Part shown: positions 1-64,000 of the stretch, piece by piece
How positions within the stretch are numbered: the first letter of the stretch is position 1
Layout of the letters: the number at the start of each line of letters is the position of its first letter
Origin: Kiritimatiellia bacterium
GTDB lineage: Bacteria; Verrucomicrobiota; Kiritimatiellia; RFP12; UBA1067
Reading direction: 5' to 3'
NCBI GenBank assembly: GCA_017454745.1
Contig: JAFTCL010000007.1
Location: 9,034 to 73,033, forward strand
DNA length: 64,000 nt
Program-made: the position numbers and the translations under genes
The notes under the pieces: generated by a model
What the model was told of the DNA's origin: nothing
The model's database searches: none
The model's input: the letters and a program-made list of their open reading frames with translations, nothing else

Positions 1-325
1 AATCCGGCTTCGGGTCGTACGCCTCAAGCTGGATGTGGCCTTTACCCGCCAACTCGTACTCTTTTAGCAAGTCCTGGACTTGGGTGGCATAGGTTTTGAG
101 GCCCATCGGCATTTCCGAAGAACTGCTGCTGCAATAAAACTTCAGCGTGACGTCATTTTCCAGCTTGCCGAGAATCGCCTTTGAACCGGACGAAAGCGTG
201 TAAAGCTTCTCGGCTGTAAGATCGCCGCGCAACCGCAGGTTGGAAAGGATCAGGTTCACCGCGGCGATAATCGCCAACAGCAGCACCAAGCCAACCACGC
301 CATTGAAAAATTTCTGATTCTTCAT
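1..325 (-). CDS. ABC-2 transporter auxiliary component, GldG-like (N-terminal part; 3' end runs off the window)
   Basis: Manual minus-strand translation from the ATG at 325: MKNQKFFNGVVGLVLLLAIIAAVNLILSNLRLRGDLTAEKLYTLSSGSK... This is a signal-anchor followed by a GldG-like N-terminus. It sits immediately downstream of the ABC-2 permease. It is absent from the ORF track because no stop falls inside the window. Confidence 0.6.
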   Translation of the reverse strand, partial: MKNQKFFNGVVGLVLLLAIIAAVNLILSNLRLRGDLTAEKLYTLSSGSKAILGKLENDVTLKFYCSSSSSEMPMGLKTYATQVQDLLKEYELAGKGHIQLEAYDPKPD

Positions 326-326
326 C

Positions 327-1067
327 TTATTTGCCCCGTTCGGTAACCAGCTTGGCCGCAGCCAGCATAAAGACCATCACCCCGACGTAATATCCGATAT
401 CCGCCAGATCCACAACCCCGCGGCGCATCGCGTCGTAATGCTGCATCAGCGAGCAAGACGCGACGGCATCCACGATTTTGGACGGGACGCCCCAATTCGC
501 CACCGCGTTGATGACCGGATCGAAACCGATGATCAGCATCAAGAAACAGATGGCCAGCGCGATAACAAAGCCGATAACCTGGCTGCGCGAGAGCGCGGAG
601 GCGAAAACGCCGATCGCCACGCAGGCGCCCGCCAGAAGCAGCGACCCGAAATAGCCGCAGAAAACCGCCCCTCCGTCAGGGTCGCCCAGCCATGCGGTGG
701 TAGCCACCACCGGGAAGGTCAGACCCAGCGCGATCCCGATAAACGCCCACGCGGCAAGGAATTTGCCGACCAGCGCCTCGGTAAGGGTAATCGGCAACGT
801 CAACAGCAGCTCGATCGTGCCGCTGCGGCGCTCCTCCGACCACAACCCCATCGTCACCGCCGGGATCAACAGGAGGTACACCCACGGATGCCAGAAGAAG
901 AACGGCATCAGATTGGCCTGACGGCGCTCGTAATACATCGCCACCCCGAAGGTGAGGAACCCGATCAGTACCAGAAACGCCACCAGAAACACATAAGCCA
1001 CCGGCGAGTCGAAATAGGACTTGAACTCGCGCTGGAAGATGGTCTTGACATTTTTGCAATTAAACAT
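327..1067 (-). CDS. ABC-2 family transporter permease (GldF-like)
   Basis: 246-aa polytopic membrane protein. It overlaps the upstream ATPase gene by 8 nt, which is the typical ATPase-permease-auxiliary operon arrangement. Confidence 0.8.
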   Translation of the reverse strand: MFNCKNVKTIFQREFKSYFDSPVAYVFLVAFLVLIGFLTFGVAMYYERRQANLMPFFFWHPWVYLLLIPAVTMGLWSEERRSGTIELLLTLPITLTEALVGKFLAAWAFIGIALGLTFPVVATTAWLGDPDGGAVFCGYFGSLLLAGACVAIGVFASALSRSQVIGFVIALAICFLMLIIGFDPVINAVANWGVPSKIVDAVASCSLMQHYDAMRRGVVDLADIGYYVGVMVFMLAAAKLVTERGK

Positions 1068-1794
1068 TCGCGGCCTCCTCCCCGTTCATGGTCAGCTTGC
1101 GGAACACCACATCCAGTTCGCCGCTCGGGTCTTTCGCCCGCAACTCGTTCGGAGTGCCGTCGGCCTTGATTTCGCCGTGCGCGATAATCAAAGCGCGGGT
1201 ACACACCGCATCGACCTCCTCCAGTATGTGGGTGGAAACGATGATCGCCTTGTCTTCCGCCATTTCCCTGATCATTTTCCGCACCACGAACTTCTGGTTC
1301 GGATCCAAGCCGTCCGTGGGCTCGTCCATAATCAGCACCTTGGGATCGTGGATTATGGCCTGGGCGAAACAGGTGCGCTGGCGGAAACCTTTGGACAGCG
1401 TCTCGATGGTCTGTCCGCGCACGGTGGTCAGCTGGGCTTTCTCCAGCGCCGCTTCGACCTTGGACTTAACCTCCGCGCCGGTGAAACCGCGCACCTTGGC
1501 GATAAAGGTGAGAAAATCTGTCACAGTCATGGTGCGATAACTTGGCGCATTCTCCGGCAGGTAACCGATGCAGGACTTTGCCCCGACCGGATCAAGCAGA
1601 ATGTCATGGCCGCAAATCTCCGCCGTGCCGTCGCTGGGGGGCAGAAACCCCGTAATCATGCGCATTGTCGTGGACTTCCCGGCGCCGTTCGGGCCAAGAA
1701 ACCCTAAGACCTCGCCCTTTCCGACCTCGAAGGAAATACCCTTGACGGCCTGGAAAGAACCGAAGCTCTTCTTCAGGTTTTTAACCTTAAGCAT
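1060..1794 (-). CDS. ABC transporter ATP-binding protein
   Basis: Walker A GPNGAGKSTT, ABC signature LSKGFRQR and Walker B LIMDEPTDGLD. The start is trimmed to MLKVKNLKKSFG, so the ORF-track N-terminal extension is probably not translated. Confidence 0.9.
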   Translation of the reverse strand: MLKVKNLKKSFGSFQAVKGISFEVGKGEVLGFLGPNGAGKSTTMRMITGFLPPSDGTAEICGHDILLDPVGAKSCIGYLPENAPSYRTMTVTDFLTFIAKVRGFTGAEVKSKVEAALEKAQLTTVRGQTIETLSKGFRQRTCFAQAIIHDPKVLIMDEPTDGLDPNQKFVVRKMIREMAEDKAIIVSTHILEEVDAVCTRALIIAHGEIKADGTPNELRAKDPSGELDVVFRKLTMNGEEAANV

Positions 1795-2125
1795 CTTTAT
1801 CCCTCTTTTTTGTTTGCCAAAAAACCTTTTCCCCTCTGAAAAACGGGAACACTTTATTTTAGCAAAATACATGCCAGTTTGTCCAGCTTTAGTGAAGGCA
1901 ATCAACCGGTCGTGGTACATCCGCGAATCTCGCGCCACAAGGGGAAGCGATTTACTCGCGCAGAGACGCGGAATTTAACCCACAATCCGCGGTACGCGAA
2001 TAAAAACATGAGAGCCAGTTGCAAAACCTGCTTTTATGTCTCACGCAAAGTCCGCTAAGTTCGCAAAGCAACCATAAAACCCGACTTCGCGTACTTTGCA
2101 AACTTGGCGTGATATGTTTGACTCA

Positions 2126-2167
2126 GTTAGGAGAGGTTGAAGCCCGACGGCAGGACGCGCGTCATGC
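2126..2167 (+). repeat. 42-bp exact direct repeat, copy 1 (gttaggagaggttgaagcccgacggcaggacgcgcgtcatgc)
   Basis: Identical 42-mer to 11761-11802. Copy 1 extends into an inverted repeat (cgacggcag at 2145-2153 pairing with ctgccgtcg at 2173-2181). It lies just 3' of the stop of the 2195-3985 gene. Confidence 0.9.
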
Positions 2168-2194
2168 ACGCTCTGCCGTCGACCGTTCGACCGG

Positions 2195-3985
2195 CTACTT
2201 CTGCACCTTTATGGAGTAGAATCCCGATTTGCCGCCCTTGACCGTAATGTTCGGCGTCCACTTTGCCCCATCGCCCACCTTACTGTCGCCATTCGCCATG
2301 TCTTGGAGAGTTGCCCCTTCGATGAGGATGTATGTAAGTCCCCGCCGTGTCGGGGGTGTCGTGATAGACGGATTTTCTGGCGTAAGTTCTATCACCGCGC
2401 CCTTTTCCGTATCCATCGCCTCCCTGACAAACGCTTCCTTTACCGTCGCCGCGGTAAGATTGATTGCGCCTGAAGCGTCGGCAGCGGGAATATTTAGATA
2501 CGGCGTGATGTCATATCCATGGGCGACGACCTTTACCGCCGCCCCGTTCGCGGTTACGCGCTCAACATCCGGGGCAACCTCCACGGTCACCTTCTCGTGC
2601 GCAATGCCGGCGGGGATTATGACTACCACATTCTTGTTGCCATAGCTTGGCCTTACGACGAAACCGTCATCTTTATTGCCCGCCAGCTCAAACACGGCAT
2701 CGTCTTCAACGTACGGCGCATCGGCGACTCCGGCGACTTGCCACTCCACATCATCCAGCCATACGCAATCCAAGCCATCGGCATCGCTGACATCCTTTAT
2801 ATAAGTCCATCGTAGCGTATGCCGTCCATCACCGGTTATGTCGCACGAAACCTTTCCCCACCCATGCATGCCGTCCTGCCACGCCATGCAGACGCCATCG
2901 ACCGAAAACTCCACCCTGTCCCACGGCATCCCCTCATCATCCGTTTCCTCGCACGAGGTCATCCACCAGAAAGACACCGCGCCGCTGCCGTCGACCGTGG
3001 TCTCCAGCCAACTCTCCTGTTCATCGGAGATTCTCCCACTCCTCAACGACTCCCCGCCGCCACGGCCGTTAGACACGTCCCGAGTCCAGCCGGCATCGCC
3101 GGCCGTTGTGAAAGCGAGATCCGGCGCGTTCACGCCGTCTCCCAACGCCCATTCACGGGTTAACGTCGTCTCCACGGTCTCGGACGGCTTGCAGTTTGTC
3201 TTGAATGCCCTCGCTCGGATCGTCACCGTTTCGCCCGCCGCGAGGTTGATATCGAACGGCCCGGCGTAAACTGGGCTGTCTTCCGTCGGCTCGTCCCCGA
3301 GGAGCGAATAGCGGATAACTGCATCCTCAGTATCGCACGAAAGCGTCACCTGCCGCGTCTGGTTGCCAGTGAAAGTCAGATCGCCCTCGACGGCGATCTC
3401 CGGCACCGCCACCACGCCGAACCAATATTGCCCCTGTGTAGTCAGCGCCAGCTCTCCGTCCAGAAACGCCCCCACTGTCACCGTCATCGCGCTTTTCACG
3501 GTAAACGCCTTGAAGACGGGACTATCCGATGTCGGAGTCGTCCCATCGGTAGTGTACCGCAGCTCCGCCCCCTCCACCGAGCAAGAGGCGGAGAGTTTCA
3601 CAGACTTCGCAAGAATGTTCTCGCCAGGCAACGAAAGAGTCAGCCCGCATGATACATAGGCTTTGTAAACTTCAGCCTGGGCCGCGCCGTTGATATAGGT
3701 AGTGTAGGTGAGTTCGTGGCGGCCAAGGCCAGAAAGCCCATGCGCGAATTCTCCGCTGCCGGTCACGCGTCTCACCTCGTTGCCGTTGTCCGCAATCACC
3801 ACCGTCGCATCTGCGTCGCCGCCGATCCATGACGCGTCCCACGGCAAAGCAACTGTGCACAGTACAGGCTCCACCCCCGTGCGCGAATCAACCTTGACCG
3901 GCGCGCTCTCGCACGAGCAAATGACCCGCCCAAGCGATGTCATAGCCATCGCAACTGCAAGAGCGGCTATTATCGTCTTTCGCAT
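2195..3985 (-). CDS. Secreted hypothetical protein with repeated chitobiase/beta-hexosaminidase C-terminal-like (Fn3/Ig-like) domains
   Basis: Signal peptide MRKTIIAALAVAMAMTSLG. Repeated modules such as LRYTTDGTTPTSDSPVFKAF and IRYSLLGDEPTEDSPVYAGPF. No catalytic motif recognised. Confidence 0.5.
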   Translation of the reverse strand: MRKTIIAALAVAMAMTSLGRVICSCESAPVKVDSRTGVEPVLCTVALPWDASWIGGDADATVVIADNGNEVRRVTGSGEFAHGLSGLGRHELTYTTYINGAAQAEVYKAYVSCGLTLSLPGENILAKSVKLSASCSVEGAELRYTTDGTTPTSDSPVFKAFTVKSAMTVTVGAFLDGELALTTQGQYWFGVVAVPEIAVEGDLTFTGNQTRQVTLSCDTEDAVIRYSLLGDEPTEDSPVYAGPFDINLAAGETVTIRARAFKTNCKPSETVETTLTREWALGDGVNAPDLAFTTAGDAGWTRDVSNGRGGGESLRSGRISDEQESWLETTVDGSGAVSFWWMTSCEETDDEGMPWDRVEFSVDGVCMAWQDGMHGWGKVSCDITGDGRHTLRWTYIKDVSDADGLDCVWLDDVEWQVAGVADAPYVEDDAVFELAGNKDDGFVVRPSYGNKNVVVIIPAGIAHEKVTVEVAPDVERVTANGAAVKVVAHGYDITPYLNIPAADASGAINLTAATVKEAFVREAMDTEKGAVIELTPENPSITTPPTRRGLTYILIEGATLQDMANGDSKVGDGAKWTPNITVKGGKSGFYSIKVQK

Positions 3986-3989
3986 AATG

Positions 3990-5291
3990 CTATTCCTCCT
4001 GTTGAAAGTGTTCCGGCGCGGCGGTTGCTTGCGCTACTGGCCGGCCGGGATTGTGCATGTTCGTCTCCGTTTCACGGAGCACTGGCGTACCGAAATGGAA
4101 CCCTGTCTGTTCTGACACGGTGCTGACAAGGCGGAAGCCGTCGTTGTTGTTCTCGTTCGACGGGTTATTGTTGTTCCGGTTGGACGAGTTGCAGTTGTCC
4201 GCATTGTTGTTCCAGCTGCCGCCGCGTTTCACCCGGTTCGACCCGGAGGAAGAACCTTCTTTCGACGCCAAATCCTTCAGAATCCCCTTGAAGCCAAACC
4301 AGCGCGACGCACCATCGCTCGACGCTACGCACTGTGCAAAACGCTTTTCATTCAGCATCCCATTTTCAAACTGCCGCACGCGTTGGGCATACGTTCGCCT
4401 TGTTCGTATGAATCGTACCCGCTTAAGCCGCCAGCAGTTCGGCCAAATGCGCAGTCCAAGAAACGGCACACCATCCGACACTGGAGCAACGACTGTCGCG
4501 CCATCCTTGACTTCAAGACCTCTTTCCTCTTCAAGCCACCGTTTCGCCTCGTCATGCAAATGCCACGCCATCGCCTTGGAATCCGCAAAGAACACAAAGT
4601 CATCCATGTAACGAACATAAGGTACTGACGAAGGCGCGGTAAAACCGCGCCTTGCAACTATCGCTCCCATCCCGCAAATCGCAAGATGGTCGAAAGCGTC
4701 AAGGTACGCATTCGCAAACCATTGACTAGTAAGGTTGCCTATCGGCAGCCCGCGCCCTGTCGACAACCCAGGCACGGGGTGCCGCACGATCAGCTCAATC
4801 AAGTTCTTCACGCTTGTCTCGCGGAATTTCGGCAACAACACACCCAGCAACCATTCATGGCCAATGCTGTCGAAATACTTGCGGATGTCCATCTTGCAAA
4901 AGTATTTGGCCTGGCCTGCATACCGCCGCACCAACGCGCATGCCGCATGTGCGCCATATCCTTTACGGCAGGCGAAACTGACGGGAACGAAACTGCGTTC
5001 GATCAACGGTGCAATCACGCCGCAAAGCGCATGATGCACGACCCTGTCGGCCACCGGGGCGCAACTGATCGTTCTTGGTTTGGGATCGAATATCCTGAAC
5101 TGACGATAATCCGACGGCCGATATCTGCCGTTTATCAATTTGTCGCGCAAACAAGCAAGATTAACATCAAGGCAGGCTTCAAATTCTTGTACTGCGACAG
5201 ACGGCGCATGGCCTCGTCTCACGCGTCGCCAAGCCTTGCGAAGATTCTCTTCAGAGACAATCTTCACCCAAATGCCGCCGTAAGATCTCAC
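3990..5291 (-). CDS. DGR-type reverse transcriptase (RT domain about 4260-5291; the uninterrupted ORF continues in frame through the template repeat)
   Basis: RT motifs PRTISCAPVADRVVHHAL, KMDIRKYFDSI and YVRYMDDFVFFA (YxDD box). The start overlaps the upstream HRDC gene by 4 nt. Residues about 346-391 of the ORF are the TR translated in the VR frame (GSSSGSNRVKRGGSWNNNADNCNSSNRNNNNPSNENNNDGFRLV). Confidence 0.85.
   Translation of the reverse strand: MRSYGGIWVKIVSEENLRKAWRRVRRGHAPSVAVQEFEACLDVNLACLRDKLINGRYRPSDYRQFRIFDPKPRTISCAPVADRVVHHALCGVIAPLIERSFVPVSFACRKGYGAHAACALVRRYAGQAKYFCKMDIRKYFDSIGHEWLLGVLLPKFRETSVKNLIELIVRHPVPGLSTGRGLPIGNLTSQWFANAYLDAFDHLAICGMGAIVARRGFTAPSSVPYVRYMDDFVFFADSKAMAWHLHDEAKRWLEEERGLEVKDGATVVAPVSDGVPFLGLRIWPNCWRLKRVRFIRTRRTYAQRVRQFENGMLNEKRFAQCVASSDGASRWFGFKGILKDLASKEGSSSGSNRVKRGGSWNNNADNCNSSNRNNNNPSNENNNDGFRLVSTVSEQTGFHFGTPVLRETETNMHNPGRPVAQATAAPEHFQQEE
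4113..4256 (-). repeat. DGR template repeat (TR), including the IMH*-like 3' end
   Basis: About 134 bp of near-identity to the 3' end of the target gene (5941-6074). Homology is weaker over the terminal about 10 nt (4113-4122 vs 5931-5940). All but one TR/VR difference fall at coding-strand adenines of the TR. The TR is rich in AAC/AAT codons (15 Asn). Confidence 0.85.
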
Positions 5292-5848
5292 GCGATCACC
5301 TCCCCATCGTTTGAAGCGGCTGGACTGCAGTTTTCCGGAGGCTGCGGCCTATCACCTTTGGAAAGCGGCGCATCCGCCGCTTTCATACCTGCGCCGCCCA
5401 TCAGCTCCAACACGCTCTTCCCATACTTAACGCAAAAACCTTCTCCTAAACCTTCAACCTCCTTTATGCCTGACAGCGACTTGGGCATAGCTTTCACTAG
5501 TTCCGCCAATTGAGTGTTTCTCGCTATCGCATACGCCGGCCGGCCTTCGGCTTTCGCCGTTTCGTTTCTCCATGTCTTCAACGCGCGGTAGCAAGTTTTT
5601 TGTGCATCCGTAAGACCATCCTCGGGATTCGGTGCTGTCGCATCTCGTGGACGGTACGAACCCGCGTTCTCGTATTCTGGAGAATCTCCAAGCGACAAAA
5701 CGAGCGACAAATGGGGAACATTGCCATGCACAAAGAAATGTTCAGAGACATTCAACACCTCACGCCCGAATGTGGCAATACGTAGTGCTTCTTCAGGGAA
5801 ACCCTGAAGCGCCTCGTTGTATCGCAATGTGACAACCCGTATCTGCAT
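5288..5848 (-). CDS. DGR accessory protein with C-terminal HRDC-like domain (used in place of Avd)
   Basis: C-terminal segment GRPAYAIARNTQLAELVKAMPKSLSGIKEVEGLGEGFCVKYGKSVLE resembles the HRDC fold. It lies between the target gene and the RT and overlaps the RT start. The N-terminal extent is uncertain. Confidence 0.6.
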   Translation of the reverse strand: MQIRVVTLRYNEALQGFPEEALRIATFGREVLNVSEHFFVHGNVPHLSLVLSLGDSPEYENAGSYRPRDATAPNPEDGLTDAQKTCYRALKTWRNETAKAEGRPAYAIARNTQLAELVKAMPKSLSGIKEVEGLGEGFCVKYGKSVLELMGGAGMKAADAPLSKGDRPQPPENCSPAASNDGEVIA

Positions 5849-5918
5849 GGTTTGTGCCTCGCTGGCTGGTCGGCCCGTGCGCTACCGCGCCGGTCCGCCC
5901 GCCCTTGCGCTCCGCGTA

Positions 5919-8900
5919 TTATTCATTATTTGACAGGGTTCTGACAAGGCGGAAGCCGTCGTTGTTGTACCCGTCCGACGGGTAGCCGCTGCTCCGGTTG
6001 GACGAGCCGCAGTTGTCCGCAATGCTGCGCCAGCTGCCGCCGCGTTCCACCCGGCCCGACCCGGAGGAAGAACCCTTTGGGTCTGTCACTCCGCTTGATA
6101 GACTGCCATACCAATCAAGGCACCATTCCCACACATTGCCACTCATGTCGTACAAGCCCCAAGCGTTAGGATTCTTTGTTCCAACGGGTTGCGTTCCACT
6201 GCTTGAATTACTACCATACCACGCATAGCCGCCGTCCATCGAATCCCCCCAGTAATATACTGTCGTTGCTCCCGCGCGGCAGGCAAATTCCCACTGAGCC
6301 TCGGTGGGAAGGTCGAAATCCAACCCCGTCCGGGCGCGCAGCTTGCCCATGAACGATGAAGAATCCACCGCTGATGATGACGGCCAATCCGAGCCTGCCG
6401 ATGAGCCTCGGATTGAATTGTAGCTAACTTTCTCCACGGGCCGAGTGTCTCCGGAGAAATAGGACGGATTCGATCCCGTCACCAACATATACTGTTTCTG
6501 CGTCACCTCGAACACGCCGCAATAGAACGGTTCCGTCAATGTCACGTCATACGATCCGCGCATCTTGAACGAACCCGGCCCGATGAGACGCAGCACCAGT
6601 TTTGTCGTCTTGTACTCGTCCGACCAACCGCCGGGCGGGATTTCCGCGAGATATGAGACCGGATACGACGATGCGCCGGATCCGGCCGAAAGGTCAATCA
6701 CGCAGTATTTTTCATAATGTTGATACCCAACCGAAAACACCACGGCATCCGAGTTGATTTCCAGTCCCTGCGCATTCAGATCCCAGACAACGTGATGCGA
6801 ACCTTCATCCGTTCCCGTGTCGCCGGAGAGCGCGGAAGCGGCAGCCGCGTATGTCGTGCCGTCCACGCGGTTCGACGCCGTTAACGAAAGGAAGGGCATC
6901 ACCCCTGACGGCAGTCCCGCTGTCACATCACCAACCACGGTGTAAGTGACATCAACCTTCCCGTTCCACGGATACCGCTGTTTAGCCGTGACGTTCCGAA
7001 TCATTACAGTATCCCACTTCGCGTACAGCGTCGCCACCGATGATGACACCGTGTTCGTGGCATACACACGCGTTGTCAGCGACGAATCGGAACACCACCC
7101 TGCGAACGTGAAGCCGCTCTTCACCGGCGTCGGCAGACTGCCGTACGTGCCGCCGACCGTGTACTGCTGCGAACTGCACGAGCTCCCGCCGTTAGAGCTG
7201 AACGAGACCGTAATGTATTCTATCCACCATGCATAAAGCGTTGTCCCACTTGTCTTGTCCCACATCCTTGCACTTGCGCCGGAACCCGTGTAGTACTGTG
7301 TTCCGTATCCATCCGTAGATGTGTAATAGCCCCCGAACGAGTAGCCAGTTCGAGTTGGCGGTGTTATGGACGGCATCGCGCTTCCGTATGTCGCCGTAAC
7401 GCTTGACGTGCCATCGCTTCCGCCATACCGGTCCAGCGCAACATTATAGGTGTTTGCCGTCCATTTCGCGTATAGCGTTGTCCCACATGTCTTGTCCCAC
7501 ATCCTTGCACTTGCGCCGGAACCCGTGTAGTACTGTGTTCCGTATCCATCCGTAGAAGTGTAATAGCCCCCGAACGAGTAGCCAGTTCGAGTTGGCGGTG
7601 TTATGGACGGCATCGCGCTTCCGCATACTGCATACACTGCCTCCGTGCCACCGCTTCCCGACTTCATATTTAACGTCACTTTTGGCGCCCAAGACACTTT
7701 ATCCAAGTAGGCAGACACCAAACCGCTCTGATACGATGAATCTGTGCTTTTACACTCCCATTTAATTTTATGAGTGCCCGCCGAAATCGAGAAAGTTCGC
7801 TGTTCAAAATCAGAAAACATACCGGTAGCATAATTCGGATCCAGAGGATTATCCCCGTCAACAGAAAATTCTAACGAGTCAAAATGTGATTTCCCCGATA
7901 TATACCACCAGAAAGAGAGCCTTCCCGGACCTGTAACTGTTGTCTCAATTTGTCCACACTTGCTAACGCTATACATAGAACAACAGGCAGCGTCCACACC
8001 ATCATAACTTTTAGCCGTTTGAGCGTACCACGGGAAATCCCCACTTGTCGAAAATTCAAGGAATTCATTGTCCAAAGCTTCGGAAAGTGCCAACTGTGGC
8101 ATCTGGGCTGCCTCTTGGGTAAATTTATGGGTTTGAACACTGTTTCCACATGTAAACGTGATTGTAACTTCACGTTCATAAGGTGTCGTATTTGCGGCAA
8201 CTTCATATGAGGCAGTAAAACTTCCTTTGAATGGCGTCACCGGCATTGTAGACCACGACCAAAACGAACCTCCCCAGCCAGACACAGTTTCCTCCTCTGT
8301 CCACGAGGAATCGCACGAGATCTTGATTGTTCCAGTTCCCCCTGAAGCCGGTATCGTTCTCGTTTGCGGCGACACGCTGATTCCTCCATTTCCGGACGAA
8401 GCGGTGATCGTCACAGACTTCGTTATCGACTTGCCACCGTATTCGGCTTTGATTGTCACACTCTGCAACGACGACACACTATTAGCCGTCAGTTTGCCAG
8501 ACGAATTAATGGAAGCATAAGAACTTCCAGAAGTTATCGACCACGAGGGCGAAACCGATTTCGTCGATCCATCGCTCATGGTAGCAGTACATGTGTATGC
8601 GGCGTTGCCGCCGGACGATACGCTGGATGCCCCGGAAATGGCGATGGAAGAAACGGTCAAAGAGGAGGAGGAACCCGCAGCCTGCTTGATGGTGAGGTAA
8701 TCGCCAAAAGTGTTCAGTTTGGCGCGCCACGACCTTTCCGCCCCGGTGTTTTCAAAACAATTCGCGGTGATTACTATCGGCTGGAATCCGTTCCCGCGGT
8801 CAAACAAATAGGCGGAATTGTATTCCGATTCCCCATAAAGCACGGCATTGATATCGTACAGCGCAATACCGTATTTATATTCGTATGCCGTTGTCCCGGC

Positions 8901-9458
8901 GTATGCGCCGGTATCTATCGGTCCCATGGTTTGCCACCCCGCTATCCACACGTGCAAAATCCATGACGCCACTTGATAGGAAAAAGTGCTTCCCCACGCC
9001 CCCGATGTCATTTCGTAAGGGGCGTGAAAAGTCAATGTGGCATTCGAGCCTTGAGCGTCAATTTCAAGCACATACTCCCGCGGGGCGACCGCGGTCTCCG
9101 CATGTGCGGCGATCGGCATCGCCGCGGCAATTACCATTGAAAACAAGGATGCAAAGGCGCATACCGAGTGGATGATGAGCTTTGCGCCCACACCGGCAAA
9201 TGCCTTTGCGCCACGACGCCAATCGCCGCGCACGGTTTTCCCCGATGGGTCTTCACCGCAATCAGCCATAGTTCCAGACGGTAAAAAAGCAGCCTCCTCC
9301 GCAATCGCGATATTACTGCGTCCTTCTGTCATGTGCTTTATGAATTGTCCATTCATTAGATTTCCCTTCCTTAACCAAATTCCAAGACCAGGCATGAGCA
9401 GATTTGCCAGCATGTCCGTGCCGCTATCCGCTTGCCGCAACTTCAGAAAAGCCTTCAA
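5919..9458 (-). CDS. DGR target protein: large secreted multi-domain protein with Big_2, tandem Listeria-Bacteroides (Flg_new) repeats and a C-terminal FGE-sulfatase/C-type-lectin-fold domain carrying the VR
   Basis: C-terminal ...FACRAGATTVYYWGDSMDGGYAWYGSNS...GNVWEWCLDWYGS...GSSSGSGRVERGGSWRSIADNCGSSNRSSGYPSDGYNNDGFRLV is a formylglycine-generating-enzyme-like lectin fold. A signal-peptide-like stretch (AKLIIHSVCAFASLFSMVIAAAMPIAAHA) sits about 65-95 aa into the ORF, so the true start may be internal (for example near 9269). Confidence 0.8.
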   Translation of the reverse strand: MKAFLKLRQADSGTDMLANLLMPGLGIWLRKGNLMNGQFIKHMTEGRSNIAIAEEAAFLPSGTMADCGEDPSGKTVRGDWRRGAKAFAGVGAKLIIHSVCAFASLFSMVIAAAMPIAAHAETAVAPREYVLEIDAQGSNATLTFHAPYEMTSGAWGSTFSYQVASWILHVWIAGWQTMGPIDTGAYAGTTAYEYKYGIALYDINAVLYGESEYNSAYLFDRGNGFQPIVITANCFENTGAERSWRAKLNTFGDYLTIKQAAGSSSSLTVSSIAISGASSVSSGGNAAYTCTATMSDGSTKSVSPSWSITSGSSYASINSSGKLTANSVSSLQSVTIKAEYGGKSITKSVTITASSGNGGISVSPQTRTIPASGGTGTIKISCDSSWTEEETVSGWGGSFWSWSTMPVTPFKGSFTASYEVAANTTPYEREVTITFTCGNSVQTHKFTQEAAQMPQLALSEALDNEFLEFSTSGDFPWYAQTAKSYDGVDAACCSMYSVSKCGQIETTVTGPGRLSFWWYISGKSHFDSLEFSVDGDNPLDPNYATGMFSDFEQRTFSISAGTHKIKWECKSTDSSYQSGLVSAYLDKVSWAPKVTLNMKSGSGGTEAVYAVCGSAMPSITPPTRTGYSFGGYYTSTDGYGTQYYTGSGASARMWDKTCGTTLYAKWTANTYNVALDRYGGSDGTSSVTATYGSAMPSITPPTRTGYSFGGYYTSTDGYGTQYYTGSGASARMWDKTSGTTLYAWWIEYITVSFSSNGGSSCSSQQYTVGGTYGSLPTPVKSGFTFAGWCSDSSLTTRVYATNTVSSSVATLYAKWDTVMIRNVTAKQRYPWNGKVDVTYTVVGDVTAGLPSGVMPFLSLTASNRVDGTTYAAAASALSGDTGTDEGSHHVVWDLNAQGLEINSDAVVFSVGYQHYEKYCVIDLSAGSGASSYPVSYLAEIPPGGWSDEYKTTKLVLRLIGPGSFKMRGSYDVTLTEPFYCGVFEVTQKQYMLVTGSNPSYFSGDTRPVEKVSYNSIRGSSAGSDWPSSSAVDSSSFMGKLRARTGLDFDLPTEAQWEFACRAGATTVYYWGDSMDGGYAWYGSNSSSGTQPVGTKNPNAWGLYDMSGNVWEWCLDWYGSLSSGVTDPKGSSSGSGRVERGGSWRSIADNCGSSNRSSGYPSDGYNNDGFRLVRTLSNNE
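5931..6074 (-). repeat. DGR variable repeat (VR) at the 3' end of the target gene, including the putative IMH end
   Basis: Pairs with TR 4113-4256. 11 of 15 TR Asn codons are altered in the VR (N to G/R/S/I/G/S/S/G/Y/D/Y), plus K to E and E to G, all by A-to-N changes. Confidence 0.85.
7244..7630. repeat. Intragenic tandem duplication (about 239-bp period, roughly 1.6 copies) encoding the Flg_new-type repeats of the DGR target
   Basis: Near-identical DNA at 7244-7390 and 7483-7630. These encode ...SAMPSITPPTRTGYSFGGYYTSTDGYGTQYYTGSGASARMWDKT.GTTLYA.W twice. Confidence 0.8.
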
Positions 9459-9916
9459 TCCAACTTAAACATCCGTTTCGACGGGTCGTCTGAAAGCTTC
9501 TCAATCAGCATATCCACCAATCTATCACCGGCTTCCGCATGAGCTACCGCCCCACTGTTGTTTCCTTTCACTTGACCTTTTGCGTCTATCAGACGATGGA
9601 GGACCGCCGACAGTCTTCTATCATAGGAATTCAGCAAAAATGACAATTCTCCCATCAGATTGCTTCTATATCTGTATGCCTCTATCAATTCCCAACATAC
9701 TCTGTAGTTTTTCCTGGCCGCACTATTGATACCCCATATAGTCATAAACGCCATGGCATAACACCCAAAGGTTATAAACAAACGAGTTGTTCCATCCGGC
9801 AGCTTAATGTCAAAATACCAGGCTTGTACAGCCGCTGCGACGCATATCAATATCAACAGCACATCCGTTGCAAGTTCAACAATCTTCCAAATCAACATGA
9901 TCGATGTACGCGGCAT
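9455..9916 (-). CDS. Hypothetical small membrane protein (two N-terminal TM helices)
   Basis: 153-aa ORF in markedly lower-GC DNA. Its stop overlaps the annotated start of the DGR target by 4 nt. No recognisable domain. Confidence 0.5.
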   Translation of the reverse strand: MPRTSIMLIWKIVELATDVLLILICVAAAVQAWYFDIKLPDGTTRLFITFGCYAMAFMTIWGINSAARKNYRVCWELIEAYRYRSNLMGELSFLLNSYDRRLSAVLHRLIDAKGQVKGNNSGAVAHAEAGDRLVDMLIEKLSDDPSKRMFKLD

Positions 9917-9935
9917 CTTTTATCCTCCATTCGGT

Positions 9936-11183
9936 TTAAACCCCGCCATAGCATTCTTTCCAGAATTTGCAAACACCGCATTGGCAATGGCGCGATTTGA
10001 AATCAAACGCCTTATCCTTAATGTCCTGAAACATTAATTCATGGGAACGCAGCTCTATACCGGGGTGGGGACCATAATCGACATTGTCCATAATCCACGC
10101 GTTTTCCAGAATCATTACCACTTCACGCGTACGGACGTAGTGAAGACCGTACTCAATGCTGTAGCGGCAGTAAAAAACAAGAAGCGAAGCCGCAATCAAC
10201 ACGGAGAAAGCCAATACCGTTCCGCTAGATTCAGGATTCGCCGGACATCGGCCCCTGTTTTCAAGTATCTTGATTTGGCATTTCGCCGATACTAACACTT
10301 CTCCGGAATTCTCGCGCACCGGACTTTCGCGATTGTCCATTACGCTGTGAATGACAGGCTGTCCCTGCCGACAATCGCAGTTTGCGTTTCCACATATATT
10401 GAAGGCGGCAATTACAGCCGCTACAAAAAATGACAACAATAAAACCCTGAAGATAAATGTCAAGACATACCAAAGCGAACACAACATTCGGATATGGCAT
10501 TCGTTACGCACCATGTCAAGGATCAGATTGGTGTGCCCGGAACTTCTTAAACGTTGCTTGATAATGTTTATGTACGTCTTGCTGCAAACCCCCTTCTGGT
10601 ATTCTTTCTTGAAGTGCATGCCGCCGCTTCCTTCGCACCAAGGCACATAATCGGCCAGTTTTTGCAAACCTCGGCAACACAAATACTTTCTCATTGACGG
10701 GTAAGGGTAATCGATGCTTGTTCCCGCTTTTCGCAATATCCAATGTTCACGGTCCAGCCAAAAACGCAAACGCCCGAACAGTCCGGACGGGATTGCGCAG
10801 TTTTGGGTGAAAGAAACCGCAAGTCTGCCAACCTCGTCGGGCGAAGAACCGTTTTTGGTCAACAACCATTGATGGTGGGAGGAAATCGTATCCGGAGTCT
10901 TGGGAGACCGCCTATAGGCTATGGCCCCGGCCACATAAGACAAAGCAAGGAAAATAAACATGCCTCCAGCAGTGCTGCAAGTCAACCGCAACACTTCTTT
11001 AATCAAATCTTTATTCGGCATCGCATAGTAGCAAAGGCCAAAAGCGATTAAGAACAAACCGGCAACCGCGATTATGCCCGGAATCAACGTTCCGAAGAAT
11101 TCGATATAAAAATTCTGGACGAGAGACAGAGTCCCCCATATATTGTCAAACAAACTGCTTCTAGAATCTCTAGATTTGGACAT
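9936..11183 (-). CDS. Hypothetical Cys-rich polytopic membrane protein
   Basis: 415-aa ORF in lower-GC DNA with multiple hydrophobic segments and many Cys (CCRG, CDCRQG, HCQCGVCKFWKECYGG). No recognisable family. Confidence 0.5.
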   Translation of the reverse strand: MSKSRDSRSSLFDNIWGTLSLVQNFYIEFFGTLIPGIIAVAGLFLIAFGLCYYAMPNKDLIKEVLRLTCSTAGGMFIFLALSYVAGAIAYRRSPKTPDTISSHHQWLLTKNGSSPDEVGRLAVSFTQNCAIPSGLFGRLRFWLDREHWILRKAGTSIDYPYPSMRKYLCCRGLQKLADYVPWCEGSGGMHFKKEYQKGVCSKTYINIIKQRLRSSGHTNLILDMVRNECHIRMLCSLWYVLTFIFRVLLLSFFVAAVIAAFNICGNANCDCRQGQPVIHSVMDNRESPVRENSGEVLVSAKCQIKILENRGRCPANPESSGTVLAFSVLIAASLLVFYCRYSIEYGLHYVRTREVVMILENAWIMDNVDYGPHPGIELRSHELMFQDIKDKAFDFKSRHCQCGVCKFWKECYGGV

Positions 11184-11460
11184 TCAATGTCTCCATCAAC
11201 AATTCAGAGTGTTTATTGAAATGTGCTGGATAGAGGAGACCCGCATCCCGGATTCGCCGACGCGACTTCCTCCGCGCCAAACCGTACGCGCCAATTTCCC
11301 GCATACGAATGTTTATCGAGTGCGTTTTTCGCCGTCATGGATCCGTCCCTTCCTTAATTTGCAGGTCATGGATAGCACATCCGCCTGTTCAACTGCCAGA
11401 AAATCCGATTACCGGAGGGAGGGGGAAATTGACACCTCCTCCGATGCATCACGGATAGGT

Positions 11461-11559
11461 GCCTAGGACGGACCTCTAAAAGATACATCGAAGGAGGCGA
11501 GACTGCACGTGACAAGGCAGTGCCTCTTTGATGCGTCTTTTAGAATAAGTTTCCTAGGC
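11461..11559. other. Long imperfect hairpin (about 25-bp stem, 23-nt loop) in a 600-bp intergenic region; possible structured RNA or regulatory element
   Basis: gcctaggacggacc-tctaaaagatacatcgaaggaggc-[gagactgcacgtgacaaggcagt]-gcctctttgatgcgtcttttaga-ataagtttcctaggc. The arms are reverse-complementary apart from a few mismatches or wobble pairs. A second hairpin ccggagggaggg...cctcctccg sits at 11411-11445. Confidence 0.35.
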
Positions 11560-11760
11560 TTTATCCGTGACGCGCCCTAACGCGGGTTCTAGCCCGCGCG
11601 GGAAATCTGTTTGTCACATTTCCCAAAACGGCCTTATCCGTCTAAGGAAAAGAACATATAAATGTTACCATATTTGCCATTTATTTGCAATATTGAAATA
11701 ACCGCCATCCGCGTTTTTGTGACGCGAATCAACCAAGGGGATTTGTTCGCGGCTGACGCC

Positions 11761-11802
11761 GTTAGGAGAGGTTGAAGCCCGACGGCAGGACGCGCGTCAT
11801 GC
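11761..11802 (+). repeat. 42-bp exact direct repeat, copy 2
   Basis: Identical to 2126-2167. It overlaps the stop codon (11797-11799) and last codons of the 11797-12204 gene. Confidence 0.9.
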
Positions 11803-12204
11803 GCGTTTAGAGGGATCCGGGCGGCGGGCGAGGAATCGGGCAATCATTTCAGCAAGCGCTAGGTATTGAAGACTGCCCAAGACTCCGAAGAACAGAATCG
11901 GGAAGAGAACCTCTCTCAACAAAAAGGAGCGTAACAGCATGATTGCCGGCAGTTGCAGGAGCGACGAGGGTAAATCCGCAATATCGAACCAGAGCCAGCC
12001 CAGCAATGCTTCACTGGGTCCGAGTTTAAGCATATCCGCCTCAATCGTCCAGGCGACAATCAGTACAGCGGCGAGATGGATGCCGCCAACTGCGATAGCC
12101 GTGCGGGAAAAACGGAACTTGTTACGAAGCAAAAGGCTTGCCGCAACAAACAATCCGGTCGCAATGATAGATGTTATAAGAACCAAAGCGGTACGCAGCG
12201 GCAT
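11797..12204 (-). CDS. Hypothetical membrane protein
   Basis: 135 aa with 3-4 predicted TM helices. No recognisable domain. Confidence 0.45.
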   Translation of the reverse strand: MPLRTALVLITSIIATGLFVAASLLLRNKFRFSRTAIAVGGIHLAAVLIVAWTIEADMLKLGPSEALLGWLWFDIADLPSSLLQLPAIMLLRSFLLREVLFPILFFGVLGSLQYLALAEMIARFLARRPDPSKRA

Positions 12205-12242
12205 GGCGGCAACCCATTAGGAACGCGGCCCAGACGGCGGAT

Positions 12243-14417
12243 TTAGTTTTTGACACTGGCGTCCGCCATGGCGCCGTTTACCTTCACCTTGACCTTCTTG
12301 GCGGCACCGTGCAACTGGTAGTCCGTGACTTTGCCGTCTTTCCAGGCGAAATCGACCGTAATGCCGCCGCGCGCCCGCAGGCCGGACACCTGACCGTTTT
12401 CCCAGCCCGGCATCACCACCGGCAAAATATTGACGAAACCCTCATGCGACTGCACCAGCGACTCGGCAACCGCCCCCACTATTCCCAGATTGCCGTCAAT
12501 CTGGAACGGCGGATGGGTGGTGAAAAGATTCGGCATGGTGTTGTATTGCAACAGCGATTCAACCATCCGACCGGTTTTTTCGCCGTTTCCAAGCCGCGCC
12601 CACATTGCGGCCCGCCACGGCCAAGTCCACGACCGGCGGGCATCGCCGGTTAAAGCGCGGCCTTCCAAAGCGACCGCCGCCGCCTTGGCAAATTCCGGGG
12701 TTTTGCTAAGGGTAATCTCATCGCCCGGATACACCGCAAAGAGATGCGAGGTGTGACGGTGGGTGTCGCCCTTGACATCCCGGTCGGTTTCCCACTCCTG
12801 CAACTGTCCCCACTTGCCGATTTTGTTGCCAAGCAGTCTGCCTTTAACGCGGCGCACTTCTTCGACAAACTTAGCCGAATCTTTCACCACCGGCTGGCAG
12901 GCCAAGATGTCGGCGAAAATCTGCGAGTATATCTGCTGGTCATGGGCAACGCCGTCCTCACGCGGCCCATGTTCCGGCGACCAGCCGTTCGGCACCACCA
13001 TCGTCCCGTCGGGACGCTCCTTGATGTGGGTGAGGCAAAACAGCGCCGCGCCCTTCAACAGCGGATAACCGGTTTGCTTCAGGAAATCCTCGTCCAGCGT
13101 AAAGGCGTAATGCTCGTAGGCGTGATGCGCGGTCCAAGCCGCGCCAGGCAGATTCCAACGCCAGCCCATGCCGCCGAAAATATTCGCGCTGGTACGGTAG
13201 GCGAACCCCTGGCTGTCCGGGAACGCCTTCCTCGTCTCCGTCTCCGCCAACGGCGCGAGCGCTTTCATCCAATCGAAAAGCGGCAGATGCATTTCCGGAA
13301 GGTTGGCCGTCTCCGCGCCCCAGTAATTCATCTGGATATTGATGTTGGTGTGGTAGTCGCAATGCCAGGCGGGATGGTTGGAGTTGTTCCAGATTCCCTG
13401 GAGGTTGGCGGGAAGCGACCCCGGCCAGCTGCTGCAAATCAACAGATAACGACCATACTGGAACAGCAGCCGCGCCAAATCCGGATCCCGCTGACCTTGA
13501 CGGCAACGGGCCACCCGTTCCGCCGTAGCTAATTTTTCCAAAGCCGGATCGGTGTTGTCCAGCCGGAGTTGCAAACGGCTGAAATAACGCGAATACGCGT
13601 TTTGGTGGTCGGCCAGCAAGCGGTCATACCCTTTGCTTTGCGCGGCGGACAGGCATGGCTGCAAATCGCCGCTCCATTCAGGGTTGACAAAATCCGGCTT
13701 GCCGCTGTCATAGTTGCTGTCCGCCGTGAAAAGCGCCAGCAAACCGGTACAACCTGAAAATTTGATGCCGCCGTCTTCGGCAACAGTGTCTCCGCTCAAC
13801 GCAACCAGCCGCAGTCTGGCGGCATATTTCAAACGGTTGGGGAACCCGCCGGAAAATTCCGCATCGGAATACCCGTTACCACGCTCGTATTTCGTGCGTT
13901 CCCCGTTCGCGCCGTTCAGCCGCAACTCGCCTGAAACCGCTTTGCCGAAATTCACGCGACAGACCAAAACCCGGTCCGGCGAAGAAACAAAGGCGAGGCA
14001 ATCGCCGTCCGCACCGCCCCGGCGGTATTTTACCGTTTCCACGGCGCGGGACAAATCCAGAACCCGGCGATACCCCTCGACCTGCCCGGTCTCGCCGTCA
14101 ACGCGGATGGAGAACTCGCCCAAGTTGCGGTACTCGCCCATCGTTTTGTAATTGCTGTCGGCCACCGAATCCGATGCGCTGCCGTTCAGATTGGCATCAC
14201 CGGTCCATAGCGAATCAAGGTTTACCTGCACATTAAGATTGGTAACGCCGCCGTTGCCCATCGCACCGATACGGCCGTTTCCCAACGGATAGCGCTCCGA
14301 GTCCCAACGGTTCGCCGGACGGTCGGAAAATATTTCCAGACCGGAACCGGCAAAAACCGAAAGCGCTGCAAACGAAAGACACAGCGATATGAAGCCACGT
14401 TTCATAATAATCCCCAT
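12243..14417 (-). CDS. Glycoside hydrolase family 95 (alpha-L-fucosidase-like), secreted
   Basis: Signal peptide. N-terminal RYPLGNGRIGAM...LWTGD and central WHCDYHTNINIQMNYW motifs are typical of GH95. Confidence 0.8.
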   Translation of the reverse strand: MGIIMKRGFISLCLSFAALSVFAGSGLEIFSDRPANRWDSERYPLGNGRIGAMGNGGVTNLNVQVNLDSLWTGDANLNGSASDSVADSNYKTMGEYRNLGEFSIRVDGETGQVEGYRRVLDLSRAVETVKYRRGGADGDCLAFVSSPDRVLVCRVNFGKAVSGELRLNGANGERTKYERGNGYSDAEFSGGFPNRLKYAARLRLVALSGDTVAEDGGIKFSGCTGLLALFTADSNYDSGKPDFVNPEWSGDLQPCLSAAQSKGYDRLLADHQNAYSRYFSRLQLRLDNTDPALEKLATAERVARCRQGQRDPDLARLLFQYGRYLLICSSWPGSLPANLQGIWNNSNHPAWHCDYHTNINIQMNYWGAETANLPEMHLPLFDWMKALAPLAETETRKAFPDSQGFAYRTSANIFGGMGWRWNLPGAAWTAHHAYEHYAFTLDEDFLKQTGYPLLKGAALFCLTHIKERPDGTMVVPNGWSPEHGPREDGVAHDQQIYSQIFADILACQPVVKDSAKFVEEVRRVKGRLLGNKIGKWGQLQEWETDRDVKGDTHRHTSHLFAVYPGDEITLSKTPEFAKAAAVALEGRALTGDARRSWTWPWRAAMWARLGNGEKTGRMVESLLQYNTMPNLFTTHPPFQIDGNLGIVGAVAESLVQSHEGFVNILPVVMPGWENGQVSGLRARGGITVDFAWKDGKVTDYQLHGAAKKVKVKVNGAMADASVKN

Positions 14418-14453
14418 TTTGCGGCGGAACGCCGCGTTATTAAAACAAAAATC

Positions 14454-15455
14454 CTATTGCGCGCCTCCGCGGCGCAACTCGTCCAGCTGACGCAAATACT
14501 CGCAATCGCGCTCGTTGGATTCGGTAAGCAACTCGGCGAACGCCTGCTCCAACTCTTTTTTGCCGGCCAACGCCTCGTCCAAACGCCGAGTCAATTCGGC
14601 ATTGGTCTTCGCCAAACCGTTGGCATTGCTTTCATTATCCGAAAGCGATTGCCGCAAACGGTCCAACTCGGCAGACAACCGTTTTACCTCGCCGGTGGCG
14701 GCTGCCGCCTTTGACTCCGCGGCGTCCTGCCGCTGACGGGATTGCTGCAATTCCGCCTGAAGCGCTTTCTGCGCCTCGGATAAAATCGACAGTTCATTGT
14801 CCTGCCTGAAAGCGTCTTCCAGTCGGGCCTCAAGTTTTGACACCTGCTGACGCTCGGCTTCCAATTTACGATTAAGGTTGCGGATATCTTTTTCCGCGTT
14901 GCGAAGCATAGTTTCGCTCTGCTGTTTAACGTTTTTCAATTCCGTCGACAGTTCGTCCCGCTCCTTGGACAGAGTAACCATGTCTTGGTCGGAATTAATT
15001 TTGCTGATGCGCTTTCGCAGGCTGACGACCATGTCCTCCAGTTCCTGAACCCGCTTACGTAACTGCTCACACTCTTGGTTGTCGCCGGTTGAAGATCCGC
15101 CTGGTGCGGACGCAGAGCGGGACTCCGGCACCGGCTCGACATCATCCATGGAAACGATCTGCGCGCCTTCCGCCACCCGTCCGCTCTTCAGCAAAAACTC
15201 GGCGGCCTTGCGGTTAAGCGGTCCGCGCAATTCGCCCTGACCGTCATCCACAAACCACCGCATTTCCAAGAAATCCACCAGCGCGGCGGCAGTCCATTTC
15301 TTTTTGTCTTGGGAAACCTCATGGCTGGGCAACACCCGCCCCTGCTCTGCCCACAGCAGCAAACCGTCACGGGTGACCGGACCGAAAACCGATCCGTCAA
15401 TACGCAAAAACCATTGGCTGGAATCCGCCGTCCGCGGCTTATTGTTGGCCATCAC
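14454..15455 (-). CDS. Coiled-coil protein with N-terminal GYF-like/DUF4339-type domains
   Basis: N-terminal repeats WFLRIDGSVFGPV...LLLW...G and WFVDDGQGELRGPL, followed by about 200 aa of heptad-rich coiled coil (EQ-rich). Confidence 0.55.
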   Translation of the reverse strand: MMANNKPRTADSSQWFLRIDGSVFGPVTRDGLLLWAEQGRVLPSHEVSQDKKKWTAAALVDFLEMRWFVDDGQGELRGPLNRKAAEFLLKSGRVAEGAQIVSMDDVEPVPESRSASAPGGSSTGDNQECEQLRKRVQELEDMVVSLRKRISKINSDQDMVTLSKERDELSTELKNVKQQSETMLRNAEKDIRNLNRKLEAERQQVSKLEARLEDAFRQDNELSILSEAQKALQAELQQSRQRQDAAESKAAAATGEVKRLSAELDRLRQSLSDNESNANGLAKTNAELTRRLDEALAGKKELEQAFAELLTESNERDCEYLRQLDELRRGGAQ

Positions 15456-16527
15456 CGCCTACCCGACTATTCTTGCCCAATTGCGACAGCTCCCACTGCA
15501 ACTGCTGCTCCAAAGCGGCCATCGAGACCCCTGCCCCGTTACGAAAACCGAAACCGCCGGCGGAAGCGCCGCCGGTATCGCGGGGTTCGGGTTCCGCTTC
15601 AACAATCTCCGGCTCCAACACCTCGATGTCGGATTCAGAAACCTTACGCGTCCGGAATGACGTTTTGGCGGCCTGGAGCTGATCTTGGAGTTCAGAGACC
15701 AGCGCAGTCAGACGTTGCGCCTCGTCACGCGACTGCGTGACCGACTCTTCGAGCTGGGAAATCCGCCTTTGGTCAACTTCGTTCTGATGACGCAGCCGGT
15801 AAACCTCCGGCTCAAACTCCTGCAACTTGGCCTGGGTTTCCTGCTGCAACTTTATCGCACGGTCGCGGACCGCCTCGGCGTCAGTCACCTGACGGGAAAG
15901 CTTCTCTTCCCGCACCGCAGCTTCAGACTGTTCGCGCACCAAACGTTCCCGCAACGAAACCTGAGCGTTCTCGGCTTCCTTAAGCCGGGTTGCCTGCTCT
16001 TCCAACTGACCGGAAAATTTCGATTCGCGTTCCGCGAAGCCGCTTTTAAGGTTTCGCACGATGGTTTCGTATTCGTTGACCGTTGCGGCCTGCTTATGTT
16101 CAGCCGTCTCCAAAGCGGCGCTGATCCGCCCCAGCTTGTCATCCAAATCATGCAACCGGGTCAGCCAGCGCCCCTCTTTTTCGGCGTACATCGCCGCCGC
16201 TTTTTCGAAACGAGCCTCGCGGTCGCTATTCAAAAGCGACCGCGTGTAAAGCGGCGTGTCGGCCGGCAAACCGCCGTTCTGCAACAGCTCTTGCACCGCA
16301 TCATGGTGGATCGGGCCGTAAAAACGGCCGCCGGGCAGTTCCGCCACCCATTCCATCTTGAGATCCGGATTGAGCGCGGCACGCGACCAGATCTGCCGGT
16401 CCTGAGAGATTTCGCTCTCAGGACCAAGCCGCCCGTCGCGGACCCACTCCAGCAACCCGTCCCAAGTTACCGGCCCGAAATAGGAATTCGAATCATTCCG
16501 GACCCACCAATGCGGAGTTTCGGACAT
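15439..16527 (-). CDS. Coiled-coil protein with N-terminal GYF-like/DUF4339-type domains (paralog of the adjacent gene)
   Basis: WWVRNDSNSYFGPVTWDGLLEW and WVAELPGGRFYGPIHHDAVQELL motifs followed by a long coiled coil. It overlaps the downstream paralog by 17 nt. Confidence 0.55.
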   Translation of the reverse strand: MSETPHWWVRNDSNSYFGPVTWDGLLEWVRDGRLGPESEISQDRQIWSRAALNPDLKMEWVAELPGGRFYGPIHHDAVQELLQNGGLPADTPLYTRSLLNSDREARFEKAAAMYAEKEGRWLTRLHDLDDKLGRISAALETAEHKQAATVNEYETIVRNLKSGFAERESKFSGQLEEQATRLKEAENAQVSLRERLVREQSEAAVREEKLSRQVTDAEAVRDRAIKLQQETQAKLQEFEPEVYRLRHQNEVDQRRISQLEESVTQSRDEAQRLTALVSELQDQLQAAKTSFRTRKVSESDIEVLEPEIVEAEPEPRDTGGASAGGFGFRNGAGVSMAALEQQLQWELSQLGKNSRVGGDGQQ

Positions 16528-16530
16528 AGC

Positions 16531-18828
16531 TTAAAACAATCCCTTGACCGCGGCCAACACGTCGGTGTCATGCGGCAGGAAGGCATGTTCCAGAGAATAC
16601 GCCTGCGGGGCGATACCGTCCTTGGCACCGACGCGGACCACCGGAGCGTCGAGATAATCGAACGCCTCGGCCATGATGCGCGACGCGATCTCGGCGGTGA
16701 AACTGCCGATGCTTACGCAATGGCTGGCCACCACGCACTTGCCGGTTTTGCGGACCGAAGCCAGAATGGTTTCCATGTCCAGCGGCACCAGCGAACGGAT
16801 ATCCACCACCTCGGCGGAGATACCTTCCGAAGCCAGCTGATCCGCCGCCTTCAGCACATCGAACAGCATCGGGCCCCAAGTGACCAAAGTCACCTGATCG
16901 CCGGCGCGCTTGATGTCCGCCTTGCCCAGCGGGATGGTGTACTCCTCTTCAGGAACGACGCCTTTGGTGTTGTAAAGAATCTGCGACTCGACGAACATCA
17001 CCGGATTGTTGTCGCGAATGGCGGACTTCAAAAGGCCCTTCGCGTCATACGGGGTGGCGGGATAAACCACATACAAACCGGGAATGTGGGCGAACATCGA
17101 CTCCAGCGTTTGGGAGTGCTGGCCGCCGTAACCCTTGCCGCCGCCGACCGACGCGCGGTAAACTAAAGGAACCTCGATGCTGGCACCGGACATATAGTGC
17201 CACTTCGCGGCCTGGTTGGAGATCTGGTCGGAAGCCATCAAACCGAAGTCCATGTACATCAGTTCCACCACCGGACGCATGCCGGTCATGGACGCGCCAA
17301 CCGCGGTGCCGCAAATACAGGCCTCGGAAATCGGCGAGTTGAAAACGCGGTCGCGGCCGAAGGATTCAATCAATCCCTTGGTGACCTTGAACGCGCCGCC
17401 ATATTCGGCGATATCCTCGCCCCACTGGACAACGCGCTTATCGCGAACCATCTCCTCCATCAACGCCGACTTGACCGCGTCCTTGTAGGTGATCTGGCCG
17501 TCTTCGGTACGCTTAACCACCGGCAGATCGGCATCGGGCTTGACGTTCGCGAACTCTTCCGGAACCACCTCGGCGGTGGTGTCGGTGTACATATAGCGGA
17601 TTACGTCGGCGGGATCGGGGTCGGCGGAGAAAGCCGCCTTGGCCGCCATACGGGCGTTGCGGTCAACCACCTTCTGCTTGAGGGCGGCGAGCTTCTTCTC
17701 GGTGATGCACCCGTTGTCCAGCAACTGCTTCTCAAAGGTCGCGATCGGGTCGATGGCCTTCCAAGTGGCCTCTTCCTCTTTGGAGCGGTACTCGGTGCGC
17801 GGGTCACCCAGCGAATGGCCGTAATTGCGGTAGGTGTCAACCTCAATCATTACCGGCCCCTGCCCTTTGCGGCACATTTCGGCGGCACGGCGGATCGCAT
17901 CGCGGCAAGCGAGCAGATCCATGCCGTTCACCACCTCGGCGTGCATGTTGTTCTCGGCAAAACCGGCAGCACGGCGGGCGACGCAGGACACCCCCGCCAC
18001 CTCACCATCGATACGCCCGGTGAAACCGTAATGGTTGTTGGTGATGACGTAAATGATCGGCAGCCCGAACGGATGCTTGGTGTAGGTGGGATCGGTGAAC
18101 TGGCCCATCGCCGCCCAGTTCAGGGATTCCAGCACCACGCCGTTGGCGTACGCGCCGTCACCGGCGAAACAGCAAATCACCTTTCCGGTGTCGAAATAAC
18201 GCGAGCTCATCGCGGCGCCGGTGGCGATCGGCACGCCGCCGCCGACAATCGCGTTCGCTCCCAGATGGCCGGCCTTGAAGTCGGCAATGTGCATTCCGCC
18301 GCCGCGCCCCTTGCAGTAGCCGTCCTCTTTGCCGAACAGCTCCGCCAAAGCGCGGTACAGGTGGTTCTCCAGCGCAGCCTCGATCAAATCCTTTTTCTTG
18401 TCCGAAGCGCAATCCGGCACCCGCGCCTTAAGTTCCGCCACGCTCATGCCGCGGATGGACTGGCAACCTTTGGCGATCGAGTGGCCGTGGCCGCGGTGGG
18501 TGGAGGTGATGAAATCGTTGTAGGCGATGGCCGAACAGCAACCGACCGCATAACCCTCTTCGCCGATGGAGACGTGGGTCGGCCCGCGATACTGGAATCC
18601 CTTGCAGGCGTCATAGGCGCCGGAACGCAACTTGACGATCATCTCTTCAAACTCGCGCACGGTCAACATATCCTCAAGGATATCCACCGCCTGAGCGGCG
18701 GTAATGGTGCCGGCCGCCAACTCTTTTTTGAGGTTACCGCGATACTGGTATTGCGGAATCTTTCCCAATTCCAAGGCCCTGGGCTTGAAATTGGGCTTTA
18801 AATTGCTGATATACGTGTTGTCTGCCAT
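16531..18828 (-). CDS. TPP-dependent 2-oxoacid dehydrogenase E1 component, fused alpha and beta subunits
   Basis: N-terminal half is E1-alpha-like (GHSIAKG..., TPP-binding GDGA...N). C-terminal half is E1-beta/transketolase-pyrimidine-binding-like (FNSPISEACICGTAVGASMTGMRPVVE). 765 aa. Confidence 0.8.
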   Translation of the reverse strand: MADNTYISNLKPNFKPRALELGKIPQYQYRGNLKKELAAGTITAAQAVDILEDMLTVREFEEMIVKLRSGAYDACKGFQYRGPTHVSIGEEGYAVGCCSAIAYNDFITSTHRGHGHSIAKGCQSIRGMSVAELKARVPDCASDKKKDLIEAALENHLYRALAELFGKEDGYCKGRGGGMHIADFKAGHLGANAIVGGGVPIATGAAMSSRYFDTGKVICCFAGDGAYANGVVLESLNWAAMGQFTDPTYTKHPFGLPIIYVITNNHYGFTGRIDGEVAGVSCVARRAAGFAENNMHAEVVNGMDLLACRDAIRRAAEMCRKGQGPVMIEVDTYRNYGHSLGDPRTEYRSKEEEATWKAIDPIATFEKQLLDNGCITEKKLAALKQKVVDRNARMAAKAAFSADPDPADVIRYMYTDTTAEVVPEEFANVKPDADLPVVKRTEDGQITYKDAVKSALMEEMVRDKRVVQWGEDIAEYGGAFKVTKGLIESFGRDRVFNSPISEACICGTAVGASMTGMRPVVELMYMDFGLMASDQISNQAAKWHYMSGASIEVPLVYRASVGGGKGYGGQHSQTLESMFAHIPGLYVVYPATPYDAKGLLKSAIRDNNPVMFVESQILYNTKGVVPEEEYTIPLGKADIKRAGDQVTLVTWGPMLFDVLKAADQLASEGISAEVVDIRSLVPLDMETILASVRKTGKCVVASHCVSIGSFTAEIASRIMAEAFDYLDAPVVRVGAKDGIAPQAYSLEHAFLPHDTDVLAAVKGLF

Positions 18829-19017
18829 CTGTCCTCATTCCTTTCAGTTGTTCATCGGCTCCACACCACGGGAGCCGCCTAACAAAACTCACGGATTATC
18901 CACGCCGAACCGGTCACCCGGGCGTAAAAATCCCCCTTGTAAAATCCAAACCATTTAACCAAAAATAACGCCTAAAATCAAGACGAAACTTAATGCCTCT
19001 AGCTCAATACCGGCGGT

Positions 19018-22000
19018 TTAGTACAAAAGGATCAAGGTGCCGATATCGCGAACCGCATAAAGAATGCCGTCGCGCAAAACCAGTTGCGTCTCAACACCGT
19101 CAACCGCCGGAGTGTCCAGCAAGAAATCTTCCAGCGTCAACCCGGGGCATTGGGTAAGGTCGATAAGCGTCTTGCGACCATCGGCAAATGGCGGGACGTG
19201 CAGAACTATCCTATCGCCAAGTTTGTCCATAGCGCCGTTAACCGCCAGTGTTCCGGTCTCCGCAAAGGTTATCTCGCCAACGGTAACGTTTCCGTTGATA
19301 CCTGCGCCGCCCAGCAATGACAGCTTATAGGCGGCAAGCGCGGAACCATTCACTGCAAAGTCCGAACCGTCATCCATCGTGACCGTTTCAACCACAGCGG
19401 ATTCAGCGGCGGAGATGGTAGAACCGGCTGCCGTGACGTGTACTGATGTCATCGGCAAATCGTCTTGCATAACCTCGATACCGGTAACCCACTGCTCGGC
19501 AACCGCACCACCGGTGGCGGCGGAAATTCCCAAATACACCTCTTTGGTGCCGAAGTAATCCACCAGATCGACAACCTCCGGGCAATCGGCGGCGACCACG
19601 ACGCCGTTTTGGGTCGCGGTGGCGTTCAGCGAAGTCAGGTCGTAGCTCAACTCGATGGTGGTTGGCGTGCCCGAAACCAGATTGATGCCCGTGTTTTTCA
19701 TCTGGCCGTAATTGGCGACGAAATTACCGTTCTTCAGCCAGCGGAAATATTGGTCACCGTAAATGTTCACCGACCAACCGATCGACGAGGTAAACCCTCC
19801 GGAGTAACCGACCGCACCGCCGGTATTGCCGATGGTGTTGGTGGCGTTGTTGTGCAGGAAGAACGCCGCACCGTCCGCAGGAGTGCCGCTGGAGAAGGCC
19901 AGATAGGTGAATCGGGCGGTGAAGGGACGGGAAACGTCCAACTTCTTAGCCATTGTGGCGGCGGCGCGCAAGCTGCCGCTCTGGGTGGTAAGCCTTATCG
20001 CAGGAGCTCCATTGGTGGTGATTATCTTAGCCTGGTCGATCAAATACCAGTTGGAGGCGTCAATTATCCCGGCCAGATCCGCCATCGACGGATAACGCTT
20101 GACCTTGAAGGTCGAAGTGAAATCAGTGATGTTCTGATCCACGGAACTACCGCCGGTAGCGGCGGTGAAACCGACAAACGCAGTCGTACTGTTGAGTTGG
20201 TTGGTGATGTTTACGCTCTTGGTGTAGGTCTGGGTAGTTGACCCAACGGTGACCGTCTGGGTAAGCGTCCCGACGCCGTCGTAACTGATTGTCCACTTGG
20301 CATTACCACTTTGGAAGTTGAACCCGCTTATGCCTTTGCCATCAACTTTGCCAGCGTTGATGATAAATCCTACTTGGTCGGGGTTACTGTAAACATTGGC
20401 GTAAACACCTACCGACGGATTAAACACCGTCATGCCGAGCGAACCGCCGTTCCTGCCAATCTGCAACGGCGGCGAATTGTGCAGGATGAAAGAGAAACCG
20501 TCCGCCGGCGTGGATGTCATCGCCCCGGTTTTGTAAGTGAAACTAACACTCCACGGTTGGGAAATATCAACCCGCTCCGGCCAAAACGCCGTTGCGGCGC
20601 AATAGGTCTTATTGTCCGTCAAGTGCAGGGTCGAGCCGTCGGAGGAAATGTTGGCCGTGCAGTTGGAACCTTGTACGAACCAGTTGGCGAACCCGGTCAG
20701 AACATTTTCCCGGTAATCGCCGGCAGAGAGACCGAGCGTGCCGCCATTCAACAGCACATCCTGATGGGAGAAAACCGCAGGATCGGACAGATTCAACGTA
20801 CCGCCGGCATTAACCTGCGCGATCAGTTGCGACGCGTTGCCGGAAGTGACGGTGGATGTGACACCGTTGTCCACCACCACCTTTCCTGATCCGAAAAATC
20901 TGCCGGACAGATTGCCGGCCGTCACGAACTCGGCACCGGCGGCAACCGACAAAGCGCCGGCGGACATTGCGGAACCGGCACCTTGAACCAGACAGCCGGC
21001 ATTGACCCTGGTGGTGCCGGTATAGGTTTGCGGCGCGGTAAGAGTAACCGTGCCGCTACCGTCCTTGATCAACCCGCCCGCGCCGGACACAATGTCTCCG
21101 AAATCGTTATCACCGTTACTGTCCAGATAAACAGTGCCTCCAGCCGTATCAATACCGCCGGTAGATGCCCACGAGAAATTCCCGCCGTTGCCGATATACA
21201 TTCGGCTGGACGCATTTCTAAGGGTAACCCGGCCGTTATAGGTATTCTCAGAACCAGCAAAACGCAGGAAACCGCCATCGGTGAATTTTATTGCGCCGTT
21301 ACCGCTGAGGTCGCCCAGCACCGTCATGCAATAAGTACCCCACGGATGGAACTCTGCGCCGTTCGCGCCGACAAAAATGCCGCGGGTGGCGGCTAACGTG
21401 AAGTTGGCATTGCCGGAGCGTAAAGTGCCACCGTCGATGGTGATATTGTCTGGATCTTTCTCCGCCGGCACCGCGCCGAAACCGTCCTCCGTGGCAAACA
21501 CCGCGCCGCCAGACGCGATTACCGTGCCCTGCGAATAGCTATTCGCAGGGTTGGACAGATTAACCAGTCCGCTCTTTGACACTTTCACCTGCACCCCGGA
21601 ATCTTGGTCGGAAAGAAGCGGACGATATCCGGTGTTGGAAGATGAAACCCACGCAGTGGCCCCACCTCCGAGGGTTATCGTATTCTCAACATTCGGGAGA
21701 ATTGTCCCCGTTCCGGTAAGACTGGTCGGAGCGGAATCGATTAAAGTACCGATCGGGAACTTGCCCAGATCGACGTTGAAGTGGGCGCTGTTTGCGGTAA
21801 GAAGGATCTGGACCGGTCCATCAGCCTGAATGCGAGTGTTGAGAAAATCACGCCCTAAATCGGCATCGGGCTGGATGACCGTACCGGCGCTCATGGCAAT
21901 TGTACCGGTGAATCCGGCCGCGGTAGGCGAACCTAGCACCAGCTTGCCGCTTTCAACCGTTATCCCGCCGGTCATGCCGGAGTTCGCGCCAGATAAAATC

Positions 22001-24189
22001 AGACTGGCCGTTGGGGACGCGCCGCGAACAATTACCCGCGCCGGGATTCCGTTGGCATCGCTGATCAAACCGGTGTAATTCCAATTGGCGCCGACCGCCG
22101 GCTTGAACACGTACAAATTATCATACGGCGTAATCGTGCCATTGTGCATCACCGATCCGGTAACCACCAAAGTTACGCCGGGATATTCGCTTAAATCAAG
22201 GTTCTCCGCCGTATTGTTTCCGTAAAGACGCAACGAGCAAACCGCATCTTTGGGAAGCAAGGACAGCAGACGGGCAGCCCCGCCAACCGCGTCCCAACCG
22301 ATCGAAGTGCCGTCCGCCACGGTCAACGTTCCAGCATAATCGCCGGGCAAGGCGTTATCGCCGATAAATACCAATGTCCCCTCGCTCAAAACGATATCGC
22401 CGGTGAAAGCGAAGTTGTCGCCGCCAAGCAACAACTCGCCCGATCCGGTTTTGGTCAACACCGCATTCTCGGCGTTTGACAGCGCCACGGAAGACGATGT
22501 GGTAACCCCCTCGCCAACATCGATGGTTAAACCGTTCTCGCCGATGAAGAACTCGTCGATCGTCGAGTCAAGGATCGTACCGCCGGCCGAGGCGTTGATA
22601 GTGCCGCCGTCAACGGTGAGCGTTCCGGTTCCGGCCGTGTTGTATGGCCGGATATTCACGGCGGAAACATAACCGCCGGGGGCAATGTCCAAGATGCCGA
22701 TACCGGCGTCACCTTCGCCAATAAACAGGGTGGAGCAATACAACGATCCGGCCAAATGTACGGTACCGGTGGCGTTCAACGCCCCCAAAATGCAATGGGA
22801 TTTGGCCGACACCACCGCACCGGCGGCGATATCCGCCGAACAGTACGCCGAGCTGTTTCCGAAGCGCAACCAATCGTCCACCAAAAGCTGGGCGCCGGGC
22901 TCCATGTGAACCTCCGCGTGACCGTCAGCTAAATGCCCAATATACGCAACGCCGGACGTATGAATCGTGCCGTTGGTCTTAATGTTCAGCGTCATCGCAG
23001 AATTCACGCCATAGCCGGCGTAAAAATTGTTGCTGTCGTCCAGCAACGCCGTTCTTTGAGGATCGCCGCCAACGGTCAAAACACTACCGGCGCCATTGGA
23101 GTCGCCGAAGACATGGATATAACTCGAACCTTTATATCCGACGATGTTCAAAGCTCCGCTGGCAATTTCCAACGCGATCCGGTTTCCGCCCCAACCCCAA
23201 CGAGCATTGGCTGAAATCGTGGAGGTGTTGGTCACCGTAACGTTCGCGCCGTCAATGGTTAGCGAACCTGAAATCGGGCGCAACTCGCCGGTGGTGATGT
23301 CCGTGTTTACCACGGAGCCTTCGGCGTTGACGATCAGGCCGCGGTCGGCGGCGGGCGCAACGCCGTTAACCCACTCCGTACCGTTCCAAAGCGCGTTCTG
23401 GCGGTCGACCCGCTTGAAGGTCGCGTTCCCTTCCGCGTAATCACGCAACACCTGCTCCGGGGTGAGGTTGCCAGACTGGAAGCGCAAACGCGCGATGTCA
23501 CCGGAGAACGGATTAACCCAAGTGCTGGAGTTGACGTTCCAGACCCCGCCAAGAGTAAACAATGCAGTGTCACTAGCGATGTTTAACGTTAGGGTGTCAT
23601 GGTAAACCAACCGGCCGTCGAGATAAAGAAACTCCTTGGTGTAGGCATTCTGGTGAACGCAGACAATATGGTGCCACTCGCCGGCCGTCGGCCAAGTGAT
23701 GTTGGAACCCCACGAAGCGTTTTTACCACTGCCGTAATGCTCCACCGCATTGTCAGCGGCTGCCGAGTAACGGAATTCGCAAACTTTGCTGGTCCAGTTG
23801 GAGCCACGCGGAGTGGTGGCAAAATAGGTGCAGGTACCGCTGACGGTGGGACAAAACACCCAAGCTTCCATCGTCCACTCCTTGTTCTCACCGCACAAAG
23901 CTTCCGGCAAAGTGCCAAACGTGCCGTTGGTCATCACGTTCGCGGCGACTCCGGAAAAACGCACCACCGGGATTCCGTCCCGCATCTGGAACGTTGGCCC
24001 GCCCGTGCCGTTAATGGAAGCGAAATCCCCCTCGGTGCCGTTGTTGCGCCATATATTGACTTCGGCCCCAACGCCTGACGCGGACAAATCAGCCGCATCC
24101 AAATCCACGTAAACCGTACCCACCGTCTCCAACGCCGAAGCACTGAAAGCAACGCAAACCATACCAATGCTATACAACAATTTTTTCAT
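19018..24189 (-). CDS. Giant secreted protein with autotransporter-associated beta-strand (PATR) repeats and concanavalin/legume-lectin-like domains
   Basis: Signal peptide MKKLLYSIGMVCVAFSASA. Many repeats of the type TGSGELLLGGDNFAFTGDIVLSEGTLVF and GSGTVTLTAPQTYTGTTRVNAGCLV. Segments such as FSFILHNSPP.QIG..GGSLG are lectin-like. Confidence 0.7.
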   Translation of the reverse strand: MKKLLYSIGMVCVAFSASALETVGTVYVDLDAADLSASGVGAEVNIWRNNGTEGDFASINGTGGPTFQMRDGIPVVRFSGVAANVMTNGTFGTLPEALCGENKEWTMEAWVFCPTVSGTCTYFATTPRGSNWTSKVCEFRYSAAADNAVEHYGSGKNASWGSNITWPTAGEWHHIVCVHQNAYTKEFLYLDGRLVYHDTLTLNIASDTALFTLGGVWNVNSSTWVNPFSGDIARLRFQSGNLTPEQVLRDYAEGNATFKRVDRQNALWNGTEWVNGVAPAADRGLIVNAEGSVVNTDITTGELRPISGSLTIDGANVTVTNTSTISANARWGWGGNRIALEIASGALNIVGYKGSSYIHVFGDSNGAGSVLTVGGDPQRTALLDDSNNFYAGYGVNSAMTLNIKTNGTIHTSGVAYIGHLADGHAEVHMEPGAQLLVDDWLRFGNSSAYCSADIAAGAVVSAKSHCILGALNATGTVHLAGSLYCSTLFIGEGDAGIGILDIAPGGYVSAVNIRPYNTAGTGTLTVDGGTINASAGGTILDSTIDEFFIGENGLTIDVGEGVTTSSSVALSNAENAVLTKTGSGELLLGGDNFAFTGDIVLSEGTLVFIGDNALPGDYAGTLTVADGTSIGWDAVGGAARLLSLLPKDAVCSLRLYGNNTAENLDLSEYPGVTLVVTGSVMHNGTITPYDNLYVFKPAVGANWNYTGLISDANGIPARVIVRGASPTASLILSGANSGMTGGITVESGKLVLGSPTAAGFTGTIAMSAGTVIQPDADLGRDFLNTRIQADGPVQILLTANSAHFNVDLGKFPIGTLIDSAPTSLTGTGTILPNVENTITLGGGATAWVSSSNTGYRPLLSDQDSGVQVKVSKSGLVNLSNPANSYSQGTVIASGGAVFATEDGFGAVPAEKDPDNITIDGGTLRSGNANFTLAATRGIFVGANGAEFHPWGTYCMTVLGDLSGNGAIKFTDGGFLRFAGSENTYNGRVTLRNASSRMYIGNGGNFSWASTGGIDTAGGTVYLDSNGDNDFGDIVSGAGGLIKDGSGTVTLTAPQTYTGTTRVNAGCLVQGAGSAMSAGALSVAAGAEFVTAGNLSGRFFGSGKVVVDNGVTSTVTSGNASQLIAQVNAGGTLNLSDPAVFSHQDVLLNGGTLGLSAGDYRENVLTGFANWFVQGSNCTANISSDGSTLHLTDNKTYCAATAFWPERVDISQPWSVSFTYKTGAMTSTPADGFSFILHNSPPLQIGRNGGSLGMTVFNPSVGVYANVYSNPDQVGFIINAGKVDGKGISGFNFQSGNAKWTISYDGVGTLTQTVTVGSTTQTYTKSVNITNQLNSTTAFVGFTAATGGSSVDQNITDFTSTFKVKRYPSMADLAGIIDASNWYLIDQAKIITTNGAPAIRLTTQSGSLRAAATMAKKLDVSRPFTARFTYLAFSSGTPADGAAFFLHNNATNTIGNTGGAVGYSGGFTSSIGWSVNIYGDQYFRWLKNGNFVANYGQMKNTGINLVSGTPTTIELSYDLTSLNATATQNGVVVAADCPEVVDLVDYFGTKEVYLGISAATGGAVAEQWVTGIEVMQDDLPMTSVHVTAAGSTISAAESAVVETVTMDDGSDFAVNGSALAAYKLSLLGGAGINGNVTVGEITFAETGTLAVNGAMDKLGDRIVLHVPPFADGRKTLIDLTQCPGLTLEDFLLDTPAVDGVETQLVLRDGILYAVRDIGTLILLY

Positions 24190-24276
24190 AATTCCCTCAA
24201 CATACAACAAGCACCGATCCCAAAGCATCGGTCATTCACATTAACGCAGTATGACCTGTACCCACGACATAGACTC

Positions 24277-25776
24277 CTACTCGTGATGATGATGCCCTTT
24301 GGGGTTAGGCACATACCCCAGTGCGCAAACGAACGACAAGGCCCAAACCAACAGCACGGCGGGATCGCGGAACGGCAAATCCGCAAAGGAGTGGACAACG
24401 GTGGCGATCGGGCCGACGAGCGCAACAATGCAGACCGGACTGTGGCAATAGACCCAGCGCGGCCACGGCACCGGCTGGCGTGACGCTCTCGACTCGCGGT
24501 ACCGCTTGAACATGGCAACCAGCAACGGTATCACCAAAGTCCAGGCGCAAAGCACCATCAGACCGAACCCCAGCACCCCCTGCTCCGCCAAAAACTGCAT
24601 CGTGTCGTTGTGGACGTTAACCCCGCCGACCACCTGTATGTGTTTAAGCTCCTCCGGGGTCATGTACTGCATCTGAAGGAAACCGTAACTCCATCCCCCT
24701 GCCCCAAACAGTTTATGGTCTTTAAAGATCTCGTTAGCCACCCGGGTGTGGTATTGTTCCGCGCCGGTGACACGGGAGACGATCGCCTGCCAAGAAATGG
24801 TGTTCAATTCGTTCTTCATCCCGCTGGGGGCAAACACGGTCATCGCCAAAACCACAAACAAGACCACGGCCTGCAGGGTGGCGAACATCTTGACTTTGGT
24901 GCCGCGTTCGGAATTTTGCCAAACGCCGACCACCATGTAAATCGACAACCCAAACAATATCGCCAACGATAGCATAATCGCGGCGCGGCTCAATGTGGTA
25001 AGCGCGGCGGCAAAATTAAGCGCGGCCGGAAGCAGCATACGCTGTTGGGCGGCCAATGGTTTTTCCTCCGGCAGCTCGCGCAGACTTTCGGTAACCGCCG
25101 GGCCGATTTTGGTTTCGGTCACGTGTGCGAACCACATTCCGGCCGACAAGGCGAAATGCAGGGTGAAGAACGCGCCGGCAATGTTGGGATAACCGAATGT
25201 GGAGAAGAAATCCGAGAACTTTGCCGTGCCCCAATAGACGCTGGTGGCCCCGGTGAACTGCTGGACAAAACCGAACACCGCCAAGGCCGCGCCATTCCAA
25301 CAAATCATTTCCAATAGTACGCGCTTACCTCGCTTAAGCAGACCATGCCGCACCGCCAGCAAGGATACCAGTGTCGGAATGAACCACAGCAACAGTGATG
25401 CGTGGTCAACGGCGGAAACACAGGACGGCAGCCATTTGTGCGGAGCCGGCTTGTTAACCCACTCCCCGGTCACCCGGTTCAATTCCGGAATTCCGGTTTC
25501 GTTGAACATCGGAAGCACCAAAAGCACCGTCAAGGCGATGGAAAGGTAGAGCAACGGATCGCGGCGCAAATGGCGTTTTACCCGATCTCGGGCGTCGGAG
25601 AGCGTCTCGGTGCTCTTGCACTGCGGAAAGAATATCGCGACCTCAACCACCATCAGCGTCAGCCACGGTATAACGGGCAACAGCAAATCCGCCCGCGTTC
25701 CGCCGTGAATCCACGAGTACGCGGCTATCAAAACCATCACCTGTATCGCCAACGCGTTCTTAATGAAAAACTTCAT
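24277..25776 (-). CDS. O-antigen ligase/polymerase (Wzy_C) family membrane protein
   Basis: About 12 TM segments. Central segment TTLSRAAIMLSLAILFGL and the loop architecture are typical of WaaL/Wzy-type proteins. Confidence 0.55.
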   Translation of the reverse strand: MKFFIKNALAIQVMVLIAAYSWIHGGTRADLLLPVIPWLTLMVVEVAIFFPQCKSTETLSDARDRVKRHLRRDPLLYLSIALTVLLVLPMFNETGIPELNRVTGEWVNKPAPHKWLPSCVSAVDHASLLLWFIPTLVSLLAVRHGLLKRGKRVLLEMICWNGAALAVFGFVQQFTGATSVYWGTAKFSDFFSTFGYPNIAGAFFTLHFALSAGMWFAHVTETKIGPAVTESLRELPEEKPLAAQQRMLLPAALNFAAALTTLSRAAIMLSLAILFGLSIYMVVGVWQNSERGTKVKMFATLQAVVLFVVLAMTVFAPSGMKNELNTISWQAIVSRVTGAEQYHTRVANEIFKDHKLFGAGGWSYGFLQMQYMTPEELKHIQVVGGVNVHNDTMQFLAEQGVLGFGLMVLCAWTLVIPLLVAMFKRYRESRASRQPVPWPRWVYCHSPVCIVALVGPIATVVHSFADLPFRDPAVLLVWALSFVCALGYVPNPKGHHHHE

Positions 25777-25781
25777 GCAGC

Positions 25782-26654
25782 CTATTCCTTTCCTGACAAA
25801 AATTCCTCCAGTGCCCGGTGCCAGTCCGGCATCGTGTAACCGACGGACCTTAAACGCGCCTTATCCAAGCGGGAATTGGCCGGCCGCGGAGCGGGACGGG
25901 GAAACTCCTCGGTGCGGCAGGGTCGGATGGTTCGCCGCAAACCGCGCAACCGGAAAATCTCGCCCGCAAATTCGTACCAGCTCGCCTCCCCCTCGCAAGA
26001 GCCGTGCAAAACACCCGGCACCGGATGATCCAGCAACCACAAAAGCAAACGGGAAACCGCCAAAGTCGAGGTTGGGTTTCCCAATTGGTCATCCACCACC
26101 TTCAACGGTTCCCCCTGCGAATCCGCGCCGAGTTTGAGCATGGTGTGCACAAAACTCGGGCCGCCCAGACCGTAAAGCCAGGCGATCCGTACAATGGTGT
26201 GTTGGTCGGGCAATTCCTCGGCGATCGCCCGCTCGCCGGCAAGTTTGCTCATGCCGTAAACCGTGGACGGGGCGGTAAGATCGGTCTCAAGGTAAGGAGT
26301 GGATTTCTTGCCGTCGAACACATAATCGGTAGAAATCCCGACCAACCGCGCGCCCGCCGATCTGGCGGCTACCGCCACATTGCGGCTGCCGGTCTCATTG
26401 AGCAGAAAAGCCAAATCGCGATTGCTTTCGCAATCGTCAACCTTGGTCATCGCCGCGCAATGCACCAAAGTGTCCGGACGGAACCCGGATATCGCGGCGG
26501 CCAAAGTTTCCGGACGGGTGATGTCCACCTCCGGCAGATCCGCCACCGCCACCGTGTGCCCGGCGGCGGACAATGTTGACGCCAGCGTGCGGCCCAGCAT
26601 TCCTTTTCCGCCGGTAATCATTATCCGGTGTGATATACCCGACTTTTCCGTCAT
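25782..26654 (-). CDS. rfbD: dTDP-4-dehydrorhamnose reductase
   Basis: IMITGGKGMLG Rossmann motif, ...STDYVFDG... and YG.SKLAGE catalytic YxxxK region. Confidence 0.8.
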   Translation of the reverse strand: MTEKSGISHRIMITGGKGMLGRTLASTLSAAGHTVAVADLPEVDITRPETLAAAISGFRPDTLVHCAAMTKVDDCESNRDLAFLLNETGSRNVAVAARSAGARLVGISTDYVFDGKKSTPYLETDLTAPSTVYGMSKLAGERAIAEELPDQHTIVRIAWLYGLGGPSFVHTMLKLGADSQGEPLKVVDDQLGNPTSTLAVSRLLLWLLDHPVPGVLHGSCEGEASWYEFAGEIFRLRGLRRTIRPCRTEEFPRPAPRPANSRLDKARLRSVGYTMPDWHRALEEFLSGKE

Positions 26655-26666
26655 GATTAAACCCGG

Positions 26667-27821
26667 TTACAGCCGCTGGCAACCTTTGATAAACACGGCG
26701 CGCACCGAAAAATCGGACGGCTCCAATACGGTGAGATCGCCCAGGAAACCCGGCTCGATTTTACCCAACTCGTTGCCGCGGCCCAGCTCCACCGCCTGGT
26801 TCCACGAAGTGGCCTGAATAATCGAAGAGAGCGGAAGCCCGGTGACTTCGTGGACGTTCTTGAGCGCGATGTTCATCCGCAGCACGGAACCCGCCAGCGC
26901 GCCGTTGGAAGCCAACCGCGCCTGACCGTCCTTGACGATCACGTCCAAGCCGCCCAGCGAAGAGGGGCCGTCAGGCAAATGGCTGGCACGCATAGAGTCG
27001 GTAATCATCACAATCGACTCAATCGGGCGGCGGCTGAAGACCAACCGGATCATCTCCGGAGCCAGATGGATCTTGTCGCAAATCACCTCGGTGCGGACAT
27101 CGCCGTGCAGCAACCCGGCGCCAACCAGACCAATGTCACGGTGGTGCAACGGTGTCATCTGGTTGCAGAAATGGGTAAGGTGTCGCAAACCGAAACCGTA
27201 CGCCTTGGCGAACTGGGCGTAAGTGGCCTTGGAGTGGCCGCAGGAGGGAACTATGCCGTTGTCAAGGCAAGCGCGGGCGAATGCGTCCCCGCCCTCAACT
27301 TCGACCGCAAAGGTAATTTGCGAAACCGGCGTAATCGCGTTCAAACGCAACAACTCCGCGACATCCGGCTTGCGAACGAAAGCGGGATTCTGGGCACCGA
27401 GGCAGGACGGGTTGATGTACGGGCCTTCAAGGTGGACGCCAATTACTTGGCTGTAACGTTCGTCGGCGCGGTAGGCAGCGACCGCCCGCAACGAATCAGC
27501 CAGCGTCTCCTCCGCCAGCGTGAGCGTGGTCGGGGCGAACGAGGTGCATCCTTCCGCCAGTTTCGCTTTCGCCACCTCTACCACCGCCGTTGGATCAGGA
27601 TCGGTCACATCCATTCCGGCTGCGCCGTGGGTGTGGATGTCGATCATTCCCGGCACCAGCAAAGCGCCTTTGGCATCGTATTCGGTGTCGGCGGCAAGCT
27701 GGCAAGCACCTTTGTCGACTTGGGCAATCCGCCCGTCCTCCACCAGAACGTAACCGTAAGTTATGTCAACCTGGGGCGAGACGATGTGGGCGTTTTTAAT
27801 CAGCAGTTTTGACATCTTCAT
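26667..27821 (-). CDS. nagA: N-acetylglucosamine-6-phosphate deacetylase
   Basis: Amidohydrolase with GMIDIHTHGAAG, a metal-binding HxH, and a full-length NagA-like layout. Confidence 0.8.
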   Translation of the reverse strand: MKMSKLLIKNAHIVSPQVDITYGYVLVEDGRIAQVDKGACQLAADTEYDAKGALLVPGMIDIHTHGAAGMDVTDPDPTAVVEVAKAKLAEGCTSFAPTTLTLAEETLADSLRAVAAYRADERYSQVIGVHLEGPYINPSCLGAQNPAFVRKPDVAELLRLNAITPVSQITFAVEVEGGDAFARACLDNGIVPSCGHSKATYAQFAKAYGFGLRHLTHFCNQMTPLHHRDIGLVGAGLLHGDVRTEVICDKIHLAPEMIRLVFSRRPIESIVMITDSMRASHLPDGPSSLGGLDVIVKDGQARLASNGALAGSVLRMNIALKNVHEVTGLPLSSIIQATSWNQAVELGRGNELGKIEPGFLGDLTVLEPSDFSVRAVFIKGCQRL

Positions 27822-29626
27822 TCTCCTTGCGTATCCTGCGCCGACGGCGCGGGGAGCAGTTTGTCAGCATCGAGCAACGCCTGTTTGAACAACGGGCATT
27901 GTTCAGCGAAATCGGGCACTTCGTTACGGTAACGGGAAGACCGCAACAACATAAGGGTGTAAACCAGTGCGTCTTCCGGGGTTTCGGGCTTGGACATCAG
28001 CGGAAGCAAATCGTCCGCAGTGAGTTTGTCCATAGCAATCTCGGCGGCCCGGCCATGAAGCTCAATGTACAACGTTTGTTCGGTAATGGCGCGAAGGGTA
28101 ACCATCCGCGTGCGCCCGTTGCGCGAAAGGCGAATCTCCTTGCCGACGTTTTTGTCCATCAACCGCATCACCATCGCGGGCTCGCGGGAGACCCGTTTCA
28201 AGAAACCCGACAACCGAAGGCGCTCCGGGACGGTTTCGGGAAGCTCCTCAACCGCGGCAGCGGCAGCCGCCATGTCACCGGCGGCAAAAGCCTTGGCCAA
28301 CTTGGGCGTTAACGCCGCCAGCAGTTCCGCACCGTTATCGGGGACATTTTCTTCCGGTTTTGTATCTGCGGCCGGCACGGACTCCTTCGGGGCAGACACC
28401 TGCGCCGGCGGCGCACTCACAGCCACCGATTCGGCAGATTTTTGGGTACGCGAAGGAATCAATGCGGCGATTTTATCAGCGATACCGTCACCCGGAAGGG
28501 TACGGTAAAAATAGACCGCCGCGAACCAGCACAACAGCAGCAGCCACATCAAAAACTGCAGGAAGACCACGCCGGGATGCGATTCCGCTTTCGGCTTGGT
28601 GGTTTCGGCGGCAAGCGGGGTCGATGATTTAGCCTCTTGCGGACGGACGATCTTAACCCGCTGGCGGTCATTGTCTTCCGTCTCCATACCCGCCACATTC
28701 AGCGTGCTGGAAGCAGTTTCGCCGGGACGAATACAAGATGGTTTTTCGCCAGCTAAAATAGCTTCGGCATCGGCCTTGACGTCACGCCACGAGGCATAGC
28801 GGTGGCGGGGGTCTTTCATCATCAACCGGTGAAGCAACCACGAGAAAGCGACCGGAAGATTGGGGTTGATGCGGTGCGGAGGCTCTAACTTGTCGTGTAC
28901 TTGGGCATGGATGACCGAAACCAGATCACGCCCGTCATCAAACGGCCGACGGCCGGTGGCCAGAAAGTAAAGCAACATGCCGACCGAGTACATGTCGGAC
29001 TGGGTGTTGAGATCGGCGCTTCCCGTTGCCTGTTCCGGCGAAAGAAAGAACGGCGTACCCACCACCACGCCACTGTCTGAATACAAACCTTCGTGATCCA
29101 CCGCCCGGGCCTGAATCGCCACGCCGAAATCGGTGATCTTCACCGTGCAGTGCGGGCCTAGCAGGATATTGCGCCCCTTTATGTTTCGATGTACGATCCG
29201 GCAAGTGTTCCACAACGCCTCCATGCCGTCGCAAATCGAACAGGTAATACGCATCAAATCCTTAATCGAAAACGGCCCGTTCTTTTCCACGCACTCCGCA
29301 AGGGTCGGTCCATCAACGTATTCCGTCACGATGTAGTGCAAACCGCCGCTGCTCACGATATCGAACACCGACGAAACGTACGGGCTTTTGAGCTTGGCAA
29401 TAATCCGCGAGATTGCGAGGAAATGTCGGACCTCATCCGGGTTCGCCGCCGACTCTTCCTTGAGCACCGACAACGACACGGTGCGGTCCAGCGAACGCTG
29501 TACCGCCTTCCAAGTAGTGACACGGCTGCTTTCGTACAATTGCGCAATCAGGGTGAATCCCTGTTCTTCAATCAACTGTTGCTGCTCTAACATTACGTAA
29601 CTCTCATTCTCACGGTTAAACCGCAC
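27818..29626 (-). CDS. Serine/threonine protein kinase with a TM segment and C-terminal extracytoplasmic domain
   Basis: Kinase subdomains HRNIKGRNILL, KITDFGVA, GTPFFLSPEQ and DMYSVGMLLY. Pro/Ala-rich linker, then a TM helix (VVFLQFLMWLLLLCWFAAVYFY) and a 240-aa C-terminal domain. Confidence 0.85.
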   Translation of the reverse strand: MRFNRENESYVMLEQQQLIEEQGFTLIAQLYESSRVTTWKAVQRSLDRTVSLSVLKEESAANPDEVRHFLAISRIIAKLKSPYVSSVFDIVSSGGLHYIVTEYVDGPTLAECVEKNGPFSIKDLMRITCSICDGMEALWNTCRIVHRNIKGRNILLGPHCTVKITDFGVAIQARAVDHEGLYSDSGVVVGTPFFLSPEQATGSADLNTQSDMYSVGMLLYFLATGRRPFDDGRDLVSVIHAQVHDKLEPPHRINPNLPVAFSWLLHRLMMKDPRHRYASWRDVKADAEAILAGEKPSCIRPGETASSTLNVAGMETEDNDRQRVKIVRPQEAKSSTPLAAETTKPKAESHPGVVFLQFLMWLLLLCWFAAVYFYRTLPGDGIADKIAALIPSRTQKSAESVAVSAPPAQVSAPKESVPAADTKPEENVPDNGAELLAALTPKLAKAFAAGDMAAAAAAVEELPETVPERLRLSGFLKRVSREPAMVMRLMDKNVGKEIRLSRNGRTRMVTLRAITEQTLYIELHGRAAEIAMDKLTADDLLPLMSKPETPEDALVYTLMLLRSSRYRNEVPDFAEQCPLFKQALLDADKLLPAPSAQDTQGE

Positions 29627-29629
29627 GAA

Positions 29630-30190
29630 TCACTTTTCGGATGAAATCGGCTTAATCCAAGGCGTAAAACTCTTGATGACGGACGAATACTTCGCCAAGA
29701 ATCCGTCGTTGCCCCCATCGGGTGACGCCTCGCCACGCGGCGCGATCAGTCCCATCGTGCTTAGCATGCACACCACGAGGAATACTTTGATCACCCCGAT
29801 CACTCCTCCCAAAATCGCGTTGAGCGGTTGCGGCAACATCAGTTTGAGCAACTTGGAACACGACCATGATACCAATATCCAAGCCGCCACGCACAGCGCC
29901 AACATTACCACCAGCACCATCAACCGCTGCGCGAATTCGCTCTCCTGCACCACCCCCAGCTGCTGAAGCATATTTGCCGTCGGGACTTTGCCGCAATACA
30001 GAATTACGACCGCAGCCAACACCCCGAGCAGATGTCCCAACTCGCCGGAACAGCCGCGGATGAAACCGCGAATCACCATGAACACCGCGACCGCCAAAAT
30101 GATGTAATCCAAAACCGAACAATTCTGCAGCCAGTCCATCAATTCACCCCGACGCTCAAAGTGACTCCAACCAAGCCTTGCACTCCGCAT
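29630..30190 (-). CDS. CvpA family membrane protein
   Basis: 186 aa with 4 TM helices. The MDWL..DYIILAVAVFMVIRGFIRG N-terminus is typical of colicin V production protein-family members. Confidence 0.65.
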   Translation of the reverse strand: MRSARLGWSHFERRGELMDWLQNCSVLDYIILAVAVFMVIRGFIRGCSGELGHLLGVLAAVVILYCGKVPTANMLQQLGVVQESEFAQRLMVLVVMLALCVAAWILVSWSCSKLLKLMLPQPLNAILGGVIGVIKVFLVVCMLSTMGLIAPRGEASPDGGNDGFLAKYSSVIKSFTPWIKPISSEK

Positions 30191-31310
30191 ACTGCGGGTC
30201 GTTCTCCTTCAACAGCGACAGGCAGAACTCCCCGTGCATGCGTGCAGCCTCTGTATCTTTGCGCCCCTTGCAGATTTCCCCCATCAGCTTTACCGCCGGC
30301 AGATAGAACGGGCTGCGGGCGATGGCCGGGGCGATAAGCTGCTCGGCCTCGTCGTACTTGCGCATCTGGAACGATTGCTCGGCGGCGGAAACGTATGCGT
30401 CAAGAAATCCCGGCCGCAACGCGGACGCGCGCTTGAACGCATCCCGCGCCTCAACCCGCAACCGCTGTTTGGCGGAAACCACCCCCAAGCCCCAGGCGGC
30501 GTTGAAATTCCCGGGATCGGCGTTAAGAGCATCCCGGAACGCCTTGGCGGCGCGCGGGTAACGTTTTGCGACCTGCATCTCCATGGCCTGATCCAGCAGC
30601 CGCTGCGCGGCGGCTTCGTCGCGCGAAGCGCCTGCCGGAACCGCCGGCGGAATGGCGGCAGCCGCCGCGCCGAACCGCTTCATGTGGTTTTTTGCCTTCT
30701 CGTAGTAAGCGTCCGACTTGTCGGCCAGCTGAAGATACAGTCCCAACTGATCGACCGCCTCTTCATAGAGGTGGTAGGTGTCGCCGTACAGTTGCGCCAG
30801 GTTGTAATAAGTCGGGGCGTAGTCCTTGCAACAGCGCTGGGCGTTAAGCAGGCTAAGTCTGGCCAACGCCGGCTTTTTCTCCTCACGGTAAACCATCGAC
30901 AGACCGTTATATGCCATCGCGGCCGCCTCCGGCGATGCCATCTGCTGCATCACCGCCTGTAAAAACAGCCCGCGGGCTTTCGGCAATTCATTCCGGAAAT
31001 ACGCCACCTCGCCCATGCCGGCCAATGACTCGCCATGGTTCGGGTTGACGTCAATCGCGGAATTAAAAGCGGCATAAGCCAGATCAAGCTCGCCCTTCAA
31101 GAGTCGGCTGCAACCAAGATAATAATAGAGTTCGGTCGAATTACCGATTCGACGAGACGCCTTTTCAAACGCCACCACCGCGTCGTCGTAACGTTTCTCG
31201 CGGAAAGCCGCGATGCCGCTTTTCAAATCGCGCATGCCGGAATCGCCGCCACACCCGGACCAACCGAGCGCCAAAACCGCCAATCCTATTCCGATACCCT
31301 GCTTTAACAT
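30156..31310 (-). CDS. TPR-repeat lipoprotein
   Basis: Lipobox LAVLALGWSGC followed by multiple tetratricopeptide repeats. Confidence 0.65.
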   Translation of the reverse strand: MLKQGIGIGLAVLALGWSGCGGDSGMRDLKSGIAAFREKRYDDAVVAFEKASRRIGNSTELYYYLGCSRLLKGELDLAYAAFNSAIDVNPNHGESLAGMGEVAYFRNELPKARGLFLQAVMQQMASPEAAAMAYNGLSMVYREEKKPALARLSLLNAQRCCKDYAPTYYNLAQLYGDTYHLYEEAVDQLGLYLQLADKSDAYYEKAKNHMKRFGAAAAAIPPAVPAGASRDEAAAQRLLDQAMEMQVAKRYPRAAKAFRDALNADPGNFNAAWGLGVVSAKQRLRVEARDAFKRASALRPGFLDAYVSAAEQSFQMRKYDEAEQLIAPAIARSPFYLPAVKLMGEICKGRKDTEAARMHGEFCLSLLKENDPQYAECKAWLESL

Positions 31311-31313
31311 AGG

Positions 31314-34300
31314 TCACAACCCCCTGCCGCAGCACTTTTTGTATTTTTTGCCGCTGCCGCACGGACACGGATCATTGCGCCCGATTGATTTTCCGCCGGC
31401 AGCCGCAGGAGTCGGCGCGGGACGATCCATTGCCGCCAACATCGCATCGAACCCCTGCTCCGCCGCGCTGGGCGGGGCTTCCGGGGCAGGTTCGGGTTCG
31501 GGCACCGCTCCAAAATCCATCCGGGCCTGCTGGCCCTGCCGGGACAACTCCGCCTCAGCGGACGCCAACACGTTGATATCGTTGTGGACTTCGCGCACTT
31601 TGGGCTGCATACGCCGCAACATCCGTTCAAAGTTAGCCACCGTAGTGGCGCGGAATACGGAGGTCGCGACTTGGGTCTTGATGCTATTCATCAACTGCCC
31701 GAACATGTCGAACGCCTCGCGTTTGTACTCCACCAGCGGATCGCGCTGGCCGTAGGCGCGCAAATTCACGCTCTGGCGCAACTCGTCCATCGCCCGCAGG
31801 TAATCCTGCCACTGACGGTCAATGCAGCTCAGGAAAACCGACCGCTCCATTACCGGCAGCAGCGCCTGGTCTTCCATCGAGCATTTCAGCTCGTAGGCTT
31901 CCACCACCCGGTCATAAAGCAATTCCGCCGCCTTTTCAGGAAGGCCGCGGTAAGGATCCAACTCGGCGGCGCGAACCGCCACGGGGAAAATGTCGCCAAT
32001 CCACTCCACCAGTGAATCCGGCTCAGAATCTTTGGCGGAAGAGAGGAACTTTTCGCATTGGCCGATGATCACGTCGTAAAAAACGTCCAGAATATACTTG
32101 TGGGCACTGTCGGAGGTGAGAATATCGCCGCGAAGATCGTAAACGACGCTGCGCTGTTTGTTCATCACATCGTCATATTCCAGCGTGCGCTTGCGGATCG
32201 CGAAATTCTGCTGCTCCACCCGGCGCTGCGCGGTCTCGACCGAACGGTTGAGCCACTTGTGCTCCAGCGCTTCGCCCTCCTTCATTCCCAGCCGGGTCAT
32301 AATGCCGGAAATGCGGTCCGACCCGAAGAGGCGCATCAGAGTGTCCTCAAGCGAAATGTAGAACTGCGAAGAACCGGGGTCGCCCTGACGCGAACAACGT
32401 CCGCGCAACTGCCGGTCGATACGGCGCGACTCGTGGCGTTCCGAACCGATCACGTGCAGACCGCAAGGCCGCTCGCGCAACAGTTCGCCCAGCGTCTGGT
32501 GGCCGTTCTGGTACTTGTCCTCCAACGTGATGTCGGATTTCACGTCGGACTCGGGCAGCCACACCACACCGGGACCGAGCTTGATGTCGGTACCGCGTCC
32601 GGCCATGTTGGTCGCGATCGTTACCGCGCCCGGCTGGCCGGCCATCATCACGATCTCCGCCTCGCGGGCATGGTTCTTGGCGTTCAGCACGTTATGCGGA
32701 ATCTTCGCCATGCGCAGCATACGGCTGAGAATTTCGGAGGTGTCCACCGTCACCGTACCGAGCAGAATCGGCTGGCCTTTGCTGTGGCGCTTCTCGACCT
32801 CGGCGATGATGGCGCGGTATTTCTCGCGCTGGGTTTTGTAAATCTGGTCGTTGCCGTCAATGCGGCGGACTGGACGATTGGTCGGAATCACCACCACATC
32901 CAGCTTATAAATGTCATGGAATTCCGTCGCCTCGGTCTCGGCGGTACCGGTCATGCCGGCCAGTTTTTTGTAAAGGCGGAAGTAGTTCTGAATGGTGATT
33001 GTGGCGAGGGTCTGGGTCTCATGTTCGATCTCAACGCCTTCTTTCGCCTCCACCGCCTGATGCAGTCCGTCGCTCCAGCGGCGGCCGGGCAGAATGCGCC
33101 CGGTGAACTCGTCCACGATGTACACGTGGTTTTCCTGCACCACATAGTCAACGTCGCGCTCGTAAAGGCAGTAGGCACGTAGCAACTGGTCAACGTTGTG
33201 GATGCGCTCGCTGCGGATCATGAAATTCGCCTGAATCTGCTGACGGCGCGACGCGCGTTCCTCGTCGGTCAACGTCTTGTCGCCGTCCAGCGCGGACAAC
33301 GCGCTCACCAGATCCGGCATCACGAACATCTCCGGGTCATTGGGGTTGAGCGTCACGCAGCCGCGGTCCGTCAACGCCACCTCGCGGGTCCGCTCATCGA
33401 TCGAGAAAAGCAACGACTCCAGTAAATCGCGGGCCTCTTCCTTGCGCATCTCGGTGAGCATCATGTTTTCCACCTGCTCGTGAAGCTTGCGCACCGACAC
33501 ATCCTCAATCATGTGCAGGAACTGCTTGTGTTTCGGCATCCCGTGGTAAATCTGGTAAAGCTTGCGGAGCGCGGTATCGTTGTCGCCTTTTTCGATCGCC
33601 GCCTTGGCTTCGGAAACGAAACGGTTGCATATCTCCATCTGCGCCCGGTACAACTTTTCGACCAGCGGTTTCAATTCGATGTACTGCGCGGTTGACGATT
33701 GCGCTGCCGGTCCGGAGATGATCAGCGGGGTACGGGCCTCGTCGATCAAAATGCTGTCCACCTCGTCAACAATCGCGAAATGGTGACCGTTCTGCACCAC
33801 CTGCGACGGTTCGACCGCCATGCCGTTGTCACGCAGGTAATCGAAACCGAATTCGCTGTTGGTGCCGTAGGTTATGTCGCACTTGTACTGCTCGCGGCGC
33901 TCGGCGGAACTCATGTGGTTCTGGATGCACCCGACCGTCAATCCAAGGTATTCGTACAAATGCCCCATCCACTGCGCATCGCGGCGGGCCAGATAATCGT
34001 TCACCGTTACCAGCTGGACATTCTTGCCGGAAAGGGCGTTGAGATACAACGGCAAAGTTGCGGCCAGGGTCTTACCCTCGCCGGTCTGCATCTCCGCAAT
34101 CTTGCCCTGATGCAACACAATACCGCCGATCAACTGAACGTCAAACGGTATCATGTCCCAAACCAACGAGTGGCCGCAAACCTCTCGGGTGGTTCCGCAA
34201 AGCCTCCGGCAGGCGTTTTTAACCGTGGCATAAGCTTCGCACAAAATGTCGTCCAACGTCTCCTTGCCCGATGCCAAACGATCACGGAATTCCTGCGTTT

Positions 34301-34430
34301 TTGCCTTCAACTGCTCCTCGGACAACGCTTGGTACTGCTGCTCAAGCTCGTTGATACGGCGAACCAACGGCTGGATACGCTTCAAATCCCGGTCGTTTTT
34401 AGTCCCAAAAATCATTCTGATCAGATTCAT
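31314..34430 (-). CDS. secA: Preprotein translocase subunit SecA
   Basis: N-terminal MNLIRMIFGTKNDRDLKR, DEAD-like motor motifs, and the C-terminal zinc-binding CPCGSGKKYKKCCG. About 1038 aa. Confidence 0.95.
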   Translation of the reverse strand: MNLIRMIFGTKNDRDLKRIQPLVRRINELEQQYQALSEEQLKAKTQEFRDRLASGKETLDDILCEAYATVKNACRRLCGTTREVCGHSLVWDMIPFDVQLIGGIVLHQGKIAEMQTGEGKTLAATLPLYLNALSGKNVQLVTVNDYLARRDAQWMGHLYEYLGLTVGCIQNHMSSAERREQYKCDITYGTNSEFGFDYLRDNGMAVEPSQVVQNGHHFAIVDEVDSILIDEARTPLIISGPAAQSSTAQYIELKPLVEKLYRAQMEICNRFVSEAKAAIEKGDNDTALRKLYQIYHGMPKHKQFLHMIEDVSVRKLHEQVENMMLTEMRKEEARDLLESLLFSIDERTREVALTDRGCVTLNPNDPEMFVMPDLVSALSALDGDKTLTDEERASRRQQIQANFMIRSERIHNVDQLLRAYCLYERDVDYVVQENHVYIVDEFTGRILPGRRWSDGLHQAVEAKEGVEIEHETQTLATITIQNYFRLYKKLAGMTGTAETEATEFHDIYKLDVVVIPTNRPVRRIDGNDQIYKTQREKYRAIIAEVEKRHSKGQPILLGTVTVDTSEILSRMLRMAKIPHNVLNAKNHAREAEIVMMAGQPGAVTIATNMAGRGTDIKLGPGVVWLPESDVKSDITLEDKYQNGHQTLGELLRERPCGLHVIGSERHESRRIDRQLRGRCSRQGDPGSSQFYISLEDTLMRLFGSDRISGIMTRLGMKEGEALEHKWLNRSVETAQRRVEQQNFAIRKRTLEYDDVMNKQRSVVYDLRGDILTSDSAHKYILDVFYDVIIGQCEKFLSSAKDSEPDSLVEWIGDIFPVAVRAAELDPYRGLPEKAAELLYDRVVEAYELKCSMEDQALLPVMERSVFLSCIDRQWQDYLRAMDELRQSVNLRAYGQRDPLVEYKREAFDMFGQLMNSIKTQVATSVFRATTVANFERMLRRMQPKVREVHNDINVLASAEAELSRQGQQARMDFGAVPEPEPAPEAPPSAAEQGFDAMLAAMDRPAPTPAAAGGKSIGRNDPCPCGSGKKYKKCCGRGL

Positions 34431-34616
34431 TTCTACCTCATAAAAACCGCAGGGCACTACCTACCCCTTCAAAATTATGCATTATGCCAAAAAAGAGGGA
34501 AAAATTCCAGCCTAAAATCAACTCGCTGACGTGTTTTTTGGTTGGCGGCAAGGAATGGCCGCAGATATCCCCAAACGCCCATCGCAAATGCCCGTTTTAG
34601 GTCCGCCAGGGCTGGC

Positions 34617-36038
34617 TCAATCTTCGCCGAAATAACAAAAATCCAGACGGATTGACGGCGCGTCAGGGCTTTCCACCGCAAAATCGGCGTTAATCCGGTA
34701 GCCGGGCAGACAAACCGCTTTGTTGCTGCCCGCCACCACAACGGGTATCTGGTCCCGTTCCACGATGGAGAGCTTGGCATCGGTAAAGACATCCTGAAGT
34801 TTTCTGGTGCCGCGCAGTCCGGTTGGCGATATATAGTCGCCCGGCATTCGACTCCGAACCGTCAGTCCAAACACGCTTGCACAAGCTTTGGCGGATAGCC
34901 ACGCCACGGCCTGACGGTCCCCCACCCGGCCGGGACATGACCGCCACCCGTGATCGGGCGAAGCCTTAATCCGCCACTTTCCCCATACGGTTTCGCCGTT
35001 TAAATTCAATTTTACCGGAAGCGGTATTTCCTGACCTGTAAGGATGAGCAACATATCACCGCGAATCTCCAACGAAAGGTTTCCGGGCAGGTTCACGATG
35101 CCGTTGCGCTTTTCCATCACCCGCTCGCACAACCCGCGGATGGAATCATATCCGGTCGCCTCGGAATAACCGTTGGCGAAAAGCCACTGCCGCAACACCC
35201 GGCGCATCAGCACCACCGGAGTTTGCCGCAGATTGCCGATCCAAATTGCAGCCTGTGACCCCGGCATGCGTTCCCCGATGTCAATCTCGTTAAGTTTTTG
35301 GGCGGCAAGGTCCTCTAGAAATATATCATCATCGGCCAGCAGTGTCGCGGTTTGCGTGAGGTGGTCGCGCAACGCGGGGTCGAAATTTTCCTCCAGCCAC
35401 GGCAACACCCGGTGCCGCACCAGATTCCTTTGGATATGCAAGTCCCGGTTTGACTGATCATCACACCAGTTTTGCCCTTGTCCGGCAAGCCATTCCCGCA
35501 ACGCGGAGTTGCTGAACGGCAGAAGCGGGCGGATAATCCTCATCCCATCTAGGTTCGATTCCGGGCGCAGCGCAGACAGCCCCGACGATCCCGCGCCGCG
35601 GGAGAGCCGGAGCAGTACCATTTCCGCCAAATCGTCGGCCTGATGCCCGGTCGCGATTGCGTCCAACTTTTGTTCCGCGATTTGCTTCCGGAAAAACTCC
35701 ATCCGGGCTTGTCTGGCGGCCATTTCCAACGACACACCATCCGGACGTTCATCCGCAAGGCGGGCATAACCCGTCACTACCGGCAATCCGGCTCGCGAGG
35801 CCAAATCACGCACAAACGCCTCTTCCGAAGCGGCTTCAGCGCGCAACCCGTGGTTGAAATGCAACACCACGCACTCTACGCCCAACTTTCGGCAAACCGG
35901 CGCCATCAACAATAGCAGCGCCACCGAATCAGAACCTCCGGAAACGGCCAATCCCAGCCGGTTAATCCCGCTCCACAATCGGTGCTTATACATGTGACGG
36001 CACATATCGCCTTGCAAACCGCTTCCAAATGTGTCCAT
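34617..36038 (-). CDS. tilS: tRNA(Ile)-lysidine synthetase
   Basis: PP-loop LAVSGGSDSVALLLL. TilS-like length and C-terminal domain. The exact start is uncertain. Confidence 0.8.
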   Translation of the reverse strand: MDTFGSGLQGDMCRHMYKHRLWSGINRLGLAVSGGSDSVALLLLMAPVCRKLGVECVVLHFNHGLRAEAASEEAFVRDLASRAGLPVVTGYARLADERPDGVSLEMAARQARMEFFRKQIAEQKLDAIATGHQADDLAEMVLLRLSRGAGSSGLSALRPESNLDGMRIIRPLLPFSNSALREWLAGQGQNWCDDQSNRDLHIQRNLVRHRVLPWLEENFDPALRDHLTQTATLLADDDIFLEDLAAQKLNEIDIGERMPGSQAAIWIGNLRQTPVVLMRRVLRQWLFANGYSEATGYDSIRGLCERVMEKRNGIVNLPGNLSLEIRGDMLLILTGQEIPLPVKLNLNGETVWGKWRIKASPDHGWRSCPGRVGDRQAVAWLSAKACASVFGLTVRSRMPGDYISPTGLRGTRKLQDVFTDAKLSIVERDQIPVVVAGSNKAVCLPGYRINADFAVESPDAPSIRLDFCYFGED

Positions 36039-36050
36039 AAAACCCCGGTT

Positions 36051-36806
36051 TTAAAGTTCAAGCATCAACAGCAGCGCAAAAGCGGTCTGCTCCATGGCCG
36101 ACGCTTTGCCAGATGCCGCCCAATACGAACCCGTACCGGTGAAATCGCGCCGCTGGGTGGTAATCAACCGTTGCACTATAGACTTCCGCCAGTTGACCGG
36201 TTTTCCGTTGTCGTCCAAAATCTCGATCTCGCGGTCCTGATTTACAGTACGAGCGAATTCCCAAACTTCACGGAATGTTAAATCTTTTCCCAACGGCCAT
36301 TTAACCTCCGGAATCTTCGGCGCGGTAAAATTGTCCGTGGCCAACGAAAGTTTTTTTCGGGTTTGCAACCATAAACGTTGTTCAAACCATTCGGCATTAG
36401 CATACCCCTTGTCACCGAACCCGACCAACTGTTTTCGAAATGCCTGATTTCCCTGCCCGTCCAGCAGCAACCGCCAAGCGCAAGCATCCAATGGCGGTTC
36501 GTTGGTAACGGCCCTCCGGTCCAACCATTGGCGGGCCCGTTTCAGGCTAGCGTCCGATTCCGGCTGGCGCAAAGACTGTAGGGTAAAAGCGATTAACGCG
36601 GTAAGACGGTCATCGCCGTCCACACCCCAACTTCCGTCGGGACGCTGCTGCGACGCCAGCCAATCCAGCGACTGTTGCATCGCAAATACCATTTCGTTGC
36701 CCATCGACACTCCGACGGTCGACCCGGGCTGGCCGTCCGTCGCGCCGGCGCCAAACACCGTCAGCCCGGCGCAACCGATCAACAGCATGATGGGCAACAT
36801 TTTCAT
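36051..36806 (-). CDS. Secreted protein with prenyltransferase/squalene-oxidase-like repeat
   Basis: Signal peptide. QQRPDGSWG repeat motif typical of terpenoid-cyclase-fold proteins common in PVC bacteria. Confidence 0.5.
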   Translation of the reverse strand: MKMLPIMLLIGCAGLTVFGAGATDGQPGSTVGVSMGNEMVFAMQQSLDWLASQQRPDGSWGVDGDDRLTALIAFTLQSLRQPESDASLKRARQWLDRRAVTNEPPLDACAWRLLLDGQGNQAFRKQLVGFGDKGYANAEWFEQRLWLQTRKKLSLATDNFTAPKIPEVKWPLGKDLTFREVWEFARTVNQDREIEILDDNGKPVNWRKSIVQRLITTQRRDFTGTGSYWAASGKASAMEQTAFALLLMLEL

Positions 36807-36825
36807 CGCGAAAACCGGATGGGCG

Positions 36826-38019
36826 CTACTCCAGCATAATCGAGCGGATTTTATCCATCTCTTCCTTCGTAATGCCGCAATCCGTCAAATAAGCCACGAC
36901 GCGGTCTTGAATCGTGTCGCCTTCTTTGGCGTATTTCTCCAGCCCTTTGGTGAAATGCTGGAGCAGGCACCAGTAAGACAGGTCGCCCTTGTCCTTGTTG
37001 TCCGGCAGGTTGGGATAGAAGGTGGACTCCCAATCCACTCCAAGATACTGCAACGGCACACCGAGCAACCCGTTCAGCATAAAGGCAAGCGAACCGGTGC
37101 GGTCCGCCCCCGCAATGCAATGGAAGTAGATCGGGTAGTTTTTCTCATCGCAGAAAACCCGAATGTTATCGGCCATAATCTTCATTCCGGTTGAGGAGAA
37201 GATGTCCCGGTAAGCCTTCGACGAGTGATGGATGAACTGGACGCTATTTCCAAGCGGCGACGATTTCATGTTCGCGGTTTCACGATGCGAACGCAATTCA
37301 AGATCGGTCTTAATGCCCAAATCGTTGAGCAGGTAATCGCGGTCCGCGACCGTCAGCCGGTTGCGCCCCGGAATCTCGCCGTCCCTGCTGTTGTCATTCA
37401 ACCCCTGGCCGCGGAACACCATTCCCTGTTTCACCCGACGGCCGTCCGCAGTCCGCCATCCGCCCAAATCGCGCATATTGCGAACATGTCCCTCAATGGC
37501 AATCCAGCGCGGGGGCAAATCCTCGGTGGTAAATGTCGCGACCGGCGATTCCACTTTCGTCTTGCCATCCTTACTGTAACCGGTAACCTTCCAGTAATAG
37601 GTCTGACCGACCTTGTAGTTGGTCTGCCAGCCGCCAATCGTGACATGGGTGTAAGGCTTGCCGTCATGATGTTTGCGATCGACTACCTCAATCTGAGGTT
37701 TTGCGAAATCCGGAGTTTCAGAAACCAGCACCTTAAACGGGCCTTTTTCCTCAGCGGTGCACTCCCAATCGAATTTCACGTCGTTGGCACGGCGCCAAAG
37801 CGCCTTCTCGGAAAAGAAGGTTTTCTTTTCCTTTTGGTCGGCGTTCAACGCGGCCAGCCGTTCCTCATGGGTAGCCAACTTCAGCATCTCCCGCTGGTTA
37901 TCCGGAATCAACACCACCTGGGATTTGTCGGCAGGCAGCAAAACAGCAATTTCCGCCGACGCGCCGCAAACGCACAACGTCGCCGCCGCCGCAAGTTGAA
38001 ATAACGGCAAGTTTTTCAT
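36826..38019 (-). CDS. Secreted protein-tyrosine/dual-specificity phosphatase-like protein
   Basis: Signal peptide. N-terminal Fn3-like beta domain. CX5R P-loop HCIAGADRTGSLAFML. Confidence 0.65.
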   Translation of the reverse strand: MKNLPLFQLAAAATLCVCGASAEIAVLLPADKSQVVLIPDNQREMLKLATHEERLAALNADQKEKKTFFSEKALWRRANDVKFDWECTAEEKGPFKVLVSETPDFAKPQIEVVDRKHHDGKPYTHVTIGGWQTNYKVGQTYYWKVTGYSKDGKTKVESPVATFTTEDLPPRWIAIEGHVRNMRDLGGWRTADGRRVKQGMVFRGQGLNDNSRDGEIPGRNRLTVADRDYLLNDLGIKTDLELRSHRETANMKSSPLGNSVQFIHHSSKAYRDIFSSTGMKIMADNIRVFCDEKNYPIYFHCIAGADRTGSLAFMLNGLLGVPLQYLGVDWESTFYPNLPDNKDKGDLSYWCLLQHFTKGLEKYAKEGDTIQDRVVAYLTDCGITKEEMDKIRSIMLE

Positions 38020-38048
38020 ACTACACCTCGATTTTAAGGAATCGCCCG

Positions 38049-39248
38049 TTATTCGCTGTCAGAACCGAAATACTCGTCCAACGCATCGCCAATCATCTCC
38101 AGCGCCTCCTCAAGGTTGCTCTCCTTGATATTCAGCGGCGGGACAAAGCGCACCACATGAGGCCCGGCGACACAGCAAAGCAGTCCCATATCACGGCAAG
38201 CGTCGACAATCTCCTTGGCGGAGCCTTCCACCACCAAACCAACCATCAAACCCTTACCGCGCACCTCCAGCACTTGGTCGTATTTTTCGACAAAGCCGTT
38301 CAGGCCCTCGACGAACAACGCGCCCATCTTCTCGGCCTGCTCCAGCAGTTTTTCGGACTCGATCACGTCCAACACCGCCAACGCCGCCGCACAGGCCAAA
38401 GGATTGCCGCCAAAAGTGGAGGCGTGGTTGCCGGGCTTGAAAACGTCCGACAACGCTGGCGAGGCGACCAGTGCCCCCATCGGCACGCCGTCGGCGATGG
38501 CTTTCGCCAGCGAGAACGCATCCGGCTTTACCGGATAATGCTGCCAACCGAACCACTTGCCGGTACGGCCCATACCGCACTGGACTTCGTCGCAGAGCAT
38601 CAACAGACCGTTTTCATCGCACAACTTGCGGACGCCGACCATAAATTCTTCTGTTGCAGGCAACACTCCACCCTCGCCCTGCACCGCCTCCAGCATGATC
38701 GCTACGGTTTTGTCGTTAATTGCCGCTTTGACCGAATCAAGATTGTTGAACTCCGCATAGGCGAAACCGATCGGCAGCGGATCAAACCCTTTCTGCACTT
38801 TGGTCTGCCCCGTCGCGGTAAGCGTTGCCAACGTCCGTCCGTGGAAGCTGTTTTGCATGGTGATGATTTCGTATTTACCCTTTTCGCTGCCCCACAGGCG
38901 GGCGAGTTTAATCATCGCCTCGTTAGCCTCGGCCCCGGAATTGCAGAAAAAGCACTTTCCGCCCAACGAAATCTTTGAAAGCCGCTGTGCCAGCAACGCC
39001 TGTTTGGCGTTGTAGAAAAGGTTGGAGCAGTGAACCAGTGTCGCGGCCTGGGTCTGGATGGCCTTTACCACTTTCGGGTGGCAATGGCCAACGTTGTGAA
39101 CCGCGATACCGGCGGTAAAGTCCAAATAAGTGTGCCCCTCAGGGTCTCTGACTTTACAACCGCTCCCGCTTACAATCGCCACGTCGGGGGCATACGTGTT
39201 CATGACATACTGCTTGACCAGCTCGACAATACCTTCGCTCTTACTCAT
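38049..39248 (-). CDS. argD: Acetylornithine aminotransferase (class III PLP aminotransferase)
   Basis: Class-III aminotransferase motifs (...LLMLCDEVQCGMGRTGKWFGWQHY...). Sits in the operon with argB and argJ. Confidence 0.9.
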   Translation of the reverse strand: MSKSEGIVELVKQYVMNTYAPDVAIVSGSGCKVRDPEGHTYLDFTAGIAVHNVGHCHPKVVKAIQTQAATLVHCSNLFYNAKQALLAQRLSKISLGGKCFFCNSGAEANEAMIKLARLWGSEKGKYEIITMQNSFHGRTLATLTATGQTKVQKGFDPLPIGFAYAEFNNLDSVKAAINDKTVAIMLEAVQGEGGVLPATEEFMVGVRKLCDENGLLMLCDEVQCGMGRTGKWFGWQHYPVKPDAFSLAKAIADGVPMGALVASPALSDVFKPGNHASTFGGNPLACAAALAVLDVIESEKLLEQAEKMGALFVEGLNGFVEKYDQVLEVRGKGLMVGLVVEGSAKEIVDACRDMGLLCCVAGPHVVRFVPPLNIKESNLEEALEMIGDALDEYFGSDSE

Positions 39249-40122
39249 CTGCGATAATCTCCGTTCCTACGCCTTTTTTAGTGAAAATCTCCAACAGCAA
39301 CGAATGCGGCATCCGGCCGTCGATCAAGTGAACCTTGCCGACGCCGGCGCGAATCGCCTCAACGCAACTGTCCAATTTGGGCAGCATCCCGCCGCCCACC
39401 ACCCCGGTGTCCTTGAGTTTCTGGACGCTGCCGACCCGCAACGTGGCCAGCAGGCTAGACGGGTCGTCCATCCGCATCAAGAGTCCGGGCACATCCGAAA
39501 TGAACGCCAGCTTACGCACTTTCATCGCCTTGGCCAACGCCGCCGCCGCGACATCCGCGTTCACATTGTACAACTTCCCGTCCGGCCCGGTGCCGAGCGG
39601 GGTAACCACCGGAACAATCCCGGCGTCCAACATTTCGACAACCGGCTGGATGTCCACCTCCACCGGATTGCCGACATATCCCCAATCCACCGGCTGTCCG
39701 CTCTCCGCGTCCACCCCGGTTTTCTTTTCAACCGTGAAGATCCAGTCGCCGTGCAACGGTCTAGCGTTGGCTCCGTGCTTCTGAAGCAACTTAACCACAT
39801 TGGCGTTCACTTGCCGCTTGATCACCCGTTCCACCACCTTGATGGCTTCATCGGTGGTCACCCGCAACCCCATCACGAAATGCGGTTCAATACCGGCCTC
39901 GGCCATGCCGCGGGAAATGGCCTTACCGCCGCCGTGTACCAGTACGGTTTTGATTCCGACGGCGTTCATAAAGGCCAAATCCGTCAGCAGACCTTCCAGA
40001 TTCTCGGGAACCTCCATCACGCTGCCGCCGACTTTAATCAGCACCACGGACCCTTGGAAATCCTGAATGTACGGCAACGCCTCTGTCAACACCGCCGCTT
40101 TTTCCGTCGCTGTTGCCATCAT
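39241..40122 (-). CDS. argB: Acetylglutamate kinase
   Basis: VVLIKVGGSVM and VLVHGGG amino-acid-kinase motifs. Overlaps argD by 8 nt. Confidence 0.9.
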   Translation of the reverse strand: MMATATEKAAVLTEALPYIQDFQGSVVLIKVGGSVMEVPENLEGLLTDLAFMNAVGIKTVLVHGGGKAISRGMAEAGIEPHFVMGLRVTTDEAIKVVERVIKRQVNANVVKLLQKHGANARPLHGDWIFTVEKKTGVDAESGQPVDWGYVGNPVEVDIQPVVEMLDAGIVPVVTPLGTGPDGKLYNVNADVAAAALAKAMKVRKLAFISDVPGLLMRMDDPSSLLATLRVGSVQKLKDTGVVGGGMLPKLDSCVEAIRAGVGKVHLIDGRMPHSLLLEIFTKKGVGTEIIADE

Positions 40123-41337
40123 TTACGTAGTGTACTCCGCGTTGATTGTCACGTAATCGTGGGAGAGGTCGCATGTGTAAAGCATATCCTCTCCCGTACC
40201 CAGATGCAAATCCACGGTAACGTCAAACGCCCGTTCGCGCATCACATTCTGCATCGCCGCCAGCTGTGCGGCGTCTGCCACTTTGCCCTGATCGTAAGCG
40301 CACAGGTCGCCATAAAAGATCTGCGCCCGGCGGTCGTCCACCTCGGCCCCGGAATACCCCGCCGCTGCGATTACCCTGCCCCAGTTCGGATCAAGGCCGA
40401 ACCACGAGGTCTTCACCAGCGGCGATTTCGCGATCGCGCGCGCCGCCAACCGGGCATCGCGATCGCTGCGCGCACCCCGGACTCGGACGGTGACAAATTT
40501 GCTCGCGCCCTCTCCATCCATCACCATCTTCTTGGCCAACTCCACGCACACCTGCGTCAGAGCATCGACGAACTCCCGCCACTGCGGATGATCCGGATTC
40601 AACTCGGTGTTGCCGGCCGCTCCGCTCGCGAACAACATAACCGTGTCGTTGGTGCTGCGGTCACCGTCAACCACGATTTTGTTGAAGCTCACCCCGACCG
40701 CTTCCCGCAACGCCATATCCAAAGCCTTGGAACCTATCGATGCGTCAGTGGTGATAAACCCCAGCATAGTGGCCATGTTCGGCTCGATCATTCCGGAACC
40801 TTTGCACATCCCGCCAATCCGGACGTCAATTCCGTCGATCAACAGCTTGACCGCATACTGCTTGTCAACCGTGTCGGTGGTCATAATCGCATGCGCCGCG
40901 TCATCGCCGCCATCGCGACTCAAGGCGGCTGCCGCCAGCTTTGCGCCGTGCAGCAGTCGATCCATCGGCAACAGCACGCCGATAACCCCGGTGGAGCATA
41001 CCAACACCAACCGTTCGTCAATCCCCAGTTCCGCCGCCACCGCTCGTGCGGAGGCTTCCGCGTCGCGGATTCCCTGTTCGCCGGTGCAGGCATTGGCGCA
41101 CCCGCTGTTTATCAGCACCGCCTGCGCTTGCCCGGCTGCGGTCCGAACGCGGTCTAGCTTGACCGGCGCGGCCGCGACCTGGTTGGTGGTGTACACGGCC
41201 GCCACCGCCGCCGGCGAATCCGCCGCCAGCAACGCGACATCGCGGCGTCCCGGCGTTTTAATCCCGGCCGGCACCCCGGCGGCCTTGAACCCCTGAGCGG
41301 CGGTAACGCCGCCCGCTATTGTCTCGTAAACCTTCAT
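40123..41337 (-). CDS. argJ: Bifunctional glutamate N-acetyltransferase/amino-acid acetyltransferase
   Basis: ArgJ family with ATMLGFITTDA around the autocatalytic Thr. Abuts argB. Confidence 0.9.
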   Translation of the reverse strand: MKVYETIAGGVTAAQGFKAAGVPAGIKTPGRRDVALLAADSPAAVAAVYTTNQVAAAPVKLDRVRTAAGQAQAVLINSGCANACTGEQGIRDAEASARAVAAELGIDERLVLVCSTGVIGVLLPMDRLLHGAKLAAAALSRDGGDDAAHAIMTTDTVDKQYAVKLLIDGIDVRIGGMCKGSGMIEPNMATMLGFITTDASIGSKALDMALREAVGVSFNKIVVDGDRSTNDTVMLFASGAAGNTELNPDHPQWREFVDALTQVCVELAKKMVMDGEGASKFVTVRVRGARSDRDARLAARAIAKSPLVKTSWFGLDPNWGRVIAAAGYSGAEVDDRRAQIFYGDLCAYDQGKVADAAQLAAMQNVMRERAFDVTVDLHLGTGEDMLYTCDLSHDYVTINAEYTT

Positions 41338-41350
41338 CGCTTGCTTCCGA

Positions 41351-43744
41351 CTAGAACAGTTTCCATTCCAAAATGCCGCCGGATTTTTCCGGCTTGAGCT
41401 GAATGTTCAAACGGATTTCCTTCGCCTTCACGGGATGGGAGAAAATCACTTTGTTGAACTTGTCGCCTTCCACCGGGAAGGCGGCGGCCTCGATGTCTTT
41501 CCACTCGCCGTTGGCGGTTTCGCGGTAAACCGCTTTCCAGCTCTGCGGCAAATCGCAATTTCCGTTGGGAATGTCGCAGAACCAGTACACTTCGACGCCG
41601 GTAATGGTTTCCGGCTCCGGCAACGAGTACTGTACCCACTCTGCTTTGCCGCGGTGGTCCCAGAATGTGAATCGCGGAATGTCGTGGTCGTTGGAGTTTT
41701 TGGGCAGTCTACCGTCGCACATCGCCTCGGTCCGGTCGGAAACGAAGCAGTGGGACGCGCTGGGCCGCAACATGGATGCCGCCTGGGCGGATTTCTCATC
41801 CACCGGGAACCAGGTCTGCATCTGGCCGGCTCCGCGGTGGCACCAGGCGAAATACGGGACAAGCTTGAGCGTGGCCGGCTCGACTTTTGCATCGCCCTTC
41901 AAATTCCGCATAAAGGTCTTTGCAGGAACCTCCAGCGCGGGAAACACGTTGCCGACCACTTCGCAGGTTGAATCGGTAAACTTCGCGTCGGACGCGATGA
42001 TTTTGTTCAGCACCGTTCCGCCGTTGTCAATGCCCTCCGCGCAATAAACGATCGGGCCGCGCTCCACCGCCAACCGTCCGAGGTCGTCCTTGACCTGGTC
42101 GCAAGCCTTGATGCGCCGCACCGGCATGTTCATCGTAATCTTGATCTGGTCGCCGGCTTTCCATTTGCGGAGAATCGGCAGATACCCGTTGACAAGCGAA
42201 ATCGTCTGCTTTTTGCCGTTGACCGTAACGGTGACATCCTTGATGGTACCGGGAACGGTCTGCGTGTAAAGGTCGGAAGGCACCGGACGGCCTACCGCCC
42301 AACCCGGTATTCGAACATTCACCGCGAACTCCGCCCCGTCGGTTTCGGGCGTGACGGACATCACCGATTCGCCACTCCACGGATAGTCGGTCTGCTGGCT
42401 CAGCTTGACACGGCCGGCGGGGATGGTCAGCGTCGCATCGCAAGCCACGAAAAGATTCCAATAGATTGCGTCTCCGCGCTTCGCGTAGGTATAAGAGGAA
42501 ATTTGCGGAATGAAACGGACTACGTTAACCGGGCAGCAGGAACAGCCAAACCACTTGGAACGTTTGTAGCCGCCAGCACTTGCCAGCGGGTTGGGATAGA
42601 AGAATTCGTCTCCGCCCAAAGAGATGCCGGAAAGGAAACCGTTGTAGATCACGCGCTCCAGGACATCGATGTACTTGGCATCGCCGTGAAGCAGGAACAT
42701 CCGCTCGTTCCAGAAAGCGTTGGCAATCGCGGCGCAGGTTTCAAGATAGGCGGATTCGTTAGGCAGCTCGTAGTTCTTGCCGAACGCCTCGCCTGCATGG
42801 CGGGCGCCGATGCCGCCGTTGAGGTGGAGCTTTTTGCCCACCACATTCTCCCAAATCGCGTCAATCGCGGTGACGTAAGACGGATCCCCGGCCAACGCCG
42901 CCACATCCGCCATACCGGCGTAAATGTAACCCGCGCGCACCGCATGGCCCACCGCCTCTTTCTGCTCGGTCAACGGCAGATGGTCTTGGCAGTATTCGCC
43001 GAACACTTTACCGCGCAAATCCGCTCGTCCGCGCAGATCGCAAAAGGTTTTCGCCATATCCAGATACCGCTGGTACCCGGTAACGCGGTACAGCTTGCAC
43101 AACCCGATTTCGATCTCCTCGTGGCCGGGCACCAGCCGCAACTGCCCCTCGCCCATTCCGAAAGTTTTGCAAACCAGATCCGCGCTCTTGATCGCCACGT
43201 CCAGAAACGAACGCTTTCCGGTAACGGTATAATGGGCGGCTGCCGCCTCGTACATGTGGCCGATGTTGTAAAGTTCATGGCTGGCGCCAACATTACTCCA
43301 GCGTTTCGGACCGGTCATTCCGTTGGTGAACCCTTGGGTACGGGCGGAATATAAATAACCGTCCGACTCTTGCGCACTGGCGATTTTGGCGATCAGGTCG
43401 TCCAGATACTTGTCAAGTTTCGGATCCGGATGGGTGGACAACGTGTAAGCCGCGCCCTCAATGATTTTGAAAACGTCAGAATCGTTAAAGGGAATCCCCT
43501 CGAATTTCCCCTGCTCGCGCCGGCCGGCTTTGGCGAAATTTTCAATGCGCCCGGTTTCCTCGCTTTTCTTGAAATCCGTCCAAACCGTGACGATTCGGTT
43601 CGTCTCATAGCGCGGCAGCCAGAAACCGCCAGTGATGCGGACATCATTCATTACCGCTGGCTGGAACGGATAATCCCCCGCCCCGAAAACAAACGTCCCG
43701 GCCAAGCCCATAAAAGCCGCAACGGCATAAAATCCACGATTCAT
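41351..43744 (-). CDS. Glycoside hydrolase family 127-like (DUF1680, beta-L-arabinofuranosidase family), secreted
   Basis: Signal peptide MNRGFYAVAAFMGLAGTFVFGA. DUF1680-like catalytic region with conserved Cys-rich segment (WFGCSCCPVNVVR). C-terminal beta-sandwich extension. Confidence 0.65.
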   Translation of the reverse strand: MNRGFYAVAAFMGLAGTFVFGAGDYPFQPAVMNDVRITGGFWLPRYETNRIVTVWTDFKKSEETGRIENFAKAGRREQGKFEGIPFNDSDVFKIIEGAAYTLSTHPDPKLDKYLDDLIAKIASAQESDGYLYSARTQGFTNGMTGPKRWSNVGASHELYNIGHMYEAAAAHYTVTGKRSFLDVAIKSADLVCKTFGMGEGQLRLVPGHEEIEIGLCKLYRVTGYQRYLDMAKTFCDLRGRADLRGKVFGEYCQDHLPLTEQKEAVGHAVRAGYIYAGMADVAALAGDPSYVTAIDAIWENVVGKKLHLNGGIGARHAGEAFGKNYELPNESAYLETCAAIANAFWNERMFLLHGDAKYIDVLERVIYNGFLSGISLGGDEFFYPNPLASAGGYKRSKWFGCSCCPVNVVRFIPQISSYTYAKRGDAIYWNLFVACDATLTIPAGRVKLSQQTDYPWSGESVMSVTPETDGAEFAVNVRIPGWAVGRPVPSDLYTQTVPGTIKDVTVTVNGKKQTISLVNGYLPILRKWKAGDQIKITMNMPVRRIKACDQVKDDLGRLAVERGPIVYCAEGIDNGGTVLNKIIASDAKFTDSTCEVVGNVFPALEVPAKTFMRNLKGDAKVEPATLKLVPYFAWCHRGAGQMQTWFPVDEKSAQAASMLRPSASHCFVSDRTEAMCDGRLPKNSNDHDIPRFTFWDHRGKAEWVQYSLPEPETITGVEVYWFCDIPNGNCDLPQSWKAVYRETANGEWKDIEAAAFPVEGDKFNKVIFSHPVKAKEIRLNIQLKPEKSGGILEWKLF

Positions 43745-43842
43745 GTCAAAAACCTTTCCGAAAAACTCCGAAAACCGAAAAAACAAAGAAGAATTGTAAT
43801 ATTTTCGCGGCAAAATGTCGAGTACGTATTTTCCAAACCCGG

Positions 43843-44730
43843 TCAGCATTCCAAAACATCGCATCCCGTGAAACCGTAATCGCGCGTCAACCGGTTGACC
43901 ACCGCATCTAGAAAACTCTCCGGCGTCGATGCCCCGCTGGTAATGCCGAGCCACTCGGAGTCAAGCAGCGGCGAACCGTCCAAATCCGACATCTCGCTCA
44001 CCAAAGCAGCGTTTGCGCCTGCCGATTGGGCGGTTTCCACCAAGCGACGGCTGTTGGATGAATTGGCGGCGCCCAGCACCAAAACATTGCCGCATACCTC
44101 AGCCAAACGCCGTACTGCCCGCTGGCGGTTACGGGTGGCGTAACAGATTTCGGTTCCGCCGGGAACGCGCAATGCCGGATAACGCCGACGTAACGCGTCG
44201 ATCAAACGATCAACCTTCTCGGCGGATAGCGTGGTCTGGGTCACCACCGCCGTCCCGGAACCATCCGGCACCGAAACCGACCGCACGTCGTTTTCGTCCT
44301 CCACCACCCGGACAAAATCCGGGGCTTCACCCGCCACCCCCACCACCTCATCATGTCCGTGATGGCCAATGCAGAAAACATACACGCCCTTGGAGGCGAA
44401 CTCCCTAACCGTAGCGTGAACTTTAGCCACAAAAGGACAAGTGGCGTCCACCACCCTCAGATTTCGGGCTTCAGCGGCCTTCCGCACCGCCGGGGCGACG
44501 CCATGCGCGGAAAACAGCAGCACCGATCCCGGCGGCACGTCATCAACCTGTTGGACGAAAACCATACCCGCCGCGGTTAGCTCGGACACCACTTGCCCGT
44601 TGTGAACTATCTCGTGCAGACAGTAAACTTTCTCGCCCTGATGGTCGGACAGCACCTTCCGGGCGGTAGCCACCGCCCGGGCGACACCGGAACAGAAACC
44701 GTGGGGATTCGCGACCGTAAGACGCTTCAC
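43843..44730 (-). CDS. ispH: 4-hydroxy-3-methylbut-2-enyl diphosphate reductase
   Basis: NPHGFCSGVARAV and YCLHEIVHN motifs with three conserved Cys regions. Confidence 0.9.
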   Translation of the reverse strand: MKRLTVANPHGFCSGVARAVATARKVLSDHQGEKVYCLHEIVHNGQVVSELTAAGMVFVQQVDDVPPGSVLLFSAHGVAPAVRKAAEARNLRVVDATCPFVAKVHATVREFASKGVYVFCIGHHGHDEVVGVAGEAPDFVRVVEDENDVRSVSVPDGSGTAVVTQTTLSAEKVDRLIDALRRRYPALRVPGGTEICYATRNRQRAVRRLAEVCGNVLVLGAANSSNSRRLVETAQSAGANAALVSEMSDLDGSPLLDSEWLGITSGASTPESFLDAVVNRLTRDYGFTGCDVLEC

Positions 44731-45083
44731 GGCAAATCCTTTCCGTCAAAAAGTTCCATCAGTTCATCCGGATCATATTCCGGAAGCGCCCCCTGCTCCT
44801 CAAGTTCGGCCAGCGCGATCTCCGCTGGGGTTAGAAAACTTTTGGTTTTGTTGCACTGTTCACAGGCGGGAACAACGTTCGATCTCACGCTTCTCCCGCC
44901 GCGGGCGACGGGGATAACATGATCCATCGTCAAATTTTCCGCCCCCACCTGTCGCCCGCAATAATGGCAAACCCCGCGCGCCAGTTGCTCTCGCCACCAG
45001 TCGCTTTGGCGCAACTCTTTGGCTTTGGCGCGTTCCCGCGCCACATGGCCGGGATCTTTTTGAATGTCAACCCAATTGTCCAC
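44727..45083 (-). CDS. HNH endonuclease family protein
   Basis: HVIPVARGG...NVVPACEQCNKTK HNH motif. 118 aa. Overlaps the ispH start by 4 nt. Confidence 0.75.
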   Translation of the reverse strand: MDNWVDIQKDPGHVARERAKAKELRQSDWWREQLARGVCHYCGRQVGAENLTMDHVIPVARGGRSVRSNVVPACEQCNKTKSFLTPAEIALAELEEQGALPEYDPDELMELFDGKDLP

Positions 45084-45092
45084 CGTTGTCTC

Positions 45093-47339
45093 CTAACGCA
45101 TCGCGGGCGGCAACTCCAGCCCCCATCCGGTATTGGGCTTGTCACCCATCATATAGCGCAATGTCGCGCCGTCCGCCACTTCGGCATAGGTTATCCAAGC
45201 GCGGTTAAGCGGTTTGCCGTTAAGCGTGGCAGACTGAATGTAACGGTTCTCAGCCGAAACCCCATCCGCGATCACAGTCAACTTTTCCCCTTTGTAGAAT
45301 TTGGGATTGAGCCGAATAGTGGCCTTGGAGAAAATCGGCGAAGTGAGCAGATAAATCCCGTCCCCCGGACAAACCGGGTGCAGACCAATCGCCGAAAGAA
45401 TGTACCACGCCGACATTTGCCCCTCATCCTCGTTGCCGCAAAGCCCGTAAACATCATCCCGGTAGGCTTTAGCGCAAATCTCCCGGGTCCATTTCTGGGT
45501 CAACCAGGGTTTCCCGGCATAGGCGAAAAGATACGCCACATGGTGGCAAGGTTCGTTGGGATGGTTATAATAATCGTTCCATAGGAAATCCGCCGGGGTA
45601 CGTTCGAAGAAGAGCGTAAGCTCATCCGCGAATTTGTCCGCCCCCCCCATCAGCGAAACCAAACCCTTTACATCGTGAGGCACAAACCAACCCTGTTGGT
45701 AGGGGTTGCTTTCCACAGTTCCTTGGTTGTGGGTGGTGCGGCCTTTCCATGGCAGCCACTTAACCGCTCCGGGGGTATCCGGCTTCAACCGGGTTTGCAT
45801 CCACCCGTTTTCCGGATTCCAACAGTTCCGGTACCATTGGGCGCGTTCGGCATATTTTTTTGCATCCGGCTCATTTCCCAGACACCCGGCGAATTGCGAG
45901 ACGCACCAATCGTCATACGCATATTCAAGCGTGGTGGACAGCGAGCCTGGCGTAAAGCCCAAAGGCGCGTTGCCGCGCGCCTCTACGCTGTCGCGGCACT
46001 GCTCGTAAGCCAACTGGACATCGTAGTCACGAATCCCCTTCGCGTAGGCATCGTAAATGACCGGTACCGCAGGATTGCCGATCATACACATTGAGCTGCA
46101 ACCGAAAAGATCCCAAACCGGCAGCATTTTGCGACCGCTAAGCTTCTTAACCTGCATGAGCGAGTTGATGGTGTCGTTGACCACATCGGGACGAATAATG
46201 GTCAGCAACGGGAATTCGCTGCGAAAAACATCCCAACCGCTGAAAACGGTCCGCGCCACAAAACGGTCGCTCTGCAACACCTGACCGTTGACGCCCATGT
46301 AACGCCCGTCGCAATCCGCGATGGCCCGCGGATCGATCAGGCAGTGGTACAGCGCGGTCGCGAAAATTCTTCGCTCCGCCTCGGTCCCGCCCTCGACGTC
46401 CACCGTCTTGAATGCGTCGGCCCACATCTCCCGCGCTTTGGAATGTACCGCGTCGAAATCGAAGTTCGGAATGTCGCGGGCCAGATTCTTTCGCGCCCCG
46501 TCAACATCCACATACGAAAAACCGGTCCTCAGCAGCACCTGTTCATTCTCAACGGTCGGGAACTCGACAAAAAATCCGGTGTTGTTTCCTGAATATTCGC
46601 GTTGACCATCCAGCACGCGGTCTCGATCCCACACGCCGAATTTTTCAATCGGTTTGCTGAACACGGCGCAAAAATGCTGGGTGTAATTGACATGTCCCTG
46701 TCCATGTCCCCAGCCGCCGTCACGCTCGGAACACTCCATGCTGCCCTCGATGGTAAAACGGTCAACCACGCGCACCGTCTGGCGGCTGTGGGCAAGCCAT
46801 CGTCCGTTTTGGCCGATCCGGCGGCCCAAGTCGATTTGAATCCGGGAGACATCGGACTTCGGGTAAGTGAACCGTATGATTCCCGCTCGCGGCGCGGCGG
46901 TAAGCTCGGCAGTCACCCGGTAACGCGGCAATTCAACCTTGTAATATCCGGCCGAAGCCCATTCCCGGTCGTGCGAGTAGGGAGAACAGGCTTTGTCGCG
47001 ATCCAGCACCCGTTCGTCGCCGGTGGCGGGCATTACCAGAAAATTCCCCAAATCGCCGTACCACCCCACCCCAAGCATGTGGGTGAAACTGAAGCCCTGG
47101 ATCGTGGTGTGGTGGTAAGAATAACCGCACCCGTTGTCGCCGCCGGTAATGGTGTCCGGGCTGAGCTGGATCATGCCCATCGGCGTTGCCGCTCCGGGAA
47201 AACATTTCCCCAACCCGTGGCCACCGTAGCCGCCCAAGGTAATCGCGCCAACCATCGGATTCACCGCGTCAACGCTAATCTCCGCCGACACGCCAATTGC
47301 CGCCGCGGCGGACAGTATTATGACTGCGATTCTTTTCAT
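45093..47339 (-). CDS. Glycoside hydrolase family 92 (alpha-1,2-mannosidase-like), secreted
   Basis: Signal peptide. N-terminal ...GKCFPGAATPMGMIQLSPDT... and overall GH92 architecture. Confidence 0.8.
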   Translation of the reverse strand: MKRIAVIILSAAAAIGVSAEISVDAVNPMVGAITLGGYGGHGLGKCFPGAATPMGMIQLSPDTITGGDNGCGYSYHHTTIQGFSFTHMLGVGWYGDLGNFLVMPATGDERVLDRDKACSPYSHDREWASAGYYKVELPRYRVTAELTAAPRAGIIRFTYPKSDVSRIQIDLGRRIGQNGRWLAHSRQTVRVVDRFTIEGSMECSERDGGWGHGQGHVNYTQHFCAVFSKPIEKFGVWDRDRVLDGQREYSGNNTGFFVEFPTVENEQVLLRTGFSYVDVDGARKNLARDIPNFDFDAVHSKAREMWADAFKTVDVEGGTEAERRIFATALYHCLIDPRAIADCDGRYMGVNGQVLQSDRFVARTVFSGWDVFRSEFPLLTIIRPDVVNDTINSLMQVKKLSGRKMLPVWDLFGCSSMCMIGNPAVPVIYDAYAKGIRDYDVQLAYEQCRDSVEARGNAPLGFTPGSLSTTLEYAYDDWCVSQFAGCLGNEPDAKKYAERAQWYRNCWNPENGWMQTRLKPDTPGAVKWLPWKGRTTHNQGTVESNPYQQGWFVPHDVKGLVSLMGGADKFADELTLFFERTPADFLWNDYYNHPNEPCHHVAYLFAYAGKPWLTQKWTREICAKAYRDDVYGLCGNEDEGQMSAWYILSAIGLHPVCPGDGIYLLTSPIFSKATIRLNPKFYKGEKLTVIADGVSAENRYIQSATLNGKPLNRAWITYAEVADGATLRYMMGDKPNTGWGLELPPAMR

Positions 47340-47360
47340 ACCATGCGTCCGTTGTACGGG

Positions 47361-48725
47361 TTAACCCAAATATGCGCCTTGATTTTTCAATTCCTTACGG
47401 ATGTCGGCAACCGCCAGATTGCGTGGCGCGCAACCGTTCCGGGCGGCCAGTGCCGCCGCCACGCCGGCCGCATGTCCGGTGACAAAACACGGCCCGATAA
47501 GGCGCAACCGGTCGATCAAATCCGGGGCGCAGGACACGCAACGCCCCGCCACCAGCAGATTGTCAACCTTCTCCGGAACCAGACAGCCGTAGGGGATGCC
47601 GAACCCTTGTTTGAAACCCGAACGGTCGTCGCCGGAATATCCGATCGCGTCATCCACGCGCAATCCGGTCTTGGCGTCATTCTTGGAAATGGATTTCACT
47701 CCCTTGAGCAGTCTTGACGCCCGCACCCCCAGTTGCGAACAGGTGGAGGATACGTATATTTTCTCAAAGCCGGGGGTTTTCTTCTGGCGTTGAACCAGTT
47801 CCCAAGCGCCTTTGCGGTGTTCCATTTCCGCCTTTGAAAGCTGACGTACATCCAAACCGTTGCCCCGGTTGCCTAAACAATTCCGCCAGCACATGGATTT
47901 GATCGGCTGGTTGCCTCGGGCGTAAATCTTTTTCGCCGCTTCCGGATCTTTATCCCGGTCAACTCGGTCAACGTTCGCTACCTGATAAACAAAGCCCAGC
48001 GCATGGGTGATCTGCTGGTATCCGCCGCCAGCCAGAAAGTTTAGGTCGCCATCGCCGGTACAGTCCACCACCTGTTTGGCGAGGATCGCCTGCCGTCCCT
48101 GCTTACTCTCGAAAACCACCCCTTTCAACGCATCGCCGGTCTGGATCACGTCCACCCCCCAAGAGTGGAAAAACATTTCCACCCCCGCCTCGCGCACCAT
48201 CTCGTCCATCAGATATTTTGACGCCTCGGGATCGGCGGTGGGTTGACCGTAACGTTCGGGCGTAAACTTGGTGATTGCGTCCGGCCCCAACATTTGCAAT
48301 CGATCCATAAACTCTTTGCACAGCCCGGCGGTGTAAAGCGTCTGTCCGCCGTTTTCATTCACCACCGTGGCGAGAATGATCAGCACCATGCCGTTGGTGA
48401 AAAGGCCGCCAAGACTGCCATAACGCTCGACCAAAGCCACCTTGGCCCCGGTTCGCGCCGCTGCAACGGCGGCGGCGAATCCGGCCGGACCGCCTCCCAC
48501 CACAACCACATCGGTGGTATGGAACACCGGAAGTTCGCGTTCCGGCTGAATAACCCGCCCGTCGCGAATCGTGGCCGACGGCACATCGGTCATGGTCGCG
48601 TCGAGTTTGTTAAGGTTTCGCGCAAAATTGGCGTAATCAGGATCGCCGTCGGTGTCAGCCATCGCCGGGAAAACCAATCCGGCGGCCATACCGCCCAAAA
48701 TTTTCCGTCTGGAAATGCCACTCAT
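47361..48725 (-). CDS. FAD-dependent oxidoreductase with twin-arginine signal
   Basis: Tat motif SRRKILGGMAAGLVFPAMA. FAD-binding VVVVGGGPAGFAAAVAAARTGAKVALVE. Family commonly associated with CAZyme clusters. Confidence 0.7.
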   Translation of the reverse strand: MSGISRRKILGGMAAGLVFPAMADTDGDPDYANFARNLNKLDATMTDVPSATIRDGRVIQPERELPVFHTTDVVVVGGGPAGFAAAVAAARTGAKVALVERYGSLGGLFTNGMVLIILATVVNENGGQTLYTAGLCKEFMDRLQMLGPDAITKFTPERYGQPTADPEASKYLMDEMVREAGVEMFFHSWGVDVIQTGDALKGVVFESKQGRQAILAKQVVDCTGDGDLNFLAGGGYQQITHALGFVYQVANVDRVDRDKDPEAAKKIYARGNQPIKSMCWRNCLGNRGNGLDVRQLSKAEMEHRKGAWELVQRQKKTPGFEKIYVSSTCSQLGVRASRLLKGVKSISKNDAKTGLRVDDAIGYSGDDRSGFKQGFGIPYGCLVPEKVDNLLVAGRCVSCAPDLIDRLRLIGPCFVTGHAAGVAAALAARNGCAPRNLAVADIRKELKNQGAYLG

Positions 48726-48739
48726 GTCGCCTCCTTCTT

Positions 48740-51238
48740 TTACTCCATAACCGGTTCCACCATTTTGCCGTCGCGTTGCGCATCGGCATCATGGTCGTGG
48801 CCGATAAACTGGGCATTGGAATCCATCCACAACACCAAACGCGCCCAATCGTTGGTGTCCAGTTCCACACCGTGGTGGCCGGCTTTCAACATCTTGTAAA
48901 GCGGTGACCCTAGCGCCCCGGTAGTACCCGGCAAAGAGTACGAAGGCTCTTGAAACGCCTCGCCGCCGCCGGGATATTTGTGGGTCACCTGATATTCGCG
49001 GGTAAAAAAGTGCACATGGTTCCGCAACTGCTGGTAGGAAGTGGTCAAACCGAGATGATTCTTGCGCCAGTCTCCGGCTCGCAAATCAGGCATTTTTTCC
49101 TTGCGTTTTTCGCCATGGCAAGTGACGCATTTGGCATCCAAAACCGGCTGTACCAACCGCGGGAAGGAGAAGGGTTTAGACCCTTCCGCTGCGGGAGTTA
49201 TTTTACTCGGGGAACGGCGCATGGCCAACGGCACCGCGGCTGATGGTTTGAACGGGCTGTGCCGTGGCTCGTGGCAACCGTTGCACATCAGCCGTTCGCC
49301 GGGTTTGAGATAGGTGTCGCTGCGCATATTCTGCACACAGCGCCCTTCGTCATCCAACGCCTGGAAATACATCGGCACATCCACCGGCGCCTCGAAGTAG
49401 GCGCTGCCATCCGACTCCACCGGCACGGTACCCAGACATTGCCGCGCCACCTGCAAATACTCCGCGCCCAACCGCGGTTCCCCATTGATGGGCGACACCT
49501 TGGGCAACACCTGCCACACCCGCAGCGCGGCGATATGCGTTCCTTCCGGGAATGGCTCTTTGGCGTTATACACGTTTATCAGCCCTACCGTCGCGGTGGT
49601 CGGCAATTGATCGTCCGGCAACGGTTCAGGACGCTTTCCGTCCGCTCCCGCCGGACGGCCGCGCAAGCTCTGTTCCGTCAACTGCGGCGGAACCGGACGC
49701 GGGCCGAGCGGAATCGGATCGAGACAAGAAATGGTGGGATGGGTGTAAAGCCTAGTCTTGTTTCCGAACACGTCCAACAGTACGATTGAATAACGCCGTA
49801 CCGAGGGCACACTATAGCGGCCATTTGCCCGGCCGTCATAAACGCACAGAAAATACTTCTCGCTGATCGGCCACGCCGTGGCGTAGGCCCCGCTCGACCG
49901 GCCGTGGCCGGCCTCGGTCTCGGCAAACGGCTGTTCCGGCGTGATGCGTCGAATGCAACTCATCTCGCCGTCATCGACGACCGCGGGGTCGATTAGAATC
50001 AGCGACCCGCAAGCCCATCCATGGTGCGGCGCGGCGGTGGCGACGTATTTCTCGCTGCCGGGAATGGCCCGCACATTCATCTCCATCAGCGGGCCGCTGC
50101 CCCATCGCATGCGCGTGTTGCCGTTCACTTCGCGGGGATCCCGCCCGTCGGGCGTGGTGGTCCATGCGTGATGCGCCTGACTGTGCCCGCGGTCCACATA
50201 GTCCCACCGGGTATAAACAATCATGCCGGCGTTGTTAACGCTCGGGTGCCATTCGTTGGTCTCGTGCGGCGACAGCCGGACGATATCCGTGCCGTCAGGG
50301 AACATCGAGTGCAGAGTGAAAGTCGGCACCGGCCGACCGTGGCACCGGCCGAACCCGCCGCGACGCTCGGATATGAACGCCACCCTACCATTTGGCAACC
50401 AACAGGGGTCGAATTCGTTGAACGGTCCGGAGGTCAGTTGCGCCAACCCGGAACCGTCGGCGTTACACCGGAAAATGTGGTAAACGGTATCGTCGTTCCA
50501 TTGGCGGATATCCGGCTTTCCGCGGGTATATGCGAAAAGGATCTGGCTTCCGTCGTAAGCGACATCCGGAGACAAATATCCGCCGCGACCCAAACTTTTG
50601 CCCTGCCAATCGCCGGAACCTATTGTCTGACCTTCCAATAGGTTTTTCGCCACCGGATGCTCGGAAAAGGGTTTTTCCAGAACATAAAGGCCATCCCCGA
50701 AACTGGCACCACGCAACGTGGCGTGGAAACCGAAATACTGGTCACACATGTGCGAACCGCCGTTAAACTCGTCGAACGGTTTTGGCTCATGCCCGACGAA
50801 CACCAATCTACTGATCGGTTTCAGCAAGGGGTTGGACAACGACAACCTGCGGTTGACCGCCATCAGACGCGAGAAAAACGGGAAGCGCATCTCAGCCCAC
50901 TGATTGAACGCCACCTGCGACACCTCGTTAGTTATGGCCTCCATCTCGGCGTAGGCATAGGCGGCATCCACCCCCATCGCCGACAAATCATCCGCCAACG
51001 CCTTGGTGCGGCGCAGCATCACATCCAACGGATCGCGGTCCGACGGCAGAACCGTCGCAGCCGGATTCACCGCCTGTTCACTGGTCCCTTTAGGCAAGTT
51101 CTTCCACTGCCCGATGTCGCGGGACAGCAAATCCCACGCATCTCGCACGTCTGGAGCAAACCCGCCGGCGTCGGGAAATTCCGCCGCCCCGCAAAACATC
51201 GCTGCCGATAACAAAAATACAATGCAATAACGTTTCAT
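48740..51238 (-). CDS. Secreted hypothetical protein with TolB-like beta-propeller repeats and two CxxCH motifs
   Basis: Signal peptide MKRYCIVFLLSAAMFCGAA. PD40/TolB-like repeats (DGSQILFAYTRG, LPNGRVAFISERRG). CNGCHEP and CVTCHGE heme-binding-type motifs. Confidence 0.5.
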   Translation of the reverse strand: MKRYCIVFLLSAAMFCGAAEFPDAGGFAPDVRDAWDLLSRDIGQWKNLPKGTSEQAVNPAATVLPSDRDPLDVMLRRTKALADDLSAMGVDAAYAYAEMEAITNEVSQVAFNQWAEMRFPFFSRLMAVNRRLSLSNPLLKPISRLVFVGHEPKPFDEFNGGSHMCDQYFGFHATLRGASFGDGLYVLEKPFSEHPVAKNLLEGQTIGSGDWQGKSLGRGGYLSPDVAYDGSQILFAYTRGKPDIRQWNDDTVYHIFRCNADGSGLAQLTSGPFNEFDPCWLPNGRVAFISERRGGFGRCHGRPVPTFTLHSMFPDGTDIVRLSPHETNEWHPSVNNAGMIVYTRWDYVDRGHSQAHHAWTTTPDGRDPREVNGNTRMRWGSGPLMEMNVRAIPGSEKYVATAAPHHGWACGSLILIDPAVVDDGEMSCIRRITPEQPFAETEAGHGRSSGAYATAWPISEKYFLCVYDGRANGRYSVPSVRRYSIVLLDVFGNKTRLYTHPTISCLDPIPLGPRPVPPQLTEQSLRGRPAGADGKRPEPLPDDQLPTTATVGLINVYNAKEPFPEGTHIAALRVWQVLPKVSPINGEPRLGAEYLQVARQCLGTVPVESDGSAYFEAPVDVPMYFQALDDEGRCVQNMRSDTYLKPGERLMCNGCHEPRHSPFKPSAAVPLAMRRSPSKITPAAEGSKPFSFPRLVQPVLDAKCVTCHGEKRKEKMPDLRAGDWRKNHLGLTTSYQQLRNHVHFFTREYQVTHKYPGGGEAFQEPSYSLPGTTGALGSPLYKMLKAGHHGVELDTNDWARLVLWMDSNAQFIGHDHDADAQRDGKMVEPVME

Positions 51239-51310
51239 AAAGAAAAAAGATAAGAACATTAAAAACAAAACGATTATATCATTATGCGGAAACAGTGGCA
51301 ATATGAAAAA

Positions 51311-51724
51311 TTATTTTCGCGATGACGATTTTATATGTTTGCGAACCAGAAACTCGCCCAAGAACATCGCGCCGATCAATAGATAGGCAAAAAAGCCGTT
51401 GTACCACGCCCAAACGGAAAGCGGTGCCCACAAGGTCGCCACTGTGACTGCCAGATGGCATCCGAGAAAAATCACCCACGCCACAGTCGCACGGCGGCAA
51501 TATTCTACTCCGGCGGGATCCAACTCTTCACCCATCCGCCGGGCAAACACCTCAATCAGCGGGGTACGCCAGAGCGAAAACAGGAAAAACGAAAAAACGG
51601 CCGCCGTCACCGCCACCGGGTACAGACGGCTCCAAATATTGCCGCGCAGACAGTAAATCCCCCACACCACCGCCGCTCCGGACACCGCCCGGATGACGGT
51701 CGCCCAAGGCTTACTCCGGCGCAT
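51311..51724 (-). CDS. Hypothetical membrane protein
   Basis: 137 aa with 4 TM helices. Immediately downstream of the two ACP genes. Confidence 0.45.
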   Translation of the reverse strand: MRRSKPWATVIRAVSGAAVVWGIYCLRGNIWSRLYPVAVTAAVFSFFLFSLWRTPLIEVFARRMGEELDPAGVEYCRRATVAWVIFLGCHLAVTVATLWAPLSVWAWYNGFFAYLLIGAMFLGEFLVRKHIKSSSRK

Positions 51725-51965
51725 TTACCAATCTTTCAACAACCTTCACCACATCGTCAAGAGTGCGGATCTGTTTGAAATCGTCCGCGTTAACTTTGCG
51801 TTTGATAATCTTCTGCAGCCGGACAATTAAATCAACCGCGTCAATGCTGTCCAGATCCAGATCCTCAAACAGTTTTACTTCCGGCTTGATCTGCTCTGGC
51901 TTGATTTCGAAATCAGACACCAGTATTTCTGAAATCGTCTTGTAAATCTCATCGTAACTGTGCAT
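51711..51965 (-). CDS. Acyl carrier protein
   Basis: Phosphopantetheine attachment site DLDSIDAVDL. 84 aa. Confidence 0.8.
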   Translation of the reverse strand: MHSYDEIYKTISEILVSDFEIKPEQIKPEVKLFEDLDLDSIDAVDLIVRLQKIIKRKVNADDFKQIRTLDDVVKVVERLVNAPE

Positions 51966-51971
51966 GCGAAA

Positions 51972-52265
51972 CTACTCCAAAGTTATGCCGGCGTTTTGGG
52001 CGATAAACTCCGCCAATGTTCCAACCGTGCGGAAGAACTCACGGTTCTCCTCGGCCCGGGACTTGAATTTGACCTGATATTTCTTGCGCAATGCCGCGCC
52101 GATCTCCAAAGCGTCAATGCTGTCGAGCCCCACCCCGTCGCCAAACAACGGGATGTCGGACCCCAAATCCGCCTCGGTCAAACCTTCGACGTCAACCGAC
52201 GCCAAAATCAGCTGACGGATTTCCGCTTCTAATGCCGCCCGACTCATTACCATCGCATTCTCCAA
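51972..52265 (-). CDS. Acyl carrier protein (second, divergent paralog)
   Basis: Attachment-site motif GLDSIDALEI. 97 aa. Confidence 0.75.
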   Translation of the reverse strand: MENAMVMSRAALEAEIRQLILASVDVEGLTEADLGSDIPLFGDGVGLDSIDALEIGAALRKKYQVKFKSRAEENREFFRTVGTLAEFIAQNAGITLE

Positions 52266-52267
52266 GG

Positions 52268-53389
52268 TTAAACATTGAACAGGAAGTGCATTACATCGCC
52301 ATCCTGCACCAGATAATCTTTACCCTCCACCCGCATCACTCCGGCCGCTTTAGCGCCCTGTTCGCCGTGGTGGGCGATATAATCGTCATACGAAATCACT
52401 TCGGCACGGATAAAACCGCGCTCGAAATCGGTATGGATCACGCCGGCGCATTTCGGCGCGGTCCAGCCGCGACGGAAGGTCCACGCCTTGACCTCTTTCG
52501 GCCCGGCCGTGAAATAGCTTGCCAAACCCAGAGTGTGGTACGCCAAACGGATGGTACGGGTCAGTCCCGACTCACGCAACCCGTATGACTCCAAGAATTC
52601 CGCAGACTCGGCATCGGACAGCCCGGCCAAATCGGCCTCGATTTTGGCCGAGACCACCACCATGTCGCACCCCTGACGCTCCACAAAACTTTTCAGCGCC
52701 TGAACATGCGGGTTACTCTCCCCGGTAACATCGTCCTCGCCCACGTTGGCGCAGTAGATTACCGGCTTGTCAGTCAGAAAATTCAACTCGCGCAGCACTT
52801 CAAGAATCGGATCCCCCTCGCTGCGCGGGAAGGTGCGTACCGGATTTCCAGCCTCCAGATGGAGTTTAAGGCCCTCGCAAGCCTCAGCCTCGGGACGCAG
52901 CTTCGGATTGGCCCGCGCCTCGCGAGCCAGCTTGTCCATGCGTTTGCACAGCTGCTCGTAATCCGCCAGCACCAGCTCGGTCTCAATGATCTCGGCATCC
53001 GACACCGGATCCACCGGCGCGGGTTTGTTTCCGCCTTCCTGAACATGGATTATATCGTTGTCCTCAAAGCATCGCACCACGTGCAGAATAGCGTCGGATT
53101 CACGAATGTTGGCCAGAAACTTGTTGCCCAGCCCCTCGCCTTTGGACGCGCCCTTCACCAGTCCGGCTATATCGGTGAAGTTCACCGTCGCCTTGACAAT
53201 CTGCTGCGGCGACACAATCTCCGCCAACCGGTCGAGGCGGGCATCCTCCACTTCGACAATCGCAGTGTTAGGTTCGATAGTGCAGAAAGGGTAATTCTCG
53301 GCCGCCGCCTGCTCACGTTTGGTAAGGGCGTTAAACAGGGTCGATTTACCGACATTCGGCAACCCTACAATTCCGACGCTTAATGACAT
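52268..53389 (-). CDS. ychF: Ribosome-binding ATPase YchF
   Basis: [19 protein letters not shown]1 motif. TGS-domain C-terminus. Trimmed to the MSLSVGIVG start. Confidence 0.9.
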
Positions 53390-53541
53390 GGCTTTCCTTC
53401 CTTGAAAAAAAACTGTGTGATGATACCATTTCCGTGTTGGCAAGACAATCAAAATCCGCACATCGTACCATGCTGATTGTGATTGCAAAAATTCCGAATT
53501 TTTGGTTAAATAACATGGATTTCGGTGACGGAAGCGTTTTT

Positions 53542-55242
53542 ATGATCGCAATGAAAAAGTTTGATTGGTTTCGGGTTATCGCCTTTGCAGTGTTTTTCGC
53601 GGTGGCGATATGGAATTTTATGCCCATGTTTTCCTTCACTGCGATAATGTTCCAATCACCGATTGAGGATATGCGGCACGGCTTTGTGATTCCGCTCTTC
53701 TCCGCCTACCTGTTGTTCAAAATGTCCCGCGATCTGCGCCGCGTTTCCGCCGCGCCGTCCATCGCCGGCGCGGTTTGGGTGCTGTGCCTGCTGGTTTTGG
53801 CGTGGTTCGGCGGACGCGGGGGGCAATCCCGCATGGAACAGGTCGCATTTATCGGAATGTGCTGCGCCGTTCCTTACGCCTTCTGGGGGAAGAGTGTCGC
53901 CCGGCTTTTGGTTTTTCCGGTGGCGTACCTCTGTTTCACCATCCCGGTTTCCTCTTTCATCGATTTCTTCACCATCCACCTGCGAATTTTCTCATCCACC
54001 ACCGCCACCGCGCTGCTGAACGGGTTCGGTCTGCTGGTGGAGCGTTCCGGCACCGCGCTTTTCTCCAGGGTCCCGGGATCGGAATTCAACGTCGATGTGG
54101 CCGACCCCTGCAGCGGCATCCGTTCGCTCTTCGCGATGATGGCGCTTGCCGCCGCGTACGGCTACTGCACCCAGAAAACCCTGTTCCGCAAATGGGTGGT
54201 TTTCCTTTGCTCCATCCCCATCGCGGTAATCGGCAACACGCTCCGCATCATGTCCATCTGTCTGGTTGCGTATTGGTTCGGGCAGGATATCGCCACCGGG
54301 TATTACCACGATTATTCAGGATACATAGTGTTTCTGGCCGGACTGGGTCTGCTGCTAACCGTCGGCACGGCGTTGGACGACCGGGCTTGGGTGAAACGTT
54401 TGGAGGCGAAATTGCCGGGATTCCTTCGCGAGAATTCAGCGACGGAAAACATTCCCACCCCGCAAGATGCGGATAAACGACCTACCGCACTAGGATGGAT
54501 TATTGTCACATCTTTGACCGTCATCGCGCTGACCGTTTTTTGCGTCAACCGCAATATGCCGCCCCCGGAATTCGACAGCTCCAGTTTCGTCGCCGAAACC
54601 CTGCCGGAGCAAATCGGCGAATTCAACGGCGAGATTCCTTACTTCTGCCACAACCCGCAATGCCTTAACGTGGCGACCGACGCCGACCTGATCCGTTCCG
54701 GTCAAAGCCCCGGGCATTTCACCTGCCCTATCTGCAAAGGCGAAATGAAAACCATCTCGCTTGGCGAATTCACCGACTTGCCGGAAGACACCGTAATTCG
54801 CAAACGTGAATACCGCTCGCTCGACGGGATGCACTATTCCGTCAGCGTGGTAATCGGGGGTCGCCGCCGCAACAGCATTCATCGCGCCGAGCTGTGTCTG
54901 CCCGCGCAGGGGTTCTCCATGCAGAACGCCGGCAAATTCCAGCTGAAAATCGGAAAAGACGGTGCCAAGGTTACAGTCCGCCGGATCCAGGCGAAACGTT
55001 CGGGCGGAAAGATGATCAACCTGATTTACTGGTTTGAAAGTCCCGACCACTGCTGTTGTTCACACACCGTGCGCATCCTGAACGATGTGTTGGACCGTTC
55101 CATAAACAACCGTATCAACCGTTGGGTAATGATTTCAATAAGCTTTAATGGTAATCTGGATTCTGATGAGGCGGTATGCCGGCTGGAACAGTTCTTATCC
55201 GAGTTCTATGGGAAGGTGATCGTCAAGCGCCCGGAGAAGTAA
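53542..55242 (+). CDS. Exosortase (XrtA-like) fused to a C-terminal EpsI-like domain
   Basis: Eight TM helices. Active-site Cys motif DPCSGIRS and conserved Arg (GNTLRI). About 250-aa C-terminal periplasmic extension after the last TM. An alternative start is at 53515. Confidence 0.75.
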   Translation: MIAMKKFDWFRVIAFAVFFAVAIWNFMPMFSFTAIMFQSPIEDMRHGFVIPLFSAYLLFKMSRDLRRVSAAPSIAGAVWVLCLLVLAWFGGRGGQSRMEQVAFIGMCCAVPYAFWGKSVARLLVFPVAYLCFTIPVSSFIDFFTIHLRIFSSTTATALLNGFGLLVERSGTALFSRVPGSEFNVDVADPCSGIRSLFAMMALAAAYGYCTQKTLFRKWVVFLCSIPIAVIGNTLRIMSICLVAYWFGQDIATGYYHDYSGYIVFLAGLGLLLTVGTALDDRAWVKRLEAKLPGFLRENSATENIPTPQDADKRPTALGWIIVTSLTVIALTVFCVNRNMPPPEFDSSSFVAETLPEQIGEFNGEIPYFCHNPQCLNVATDADLIRSGQSPGHFTCPICKGEMKTISLGEFTDLPEDTVIRKREYRSLDGMHYSVSVVIGGRRRNSIHRAELCLPAQGFSMQNAGKFQLKIGKDGAKVTVRRIQAKRSGGKMINLIYWFESPDHCCCSHTVRILNDVLDRSINNRINRWVMISISFNGNLDSDEAVCRLEQFLSEFYGKVIVKRPEK

Positions 55243-55245
55243 ATT

Positions 55246-57171
55246 ATGTTAGCTTCATTGTCACATTTCTTAAACAGTTGGAGCGGGTTCGCGAACAAAT
55301 TCTACGAGGGCAGTACCCGATACGTAGGCTATGCCGTCGCGGCACTGCTGATATCGCTGTTGCTTACCCCGGTCTTCCGCGAATTGGCCAGAAAAATCGG
55401 CATGGTTGACAAACCCGATCCCCGGCGCATCAACAAGGTACCCATCCCCCGCGGCGGCGGACTATCTATCGTGCTGTCGGTCAACATCGTGCTGTGGTTG
55501 AGCGTGTTGGTTAACGACTGCCGGGCGGTATCCTCCGCGATTGACAACCATCTGCTCGTTATCTTCACCGCCTGTTCCGCGTTGCTGGCGGTGGTCGGGT
55601 TTATCGATGACAAGCGCGGCTTGCCCGCCCCGATCAAACTGGGCGGCCAACTGGCGGTGGCGCTGGTGTTCTTCTACAACGGCATCCGTTGGGGCAACAT
55701 TATCGACGGCATCCCGAAATGGCTTGATTGCGGGTTCACGGTTTTCTGGATCGTTGGGGCCATCAACGCTTTCAATCTCATCGACGGGCTGGACGGACTG
55801 GCTTCCGGTTTGGCTCTGATCGCCTCGCTGGGGCTAACAATATCGCTGATCTCCCGGAACATGATCAGCGAAACCATACCGTTTTTGGCGCTGGGGGGTG
55901 CCTGTCTCGGATTCCTGCGTTACAACTTCAACCCCGCTTCCGTTTTTCTGGGCGACACCGGAAGTATGTTTTTGGGGATGACCATCTCCACCCTGCCGCT
56001 GTTGACCGGTTCCAGTCAAGAACTGGCGGTCTCGATCGGAATGCCGCTGCTGGTGATGGGCGTACCGATTTTCGATACCTTCCTCGCCATCTGGCGGCGT
56101 TCGGCCCGTGCGCTGCTGCCCAACGCGCATCGCGGAGACATTCCAAACCAAGGCGGCGGCGCGGTGATGCAACCGGACAAAGACCATCTCCACCACCGGC
56201 TGTTGCGGCTGCTCTCCAACAACCAGCGTAAAGCCGCGCTCGTCCTGTACTCCATCAGCCTGCTTTTTGTGTCGCTCGGTTTGGGGATGTCCTTCCTCAA
56301 AGGACGCGCCACCGGACTGTTTATGATCGCGTTTATCGCTTTGGGCAGCGTGGTGGTGCGATACTTCAACTGCGTCGAGATTTGGGACACCGGACAGCTG
56401 ATGCGTCCGAAAAAACGTCTGCTGCGCAAATCGCTGGCAATGCCGATCAGTATCACTATCGACACGGCGATCCTGTTGGCATGCTGGATGTTCACCTTCT
56501 TTTTCGTTTACAACAGCATCCCGACCCGCCAACTGTTGCTCAAGACCATGCCATTTATGGTGGTGCCGGTACTGGTCGCGATGGTAATCGGGCGCATCCA
56601 CGAACGTGTGTGGTCGCGCAGCCGTCTATTGGATTTCATCATCCTCGGCATGACGGTGTTCGCCGGATGTACAGTTGGCACCGGGATTATCTGGCTGATG
56701 CATAACCACCGGGCCTCGCTAATCCGTTTTGTCACGCTTTTCGCCACCACCAGCTACCTGTTGCTGTCTGCCGTGCGATGCTGGCGGGAATTTGTTTCCG
56801 GCCTTGTAAACATTCTTGAACCTGCGGTGTTCAGGGATAAGAAAACTGGCGCGAAACGCATTCTGGTACTGGGCGGCGGTCTTACCCTGCGCAGTTTCAT
56901 CCGGGAAAAAATCGACCGCGAGACCCGTCACCATCGGCTGGTGGTGGGAATTGTGGACGACAACCCGCTGCTTCGCGGACGCATAGTGTCAGGCTACGAA
57001 GTGCTGGGCGACAGCAACGATCTAGAGGATTTGGTTAAGGAACACCACATCGACGCGCTGGTGATAACCTGCGACATAAAACCGGAGGAGAGGTTCCGGG
57101 AGATTGTCGACCGCATGAAAGTGCTTGACCTGCCGGTTTCGGTGTGGATTACCGAAGAGCAGAAACTGTAA
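55246..57171 (+). CDS. Glycosyltransferase family 4 (WecA/MraY-like polyprenyl-phosphate sugar-1-phosphate transferase) with C-terminal Rossmann/CoA-binding-like domain
   Basis: NAFNLIDGLDGLASG and DTGSMFLG motifs. C-terminal RILVLGGGLTLRSFI...IDALVI resembles the cytoplasmic domain of polysaccharide-initiating transferases. Confidence 0.75.
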   Translation: MLASLSHFLNSWSGFANKFYEGSTRYVGYAVAALLISLLLTPVFRELARKIGMVDKPDPRRINKVPIPRGGGLSIVLSVNIVLWLSVLVNDCRAVSSAIDNHLLVIFTACSALLAVVGFIDDKRGLPAPIKLGGQLAVALVFFYNGIRWGNIIDGIPKWLDCGFTVFWIVGAINAFNLIDGLDGLASGLALIASLGLTISLISRNMISETIPFLALGGACLGFLRYNFNPASVFLGDTGSMFLGMTISTLPLLTGSSQELAVSIGMPLLVMGVPIFDTFLAIWRRSARALLPNAHRGDIPNQGGGAVMQPDKDHLHHRLLRLLSNNQRKAALVLYSISLLFVSLGLGMSFLKGRATGLFMIAFIALGSVVVRYFNCVEIWDTGQLMRPKKRLLRKSLAMPISITIDTAILLACWMFTFFFVYNSIPTRQLLLKTMPFMVVPVLVAMVIGRIHERVWSRSRLLDFIILGMTVFAGCTVGTGIIWLMHNHRASLIRFVTLFATTSYLLLSAVRCWREFVSGLVNILEPAVFRDKKTGAKRILVLGGGLTLRSFIREKIDRETRHHRLVVGIVDDNPLLRGRIVSGYEVLGDSNDLEDLVKEHHIDALVITCDIKPEERFREIVDRMKVLDLPVSVWITEEQKL

Positions 57172-57202
57172 TGCCGATATCGATTTGAGGTTAATCCTAA
57201 AA

Positions 57203-57859
57203 ATGACTATTCAAGGCAGATTCATCGCGTTTGAGGGCCCGGAGGGTTGCGGTAAGTCCACTCACCTGCCGTTGCTGGCCGACTTTTTGCGTTCCAAGGG
57301 CTTTGAGGTGGTAACCACCCGCGAACCCGGCGGAACCCAGCTGGCGGAGCAAGTTCGCGAAATTTTGCAGTCAACCCGTCAAGAGGCACCGGTGCCAGCC
57401 GCCGAAGTGCTGCTGTTTCTGGCCAGCCGGGCGCAACACATAGCCAAAGTCATCCGCCCCGCCCTGGAGCGCGGGGCGTGGGTGCTTACCGACCGTTTTG
57501 AGGATTCCACTTTTGCATACCAAGGAGCAGGACGCGGTTTCCCGTCCGAACAGCTGCGCCTATTAAACCGTTTCGCGACCGAAGGCATCACGCCCGACCT
57601 GGTATTGGTGCTGGACATTGACCGCGTCTGTGGGCGGAGCCGCCTTGCCGAACGGCAGAACGCTACCGCGACCGAGTCCGATCGTTTTGAATCTGAAACA
57701 GAACAATTCCACGAGCGGTTGCGTCAATGTTTCCTCTCACTGGCTTCAGCCGATTCTTCCCGGTATGCGGTGATTGACACCGCACCACCCACCGACGAAG
57801 TGCAGTGTTCCATTCGCCGCGAAGTTGAACAAAGGTTGCTGAAGGACCTCACGACATGA
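57203..57859 (+). CDS. tmk: Thymidylate kinase
   Basis: FIAFEGPEGCGKST P-loop and DRF motif. Confidence 0.9.
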   Translation: MTIQGRFIAFEGPEGCGKSTHLPLLADFLRSKGFEVVTTREPGGTQLAEQVREILQSTRQEAPVPAAEVLLFLASRAQHIAKVIRPALERGAWVLTDRFEDSTFAYQGAGRGFPSEQLRLLNRFATEGITPDLVLVLDIDRVCGRSRLAERQNATATESDRFESETEQFHERLRQCFLSLASADSSRYAVIDTAPPTDEVQCSIRREVEQRLLKDLTT

Positions 57860-58830
57860 CACTGGGCGAAGCTTTTGATTGCGTAAGGGATGCCTACTTT
57901 CGCGGCCGTCTGGCCAACGGTTATCTGATTGTCGCCCCGCCGCGAGCCGAGGGTACGGAGCTGGCGATTAAAATTATGCAGCTGCTTTTTTGCGAATCCG
58001 AGCGCCAGCCATGCGGTGAATGCATTCGCTGCCGCCACGTGCACGACCGCACCGAACCCGACATCCACTGGGTCTTCCCGGAGAAAAAATCCCGCGTAAT
58101 CAGCGTTGATCAAATTCGCGACACCATTGTTTCCCAAATGTCGCAGACCTCGTTCGGCGGCGGCTGGAAGGTCGGCGTGATTACCGGCGCGGACCGCCTC
58201 AACACTGCCGCGGCCAACGCTTTTCTAAAGACGCTCGAAGAGCCGACCGATAAAACCCTTTTTCTGCTGCTCACCGACTTGCCGCAAGAACTGTTGCCCA
58301 CCATTGTGTCACGCTGCCAGCGAATCAATCTCAACATACCCCAAACACCCGCCGAACCTTGGCACAGCCAACTTTTGGAAATCATCTCCGGCCCCTATTT
58401 CCGAACTCCCGGCGAACGCATGGCTTCGGCGGGTCTGATTTCGTCCGTGCTGGGAGAAATCAAAATCCAGGCCGAACAAACCGTCAAAGGGGAGTTGCGG
58501 GAACAGGAAAAACTTATCGAGGAGAGCAAAAACGTAATCGAGGCCCGGGTGGAGTCGCTGTACCGGGAACACCGTCAAGTCCTGCCCGTAACCTTGACCC
58601 GGTGGTTCCGGGACTTGCTGGTGCTGCGCAGCAGCGGCAACGACTCGCTGATCAACTATCGGTCGCACCTGGAGATACTGCGCGAGCGCGCTCAGCGCCT
58701 CACCCTCGCGCAAGCTCTTGACAACATGATCCGGCTGGAAGAGTTCACCGCCAAGTTAAAGCTCAATGTCCCCGAAGAGTCGGTAGTGTCATATACCATC
58801 GATGTGCTAAACCACGGGGTGGCGACATGA
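57856..58830 (+). CDS. holB: DNA polymerase III subunit delta-prime
   Basis: AAA+-like clamp-loader fold with Zn-module CGECIRCRH and SRCQ sensor motif. Follows tmk, as in many bacteria. Confidence 0.8.
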   Translation: MTLGEAFDCVRDAYFRGRLANGYLIVAPPRAEGTELAIKIMQLLFCESERQPCGECIRCRHVHDRTEPDIHWVFPEKKSRVISVDQIRDTIVSQMSQTSFGGGWKVGVITGADRLNTAAANAFLKTLEEPTDKTLFLLLTDLPQELLPTIVSRCQRINLNIPQTPAEPWHSQLLEIISGPYFRTPGERMASAGLISSVLGEIKIQAEQTVKGELREQEKLIEESKNVIEARVESLYREHRQVLPVTLTRWFRDLLVLRSSGNDSLINYRSHLEILRERAQRLTLAQALDNMIRLEEFTAKLKLNVPEESVVSYTIDVLNHGVAT

Positions 58831-59471
58831 CCGTAGCCCATGTTTTGATGCCGGAGCGGGGCGTGTTCGTCTGCCGCATTTCCGAAGAGCGGGCCTTCGC
58901 TCCCGGAGACGATTGCCTGGTAGAGCTGGAATACGGGCGAGACCTCGGCAAGATTCAGGAAATCGCCCAACTGCGACCGCAGGATATGGCGAAAGGACGG
59001 CTTCCGTCCTTTCGCGTGTTGCGCAAACAGTCCCCCGAGGACGCGGCCAAGGCGAAGGCCAACGTGGCCATAGCCCAAAAGGCCGCAACCGCGTTTTTGG
59101 ATACGGTAAATTCCGACACCCAGAATATCAAAATCATCCATGCCCGATTCTCGCTCAACCGCAATCGTCTGTTCATTCGATATTGCGCCCAAAACCAGCT
59201 CAACCTCCGGGGGTATCTGAAACCCATCGAACGTGAATACCACACCCGGATCGACCTGTGGCAGGTCGGCGTTCGCGACGCCGCGGCAATAATCGGCTGC
59301 ATGGGCATCTGCGGACGGCCTGCCTGTTGTTGCACCTGGCAGCGCAAATTTTTGCACGTTAACCTGAAGATGGCCAAACATCAGGACATTTCCCTCAACC
59401 CCAACACCGTCAACGGATGCTGCGGCCGGCTAAAGTGCTGCCTCCGGTTTGAAGACGACCCAAAGGAGTGA
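58827..59471 (+). CDS. PSP1 C-terminal domain protein (RicT/YaaT-like)
   Basis: PSP1 conserved region. C-terminal Cys-rich CGRPACCCTWQ...CCGRLKCCL. Conserved holB-downstream position. Confidence 0.7.
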   Translation: MTVAHVLMPERGVFVCRISEERAFAPGDDCLVELEYGRDLGKIQEIAQLRPQDMAKGRLPSFRVLRKQSPEDAAKAKANVAIAQKAATAFLDTVNSDTQNIKIIHARFSLNRNRLFIRYCAQNQLNLRGYLKPIEREYHTRIDLWQVGVRDAAAIIGCMGICGRPACCCTWQRKFLHVNLKMAKHQDISLNPNTVNGCCGRLKCCLRFEDDPKE

Positions 59472-59474
59472 CCA

Positions 59475-59921
59475 ATGAAAATTCTTGTGGTAAACGGCCC
59501 TAATCTTGGCTTGCTCGGAAAACGCGAACCGGAGATTTACGGTCGCGAAACTCTGTCCGAAATCATTTCCCGTCTGCGCGGCTATGCCGCCGGCCGGGCG
59601 GAAATTCAGGATTTCCAAAGCGACATCGAGGGTGAGATCGCACACGCCATCGGTTCGGCCATGAACGTATTCGACGGAATCATCATCAACCCCGCCGCGT
59701 ACACCCACACCAGCGTGGCCGTGCGGGATGCCATCGCCGGATGCGGAGTGCCGACAGTGGAAGTGCATCTTTCAAACGTGCACAAGCGGGAAAGTTTCCG
59801 CCACGAAAGCCTGACCGCGCCAGTGTGCGTCGGGCAAATCATGGGCTTTGGTTCCAACGGCTACCAACTGGCGCTTGACGCCCTGCTGGCGCATCTGAAC
59901 AATCGAAAAATTGGGGAGTGA
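59475..59921 (+). CDS. aroQ: 3-dehydroquinate dehydratase, type II
   Basis: MKILVVNGPNLGLLGKREPEIYG and HLSNVHKRE motifs. Confidence 0.9.
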   Translation: MKILVVNGPNLGLLGKREPEIYGRETLSEIISRLRGYAAGRAEIQDFQSDIEGEIAHAIGSAMNVFDGIIINPAAYTHTSVAVRDAIAGCGVPTVEVHLSNVHKRESFRHESLTAPVCVGQIMGFGSNGYQLALDALLAHLNNRKIGE

Positions 59922-59922
59922 A

Positions 59923-60834
59923 ATGAAACGTAAAATCGATCTGTGGATTGTCGGCTCGGTCGGTATCGATGACATCAAAACCACCAAAACTTCGCGCAAG
60001 AATCTACTTGGCGGTTCCGTGCCCTATGCGGTGGCGGCGGCATCGCTCTACGCCAAAACCGGGGCGGTGGCGGTTGTGGGATCGGACTTTCCGAAAGCGT
60101 TTGACCGGCGGCTGAACCGGCTCGGCGTCAATTTGGACGGCATCCAGCGGGCCGAAGGGAAAACCTTCCGCTGGGCTTGCGAATACGATACCAATATGAT
60201 CGAGCGTACTACGCTCAGCACCGAATTGGGAGTGTTCGCCGATTTCAAACCAGAGCTTCCGGAAAATTACCGCAATGCGCCGTTCGTGATGCTGGGCAAC
60301 ATCCAGCCGGAACTCCAGTCATACGTGCTGGATCAAGCTTCCGGCGCGAAATTCGTCGCCCTGGATACGATGAATCTCTGGATCGAAACCGCACTGCCCG
60401 CGCTTAAGAAGGTCATGAGCAGGGTGGATTTGCTCTCGGTGAACGACGGCGAAGCGCGTCTGCTTACCGGGAAATGGAATCTGCTGGACTGCGCCAAGGC
60501 CATCCACAAATTCGGCCCCAAACATGTGCTCATCAAAAAAGGCGAACATGGAGCGCTGCTGTTCTCCCAGGACGAAATATTCATTGTACCAGCCTTCCCG
60601 GTGAGAAAACTGGTTGACCCGACCGGAGCCGGAGATTCATACGCCGGCGCCATGATGGGTTATCTGGCCAAGCAGGGACGGGTTGACAGCAAAACCCTCC
60701 GCCACGCATTGGTAAACGCCGCAGTCGTCGCATCGTTTGGCGTCGAAGGCTTCAGTATCGAGTGTTTTGAGAAACTCACCGCCGCCGCCGTCAAATCACG
60801 CGCGAAAGAGTTGACCGGCATGATGACGGTCTGA
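59923..60834 (+). CDS. PfkB-family carbohydrate kinase
   Basis: C-terminal DPTGAGDSYAGAMMGYLA anion-hole motif of the ribokinase family. Confidence 0.75.
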   Translation: MKRKIDLWIVGSVGIDDIKTTKTSRKNLLGGSVPYAVAAASLYAKTGAVAVVGSDFPKAFDRRLNRLGVNLDGIQRAEGKTFRWACEYDTNMIERTTLSTELGVFADFKPELPENYRNAPFVMLGNIQPELQSYVLDQASGAKFVALDTMNLWIETALPALKKVMSRVDLLSVNDGEARLLTGKWNLLDCAKAIHKFGPKHVLIKKGEHGALLFSQDEIFIVPAFPVRKLVDPTGAGDSYAGAMMGYLAKQGRVDSKTLRHALVNAAVVASFGVEGFSIECFEKLTAAAVKSRAKELTGMMTV

Positions 60835-60852
60835 TTTTGAAATTTACCGCCG

Positions 60853-63672
60853 ATGCATTTTCTAAACCCATATCTGTTGATTGCATTGGCTGGCGTGGCG
60901 ATCCCGGTTATCATCCACCTTTTCAACCGGCGCCACGCCCGTGAGATTAATTGGGGCGCGATGCGTTTCCTGATGGGCAGTCTTCTCAAACGGCGACGCA
61001 ACCTGCTGCTTGAGGAAATGCTGCTGTTGGCCACGCGCTGCCTGTTAGTCGGCGCGGCAGTATTGGCCGTCGCCCGGCCGTTTGAACCGCCCGGTTCCGC
61101 CCTGCCGTGGTGGCTGATGATGCCGTTATCCGCCGCCGCCATAATCCTGTTCGGTTGCAGTTTTGCCCTAAACCGCCGCCGCCGCTGGCAACGCGGCTGC
61201 CGGTATGGGGCATTGATTTGCGCCGCTTTATGCGTTTTAACACCCCGGCTGGAAAAAACCTTCGGCTGGAAAGGTAAAAGCTCGGTGGCGGAAAAAGAAT
61301 TGGCGATTGTGATTGACGGGTCAAGCTCGATGGAAATCGCGGAGAATGGCGAGAGCAACTTTGAGCTTGCCAAGCGCGAAGCCGCAAAACTTATCGAGTT
61401 TGCGCCGCGCAATACCGCTTTCAGCATTATCGTCAGCGGCGCGGTGCCGGTACCAATAATCCCTGTCCCGCGATCCGACCGTAAATATCTGTTGAACTCC
61501 TTGTCGGAAGCAAAACCCGTCCACGGCTTGATGAACGTCCCCGACACTCTGGCGGCAGCCGCCGCCACGTTGGCGCAAAGCAGCCGCCCCGCCAGTCAAA
61601 TCGTACTGTTCGGCGACGGACAGGCCGTAGGTTGGGAGACCTCAAAACTCGAACGCTGGCAGTGCCTTGACCAAGCTTTCGCCCAATTGCCGCAATCGCC
61701 CAAAATCTCGGCGCGTACCTTTAAACTCCCACCCGGAATCCGCAATGTCGCGATAAAATCCATCTCGTTCTCCCGCGCAATGGTCGGTACCGACCGCCCG
61801 GTAGGAATAGAGGTAACGTTGGCTAATACCGGACAGGAAGCGGTAACGCCGGAAAAAGTGGTGCTGATAGCCGAAGGTGAAGAGCTGATCGACCGGTCGG
61901 TCTCCCAAATGCCGCCAGGAAGCGAAAGTTCGGTTACCTTCACGCACACTTTCAAAACCGCCGGGGCGCAGGTGGTACAGGCAAAAGTTTCCGTTACCGA
62001 CGAATTGGCCGCCGACAACCGGATCGCGCGGGTTTTGCAGGTGATTGACCGGATCCCGGTGCTGGTGGTCGATGACGGACGCGAAGTCCGTCCGCTTGAT
62101 CGCGCCGGCGGATACGTCTCACTGGCGCTCCAACCATTTTCCGCAATGTTCGCCGCAGAAACTTCCGGCATGGCCAACAACCGTCTCCTAATGCGTCCGG
62201 AATTGATCGCCGCCCCCGATTTGGGCTTAAGGCGCGGATTTTCCGATGTGCCGGTAATTATACTGGCGGATGTGCCGGCACTTCCTCAATCAGTGGCGCA
62301 AAAGATTGCCGATTTCGTCCGCGGCGGCGGGCGTCTGCTGGTGACGCACGGCGCAAAATCATCGGCGGAATTTTACAACGCCTGGACATCCGGCGGCGAA
62401 CCGGTCATGCCGCTTCATCTCGGCGAATGCGTAATCGCCGCCGACCGTGACGTGCCGACGATAGACATAGCTTCATTCCGCCATCCCGCGCTGTCGTTAT
62501 TCCGGGAACAGGGAGACCTCTCCGGTACACCAATTGAATGTTATCGTACCGCCGAGACCCCTGATAAGGCCAAAATCTTCGCCACATTGCGTAACGGCGC
62601 ACCGATGCTGGCGGAACATCAATTTGGACGCGGGTTGGTATTGCAGCTCATGATTCCGCTCGACCCCACCTGCGGGCCGCTGGTGTCGCGCCAAGCGTTC
62701 CTGCCGCTTGTGCATGAGTTGACCTCTTATCTGGCGCAACCGATGGTCGCCAACCTAAACCTGCCGCCCTCGCTGGATGCCATAATACGGTTGGGAACGC
62801 CAGTCAACGGCGGCCATGGTTTGACCGGCGAATACCGGCACCGGGACGATCCAAACCGACGGTTCAAGCGAATCGACCCCGGATTGAGCCTGCGCTGGAA
62901 CAACCGTTCGCCCAACAAGGATTTCCCCCGCGACAACTATCGTGTGGAATGGAGCGGCTCGCTGATCCCAAGCGCCACCGGAAAATTCAGGTTTACGCTT
63001 ACCGGCGACGACCGGACATCGCTTGAAATCGGAAATAAACTGTCGCTCAAAAGTCAGTTTTACAACTCATCGGACAGTGGCGAAATAGATCTGCGGGCGG
63101 ATACCGTTTATCCGATTTCCGCCACTCTGGAACAGGACGGCGGCGAAGCTTTCATTAACGTCACCGTAGAAGGTCCCAGTCTCCCCCCCACCCCGTTGCC
63201 CGAAAATTGGCTTCTGCCTATCCGCAATACGAAAACGGATTCATGGCGCGAAGCGGTTGCCGTCACTATAACCAATGCCGCCAATTCGGTTATAAACGCC
63301 AAGATACGTCAGAACGCCGACGGGATTGCGATGCGCGTGGAACAGCCGCTGCTTCAAGGCTTGCACATCGTCAACCTTCCCGAATCCGTTCGGGAATGGC
63401 TACCGCAGCTGACCGGCGGGAAAGACTCCTTTCCGCTTTGCGTAACGGAAAACGCCGGGGAATCAAACTTTGAGCCCTTGTCCGCCGACGAACGGGCCAT
63501 ACTGATGCGGCTGGCGCCGATCGCCTTTGCCGACAGTTACGAGGAACTGGAACTCTCGCTGGCTGGAAAATCTTTTGGCCGCGAATTGTGGCGGATCCCG
63601 GCAATGCTGCTGTTTATCCTGTTGATCGGCGAATGTTTTCTAACCCGATGGATAACCAAAAACCGACAATGA
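60853..63672 (+). CDS. BatA-like double-TM N-terminal domain / von Willebrand factor A / PA14 domain protein
   Basis: N-terminal MHFLNPYLLIALAGVAIPVIIHLFNRR (BatA N-terminal motif). VWA MIDAS region AIVIDGSSSM. PA14-like segment (YRVEWSGSLIPSATGKFRFTLTGDDRTSLEIGNK). C-terminal TM. Confidence 0.7.
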   Translation: MHFLNPYLLIALAGVAIPVIIHLFNRRHAREINWGAMRFLMGSLLKRRRNLLLEEMLLLATRCLLVGAAVLAVARPFEPPGSALPWWLMMPLSAAAIILFGCSFALNRRRRWQRGCRYGALICAALCVLTPRLEKTFGWKGKSSVAEKELAIVIDGSSSMEIAENGESNFELAKREAAKLIEFAPRNTAFSIIVSGAVPVPIIPVPRSDRKYLLNSLSEAKPVHGLMNVPDTLAAAAATLAQSSRPASQIVLFGDGQAVGWETSKLERWQCLDQAFAQLPQSPKISARTFKLPPGIRNVAIKSISFSRAMVGTDRPVGIEVTLANTGQEAVTPEKVVLIAEGEELIDRSVSQMPPGSESSVTFTHTFKTAGAQVVQAKVSVTDELAADNRIARVLQVIDRIPVLVVDDGREVRPLDRAGGYVSLALQPFSAMFAAETSGMANNRLLMRPELIAAPDLGLRRGFSDVPVIILADVPALPQSVAQKIADFVRGGGRLLVTHGAKSSAEFYNAWTSGGEPVMPLHLGECVIAADRDVPTIDIASFRHPALSLFREQGDLSGTPIECYRTAETPDKAKIFATLRNGAPMLAEHQFGRGLVLQLMIPLDPTCGPLVSRQAFLPLVHELTSYLAQPMVANLNLPPSLDAIIRLGTPVNGGHGLTGEYRHRDDPNRRFKRIDPGLSLRWNNRSPNKDFPRDNYRVEWSGSLIPSATGKFRFTLTGDDRTSLEIGNKLSLKSQFYNSSDSGEIDLRADTVYPISATLEQDGGEAFINVTVEGPSLPPTPLPENWLLPIRNTKTDSWREAVAVTITNAANSVINAKIRQNADGIAMRVEQPLLQGLHIVNLPESVREWLPQLTGGKDSFPLCVTENAGESNFEPLSADERAILMRLAPIAFADSYEELELSLAGKSFGRELWRIPAMLLFILLIGECFLTRWITKNRQ

Positions 63673-63695
63673 TTTCCCGCGCGAGGTGAAGACGC

Positions 63696-64000
63696 ATGAC
63701 TTACCGTGAGTTTTTGAATCGGAAAAATAAAACCCCGCCCCCGGTGGCATTGGCCCCGATGGCGGGTTATACCGACGCCGCCATGCGAAAGGTTTGCAGC
63801 GAGCGCGGGGCCGCCTGGAGCTACACCGAAATGACCAACGGTTACGGGCTGCTGCGCGAGGAGGAAAAAACCTGGCACTTGTTGGAGACGTTCGAAGACG
63901 AACGCGAAGTGGTGGCGCACCTTTACGGCAACCACCCTGACGTGATGGGCGAAGCCACCGCCAAGGTGGCGGAAACCGGCCGGTTCGTAGGTATCGACCT
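63696..64000 (+). CDS. tRNA-dihydrouridine synthase (N-terminal part; runs off the window)
   Basis: Manual translation: MTYREFLNRKNKTPPPVALAPMAGYTDAAMRKVCSERGAAWSYTEMTNGYGLL... This is a Dus-family N-terminus (LAPMAGYTD). Confidence 0.7.
   Translation, partial: MTYREFLNRKNKTPPPVALAPMAGYTDAAMRKVCSERGAAWSYTEMTNGYGLLREEEKTWHLLETFEDEREVVAHLYGNHPDVMGEATAKVAETGRFVGID

Follow-up and report, generated by a model that had tools for sequence, protein, structure and literature searches.

Candidate att-like direct repeats at the edges of a recombinase-less DGR operon inserted in a Kiritimatiellae genome

The window, that is the whole 64-kb stretch of DNA analysed here, contains a block of about 9.6 kb which constitutes one six-gene operon, composed of a membrane-protein pair, a DGR target, an HRDC protein, a reverse transcriptase (RT) and an Fn3/CHB protein, placed behind a structured leader; all these features lie on the minus strand. 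The leader (11184..11760) is non-coding, 577 nt long and strongly structured (z -5.2), and includes a hairpin of ~130 nt; it matched no Rfam family and contained no recognisable gene remnant. It is followed by the gene for a 415-aa helical membrane protein of an uncharacterised family (9936..11183; GC 46.9%), for which 34 homologues were found and whose AlphaFold model matched no PDB fold. The idea that this protein, predicted to be a helical membrane protein, could act as a recombinase was rejected by every test made. Its conserved partner, a 153-aa membrane protein (9455..9916), has the C-terminal motif IENLxDDPSKxMF in common with 3/4 aligned partner proteins.

The DGR target gene (5919..9356) encodes BACON / Flg_new repeats and a C-terminal FGE-sulfatase/C-type-lectin domain, and its VR is located at 5931-6074. 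Next are the HRDC-domain accessory gene (5288..5848) and the RT gene (RVT_1; 3990..5291), whose ORF carries a 3' extension in which the TR is found (4113-4256). TR and VR are 86% identical, and since 17 of their 20 differences occur at TR adenines the DGR is considered genuine; it has an RT, a TR/VR pair with adenine-specific mismatches, an accessory gene and a VR within a C-type-lectin/FGE-fold C-terminus. The last gene of the block (2195..3985) encodes the Fn3-associated/CHB_HEX_C protein, and a similar N-terminal region (56-64% over ~110 aa) is present in the genes after the RT of the two closest related cassettes (L099 and L100). No integrase, recombinase or transposase was identified in the block, using Pfam, PHROGs, PADLOC and NCBIfam for the six genes and Pfam for the leader ORFs; PHROGs matched the RT and the target only, with no phage or conjugation genes. 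The first-pass annotation had listed the contents of the block correctly, as a secreted Fn3/CHB-like protein, the whole DGR, two membrane-protein genes and a structured intergenic region of ~600 bp.

The block is bracketed by a 42-mer that occurs exactly twice in the window, at 2126-2167 and 11761-11802, in the same orientation and with 0 mismatches, as originally reported; a match was obtained in 0/100 dinucleotide shuffles. The wider repeat spans 52 nt (2119-2170 and 11754-11805, 49/52 identical), and the core of the 42-mer includes a 14-bp near-palindrome, AKGACGCGCGTCMT. Besides the TR/VR pair and one intragenic domain duplication, this is the sole long repeat of the window. Both copies had been placed at the extreme 3' ends of minus-strand genes. 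This holds for copy 2, which overlaps the last codon and the stop codon (11797-11799) of a native 135-aa membrane-protein gene (11797..12204, minus strand) upstream of the insertion, but not for copy 1, which is outside the Fn3/CHB gene, in its 3' flank, 28 nt downstream of the stop codon (2195-2197). A third copy, exact or degenerate (2-3 mismatches on sub-motifs), was not found in the window plus ~8 kb of additional contig (~72 kb, ~2% of the genome), and no match to the 42-mer was retrieved from the genome, metagenome, viral, phage and plasmid collections searched. Together with the lack of the repeat at the same gene end of a sister lineage, described below, these results argue against a dispersed family of 3'-UTR or terminator-associated repeats, which the annotation had offered as an alternative. 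A second indel of the window (19029-24242) is not bordered by any repeat of 11 nt or longer, which indicates that indels in this region do not routinely leave such repeats behind.

Copy 1 had been noticed to continue into a hairpin with a 9-bp stem. This structure is real (2145..2181, minus strand) and consists of an outer 9-bp stem, CGACGGCAG/CTGCCGTCG (2145-2153 / 2173-2181), plus an inner 6-bp stem with the loop AUGAC; folding the minus-strand RNA in a 111-nt context gave an MFE of -42.8 kcal/mol (z = -3.6). The 5' arm of the hairpin (2168-2181) is block-specific DNA located outside the repeat. The near-palindromic core of copy 1 is flanked in this way by 9-bp inverted repeats, the outer arm of which is island-specific, an architecture that, judging from the sequence, appears att-like. 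The hairpin at copy 2 is shorter (11790..11806, minus strand; ACGCGC-AUGAC-GCGCGU), and its loop contains the UGA that terminates the 135-aa gene. The two 5'-arm bases that differ between copy 2 and copy 1 both preserve pairing (G.U to A-U and U.G to C-G); the 9-bp outer stem is limited to copy 1, and folding around copy 2 was unremarkable (z -1.3). Neither hairpin is followed by a U-tract.

A synteny comparison, suggested in the first-pass annotation, revealed that the block is absent from relatives in which the gene order is conserved on both sides. In the sister genome (GCA_002309765.1) both flanks align at 94-95% identity for 10 kb or more, and 40 bp are found in place of positions 1908-11789 of the window (9,882 bp). 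In the sister and in further contigs with the same gene order (E1dh, 364-aa, GYF, GH95, 134-aa, ABC ATPase, permease, GldG, DUF4340, MoxR), the 134-aa gene lies 165 nt from the ABC ATPase gene; this empty-site set comprises 15 contigs on record, of which that of the sister and 9 others are sequenced. All 5-6 samples of the window's own lineage carry the filled state, with the block on every contig recovered; neither an empty site nor a circular junction or a second site of insertion was found among these contigs. By these alignments the block is a lineage-specific insertion lacking in the closest relatives. The empty site of the sister, which does not belong to the window's lineage, contained no recognisable copy of the 42-mer; the only resemblance was TGMCGCGCGT..TGCC (14/16), which is not significant, as 26/300 shuffles scored as well.

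The two junctions differ in their relation to the repeats. Copy 2 coincides with the right breakpoint (alignment end 11790), and the C-terminus of the 135-aa protein, ...RRPDPSKRA*, is different from that of the sister allele, ...RPSRCPAN*. Because collinearity with the sister stops at ...AAAC, the start of the 52-nt repeat, and the stop codon of the 135-aa gene is contained in copy 2, this junction matches those left by elements that insert into a gene's 3' terminus and provide it with a new end. In contrast, the left breakpoint against the sister was mapped at 1907, which leaves 218 nt between it and copy 1. This intervening flank (1908..2125, minus strand) is absent from the sister and has the 18-mer TCCGCGTCTCTGCGCGAG at 1955-1972, also present in other relatives in the interval from the 135-aa homologue to the ABC operon. 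In one of them (L030) the 18-mer is conserved at 18/18 positions, 253 nt upstream of the ABC ATPase gene and ~90 nt upstream of a sigma-54-like promoter; in another (L009) a 17/19 match, including an exact 14-mer core, lies downstream of a 138-aa homologue. Of 141 loci, these two were the only ones with the 14-mer core, apart from copies of the locus of this genome itself. As the 18-mer occupies a homologous position in relatives, the 1908..2125 segment is probably native DNA and not part of the island, and with the 18-mer being native, the left edge of the island falls in the 1973-2203 interval, within which copy 1 lies. The adjoining upstream region of the ABC operon (1795..1907, minus strand) is native, matches the sister at 95% identity and precedes the ABC ATPase gene, whose start is at 1794; a sigma-54-like TGGCAT-N5-TTGCT element, conserved in relatives, is located at ~1860-1876.

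The lower GC content attributed to the block was supported for one part of it only. The block has 53.3% GC vs 57.3% for the right flank, with low GC limited to the right 4.4 kb (7401-11760, 48.8%), whereas the left part (2195-7400) is host-like (56.9%). GC3 was 0.49-0.54 for the 153- and 415-aa genes, 0.69 for the Fn3/CHB gene and 0.68-0.80 for the flanking genes, except the 135-aa gene (0.57). Cumulative GC skew changes monotonically through the locus.

The proposal that the repeats are att-like scars of an integrated element survives in part: the DNA is inserted and the repeats lie at or near its ends, but no integrase is encoded, the empty site of the sister has no recognisable single copy of the 42-mer, and the left breakpoint against the sister is past copy 1. 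With these points weighed, the reading we favour, although with only middling confidence, is that the repeats represent attL/attR-equivalent junction duplications of a ~9.6-kb integrase-less island. On this reading the island integrated, in a rumen Kiritimatiellae bacterium, at the very 3' terminus of the gene for a small membrane protein and upstream of a sigma-54-type ABC-transporter operon. A circular form of the island would have carried the ~50-bp sequence within the longer hairpin/palindrome next to the Fn3/CHB gene, and a single crossover with a matching chromosomal sequence, the core of which would already have been present in the recipient site, would leave one copy at each end. The crossover might have been catalysed by a site-specific recombinase acting in trans or since lost, or by RecA on short homology. 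At present the island is cargo-only and CIME-like, with the 415/153-aa membrane-protein module, the complete DGR and the secreted Fn3/CHB protein in one operon.

CIMEs, decayed genomic islands in which attL and attR persist although the integration genes have been lost, form an established category (Guedon et al. 2017, PMC5704250). Our locus resembles them in having block-specific cargo between identical direct repeats of tens of bp, an insertion into the 3' terminus of a protein gene, which takes its end from the repeat, absence of the island from close relatives, a partly atypical composition and no integrase or transfer genes. It departs from them in that no relative with an integrase able to mobilise the island is known, the attB core is not seen in the available empty site, that of the sister, the host is not a Firmicute but a member of the Kiritimatiellae, and the cargo is a DGR operon.

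Two other explanations are considered unlikely. The two copies could be a functional cis element, either a hairpin that stabilises or terminates 3' ends or a palindrome bound by a protein, duplicated or recruited and shared by the island operon and the neighbouring unit; their position at the edges would simply reflect transcription-unit boundaries. In support of this idea, both copies lie in gaps between minus-strand units (135-aa gene/leader and Fn3/CHB gene/ABC operon), the inner hairpin is kept at both with compensated substitutions, copy 1 combines a strong hairpin with the near-palindromic core, and related DGR blocks elsewhere have lineage-specific intergenic repeats of their own (hairpin elements in L142, 9-nt arrays in L106). 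A GC-rich hairpin between convergent or tandem transcription units is also a feature of REP/BIME sequences. However, the repeat has just two copies in ~72 kb and none in the collections, both bound one lineage-specific insertion, and it is not conserved at the same gene end of the sister lineage. Furthermore, no U-tract follows either hairpin, the outer stem and the strong folding are restricted to copy 1, and a perfect identity of 42 nt, 19 of them unstructured, exceeds the needs of such a function. We give this explanation a low probability.

The second of these explanations, to which we assign an equally small probability, is that the whole 9.9-kb segment (1908-11789), including both repeats, was imported from a more divergent Kiritimatiellae strain, either by homologous recombination within its conserved flanks or by illegitimate insertion of a fragment that was terminally redundant over ~50 bp, in which case the repeats would be uninformative about its entry. 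The segment replaces 40 bp and is not a clean insertion, the sister site lacks the 42-mer, contigs of other samples break at 12,384, and between roughly 12,400 and 11,800 the identity with the sister falls from ~95% to 74-91%. In addition, dS is raised in both genes adjacent to the block (0.36 and 0.33 vs 0.11-0.21), although these genes are small and the estimates noisy. On account of this raised dS, the block may have come by homologous replacement from a more distant strain, the original integration having then occurred in an unseen donor. Nevertheless, on the ABC side the divergence is not contiguous with the junction, as 95% identity is recovered immediately at 1907, and an import accounts for the arrival of the segment in this lineage but not for the repeats, which would have to have originated in the donor by integration or duplication.

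Far less probable is that the six-gene DGR operon constitutes an undescribed mobile, recombinase-less cassette, with the ~50-bp terminal repeats (the near-palindromic core in the long hairpin) as cis sites for its movement, either by a dedicated trans-acting recombinase or, more speculatively, through an RNA intermediate. In the latter variant, repeats at both ends of a read-through transcript would serve the reverse transcriptase of the cassette as R regions serve that of a retrovirus. If this were true, the lineage-specific repeats of the related DGR blocks L142 and L106 would be variations on one theme. Finally, the possibility that the repeat arose during assembly, or that unrelated contigs were joined by a chance match, has a negligible probability and was refuted: even though two Logan contigs (k=31; L001 and L006) terminate inside the repeat, contigs from several samples (k141 MEGAHIT and SPIRE) extend across both junctions by hundreds of bases in either direction, so that the repeat pair is not an artefact, and shuffled sequences did not reproduce the match.

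The att-like island that we favour was also compared with other mobile systems. Prophages and ICEs are the usual mobile context of DGRs; as in those elements, a complete DGR (RT, accessory gene, adenine-specific TR/VR and C-type-lectin-fold target) is carried here on horizontally acquired DNA, but the island has no phage, conjugation or integrase genes and is a single operon with a structured leader, an HRDC-type accessory gene and an RT ORF reading through the TR. An autonomous integrative element (prophage, ICE or IME) was discarded, as neither a tyrosine/serine recombinase nor a DDE transposase was found in the six genes or the leader ORFs. The IMEX, which exploit XerCD at dif, are likewise integrase-less islands between direct repeats, and their dif-like site is 28 bp long and located at the replication terminus; they were rejected because the repeat does not show two dif-like 11-bp arms around a 6-bp centre and there is no GC-skew switch at the locus. 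A transposon target-site duplication was also rejected, the repeat being of 42-52 bp vs an expected 2-15 bp, with no inverted repeats reported and no transposase.

Since the repeats fit the known pattern of att-like scars, the mechanistic novelty of the locus is low unless mobility without a recombinase is demonstrated. Its interest resides in being a cleanly delimited DGR on a small cargo-only island in the Kiritimatiellae, a poorly studied gut phylum, with filled and empty alleles at a background identity of 94-95%. The locus shows that DGR cassettes can be acquired as compact operons without phage or conjugative genes, and this allele pair offers a natural comparison for the role of the DGR, and of the uncharacterised 415/153-aa membrane module, in the host.

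A pair of perfect 42-bp direct repeats had been reported in the first-pass annotation, and our analysis confirmed it: the window contains exactly two copies of the 42-mer GTTAGGAGAGGTTGAAGCCCGACGGCAGGACGCGCGTCATGC, copy 1 at 2126-2167 and copy 2 at 11761-11802, both in the same orientation, and such a match was produced by chance in none of 100 dinucleotide-preserving shuffles. The similarity reaches 52 nt (2119-2170 vs. 11754-11805, 49/52 identical); the unit, which reads GCATGACGCGCGTCCTGCCGTCGGGCTTCAACCTCTCCTAAC on the minus (coding) strand, contains the 14-bp near-palindrome AKGACGCGCGTCMT. With 2-3 mismatches allowed, neither the 42-mer nor either of its halves was found a third time in the window plus about 8 kb of further contig (about 2% of the genome). 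An exact scan with a 25-mer taken from it gave no match in genome_contigs, metagenome_contigs or viral_contigs, nor did blastn of the region against phages and plasmids. The only other long repeats in the 64 kb are the template/variable repeat (TR/VR) pair of the diversity-generating retroelement (DGR), a domain duplicated within one gene, and a weak pair of 31 nt. We rejected both a known RNA and an att site of the tRNA type, as no tRNA, tmRNA or Rfam family was recognized at gathering or permissive thresholds, and the 'miRNA' Rfam matches were treated as chance or generic hairpins. We also discarded a larger degenerate duplication, including a promoter, around both copies: strict scoring of the GGTTGATT box gave 12 against a background maximum of 15. 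A lenient Smith-Waterman comparison of the repeat flanks scored 35 (0/300 shuffles), yet other places in the window scored equally high.

All genes of this region lie on the minus strand. Beyond copy 1 is an ABC ATPase gene (1060-1794), and beyond copy 2 are the genes for a 135-aa protein (11797-12204) and a GH95 enzyme (12243-14417). The block between the repeats holds six tightly spaced genes encoding an Fn3-associated/CHB_HEX_C protein (2195-3985), the DGR reverse transcriptase (RT; 3990-5291), an HRDC accessory protein (5288-5848), the DGR target with its C-terminal FGE-sulfatase/C-type-lectin domain (5919-9356), and proteins of 153 aa (9455-9916) and 415 aa (9936-11183); a 577-nt leader stands in front of them, within a 613-nt gap (11184-11796). 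The whole block has a GC content of 53.3%, vs. 57.3% in the right flank. The lower GC originally ascribed to all of it holds for 7401-11760 (48.8%), whereas 2195-7400 is host-like (56.9%). Likewise, GC3 is 0.49-0.54 in the 153- and 415-aa genes vs. 0.69 in the Fn3/CHB gene, and 0.68-0.80 in the flanking genes with the exception of the 135-aa gene (0.57).

The 135-aa protein has few homologues (three among 5.8 billion proteins), and on their contigs a 134-aa gene is followed 165 nt on by the ABC ATPase gene. Cluster look-up then added a sister genome, represented by a long contig (L134, GCA_002309765.1), and another 14 contigs sampled from cattle rumen and elsewhere. On both sides of the block, L134 and the window share the order E1 dehydrogenase, 364-aa, GYF, GH95, 134-aa, ABC ATPase, permease, GldG-like, DUF4340 and MoxR, at 94-95% nucleotide identity in the flanks, while 40 bp in L134 stand for window positions 1908-11789 (9,882 bp). 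The intergenic sequence of this empty site was near-identical in the 10 contigs read, with 1-2 positions differing. With synteny kept and the block replaced by 40 bp, the block is thus inserted relative to close relatives, as had been suspected. In the nucleotide alignment collinearity stops at ...AAAC, the start of the 52-nt repeat. The L134 gene ends in ...RPSRCPAN*, whereas that of the window runs into the repeat and ends in ...RRPDPSKRA*, so that copy 2 spans the last codon and the stop codon (TGA) of the 135-aa gene. The L134 empty site resembles the repeat only over its first 16 nt, and not significantly. None of 80 GTDB species representatives retrieved with the ABC ATPase as query shared the GH95/135-aa neighbourhood, and an Fn3/CHB match (locus L040) was rejected as a syntenic relative, its similarity being at the domain level only. 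A second lineage-specific indel with respect to L134, at 19029-24242, corresponds to one minus-strand gene (19018-24228), which lies between those for Wzy_C and E1 dehydrogenase and whose 1,736-aa product has lectin L-type/PATR domains; its GC content of 56.4% resembles that of the host, and direct repeats of at least 11 nt were not found at its flanks.

On the left side, homology to L134 picks up again at 1907, 218 nt beyond copy 1, and this interval is probably native DNA that was lost or replaced in the sister lineage. Within it, the palindromic 18-mer TCCGCGTCTCTGCGCGAG (1955-1972, minus strand) is absent from L134 and recurs in two fetched loci: exactly in L030, where it precedes the ABC ATPase gene by 253 nt and a sigma-54-like GGCAT-N5-TTGCT element by about 90 nt, and as a 17/19 match that includes the exact 14-mer core in L009, downstream of a 138-aa homologue. 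Of the 141 fetched loci, L030 and L009 were the only ones to carry the core apart from copies of the locus studied here. The spacing in the window to TGGCAT-N5-TTGCT (about 1860-1876, some 80-90 nt) is the same as in L030. Because the recurrence of the 18-mer marks it as native, the left edge of the island is placed, by comparison of these loci, between 1973 and 2203, an interval that includes copy 1; no homology could be shown for 1973-2125. A 70-nt imperfect hairpin (2042-2111), directly distal to copy 1, lies in this stretch; it may be island or native DNA and has no L134 counterpart. The sigma-54-like element of the ABC (GldA/GldG-like) operon is conserved in several Kiritimatiellia relatives, and the 18-mer is a candidate enhancer-binding-protein site.

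An assembly artefact was excluded, since both junctions are spanned by shorter contigs (k141; L002-L004, L011-L013, L133) assembled from other ruminant samples. Examples of samples with this lineage are SRR12529377 and the runs underlying ERZ27256819, ERZ27256806 and ERZ28653920. The identical arrangement is found on an 86.7-kb ENA contig, and the contigs that break within the repeat are k=31 Logan contigs only. The contig ends at 2203 (L012, L013) and 12384 (L002, L003) were not used as structural variants, as each pair may be one sample assembled twice. In the SPIRE scaffold L002 (positions 1-110; boundary at 12384, in the GH95 3' end), all of the upstream DNA is replaced by the start of a divergently oriented lipoprotein-signal gene, which reflects a structural variant or else a chimeric scaffold; L003 starts at the same base. 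The source MAG, whose NCBI proteins include MBQ9430187-MBQ9430193 with locus tags IJU44_014xx, is annotated as a Kiritimatiellae bacterium, in agreement with the closest GTDB-representative relatives of the ABC ATPase (up to 83% amino-acid identity).

No integrase, serine recombinase or transposase was detected in the block by searching Pfam, PHROGs, PADLOC and NCBIfam with the six genes and Pfam with the leader ORFs. The 415-aa protein was considered as a hidden recombinase and rejected: its confident AlphaFold model (pLDDT 77) is that of an all-helical membrane protein, and it had no PDB fold match. This protein has 34 homologues, with the invariant motifs DYPYP..R..L..RGL, NIIK, RNE..IR and HYVRTRE, and forms with the 153-aa protein (9455-11183; compared in loci L094-L098) a conserved two-gene module of uncharacterised membrane proteins. 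A small protein gene came next after the larger one in all five neighbourhoods examined, and of four such partners aligned, three share the C-terminal motif IENLxDDPSKxMF of the 153-aa protein. The module stands first in operons with variable, conflict-system-like cargo, such as dynamin/HSP70/GrpE/FGE-sulfatase in one and DUF87/radical-SAM in another. The leader (11184-11760, minus strand) has a strong secondary structure (MFE -213.6 kcal/mol, z = -5.2) that includes an imperfect hairpin of about 130 nt, and it has no counterpart in Rfam; the Intron_gpII match at 11225-11316 (15 bits, E = 3) fell below threshold and is probably due to chance.

We consider it about evenly balanced whether the repeats are attL/attR-like junction copies. 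A circular element would have integrated by a single crossover at a shared sequence, leaving one copy of about 50 bp at each end. This is the simplest reading because one repeat coincides with a breakpoint, while the second breakpoint must fall within the interval that contains the other repeat. Integration would have taken place at the very 3' terminus of the 135-aa gene, whose stop codon is now provided by the repeat. Lacking a recombinase of its own, the element can at most be a remnant like the CIMEs, which have retained their att sites and lost their integration genes (PMC5704250); the other route would be entry through RecA-dependent recombination using short homology. The att-like interpretation favoured in the first-pass annotation is partly supported: the insertion relative to relatives stands, while no recombinase was found in the block. 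It is weakened by three points: the only empty site, that of L134, shows no recognisable attB core; neither excision nor a further site of insertion came to light; and the copy search took in only about 2% of the genome.

The block and its immediate flanks may also have been received from a more divergent strain, so that the original integration may lie in an unseen donor. In this regard, identity to L134 drops to 74-91% over about 12,400-11,800 (lowest, 74%, at 12212-12305), and dS of the two adjacent genes is 0.36 (11797-12400) and 0.33 (1060-1794) vs. 0.11-0.21 further out, a raised divergence that could be the footprint of co-transfer with the island.

It is rather unlikely that the repeats are functional instead, as a terminator or stability hairpin or as an operator common to two transcription-unit boundaries. 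Copy 1, located 28 nt past the Fn3/CHB stop codon, pairs through its first 23 nt with block-specific DNA just upstream, forming a long hairpin (2145-2181; 9-bp and 6-bp stems, z = -3.6), whereas copy 2 forms the inner 6-bp hairpin alone, the loop of which contains the stop codon; neither hairpin is followed by a U-tract. A role is hinted at by two substitutions in the 5' arm, outside the perfect 42-mer, which both keep the pairing, and by the repeats, each specific to its lineage, that are interspersed in related DGR blocks. However, the 42-mer is not dispersed in the roughly 2% of the genome searched and is not conserved in L134, and its identity covers far more sequence than the hairpin needs.

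The DGR is genuine, since 17 of the 20 differences between TR (4113-4256) and VR (5931-6074) fall at TR adenines. Its genes (target, HRDC protein, RT and large secreted protein) also occur in related cassettes that lack the 415/153-aa module; the island is therefore composite, in agreement with its two compositional halves. That the DGR operon itself is a mobile cassette with the repeats as cis sites, possibly through its own RT, is highly improbable. Around the related DGRs (L101, L142, L106), no equivalent of the 42-mer was found. The RT ORF, at its 3' end (3990-4256), reads through TR, with residues 340-391 matching an FGE-sulfatase/lectin VR-type profile; as many homologues in the RT clade carry precomputed PF00078+PF03781, this arrangement appears to be a clade trait. 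The target gene contains a 176-nt tandem duplication (7214-7389/7451-7626, 93% identical, spacing 237) that represents repeated Listeria-Bacteroides (Flg_new) domains. In L101, a 35-nt consensus-promoter-like direct repeat (337-371 and 12648-12682, 27/35) encloses the housekeeping genes hisF and guaA and the related DGR, with a DUF3987 (mobile-element-associated) gene afterwards; the genes upstream of this DGR showed no homology to the 415/153-aa genes. The L142 block comes from a human-gut metagenome, has an RT with 67% identity and is enclosed by housekeeping genes; a hairpin element (GGGAGGGNCGCG...) is present there 10 times, confined to the block and its surroundings (5244-6634, 11287-11346, 17400, 19411-19577), in plus orientation upstream and minus downstream, with one pair right after TR. 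In L106, arrays of a 9-nt periodic motif (TCGATTCNC) occupy every intergenic gap of the cassette (1202-1280, 3154-3214, 4499-4586, 5390-5459).

In summary, this rumen Kiritimatiellae bacterium carries a compact, integrase-less genomic island with a DGR, bounded by att-like direct repeats, and an island of this description belongs to an already known kind of element.

Follow-up and report, generated by a model that had tools for sequence, protein, structure and literature searches.

The locus described here is very probably a chromosomal diversity-generating retroelement (DGR) of the HRDC-accessory type, with a cassette without Avd, and its template repeat (TR) is embedded in a conserved structured RNA with strong covariation. 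On the minus strand the cassette runs from the target gene through the HRDC gene and the reverse transcriptase (RT) gene to the TR (Table 1); all parts are present, and the element is apparently intact. The initial annotation had proposed a complete DGR, made up of a target with a variable repeat (VR), an HRDC gene, an RT and a TR, and each of these components was verified. We document the parts, the adenine bias of the TR/VR differences, their recurrence across the family and the pairings of the RNA. Tens of thousands of DGRs have been catalogued, and as a DGR the locus is one more example of a well-known kind of system; the HRDC (Avd-less) type is less studied, and it is this type that the more useful output concerns.

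The analysis covered a window of 64 kb, that is, the whole stretch of DNA examined, from a rumen or gut Kiritimatiellae MAG, and our literature search returned no paper naming DGRs together with Kiritimatiellae. The neighbors on the 151-kb contig are GH95, ABC transporter and MoxR/VWA genes, with no phage genes in the context of the locus, in agreement with the chromosomal system first proposed. The RT is known from one assembly only, and the locus copy recovered among its relatives (L001), which comes from the same contig, has one difference from the window in 15,291 nt, outside the VR.

Table 1. Features of the DGR locus (positions in the window).
Feature	Position	Strand	Remarks
Target gene	5919..9458	-	1179-aa ORF from TTG
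VR (variable repeat)	5931..6074	-	Codes for the last ~48 target residues; substitutions span 5969-6056
VR 3' end, IMH-like	5931..5960	-	20-nt GC-rich stretch, then 10 nt with two non-A differences
GC-rich imperfect hairpin	5864..5903	-	Between target stop and HRDC start codons; DNA fold z=-2.9
Accessory gene	5288..5848	-	186 aa; stop codon overlaps RT start codon
RT ORF	3990..5291	-	433 aa; ends at TAG 3990-3992
Helix P0, 5' strand	4260..4270	-	RNAalifold on 26 loci; pairs with 4083-4095
TR (template repeat)	4113..4256	-	16 AAY codons; 36 adenines in the diversified part
Hairpin P1	4100..4121	-	Last TR bases 4115-4121 pair with 4100-4106
Single-stranded UCCA, then P0 3' strand	4083..4099	-	Conserved; family consensus CCCA; 3' strand 4083-4095
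Hairpin P2	4062..4081	-	UGCUCCGU / ACGGAGACG; then conserved ACGAACAUGC at 4051-4061
Hairpin P3	4012..4050	-	Conserved internal (C/U)RGUAG, small inner hairpin, weak U-rich tail

Repeats, target, reverse transcriptase and accessory gene

TR and VR form a 144-nt direct repeat of 86% identity at an offset of 1818 bp, as determined with a repeat finder and by alignment. On the coding (minus) strand they differ at 20 positions, 17 of which have an A in the TR (13 A>G, 3 A>T, 1 A>C), a bias with a hypergeometric p of 1.1e-8 (40 A in 144 nt). Two of the three remaining mismatches fall in the last 10 nt (C>A at 4122/5940 and G>C at 4118/5936) and the other inside the VR (T>C at TR 4167 / VR 5985). 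The alignment and tabulation called for by the initial annotation thus bear out its claim of adenine-directed differences, and its wording that all but one mismatch has an A in the TR is exact for the 134-nt core (4123-4256 / 5941-6074), with 17 of 18. Every codon change that it listed is present, and the quoted peptides, the YVRYMDDFVFFA box, the HRDC ORF and the 1179-aa ORF were all found; its count of about 20 mismatches belongs to the 144 nt and not to the 134-bp segments, which hold 18, and the downstream copy, rightly placed, is 1.8 kb away instead of about 1.7 kb. Ahead of the IMH-like end, 1 of 108 non-A positions has changed, from which we infer little drift since the last homing event. 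Nearly all TR adenines of the diversified part (35 of 36) occupy codon positions 1 or 2, and the 16 AAY codons, together with the few other codons containing A, allow about 6e20 possible peptides. A third copy of the repeat was sought in the 64-kb window with exact 20-mers with <=3 mismatches and by a scan ignoring A positions; none was found, nor were further VRs or remote targets in the same window.

The 3' ends of the two repeats have the arrangement by which directionality is recognized (IMH versus IMH*), a common GC-rich stretch followed by few non-A differences: positions 5941-5960 (GACGGCTTCCGCCTTGTCAG) are identical in TR and VR, and in the following 10 nt the VR departs from the TR at the non-A positions 5940 and 5936. 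A dichotomy of IMH type extends across the family, with AGCAC in TRs and AGGAC in VRs; the VR of the window has A at 5940, where those of its relatives have G, and the position is otherwise invariant in the family. Furthermore, a GC-rich hairpin or cruciform with a 4-nt GRNA loop, located 4-34 bp downstream of the VR, is a mark of DGRs (Guo et al., 2011; PMC3240598), and such a structure stands at 5864-5903, with its base about 27 nt past the VR. It has a GCGC/GCGC core stem, perfect over no more than 4 bp and embedded in a longer, imperfect one, and a 4-nt loop, GGTA (5883-5886), that fits GRNA. At least 14 relatives also have hairpins with a GGTA loop 3' of the VR, with stem sequences that differ. 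A long-range inverted repeat (3896-3918 / 5873-5895) was also observed, and it is probably due to chance, since one of its arms is this VR hairpin, itself nearly palindromic.

The target ORF was confirmed at 1179 aa, the public gene call starting six codons later (1173 aa), and the exact 1179-aa target was absent from the protein collection searched. Its N-terminus has, by eye, a signal-peptide-like region, and a weak BACON match and three Listeria-Bacteroides repeats precede the lectin part; this N-terminal portion is not common to the targets of related loci. The FGE-sulfatase-type C-type lectin fold expected from the first reading was recovered as PF03781 at the C-terminus (residues about 971-1173), and the C-terminal 262 aa have their best PDB match in TvpA of Treponema denticola (2y3c, E=1e-29), in an alignment that crosses the VR. 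The VR therefore lies in a C-terminal lectin/FGE-sulfatase fold with the adenines of its template in AAY codons, as in other DGR targets. We regard the product as a large secreted or surface protein with a hypervariable lectin tip, an architecture that suggests adaptive binding to changing gut ligands.

The RT proper comprises residues 1 to ~340 (5291 to ~4272), and beyond these the ORF stays open, in the same frame, across the TR and the RNA element that follows it. An RT with the YVRYMDDFVFFA box had been placed between the two repeats, where it is indeed present; its ORF, however, does not end between them but runs through the TR to 3990. Of the 120 closest RT homologues, 119 have the TR in the frame of the VR, and in-frame indels in the RT-TR linker accompany the ORF overlap. 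The best solved relative is the Bordetella bRT (8ub7, E=7e-41), compared with 4e-17 for the best group II RT (GsI-IIC); YMDD is present, and IGNLTSQ aligns with IGSLTSQ of bRT. In motif 4, DGR RTs have the consensus [I/L]GxxxSQ, whereas group II and retron RTs have QGxxxSP. Judged from its motifs and closest matches, the RT belongs with those of DGRs. All other family scores are far below their cut-offs: 135 bits against the group II model TIGR04416 (cut-off 300), 41 bits against retron St85 (235), 32 bits against Drt3a (200) and 16.5 bits against AbiA (250), the best RT match in PADLOC being to the generic RT model only. No group II ribozyme or retron RNA was matched by Rfam in 3700-6300 at E<=1. 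Consequently, a group II intron was rejected, with the RT below cut-off and no flanking ribozyme domains by Rfam, as was a retron or defence RT (DRT, Abi), with scores far below cut-offs and no retron RNA; the RT is of neither the retron nor the group II clade, as the initial annotation had implied.

DGR cassettes are expected to carry an accessory gene (Avd, HRDC, MSL or CH1), and here the HRDC gene occupies this place between target and RT; no Avd-like match was obtained among the cassette ORFs with Pfam and NCBIfam. Both the ORF and its HRDC domain (residues ~81-150) were verified, and the N-terminus of the protein forms a conserved ~55-aa beta-alpha-alpha-beta-beta domain whose fold family was not recognized. 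With an HRDC-domain accessory gene in the cassette, which is its defining feature, the locus is a member of Architecture C (Wu et al., 2018). The flanking ORFs 9455-9916, 9936-11183 and 2195-3985 were rejected as cassette members, as they are not conserved beside related DGRs, the sole exception being one unrelated match to the downstream flanking gene near a related DGR.

The comparison set comprised 80 loci with RT relatives (33-70% identity), each of which was compared with itself. TR/VR pairs were found in about 55 of them, mainly from PVC bacteria, and in these pairs TR adenines account for no less than 70% of the mismatches, mostly for 85-100%. Most of the loci with a pair have the order VR, HRDC, RT, TR, and the HRDC gene adjoins the RT in most related loci.

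Structured RNA around the template repeat

The 5' strand of P0 precedes the TR by 4 nt, and the P0 loop encloses the entire TR; its segments are 91% and 97% paired, with changes on both sides in 7 of 10 pairs. Compensatory changes occur in all six pairs of P1 (92% of cells paired) and in 7 of the 8 pairs of P2 (95% paired), and the invariant C4122 of the TR stands immediately 5' of the P1 stem. The P3 element looks like a terminator because a clear U-tract follows it in relatives, the tract being weak in the window. Over the RNA alignment, paired cells make up 90.9%, compared with 35-42% in slid controls, and 21 of 23 pairs are compensatory, a value matched by none of 500 shuffles; once the long-range helix is counted as well, the paired fraction is 88.6%, compared with 34-45%, and compensatory cells number 131. 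Moreover, P0, P1, P2 and P3 all pair within the window's own sequence. The RNA thus pairs both with the TR 3' end and with a segment upstream of the TR, as expected of a structured DGR RNA, the correspondence being one of topology only.

A covariance model (R1) was built for the downstream part only (J12, P2, J23 and the P3 region; 106 positions), its automatic consensus retaining only the P2 pairs. It matches the window once, at 4008-4109 on the minus strand (83 bits), and gives one match per locus, always directly 3' of the TR; in two loci (L048 and L050) the TR lies upstream of the RT and the element still comes directly after the TR. Rfam, including the RT-1 to RT-19 motifs, gave no match at E<=1 in the window region and four related loci. 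A helix inside the TR (GCGGCAGCU with GGCUUCCGC) is not claimed, both strands being conserved coding sequence with almost no compensatory change. In scans for promoters and terminators nothing exceeded shuffled expectation, and the weak U-tract after P3 and the lack of a promoter above chance were counted against the DGR reading.

Proposed mechanism and alternative readings

By analogy with the Bordetella phage DGR we infer the priming site (at P1), the stop function (at P0), the role of the HRDC protein, including any contact of it with the RNA, and present-day activity, which the initial annotation had put too firmly in stating that the system hypervaries a ligand-binding surface. The TR transcript (4256-4113) would fold so that P0 (4270-4260 with 4095-4083) closes around the TR, and the last bases of the TR would form the adjacent helix P1 (4121-4115 with 4106-4100). 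At the base of P1, near C4122/G4123, the RT would start the cDNA, with the HRDC protein probably bound to P2/P3 and acting with it; the RT would then copy the TR, misincorporate opposite adenines and stop at P0. The 3' end of the target gene would then receive the cDNA in place of its VR (6074-5931), guided by the GC-rich stretch that TR and VR have in common, by the 3' bases specific to the VR and by the hairpin with the GGTA loop at 5864-5903. Only the 16 AAY and few other A-containing codons would change, with the variation falling on the ligand-binding face of the lectin fold.

Among the other readings, the one that deserves most weight, although we consider it unlikely, is that of a DGR by descent that is now inactive, perhaps silenced only recently, in which the TR/VR differences record past homing and the cassette is maintained or decaying. 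The derivation of the RT and of the locus copy from one contig of a single assembly, the T>C difference within the VR and the A in place of G at the family-invariant IMH position would all suit it; the three ORFs are nevertheless intact, YMDD and IGNLTSQ are present, P0 to P3 pair in the window's own sequence, a hairpin with a GRNA loop stands after the VR, TR and VR agree throughout the 20-nt GC-rich stretch, and a single one of the 108 non-A positions has changed before the IMH-like end. The structured RNA has a rival of its own, since the RT ORF is open through the region in the window and in its closest homologues, and the conserved sequence after the TR might be the coding C-terminus of the RT instead of a functional RNA. 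This is very improbable, as the frames differ among homologues (GDEHA and ETNMH both derive from GGAGACGAACATGCAC), the RT of distant relatives stops before the TR while the element persists, in L048 and L050 the element comes after the TR instead of the RT, and the substitutions are compensatory for base pairing.

It is scarcely credible that the repeats are an ordinary partial duplication or a gene-conversion remnant beside an unrelated RT (retron, group II fragment or defence RT), with the adenine excess a coincidence. The sub-threshold group II, retron and DRT matches of the RT can be cited for it, as they could for any bacterial RT, but they are far below curated cut-offs, Rfam detects no such RNA, bRT leads the solved matches by 24 orders of magnitude, the adenine bias has a p of 1e-8 and the same pattern is found independently in about 55 related loci; in practice, the comparative data refute it.

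Returning to the DGR reading, we give about even weight to the view that the TR-flanking RNA (P0, P1, CCCA, P2, ACGAACAUGC and P3 with GUAG) serves a large Avd-less clade of HRDC-type DGRs, mainly in PVC bacteria, as its scaffold for cis-priming and stopping. If this were true, the two-duplex core of the Bordetella phage RNP would be ancestral to DGRs, the protein-specific modules having been exchanged, with P2/P3 in place of the Avd-binding stem-loop and, in place of Avd, an HRDC protein with a new N-terminal domain, and a concrete, testable model of Avd-independent mutagenic reverse transcription would be at hand. No description of a mechanism for HRDC-type DGRs was found in the literature examined. 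In this context, the locus and about 25 relatives provide a covariation-supported RNA map, comprising the bases that close the TR, those that hold its 3' end and the conserved downstream hairpins, and this map and the two-domain accessory protein lay the basis for reconstitution work on DGR function in the absence of Avd.

Comparison with known DGRs

Architecture C, which contains HRDC, accounted for 14 of 372 DGRs (4%) in a previous classification (Wu et al., 2018; PMC5758913). The DGR of Treponema denticola (TvpA, 2y3c) likewise has an HRDC accessory gene in its cassette, and both targets have a C-type-lectin fold of the FGE-sulfatase type and carry the VR at their very C-terminal end. The present target, however, has about four times the length, its lectin domain being preceded by Listeria-Bacteroides repeats and a weak BACON match, and the host is a Kiritimatiellae bacterium and not a spirochaete. 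The "group 3" cassettes of DiGReF were classified by arrangement only (Schillinger et al., 2012; PMC3521204); beyond that description, the RT/TR overlap is here in the VR frame, as in 119 of 120 homologues, with in-frame linker indels.

The DGR of Bordetella phage BPP-1 (mtd-avd-TR-brt) is known from structures of bRT, Avd and RNA (8ub7-8ube), and its bRT is the closest solved relative of the present RT, the DGR-type motif 4 being common to both. Also shared are adenine-specific TR-to-VR differences, an identical GC-rich stretch beyond which the 3' bases diverge and, 3' of the VR, a GC-rich hairpin whose 4-nt loop is of the GRNA type. Furthermore, the topology of the RNA is the same, the downstream RNA entering into two neighboring duplexes, of which one involves the TR 3' end and the other a segment upstream of the TR. 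The RT-10 RNA family was placed in BPP-1 by Weinberg et al., and the published survey of RNA elements covers Avd-containing DGRs only; the downstream RNA described here (P2, ACGAACAUGC and P3 with GUAG) matches no Rfam family, RT-10 included. Avd is replaced here by an HRDC protein that has an additional N-terminal domain, and the TR follows the RT and is contained in the RT ORF, whereas in BPP-1 it separates the accessory gene from the RT. As for the long-range helix, its upstream strand falls in avd in BPP-1 and here in the codons of the RT-TR linker. In contrast to the phage-borne BPP-1 system, which diversifies a tail-fibre tip, the present element is chromosomal and its target is a large multidomain secreted protein.

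Repeat pair, target and reverse transcriptase

Repeat finding and alignment identified a 144-nt direct repeat (86% identity, 1818 bp offset, minus strand), of which one copy is the template repeat (TR) and the other the variable repeat (VR) of a diversity-generating retroelement (DGR); no third copy was found across the 64-kb window. When the 20 mismatches were tabulated on the coding strand, the TR base was A in 17 of them (A>G 13, A>T 3, A>C 1), an excess with a hypergeometric probability of 1.1e-8 given 40 A per 144 bases, and the adenine bias described in the initial annotation was thereby confirmed. The others were a T>C at 4167/5985 (TR/VR) and, within the last 10 nt of the repeat, C>A (4122/5940) and G>C (4118/5936); hence the annotated pattern, with all differences but one at a TR adenine, holds for the 134-nt core (17 of 18 mismatches). 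Codon-by-codon reading of the TR gave 16 AAY codons, and since 35 of the 36 adenines of its diversified part occupy codon positions 1 or 2, about 6e20 peptides are allowed.

Coordinates of the DGR features in the window
Feature	Position	Strand	Description or basis
RT ORF, 433 aa	3990-5291	minus	reverse transcriptase (RT)
P3 hairpin	4040-4050 with 4012-4022	minus	26-locus alignment
P2 hairpin	4074-4081 with 4062-4070	minus	26-locus alignment
P1 hairpin	4115-4121 with 4100-4106	minus	26-locus alignment
P0 long-range helix	4260-4270 with 4083-4095	minus	fold of longer alignment
TR	4113-4256	minus	template repeat
HRDC accessory gene	5288-5848	minus
GC-rich imperfect hairpin, GGTA loop	5864-5903	minus	between target stop codon and HRDC start codon
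VR	5931-6074	minus	variable repeat
Target ORF, 1179 aa	5919-9458	minus	three Listeria-Bacteroides repeats, weak BACON match, C-terminal FGE-sulfatase domain

The best solved-structure match of the last 262 target residues was TvpA, a variable protein (2y3c, E=1e-29), in an alignment that extends through the VR, which together with the C-terminal domain agrees with the proposed FGE-sulfatase-type lectin fold. Within the target gene, two 176-nt copies (7214-7389 and 7451-7626; 93% identity, 237 nt apart) are a recent internal duplication of a Listeria-Bacteroides repeat unit, and position 7557, the only one at which the window departs from the public contig copy, lies inside it. Moreover, GC falls to 0.49 across 8001-12000 (about 0.57 elsewhere), an interval that takes in the 5' portion of the target gene and, upstream of it, the ORFs at 9455-9916 (probable membrane protein) and 9936-11183. 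Neither ORF had a Pfam or NCBIfam match or was found adjoining related DGRs, and this low-GC segment may have been separately acquired.

The closest solved relative of the RT was Bordetella phage bRT (8ub7, E=7e-41, versus 4e-17 for a group II intron RT), whose IGSLTSQ aligned to IGNLTSQ in the window, where YMDD is also present. Scores as a group II, retron, Drt3a or AbiA family member were far under the NCBIfam cut-offs, and the RT is thus of DGR type, as first annotated. Identical RT and HRDC proteins are recorded on a 151-kb contig of a Kiritimatiellae MAG, among GH95, ABC transporter and MoxR/VWA genes; these ordinary chromosomal neighbours confirm the chromosomal location initially suggested. 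The next gene downstream (2195-3985, minus strand, 596 aa) starts 5 nt past the RT ORF stop and carries a signal peptide (by eye) and two CHB_HEX_C_1 / Fn3_assoc domains, its AGGAGG ribosome-binding site being placed in the RT ORF tail directly past P3. One related locus (L017) encodes, a few kb from its DGR, a relative of this gene's C-terminal half.

Relatives and the reading frame through the TR

Scanning one genome per species for RT relatives gave 80 loci (33-70% identity), mostly from Kiritimatiellae, Lentisphaerae, Planctomycetota and Verrucomicrobia, but also from Riflebacteria, Myxococcota and Accumulibacter. On self-comparison, about 55 of the 80 proved to contain a TR/VR pair, in which TR adenines accounted for no less than 70%, and mostly 85-100%, of the mismatches. 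In most of these the gene order was VR, HRDC, RT and TR, with the TR beginning 15-100 nt past the RT domain. This recurrence is strong family-level evidence for a functioning DGR design, as opposed to a chance arrangement peculiar to this genome. Two loci, L048 (5873-6130, Accumulibacter) and L050 (4937-5318, Lamprocystis), are laid out differently, with a TR that is shared by two or three VRs and placed about 2 kb upstream of the RT.

The RT ORF continues in frame through the TR (3990-4272, minus strand), so that the RT carries an Asn-rich counterpart of the peptide at the C-terminus of the target. This C-terminal extension was also found in the 120 closest RT homologues (52-78% identity), in the VR frame in 119, and all changes in RT-TR linker length among them were in frame. 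In more distant relatives the RT ends just ahead of the TR. The DNA past the TR is read in differing frames among homologues (GDEHA and ETNMH both derive from GGAGACGAACATGCAC), which suggested conservation at the level of RNA and not of peptide.

RNA structure and target-site signals

In an alignment of 26 loci, 90.9% of P1-P3 cells were paired, against 35-42% with the partners slid, and 21 of 23 pairs showed changes on both sides, a number reached by none of 500 shuffles. The single strands that set these hairpins apart (CCCA; ACGAACAUGC; a GUAG inside P3) are near-invariant. In the P3 interior (4023-4039, minus strand), a small, variable inner hairpin is flanked on the 5' side by a conserved (C/U)RGUAG and on the 3' side, in most relatives, by CGAAC/CAAAA; the AGUA/GAA may resemble a loop-E or sarcin-ricin type motif. 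Furthermore, a segment of 11 nt shortly before the TR forms the 5' strand of P0, which encloses the TR and P1. With P0 included, 88.6% of cells were paired, compared with 34-45% when partners were slid; compensatory cells numbered 131, and one P0 pair was CG in 12 loci, GC in 8, AU in 5 and UA in 1, never unpaired.

A covariance model built only on the part downstream of the TR gave one match per locus, always directly past the TR, including 12 loci outside the training set, the two with the TR upstream of the RT, and a single match in the window (4008-4109). Since the conserved RNA still directly follows the TR in L048 and L050, what it accompanies is the template, not the RT gene. No matching Rfam family was found for this TR-flanking RNA.

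A GC-rich stretch of 20 nt is identical in TR and VR and is followed by two non-A differences. In nearly every relative, to RT identities of about 35% (L003-L081), the TR has AGCAC where the VR has AGGAC, so that a TR-C / VR-G difference is conserved; in the window the bases are C4122 and A5940. This base sits immediately 5' of P1 and is a conserved, putative directionality or priming position. At least 14 relatives have, past the VR, hairpins with a GGTA loop and differing stems, and the window hairpin fits the published description, in which a GC-rich stem with a 4-nt GRNA loop stands 4-34 bp past the VR (PMC3240598). One arm of this hairpin (5873-5895) forms a 23-nt inverted repeat, 83% complementary, with 3896-3918, about 195 nt past the TR in the signal-peptide codons of the next gene; it is probably due to chance, given the near-palindromic, GC-rich nature of the hairpin.

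Comparison with known systems and proposed mechanism

The initial reading of a complete DGR was correct in all essentials, and the kind of system is already known: HRDC-containing DGRs constitute Architecture C (14 of 372 DGRs; PMC5758913), and cassettes whose TR overlaps the RT ORF at its 3' end correspond to DiGReF group 3 (PMC3521204). The DGR itself would not surprise a specialist, and the RNA map and its Avd-less context are of moderate added value.

With the parts, adenine bias, recurrence in relatives and RNA pairings observed, a mechanism may be proposed by analogy. cDNA synthesis would start near C4122/G4123, where P1 has its base, in which case the two mismatches of the type found at the 3' end of the VR (IMH), being at or 3' of this start, would never be transferred to the VR. 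Synthesis would stop at P0, 4 nt ahead of the TR start, and the HRDC protein could take the place of Avd in holding the RNA, perhaps at P2/P3.

The Treponema element is the representative of Architecture C, and TvpA of the Treponema denticola DGR is the closest solved match to the target C-terminus. In the Bordetella DGR, a cryo-EM study, whose survey of other DGRs covered Avd-containing ones only, described two adjacent duplexes formed by the downstream (Sp) RNA, one with the TR 3' end, which positions the priming nucleotide, and one with a segment upstream of the TR, which stops synthesis. This two-duplex topology is the same as that of P1 and P0 in the window.

Follow-up and report, generated by a model that had tools for sequence, protein, structure and literature searches.

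The reading frame of a reverse transcriptase runs on through the template repeat and a conserved RNA element of an HRDC-type DGR in a Kiritimatiellae genome

The stretch of DNA analysed (64,000 nucleotides; hereafter the window) carries a chromosomal diversity-generating retroelement (DGR) of the HRDC type in a Kiritimatiellae genome. Its parts are read from the minus strand in the order target gene (with the variable repeat, VR), HRDC gene, reverse transcriptase (RT), template repeat (TR) and 3' RNA element, and no avd gene was seen between target and RT at the locus. The following features were assigned:

5919..9458, minus strand: DGR target gene, 1179 aa (ORF and Pfam matches)
5931..6074, minus strand: VR, the final ~48 codons of the target gene (86% identity to the TR)
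5864..5903, minus strand: GC-rich hairpin just 3' of the target stop codon (DNA fold)
5288..5848, minus strand: HRDC-domain accessory gene, 186 aa (Pfam HRDC, E 5e-17)
4299..5291, minus strand: RT proper, aa 1-331, with fingers, palm and thumb (Pfam RVT_1 at 71-282)
4257..4298, minus strand: stop-free linker of 14 codons, FGFKGILKDLASKE, from the last RT motif to the TR
4113..4256, minus strand: TR, occupying codons 346-393 of the RT ORF and open in the VR frame (repeat alignment)
4012..4121, minus strand: conserved structured RNA 3' of the TR (alignment of 27 loci)
3990..4112, minus strand: post-TR portion of the RT ORF, 40 codons and TAG (RNA element read as codons)
2195..3985, minus strand: downstream gene, 596 aa (ORF and Pfam)

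The target gene product, apparently a surface protein, has a BACON-like region as well as Listeria-Bacteroides repeats, and its C-terminal domain is of the FGE-sulfatase/C-type-lectin fold (Pfam matches: FGE-sulfatase, residues 971-1173 of 1179, E 1e-33; Flg_new three times; BACON, weak). The hairpin at 5903..5864 (fold of 5945..5845: -23.1 kcal/mol, z = -2.9 versus shuffles) is a candidate target-recognition hairpin by likeness to PMC3240598. The TGA stop codon of the HRDC gene overlaps the GTG start codon of the RT (GTGA), and an HRDC homologue was located upstream of the RT in 54/54 loci of the window's clade with enough flanking sequence. The N-terminus of the downstream gene product resembles a signal peptide or that of a lipoprotein, and the protein carries CHB_HEX_C_1/Fn3_assoc domains; a signal-peptide gene occupies the same position in many relatives. 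A search for tRNA and tmRNA genes found none, so the interpretation of the 52-nt flanking repeats as tRNA-derived att sites was rejected.

The RT ORF (5291..3990) opens with GTG, encodes 433 aa and reaches its first stop codon at 3992-3990. The best match of the RT to a solved structure was 8ub7_A, a 328-aa chain deposited as 'Reverse transcriptase' (query 10-331, E 7e-41), which we take to be the Bordetella phage RT bRT. IGNLTSQ (motif 4) at aa 184-190 and YMDD at aa 228-231 of the translation agree with (I/V/L)GxxxSQ at motif 4 and YxDD, the motifs by which the pertinent passage of PMC3521204 recognises RTs of the DGR clade.

TR (4256..4113) and VR (6074..5931) share 86% identity over 144 nt, and the repeat search returned no further VR and no second such repeat pair in the window. 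Local alignment widened the pair to 150 nt (4260..4111 and 6078..5929), over which 18 of the 23 mismatches fell on TR adenines; within the 144-nt core the count was 17 of 20, all at codon positions 1-2, and the TR contained 13 AAC codons. The A-mutagenised part of the TR spans about 4238..4151, and differences at positions other than adenine (C/A, G/C, G/A) are concentrated towards the 3' end of the repeat, where an IMH/IMH* difference would be expected in a DGR. Besides this adenine-specific repeat pair, the DGR features present are the RT motifs, the C-terminal VR in an FGE-sulfatase target, the HRDC accessory gene adjoining the RT and a structured RNA flanking the TR.

The TR had been predicted to lie 3' of the RT and in frame with it, with no stop codon between the two, and the ORF does span the TR in this manner. 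The further claim that the C-terminal tail is the TR in exactly the VR frame was also correct: the TR starts at RT codon 346 in phase 0 and the VR is likewise in phase 0 in the target ORF, so the tail GSSSGSNRVKRGGSWNNNADNCNSSNRNNNNPSNENNNDGFRLVSTVS is a VR-frame translation of the TR. The other two frames are closed by stop codons in linker or TR, and the VR frame is the only one open across the TR of the window. The tail of ~90 aa, Asn-rich at first and arbitrary thereafter, is probably translated; the tryptic peptides expected from the translation are GGSWNNNADNCNSSNR, NNNNPSNENNNDGFR and LVSTVSEQTGFHFGTPVLR. AlphaFold2 returned pLDDT values of about 90 up to residue 328 and of 29-44 over residues 329-433, which are predicted to be disordered; values this low are compatible with a function as a disordered peptide.

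The RNA 3' of the TR was analysed in an alignment of 27 loci. In it, the TR 3' end (4121-4116) forms a duplex with CAGGGU (4105-4100), and 4081-4076 pairs with 4068-4062 as a hairpin; further parts are ACGAACAUGC at 4064-4055, which is near-invariant, and a long-range stem that joins 4050-4042 to 4020-4012. For the 19 pairs, 93% of cells were paired and 10 pairs had compensatory changes; 0/500 shuffles reached the observed pairing, and slid controls were 26-44% paired. The structure emerges solely from this comparison, the single-sequence fold of the post-TR RNA being unremarkable (z = -1.6). Rfam gave no match around the locus at E <= 1 and none in the whole window at gathering thresholds. 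When the same stretch is read as codons, the stop of in-frame relatives lies anywhere from 7 to 775 nt past the TR, a 1-nt indel separates the window from its nearest relatives L081 and L082, and the nucleotides are read in differing frames across homologues. Judged by these alignments, the post-TR stretch is conserved as RNA and not as protein. By analogy with the spacer RNA of the Bordetella phage DGR, the fold most likely positions and primes copying. As a covarying element without an Rfam family in Avd-less HRDC-type DGRs, it provides a handle on whether the cis-priming of the Bordetella phage extends to the HRDC architecture.

Taken alone, the read-through at the window locus is not beyond chance. 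TR and RT share a frame by chance with a probability of 1/3; as a copy of coding sequence built of AAC codons, the TR has no stops in the VR frame by construction; and the 40 post-TR codons stayed open in 27% of composition-matched shuffles. What exceeds chance, judged from the related loci, is the recurrence of the read-through among relatives.

This recurrence was assessed in a comparison set of 160 related loci, in all of which the TR lies about 30-60 nt past the last RT motif. A protein search with the whole ORF, tail included, yielded about 6,000 proteins at E <= 1e-20, and 119 of 120 homologues among the matches listed were in frame; as a sample of frame frequencies it was dropped as biased, since the tail adds score and shared words, and it was replaced by searches with the RT core only and by scoring at the DNA level. 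For assignment of the VR frame, the TR was located in each of the three frames by means of the lectin-tip peptide; the frame of the longest ORF spanning the VR was discarded for this purpose, as it fails on truncated contigs (L001, L003, L005, L014).

Outside the window's clade, the RT stops before the TR in 48/64 dereplicated lineages (TR frames 20/15/13) and in-frame read-through occurs in 5/64, whereas within the clade the read-through is found in 29-32 of the 43 dereplicated lineages, well above 1/3. By these counts, in-frame read-through is the predominant, inherited state of the clade. In the search with the RT core only, most relatives were about 335-345 aa long, and ORFs longer than this crossed the TR in any of the three frames (Asn-rich in 9 cases, Thr-rich in 11 and Gln-rich in 4). 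The original prediction had named homologues ending before the TR as its refuting test; many were found, some of them in the clade itself, where 11 of the 43 lineages have a stop codon or frameshift before or inside the TR. The stop is the last linker codon in the clade members L007/L088 and L092/L093, and the RT also terminates ahead of the TR in L020, L023 and L104-L106. Several of the exceptions (L007/L088, L092/L093, L025/L026, L020/L102) occur in two separately listed contigs each, which makes sequencing error unlikely for them. Clade lineages with a stop or frameshift have a median of 17 TR/VR mismatches (93% at A), compared with 20 (89% at A) for in-frame loci; since adenine-specific differences are thus retained in these 11 members, the tail would seem to be dispensable.

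The read-through tail is in our view quite likely a dispensable, disordered by-product of cis-acting RNA that is packed into the coding 3' end of the RT gene and has been inherited in one clade. The functional object at 4113-4260 would then be RNA rather than protein: the TR would serve as the template, which the RT would copy with adenine-specific errors. A mere 14 codons separate the TR from the last RT motif, and none of them is a stop codon in the lineage of the window. With so short a linker free of stops, the RT ORF runs on; with the TR stop-free in the VR frame, it extends through TR and RNA element to the TAG, 4 nt ahead of the next gene. The proposal that the TR lies 3' of the RT and is accidentally open is therefore closest to the evidence as to its position, but 'accidentally' is too weak a word for a clade in which read-through predominates.

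The read-through could instead be selected in the clade, either because ribosomes must pass over both TR and 3' RNA element or because the Asn-rich tail itself acts. We regard this as unlikely, albeit with several observations on its side. Possible purposes would be cis-preference, with nascent RT held near its own RNA, masking or unfolding of the template during RT synthesis, or protection of this C-rich stretch against premature termination or decay. The contrast in read-through between clade and outside lineages argues for it, as does the maintenance of the frame over linkers that range, counted from RT residue 335, from 24 to 174 nt among relatives. Linker-length changes within the clade comprised 15 multiples of three and 9 frame-breaking changes (binomial test versus 1/3, p = 0.003), and those outside comprised 16 and 27, the ratio expected by chance; these counts derive from a neighbour-joining tree and parsimony, both rough, and the contrast between clade and outside is weak (Fisher p = 0.07). 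The VR frame, the sole open one in the window, was also the one used in 7/10 read-through ORFs among the 13 closest representatives of 50%-identity clusters. The excess of frame-preserving indels, itself weak, hints at some selection for an open frame; together with the clade's read-through above 1/3 and the use of the VR frame, it amounts to a hint that a pure by-product model would not predict. The 11 clade lineages with a stop or frameshift, with equal signs of adenine mutagenesis, speak against selection, as do a wider family that functions with a stop codon ahead of the TR, the unconserved position of the stop past the TR and the predicted disorder of the tail.

The more specific claim that, in this PVC-group HRDC-type DGR clade, translation of the RT purposely continues across its own template, with the linker kept in frame by evolution so that ribosomes cross the TR and the 3' priming RNA, appears more doubtful still. 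Were it true, synthesis of the RT would be coupled to use of the template, either by cis-loading of nascent RT on the RNA that encodes it or by translation gating the fold of that RNA, and the Asn-rich tail would betray a retroelement mechanism coupled to translation. The weak signal of frame conservation, if real, would point to translation coupled to template use in a domesticated retroelement.

It is improbable that the extended ORF serves translational coupling, in which termination 4 nt before the next ATG would hand ribosomes to the downstream secreted-protein gene. In the window, the TAG of the RT does lie inside the Shine-Dalgarno region, 4 nt before the ATG at 3985, and in L081 the ATG of the next gene follows soon after the RNA element. 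In many in-frame relatives, however, the RT stop is far from the next start (+7 nt past the TR in L009 and L112, +34/37 nt in L085 and L003, and +103 nt, inside the RNA element, in L010 and L013), and relatives that stop before the TR retain the same downstream gene. Because the position of the RT stop varies, coupling was rejected as a general explanation.

A true fusion of the RT to a functional C-terminal lectin module of the FGE-sulfatase fold is very improbable, even though precomputed Pfam matches to FGE-sulfatase are recorded on many homologous RT proteins and NCBI gives one of these the name 'SUMF1/EgtB/PvdO family nonheme iron enzyme'. The matching segment amounts to the ~48 TR-encoded aa, the last part of a profile of roughly 255 positions, and is fully accounted for as a TR with adenine-specific differences from the VR. 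Pfam returned RVT_1 alone for the RT ORF of the window, with no lectin domain, and the segment is predicted to be disordered; a complete, foldable FGE-sulfatase/C-type-lectin domain at the C-terminus was therefore rejected (pLDDT < 50), and with it the predicted alternative of an RT that carries an invariant copy of the lectin tip. The FGE-sulfatase matches and the enzyme name are an annotation trap, acquired by RTs of the clade only because their 3' end is the TR.

That a sequencing or assembly error near 4260 erased an RT stop or shifted the frame, as had been considered at the outset, is barely credible: nothing was found in favour of it, the identical 433-aa protein is recorded from 2 contigs ('RNA-dependent DNA polymerase [Kiritimatiellae bacterium]'), L081 (79% identity) and L082 (73%) share the same stop-free, in-frame linker of 30 nt, and dozens of remoter relatives are also stop-free.

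Among known systems, the Bordetella phage BPP-1 DGR (mtd-avd-TR-brt) resembles the window locus in its adenine-specific TR-to-VR transfer into a C-type-lectin-fold tip, in its RT (the core of the window RT aligns with 8ub7_A, presumably bRT, at the E value given above) and in the structured RNA that immediately follows the TR, where the TR 3' end takes part in a duplex. It differs in that its TR is upstream of the RT and its accessory protein is Avd, whereas in the window the TR is downstream, the accessory protein is of the HRDC type, and TR and RNA element lie within the annotated RT ORF. Expression of the Bordetella DGR in a heterologous host has been described (PMC12875486).

The original prediction was broadly right that the TR is usually found upstream of the RT: the order 1VR-TR-RT makes up 56.6% of DGRs in the relevant figures of PMC3521204, while PMC5758913 describes the TR as 'most often upstream'. 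The overlap of TR and RT ORF is an already published class of architecture, of which the window locus is a further case. DiGReF (Schillinger et al. 2012, PMC3521204) places loci with a TR downstream of the RT in group 2 and those whose TR overlaps either end of the RT ORF, 5' or 3', in group 3; the window locus, with its TR inside the ORF, belongs to group 3 and shares the downstream TR with group 2. The passages of that paper on these groups deal with neither reading frame nor conservation at the level of a clade nor an RNA element, all three of which are treated here. The locus is further likened, by the presence of HRDC alone, to Architecture C of Wu et al. (2018, PMC5758913), the HRDC-containing DGRs such as the Treponema DGR; in the window, the HRDC gene adjoins the RT and no avd was seen between target and RT. 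About 20% of DGR RTs were described in the same study as having unexplained C-terminal extensions of up to ~150 aa. The extension in the window is explained as read-through of TR and RNA element, and in the window's family at least some such extensions are the ORF running through these two features.

A complete diversity-generating retroelement (DGR) lies on the minus strand of the window, in the order target gene, HRDC-domain gene and reverse transcriptase (RT) ORF:

9458..5919, minus: target gene (1179 aa); C-terminal domain of the FGE-sulfatase/C-type-lectin fold (Pfam, E 1e-33)
5848..5288, minus: HRDC-domain gene (186 aa; Pfam)
5291..3990, minus: RT ORF (433 aa); RVT_1 at residues 71-282 (Pfam)

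The HRDC stop overlaps the GTG start of the RT in the sequence GTGA. Both IGNLTSQ and YMDD are present in the RT; motifs of these types are given as defining for DGR RTs in PMC3521204. The best relative of solved structure is 8ub7_A (reverse transcriptase chain, 328 aa), which aligns to query residues 10-331, and the exact 433-aa protein is recorded from two contigs as 'RNA-dependent DNA polymerase [Kiritimatiellae bacterium]'. The surrounding genes are chromosomal (ABC transporter, GH95 glycosidase, 2-oxoacid dehydrogenase E1 component), so the DGR belongs to a bacterial chromosome and not to a phage.

Several further features of the locus were recorded. A 52-nt direct repeat (94% identical; 2119-2170 and 11754-11805) flanks a 9.6-kb segment, which contains the complete DGR, a downstream secreted-protein gene and two ORFs that could not be annotated (11183..9936 and 9916..9455), and which is located between the ABC-transporter operon and the GH95 glycosidase gene. 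These repeats may mark the boundaries of an island or of an integration, or may be copies of a terminator-like element; a tRNA search found no tRNA near them. The two ORFs (415 and 153 aa, minus strand) lie immediately 5' of the target gene, contain hydrophobic, membrane-like stretches and had no match in Pfam; the 3' end of the shorter one overlaps the start of the target gene. Within the target gene, a tandem-like duplication of 176 nt (7214-7389 and 7451-7626; 93% identity, spacing 237 nt) corresponds to Listeria-Bacteroides (Flg_new) repeat domains present in more than one copy. The downstream gene (2195-3985, minus strand) is without a variable repeat (VR) and encodes a product with a signal-peptide or lipoprotein-like N-terminus and CHB_HEX_C_1/Fn3_assoc domains. 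A gene for a protein with an N-terminus of this type is found at the equivalent position, after the RNA element of the DGR, in many relatives (L081, L083, L002, L010, L009, L020, L023), and may accompany the DGR family as a conserved partner or passenger.

The segments 4256..4113 and 6074..5931 (144 nt, 86% identity) form the only long imperfect repeat of their kind in the 64 kb. Differences fall at adenines of the 4256..4113 copy in 17 of 20 cases within the 144-nt core, all of these being at codon positions 1-2 (18 of 23 in a 150-nt local alignment). Because of this adenine bias and its 13 AAC codons, the 4256..4113 copy is identified as the template repeat (TR) and its partner in the target gene as the VR. 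Both repeats are in phase 0 of their ORFs, the TR from codon 346 of the RT ORF onwards and the VR in the target ORF; the C-terminal tail of the RT therefore corresponds to the TR in the reading frame of the VR, as the original prediction had proposed. The RT ORF is also stop-free through the TR as claimed, its first stop being the TAG at 3992-3990, 4 nt upstream of the ATG that opens the next gene, and the layout had been described correctly in all details. Neither of the remaining two frames of the region is open, each being interrupted by stops within the linker or within the TR. For a single locus considered alone this configuration is not improbable, since the chance of a shared RT/TR frame is 1/3, the TR is stop-free in the VR frame by design and the 40 codons after the TR were open in 27% of composition-matched shuffles.

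A search with the whole ORF as query returned at least 120 homologues (52-78% identity, mostly 420-430 aa among the matches listed), with an identical type of Asn-rich tail in 119 of the 120 among the matches listed; this result was regarded as biased because the tail formed part of the query. The sole homologue among the matches listed with the TR in the Gln-rich frame (P0056) continues past the TR in the common frame again (…GNEHA..RPVATANAA); this implies a pair of compensating frameshifts, one on each side of the TR. For many RT homologues of the clade (P0040 and others) an FGE-sulfatase hit is precomputed in Pfam, and NCBI gives one record the name 'SUMF1/EgtB/PvdO family nonheme iron enzyme'; the hits come from the translated TR only and are therefore an annotation artefact.

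Representatives of 50%-identity clusters were searched exhaustively with the RT core only (residues 1-335). RTs ending before the TR, which the original prediction had named beforehand as evidence against it, were found: most representatives are ~335-345 aa, the typical relative ending directly past the thumb. Among longer ORFs, which cross the TR, each of the three frames is represented (9 Asn-rich, 11 Thr-rich, 4 Gln-rich); the 13 closest representatives comprise seven in the Asn frame, three in the Thr frame and three with an early stop.

The survey at DNA level covered 80 loci from genomes and 80 from metagenomes, the latter retrieved with an RT-core-only query. For each locus the RT frame was located by tblastn and the TR by the lectin-tip peptide, whichever frame encoded it. 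In nearly all loci the RT core is followed directly on its 3' side by the TR, and all clade loci with sufficient flank have an HRDC gene upstream of the RT; the surveyed loci are one large family of the order target-HRDC-RT-TR. Loci in which a TR was found were classed as follows:

RT in frame with TR, ORF open across the entire TR: 50 loci, and 6 more cut off by the contig end
RT in frame with TR, stop 5' of TR: 28 loci
RT frame +1 relative to TR, stop 5' of TR: 20 loci
RT frame +2 relative to TR, stop 5' of TR: 18 loci
RT out of frame with TR, without a stop 5' of TR: 18 loci

In a neighbour-joining tree of RT cores the clade of the window comprised 59 loci (43 after dereplication). In-frame read-through was found in 29 of these 43 lineages, plus three running off the contig, and in only 5 of 64 lineages outside the clade, where 48 of 64 have a stop before the TR with no preference of frame (20/15/13). 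In the near-identical loci L092 (1987-2124) and L093 (1817-1954) the RT-downstream copy is NRNNNNPSNRNNNLGFRLAST in L093 and NRDYDYPSSRNFNLGFRLART in L092; the 'TR' position of L092 thus has the diversified look of a VR and could be a TR/VR assembly chimera or a mutated TR. A similar pattern was seen in L130.

The tail is not needed and is dispensable among relatives, as judged from the following observations. Firstly, 11 dereplicated lineages of the clade are exceptions to in-frame read-through: the final linker codon is a stop (L007/L088, L092/L093), a stop lies 23-35 nt 5' of the TR (L020/L102, L023, L104-L106), a frameshift is accompanied by a stop 25 nt inside the TR (L025/L026), or the locus is frameshifted (L012, L027, L114). 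Sequencing error is unlikely for several of them, each present on two contigs that are listed separately, and the exceptions bear the same activity mark in their TR/VR pairs (median 17 mismatches, 93% at TR adenines) as in-frame loci (median 20, 89%). Secondly, the distance from the TR end to the stop varies between 7 and 775 nt among in-frame loci. Thirdly, a 1-nt indel after the TR separates the window from its nearest relatives (L081, L082), the same conserved nucleotides being read as ...ETNMHNPGRPVAQATAAP in the window and as ...GDEHA..RPASSA..RRAG elsewhere. Fourthly, AlphaFold2 (88-sequence alignment) gave pLDDT ~90 for residues 1-328 and 29-44 for residues 329-433. Finally, a Pfam search found no lectin domain in the RT ORF.

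One point does not fit a pure by-product model. In-frame linkers in the clade span 24 to 174 nt, and linker-length changes in the clade (by parsimony) include 15 multiples of three versus 9 others (binomial against 1/3, p = 0.003), whereas those outside the clade (16 versus 27) match chance. The direct contrast between clade and outside reached only p = 0.07, on a rough tree, and weak selection in the clade for translation through the TR, or for the tail itself, is therefore rated as rather unlikely.

In the preferred by-product model, one operon transcript would carry HRDC, RT, TR and an RNA element; the TR and 3' element of this RNA would provide the RT, acting with HRDC, with template and primer for adenine-mutagenic cDNA, and this cDNA would replace the VR. 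The RT ORF would be extended because the 14-codon linker is without a stop (lost, or never present in the lineage), the VR frame of the TR cannot contain stops and the following sequence is open by chance. The tail, probably synthesised, would be disordered and tolerated.

The stretch 3' of the TR is a modular, conserved element, as seen in an alignment of 27 loci starting at the TR 3' end:

4121-4116 with 4105-4100, minus: duplex of the TR 3' end ACCGUG with CAGGGU
4064-4055, minus: near-invariant ACGAACAUGC
4050-4042 with 4020-4012, minus: long-range GC stem, enclosing a variable insertion in some relatives

The element also includes a hairpin with a covarying stem (CUCCG/CGGAG, CCCCG/CGGGG, CUUCG/CGAAG, UCCCG/CGGGA; loops of ~4-6 nt). 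In the consensus structure 93% of cells are paired, with compensatory changes at 10 of 19 pairs; none of 500 column shuffles attained these values, and pairing fell to 26-44% with slid partners (control). The element is also kept where the RT stops before the TR (L020, L023, L104, L007, L093), and no Rfam family matches it. It resembles in position and form the spacer RNA of the Bordetella phage DGR, in which the TR 3' end and the spacer pair as a template-primer duplex and protein-binding stem-loops lie immediately downstream of the TR (bioRxiv 10.1101/2023.10.23.563531); by analogy, a priming role may be suggested.

A TR downstream of the RT has already been published (DiGReF group 2, PMC3521204; architectures A2 and B2). 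HRDC-type DGRs form Architecture C, 4% of the 2018 catalogue, and the same paper reports that ~20% of DGR RTs have C-terminal extensions, up to 150 aa long and left unexplained (PMC5758913). In their treatment of these layouts, the DiGReF and 2018 catalogue papers do not discuss the reading frame or TR read-through as a source of extensions. To these accounts the present locus adds an explanation of the RT extension, an annotation pitfall and a conserved RNA element of HRDC-type DGRs.

Follow-up and report, generated by a model that had tools for sequence, protein, structure and literature searches.

The window, by which we mean the whole 64-kb stretch of DNA that was analysed, contains a compact cassette on the minus strand, in the order C-type-lectin target gene with variable repeat (VR), hairpin, accessory gene, reverse transcriptase (RT) and template repeat (TR). 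The earlier note had recognised a gene lying between target and RT, and the ORF list bears this out, with the target at 5919–9458, an accessory gene of 186 aa at 5288–5848 and the RT at 3990–5291. The target is a 1179-aa ORF for a surface-type protein, and its true start may lie further downstream than the start of the ORF. Pfam places in it a BACON domain, three Flg_new (Listeria-Bacteroides) repeats and, at the C-terminus, an FGE-sulfatase/C-type-lectin domain (aa 971–1173, E 1e-33), which carries the VR (5931–6074) in the last ~50 codons of the gene. The accessory ATG at 5848 is backed by the homologues, all of which begin MQ/D-[IV]-R-V, and the accessory and RT genes share 4 nt (GTGA), in which the stop of the one overlaps the start of the other. 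The RT ORF (433 aa) matches RVT_1 in Pfam (E 1e-17) and the phrog_1423 RT in PHROGs (E 2e-94 over aa 1–341); its RT domain, aa 1 to ~340 (4272–5291), contains IGNLTSQ and YMDD, and the ORF reads on through the TR (4113–4256), which lies in its 3′ part.

TR and VR are the two copies of a direct repeat of 144 nt and are 86% identical. Within a 134-nt core, 17 of the 18 differences fall at TR adenines, every one of them at codon position 1 or 2, while the lone non-adenine difference is a synonymous third-position T>C. The TR is adenine-rich, with AAC codons, and shares the reading frame of the VR. The window was searched for a further VR or target gene, and none was found. Judged from the adenine-specific TR/VR pair, the DGR-type RT and the FGE-sulfatase/C-type-lectin target, all of them features of the sequence, the cassette qualifies as a genuine DGR.

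More than 30 homologous loci, with 45–75% identity, were found in different phyla, mostly in PVC bacteria; the hosts of this cassette lineage are Kiritimatiellae, Lentisphaerae and Planctomycetota, and among them is the cultured Oligosphaera ethanolica DSM 24202. The target, accessory gene and RT follow one another in this order in all homologous loci on long-enough contigs. The 4-nt overlap of accessory stop and RT start recurs in 20 of 24 loci, and in 15 of 23 the 3′ part of the RT ORF likewise contains the TR. The accessory protein itself has 30 invariant columns among 36 homologues. A phage-borne origin of the cassette was considered and rejected, since IMG/VR contained no relatives and the window flanks are ordinary chromosomal genes, including an ABC transporter and a surface glycan-binding protein.

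The accessory protein is composed of an N-terminal domain (aa 1–55; 5684–5848), a low-confidence linker (aa 56–82; 5603–5683), an HRDC domain (aa 83–149; 5402–5602) and a C-terminal tail (aa 150–186, with the stop codon; 5288–5401). The HRDC assignment, which the earlier note had made in the form "HRDC-like", is upheld by profile, PDB sequence and fold matches alike, the resemblance being well beyond chance. Pfam PF00570 (HRDC) matches residues 83–149 over profile positions 1–67 of 68 (E 5e-17; 62 bits, the gathering cutoff being 23.8 bits), and phmmer against PDB sequences finds the D. radiodurans RecQ HRDC domain (6e-5). In the AlphaFold model the domain is a compact five-helix unit (pLDDT 94–97 over aa 81–150), for which Foldseek finds a match to the HRDC domain of E. 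coli RecQ (1wud_A) with a TM of 0.89 and an rmsd of 1.1 Å and to D. radiodurans RecQ (2rhf) with a TM of 0.85; fold matches overall have a TM of 0.85–0.90 and an rmsd of ~1 Å. The peptide quoted in the earlier note, GRPAYAIARNTQ...LELMGG, corresponds to residues 102–152. That note had the gene ending with the HRDC segment. The domain is indeed present, but its terminal position did not hold, as a tail of ~36 residues comes after it. The tail is acidic (pI 4.4), is predicted with low confidence (pLDDT 42–55) and shows no conservation. The HRDC domain has a pI of 9.5 and the whole protein a pI of 5.7. Nucleic-acid binding by this domain is predicted, its one sign being the basic pI.

The same protein carries the NCBI name "HRDC domain-containing protein" in a Kiritimatiellae MAG, and JGI auto-annotation labels some homologues "superfamily II DNA helicase RecQ". 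Such labels, together with the fact that the best named sequence matches are the C-termini of RecQ and RNase D, could suggest a stray C-terminus of a host RecQ or RNase D, that is, a DNA-repair or RNA-processing fragment with no role in diversification. In NCBIfam, correspondingly, only the C-terminal ~70 positions of TIGR01389 (recQ, 40 bits, cutoff 640 bits) and of TIGR01388 (rnd, 22 bits, cutoff 299 bits) are matched. However, neither Pfam nor NCBIfam finds a helicase or nuclease core (SF2 plus RQC, or DEDD 3′-5′ exonuclease) in the 186-aa protein, which instead has a conserved N-terminal domain of its own that occurs almost only with HRDC. Position, orientation and the short RT overlap are also kept across the homologous loci and across phyla, and the sequence is well conserved. 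The synteny already largely refutes the idea of a stray fragment, and we consider it scarcely credible. The protein is almost certainly the accessory protein of an Avd-less, HRDC-type DGR, built from two domains, a flexible linker and a disordered acidic tail.

The earlier note had found no obvious similarity in the first ~90 residues. It was right in so far as no known family was found there, but aa 1–55 prove to be conserved and confidently folded. AlphaFold predicts a beta-alpha-beta-beta fold at pLDDT 93–98, and residues Y10, G16, F17, E19, G28, H37, F38, F39, P45, H46 and D55 are invariant among the 36 homologues. This accessory N-terminal domain matches no described family. At E <= 10 it has no match in Pfam, and a profile of 46 sequences has none among PDB sequences at the same threshold. 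Foldseek of a pLDDT-95 model gave no significant fold match in the PDB, where the best was archease (4n2p, E 0.07) and weak, non-significant matches were also to Alba, ACT and NikR-like folds, and none in BFVD, where the best (E 0.03) were unnamed phage proteins. PHROGs likewise contained no match to the accessory protein. The domain is rare, occurring in only 178 clusters among 1.84 billion representatives, and is almost always fused to HRDC, which is present in 26 of 32 long distant matches. A profile search with the domain for the HRDC accessory proteins of Treponema and Bacteroides gave short fragments without names. A single N-domain–RT fusion (P0189) is possibly artefactual. The pTM of the full model is 0.49, indicating that the N-terminal and HRDC domains have no fixed mutual orientation.

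That the accessory protein is not Avd, as the earlier note had also proposed, is borne out by sequence, fold and charge. Neither PF05635 (23S_rRNA_IVP) nor PF22296 (bAvd) matches it, and at E <= 1 Pfam gives HRDC only. The model consists of an alpha/beta domain and the five-helix HRDC domain and is not a four-helix bundle, and its pI of 5.7 contrasts with about 9.5 for Avd (PMC5758913). A Pfam scan of the cassette neighbours and of the small ORFs of the window (all 75–225 aa ORFs of a greedy gene set across the 64 kb) revealed no Avd or bAvd. The same Pfam library does detect bAvd at a related locus, L047, where the bAvd gene adjoins, on the downstream side, a distant member of the N-domain plus HRDC family. 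The Avd of Bordetella phage BPP-1 resembles the protein described here in being small, encoded beside a DGR RT and presumed both to bind nucleic acid and to be needed for mutagenic retrohoming; it differs in being a basic four-helix-bundle pentamer, whereas the accessory protein is acidic overall and shares neither sequence nor fold kinship with it. For the Bordetella phage RT, Handa et al. in 2018 reportedly found the Avd pentamer to bind the RT and the TR-containing RNA and to be needed for template-primed, adenine-mutagenic cDNA synthesis.

With no Avd in the cassette or the 64-kb window, either another factor covers the role of Avd or the RT needs none. This leaves room for the proposal that the HRDC protein itself substitutes for Avd, binding the RT and the TR-containing RNA and being needed for template-primed, adenine-mutagenic cDNA synthesis. 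Both here and at 16 of 18 related loci, TR and VR differ in an adenine-specific manner, so that these Avd-less HRDC cassettes look active. The gene also immediately precedes the RT, with apparent translational coupling in the 20 loci that share the overlap, and in RNase D and Rrp6 the HRDC domain acts on RNA. Against this proposal, HRDC and Avd occur together at L047, and avd is also present in about half of HRDC-DGRs (PMC5758913), which points to distinct roles; the two are probably not interchangeable. The acidity of the accessory protein, set against the basic Avd, argues in the same direction, and since some 29% of DGRs do without any accessory gene (PMC5758913), help of the Avd kind is not a universal need. 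Substitution for Avd is possible, but we regard it as somewhat doubtful.

A GC-rich, imperfect hairpin or cruciform (5864–5903) with a GGTA tetraloop at 5883–5886 lies ~27 nt beyond the end of VR homology, between the target stop and the accessory ATG. Folded as DNA, it has 15 nested pairs and an energy of −18.7 kcal/mol. Of 33 distinct homologous intergenic regions, 29 contain the loop motif GC-GGYA-GC, and all 26 of the regions tested fold with the GGYA loop closed, although their stems are unrelated in sequence. In the upper stem one pair covaries, being CG in 15 cases, GC in 11 and broken in none. DGR targets are known to carry a hairpin with a 4-nt GRNA loop and a GC-rich stem, and such a hairpin is required for target recognition in BPP-1 (Guo et al. 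2011, PMC3240598). The element described here is similarly a GC-rich inverted repeat with a 4-nt GRNA-type loop (GGTA), located tens of nucleotides downstream of the VR, and in both cases the structure is kept while the stem sequence is free. It differs in its longer, two-tiered stem, 13–19 bp in most loci, in which an upper stem of 3–7 bp is separated by an internal loop from a lower stem of 6–10 bp, and in its narrower loop, GGYA, closed by an invariant G-C/C-G pair. As predicted from the sequence, the hairpin fits the DGR target hairpin/cruciform (PMC3240598). Reading it as an intrinsic terminator was rejected, since the window hairpin is not followed by a T-run and agrees in its loop and its position with a DGR target element.

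Because this conserved structured element is immediately upstream of the accessory start codon, and the accessory protein is small and a predicted nucleic-acid binder, the protein could also be imagined as a cassette regulator that binds the hairpin as an operator, or binds its own mRNA, and so controls expression of RT or target without a part in retrohoming. Yet the hairpin has the traits of DGR target recognition, namely the GRNA tetraloop, the GC-rich stem and the position after the VR, and it is kept at orphan target genes without an intact accessory gene and RT, which argues for a cis element of the target and not an operator of the operon. No HRDC domain is known to act as a transcription factor. 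A purely regulatory role is thus very unlikely.

The reading we prefer, which we infer throughout, is that the accessory protein belongs to the retrohoming machinery as a nucleic-acid-binding subunit coupled to the RT and acts at the step of target recognition and cDNA integration; as a mechanism we put it just short of an even chance. Accessory protein and RT would be co-produced through translational coupling, as the GTGA shared by accessory stop and RT start suggests. The N-terminal domain could provide docking to the RT or self-association; we infer the docking role from the gene overlap and from the P0189 fusion mentioned above. The basic face of the HRDC domain may hold single-stranded or branched nucleic acid, and in this way the protein could recognise or stabilise the GGYA hairpin/cruciform beside the VR, or the junction of cDNA and target. 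In RecQ-family helicases the HRDC domain binds ssDNA, forks and four-way junctions, and these DNA ligands, together with the co-occurrence of HRDC and avd, favour the target/cDNA-integration step over a replacement of Avd in cDNA priming. The GGYA hairpin is a candidate here as an available structured-DNA ligand, its closeness to the gene not being evidence of binding, and TR-RNA is an equally plausible ligand of the HRDC domain, given the RNA substrates of RNase D and Rrp6. Identity and mechanism taken together, we consider that this best overall explanation stands at about an even chance of being correct.

A bolder form of the retrohoming proposal can be envisaged, in which the N-terminal domain is an undescribed module that, with the HRDC domain, forms a self-sufficient, Avd-independent factor, docking the RT and reading the GGYA cruciform and so coupling cDNA synthesis to the target. 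We think this unlikely. If true, the compact target/HRDC/RT-TR cassette would represent a distinct mechanistic type of mutagenic retrohoming.

To our knowledge, everything known of DGR mechanism comes from Avd-containing systems. A literature search found no experimental study of an HRDC-type DGR, in agreement with the earlier note, which had called this configuration mechanistically uncharacterised. In the lineage described here, mostly PVC, the HRDC protein serves as sole accessory factor, and more than 30 loci belong to it. The lone HRDC accessory gene, its coupling to the RT, the hairpin and the adenine-specific TR/VR differences together make the lineage a clean natural case of Avd-independent diversification, and the presence in the family of the cultured Oligosphaera ethanolica strain offers a practical start for asking what part HRDC plays in retrohoming.

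The presence of HRDC accessory genes in DGRs was recognised more than a decade ago. The accessory HRDC domain has the fold, the Pfam family and, as predicted, the auxiliary nucleic-acid-binding character of the HRDC modules of RecQ-family proteins (E. coli 1wud, D. radiodurans 2rhf, BLM, WRN) and of RNase D/Rrp6; unlike RecQ and RNase D, it comes without a catalytic core, has a novel N-terminal domain attached and is dedicated to a retroelement. Among DGRs, HRDC accessory genes were reported in 14 of 372 (4%), designated "Architecture C" (Wu et al. 2018, NAR 46:11, PMC5758913), a figure that agrees with the earlier description of HRDC as the rarer configuration. The gene described here is, by its domain content and setting, an HRDC-class DGR accessory of Architecture C, a stand-alone HRDC gene inside a DGR cassette. 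Like the members of that class, it encodes a protein of about 160–190 aa and overlaps the RT gene that follows immediately, the protein is not basic (pI 5.7 here, 6.9 +/- 1.3 reported; PMC5758913), and the target is of the C-type-lectin/FGE-sulfatase kind. The Treponema denticola DGR (Nimkulrat et al. 2016, PMC4891356) is an example of Architecture C; its accessory gene is located between TR and RT and has an overlap of 47 nt. In contrast, the cassette described here runs VR-hairpin-HRDC-RT-TR, the overlap is 4 nt, the TR is contained in the 3′ end of the RT ORF, and the hosts are PVC bacteria rather than spirochaetes, the T. denticola system being compared by its description. The HRDC cassette type has thus already been described, and the locus is a clean new example of it, not a new kind of system.

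The accessory gene (5288–5848, minus strand) is an open reading frame of exactly 186 codons for amino acids, beginning at an ATG and enclosed on the same strand by two larger genes. Directly upstream is the target gene (5919–9458, minus strand; 1179 aa), whose product contains BACON, Listeria-Bacteroides repeats, and a C-terminal FGE-sulfatase/C-type-lectin (CLec) domain. Downstream is the gene for a reverse transcriptase (RT; 3990–5291, minus strand; 433 aa, reverse-transcriptase domain), the start codon of which overlaps the accessory stop codon in the sequence GTGA. The template repeat (TR, 4113–4256, minus strand) and the variable repeat (VR, 5931–6074, minus strand), the latter spanning the final ~50 target codons, are 144-nt direct repeats with 86% identity. 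Within a 134-nt core they differ at 18 positions, of which 17 coincide with adenines of the TR copy and fall exclusively at target codon positions 1 or 2; the sole remaining difference is synonymous, at a third codon position. The RT carries the motifs IGNLTSQ and YMDD, and its residues 1–341 match a phage RT family (E = 2e-94). The element around the accessory gene is a real diversity-generating retroelement (DGR), and no second VR or target was found in the 64-kb window.

The Listeria-Bacteroides repeats of the target are encoded by two near-identical tandem segments of ~240 nt (~7230–7600), in which TPPTRTGYSFGGYYTSTDGYGTQYYTGSGASARMWDKT... is present twice; part of the target protein has thus been duplicated internally, and recently. 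The RT reading frame stays open past the RT domain (~residue 340), reading the TR in the frame of the VR (3990–4272), and is predicted to append a ~90-aa Asn-rich tail that would mimic the target C-terminus. Of 23 homologous loci, 15 show such in-frame read-through and 8 have an RT that stops just before the TR (328–350 aa). Elsewhere in the window, a small stand-alone ORF for an HNH endonuclease (44727–45083, minus strand; 118 aa; Pfam HNH, E = 1e-13) has neighbors that are otherwise ordinary genes of the chromosome.

The accessory product is an HRDC protein and not Avd, the usual DGR accessory protein, as the earlier note had proposed. Its single Pfam match is HRDC (PF00570; E = 5e-17; 62 bits, gathering cutoff 23.8), in which residues 83–149 align with profile positions 1–67 of 68; the peptide quoted in that note corresponds to residues 102–152. 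In NCBIfam, the RecQ and RNase D models were matched solely over their C-terminal ~70 positions, and phmmer against PDB sequences led to RecQ HRDC domains (2rhf, 6e-5). An AlphaFold model built from 36 homologs is confident across residues 81–150 (pLDDT 94–97) and superposes on the HRDC domain of Escherichia coli RecQ (1wud; TM 0.89, rmsd 1.1 Å) and on HRDC3 of D. radiodurans (2rhf; TM 0.85). Pfam returned no match to the Avd or bAvd families for the accessory protein, its cassette neighbors, or the small ORFs scanned in the window, a meaningful negative because the same library detects bAvd in a related locus. Within a DGR that has no Avd, the accessory protein is an integral and co-expressed component. 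As a whole it is acidic (pI 5.7), and its HRDC segment alone is basic (9.5); in the survey of Wu et al. (PMC5758913), HRDC accessory proteins are not basic (pI 6.9 ± 1.3) and Avd is basic (9.5).

The protein also bears a family-specific N-terminal domain. The first ~90 residues had been described as without similarity, and they do lack a database match, but they are not featureless: residues 1–55 (the N-domain) are the most conserved region among the 36 homologs, with Y10, G16, F17, E19, G28, H37, F38, F39, P45, H46, and D55 invariant, and are confidently predicted to fold as strand-helix-strand-strand (pLDDT >95). This domain has no Pfam match at E ≤ 10, its 46-sequence profile finds nothing among PDB sequences, and fold searches gave no significant match in the PDB (best, archease, E = 0.07) or in BFVD. 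An exhaustive phmmer search of 1.84 billion representatives with residues 1–60 recovered only 178 clusters, in which the domain is nearly always N-terminal in proteins of 150–220 aa, and HRDC is present in 26 of 32 longer, distant matches (~30–40% identity). Conservation, fold, and linkage to HRDC therefore define a fixed two-domain architecture: N-domain (1–55), low-confidence linker (56–82), HRDC (83–149), and variable acidic tail (150–186). In one protein, P0189 (303 aa), the N-domain runs directly into an RT domain without an intervening HRDC. P0189 may have arisen by deletion or may be an artefact of assembly; should the fusion be genuine, it hints at a functional link between N-domain and RT.

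A search of 5.8 billion proteins yielded 181 accessory homologs. The best of these (P0001), from a Kiritimatiellae MAG and named “HRDC domain-containing protein,” is identical over residues 8–186, its NCBI start lying at codon 8, seven codons late, with Leu read as Met. Both the alignment of the family and the predicted structure place residues 1–7 (MQIRVVT; 5828–5848) in the conserved first beta-strand, and for this reason the ATG at 5848 is the better start. Relatives in GTDB genomes and metagenome contigs belong mostly to PVC bacteria (Kiritimatiellae, Lentisphaerae/Victivallales, Planctomycetota, an Akkermansia MAG, and the cultured Oligosphaera ethanolica DSM 24202), with a few in other bins; none was found in IMG/VR viral contigs.

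Wherever a contig is long enough to show it, the order on one strand is CLec target, accessory gene, RT; the 4-nt overlap of accessory stop and RT start recurs in 20 of 24 loci, and the TR directly follows the RT domain across homologous loci. In 16 of 18 loci the differences between TR and VR are specific to adenines (in O. ethanolica, 21 of 22 differences), and from this substitution pattern the Avd-less HRDC cassettes look active. Two distant members of the N-domain+HRDC family were examined. Locus L046 (958–4700) encodes a Peptidase_C14 (caspase)–FGE-sulfatase fusion target followed by the accessory gene and then the RT. Locus L047 (5001–6836) continues from the accessory gene with a bAvd gene (PF22296) and then a 337-aa ORF. 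HRDC and Avd therefore occur together, in agreement with the published statement that avd is also present in about half of HRDC-DGRs (PMC5758913).

The gap separating the target stop codon from the accessory ATG contains an imperfect GC-rich hairpin with a GGTA tetraloop (5864–5903, minus strand). Of 33 distinct homologous intergenic regions, 29 carry the loop motif GC-GGYA-GC, and all 26 regions tested fold with the GGYA loop closed, through 7–19 nested pairs and with lower stems of unrelated sequence. When the regions are aligned without gaps, the pair standing second from the invariant closing pairs reads CG in 15 cases and GC in 11, and is broken in none. These features match the target-recognition hairpin/cruciform of BPP-1, which has GC-rich stems and a 4-nt GRNA loop, lies 4–34 bp after the VR, and was defined experimentally as a requirement for structure, not sequence (PMC3240598). 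Such a hairpin, together with the synteny, makes it unlikely that the accessory gene is a stray RecQ fragment or that its product is purely a regulator. In many related loci (L015, L017, L018, L020, L021, L022, and L026–L029) the region between target and accessory gene holds a second hairpin of 9–10 bp, GCAGGGGGC-GGCA-GCCCCCTGC with TTGCGGGGG ahead of it, which lies downstream of the GGYA hairpin and is nearly sequence-identical from locus to locus; the window lacks it.

CLec target genes also occur as orphans (loci L035 and L039–L045, in which the match begins at locus position 6001, 1276, or 1573). All but L045 retain the GGYA-loop hairpin, followed by only a truncated 5′ accessory remnant and then no RT. 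The orphan L039 shares one MAG with the complete cassette L009. Together, the remnants and this pair suggest that targets were duplicated along with ~100–300 nt of 3′ flank. Accessory homology in the orphan loci stops near codon 27–40 (five loci) or 65–90 (the others), the breakpoints being clustered.

We infer that the accessory protein may bind nucleic acid as one subunit of the machinery for retrohoming. HRDC domains of the RecQ family bind single-stranded DNA, forks, and four-way junctions. Since the family can, in addition, co-occur with Avd, we lean, with some hesitation, toward a role at the target or in the integration of cDNA, where the protein might act on the GGYA cruciform or the cDNA–target junction while its N-domain docks on the RT or mediates self-association. 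The main rival, a lesser but real possibility, is that the protein is a true Avd substitute enabling TR-RNA-primed cDNA synthesis, to which the lack of any Avd found here and the link to RNA of the HRDC domains in RNase D and Rrp6 lend weight.

HRDC accessory genes in DGRs are already established. The early DGR literature cites HRDC as an alternative accessory gene, and it reappears in later reviews and in a guilt-by-association study. It is the rarer accessory type, as previously stated, accounting for 14 of 372 (4%) in a curated DGR set (PMC5758913), and defines “Architecture C,” typified by Treponema denticola. By the features examined the present gene belongs to this class, being a stand-alone HRDC gene inside a bona fide DGR, adjoining the RT and encoding a protein that is not basic. 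The descriptions of the N-domain and the PVC-wide lineage appear to be new detail, and the kind of system is unchanged. A literature search returned no experimental paper on HRDC-type DGRs, and the locus is chiefly useful in pointing to a model of this unstudied type that is compact, free of Avd, and in part culturable. Its order is VR-hairpin-HRDC-RT-TR, whereas the Treponema accessory gene lies between TR and RT; the accessory/RT overlap is 4 nt here and 47 nt in Treponema, and the hosts of the present lineage belong to a phylum other than that of Treponema.
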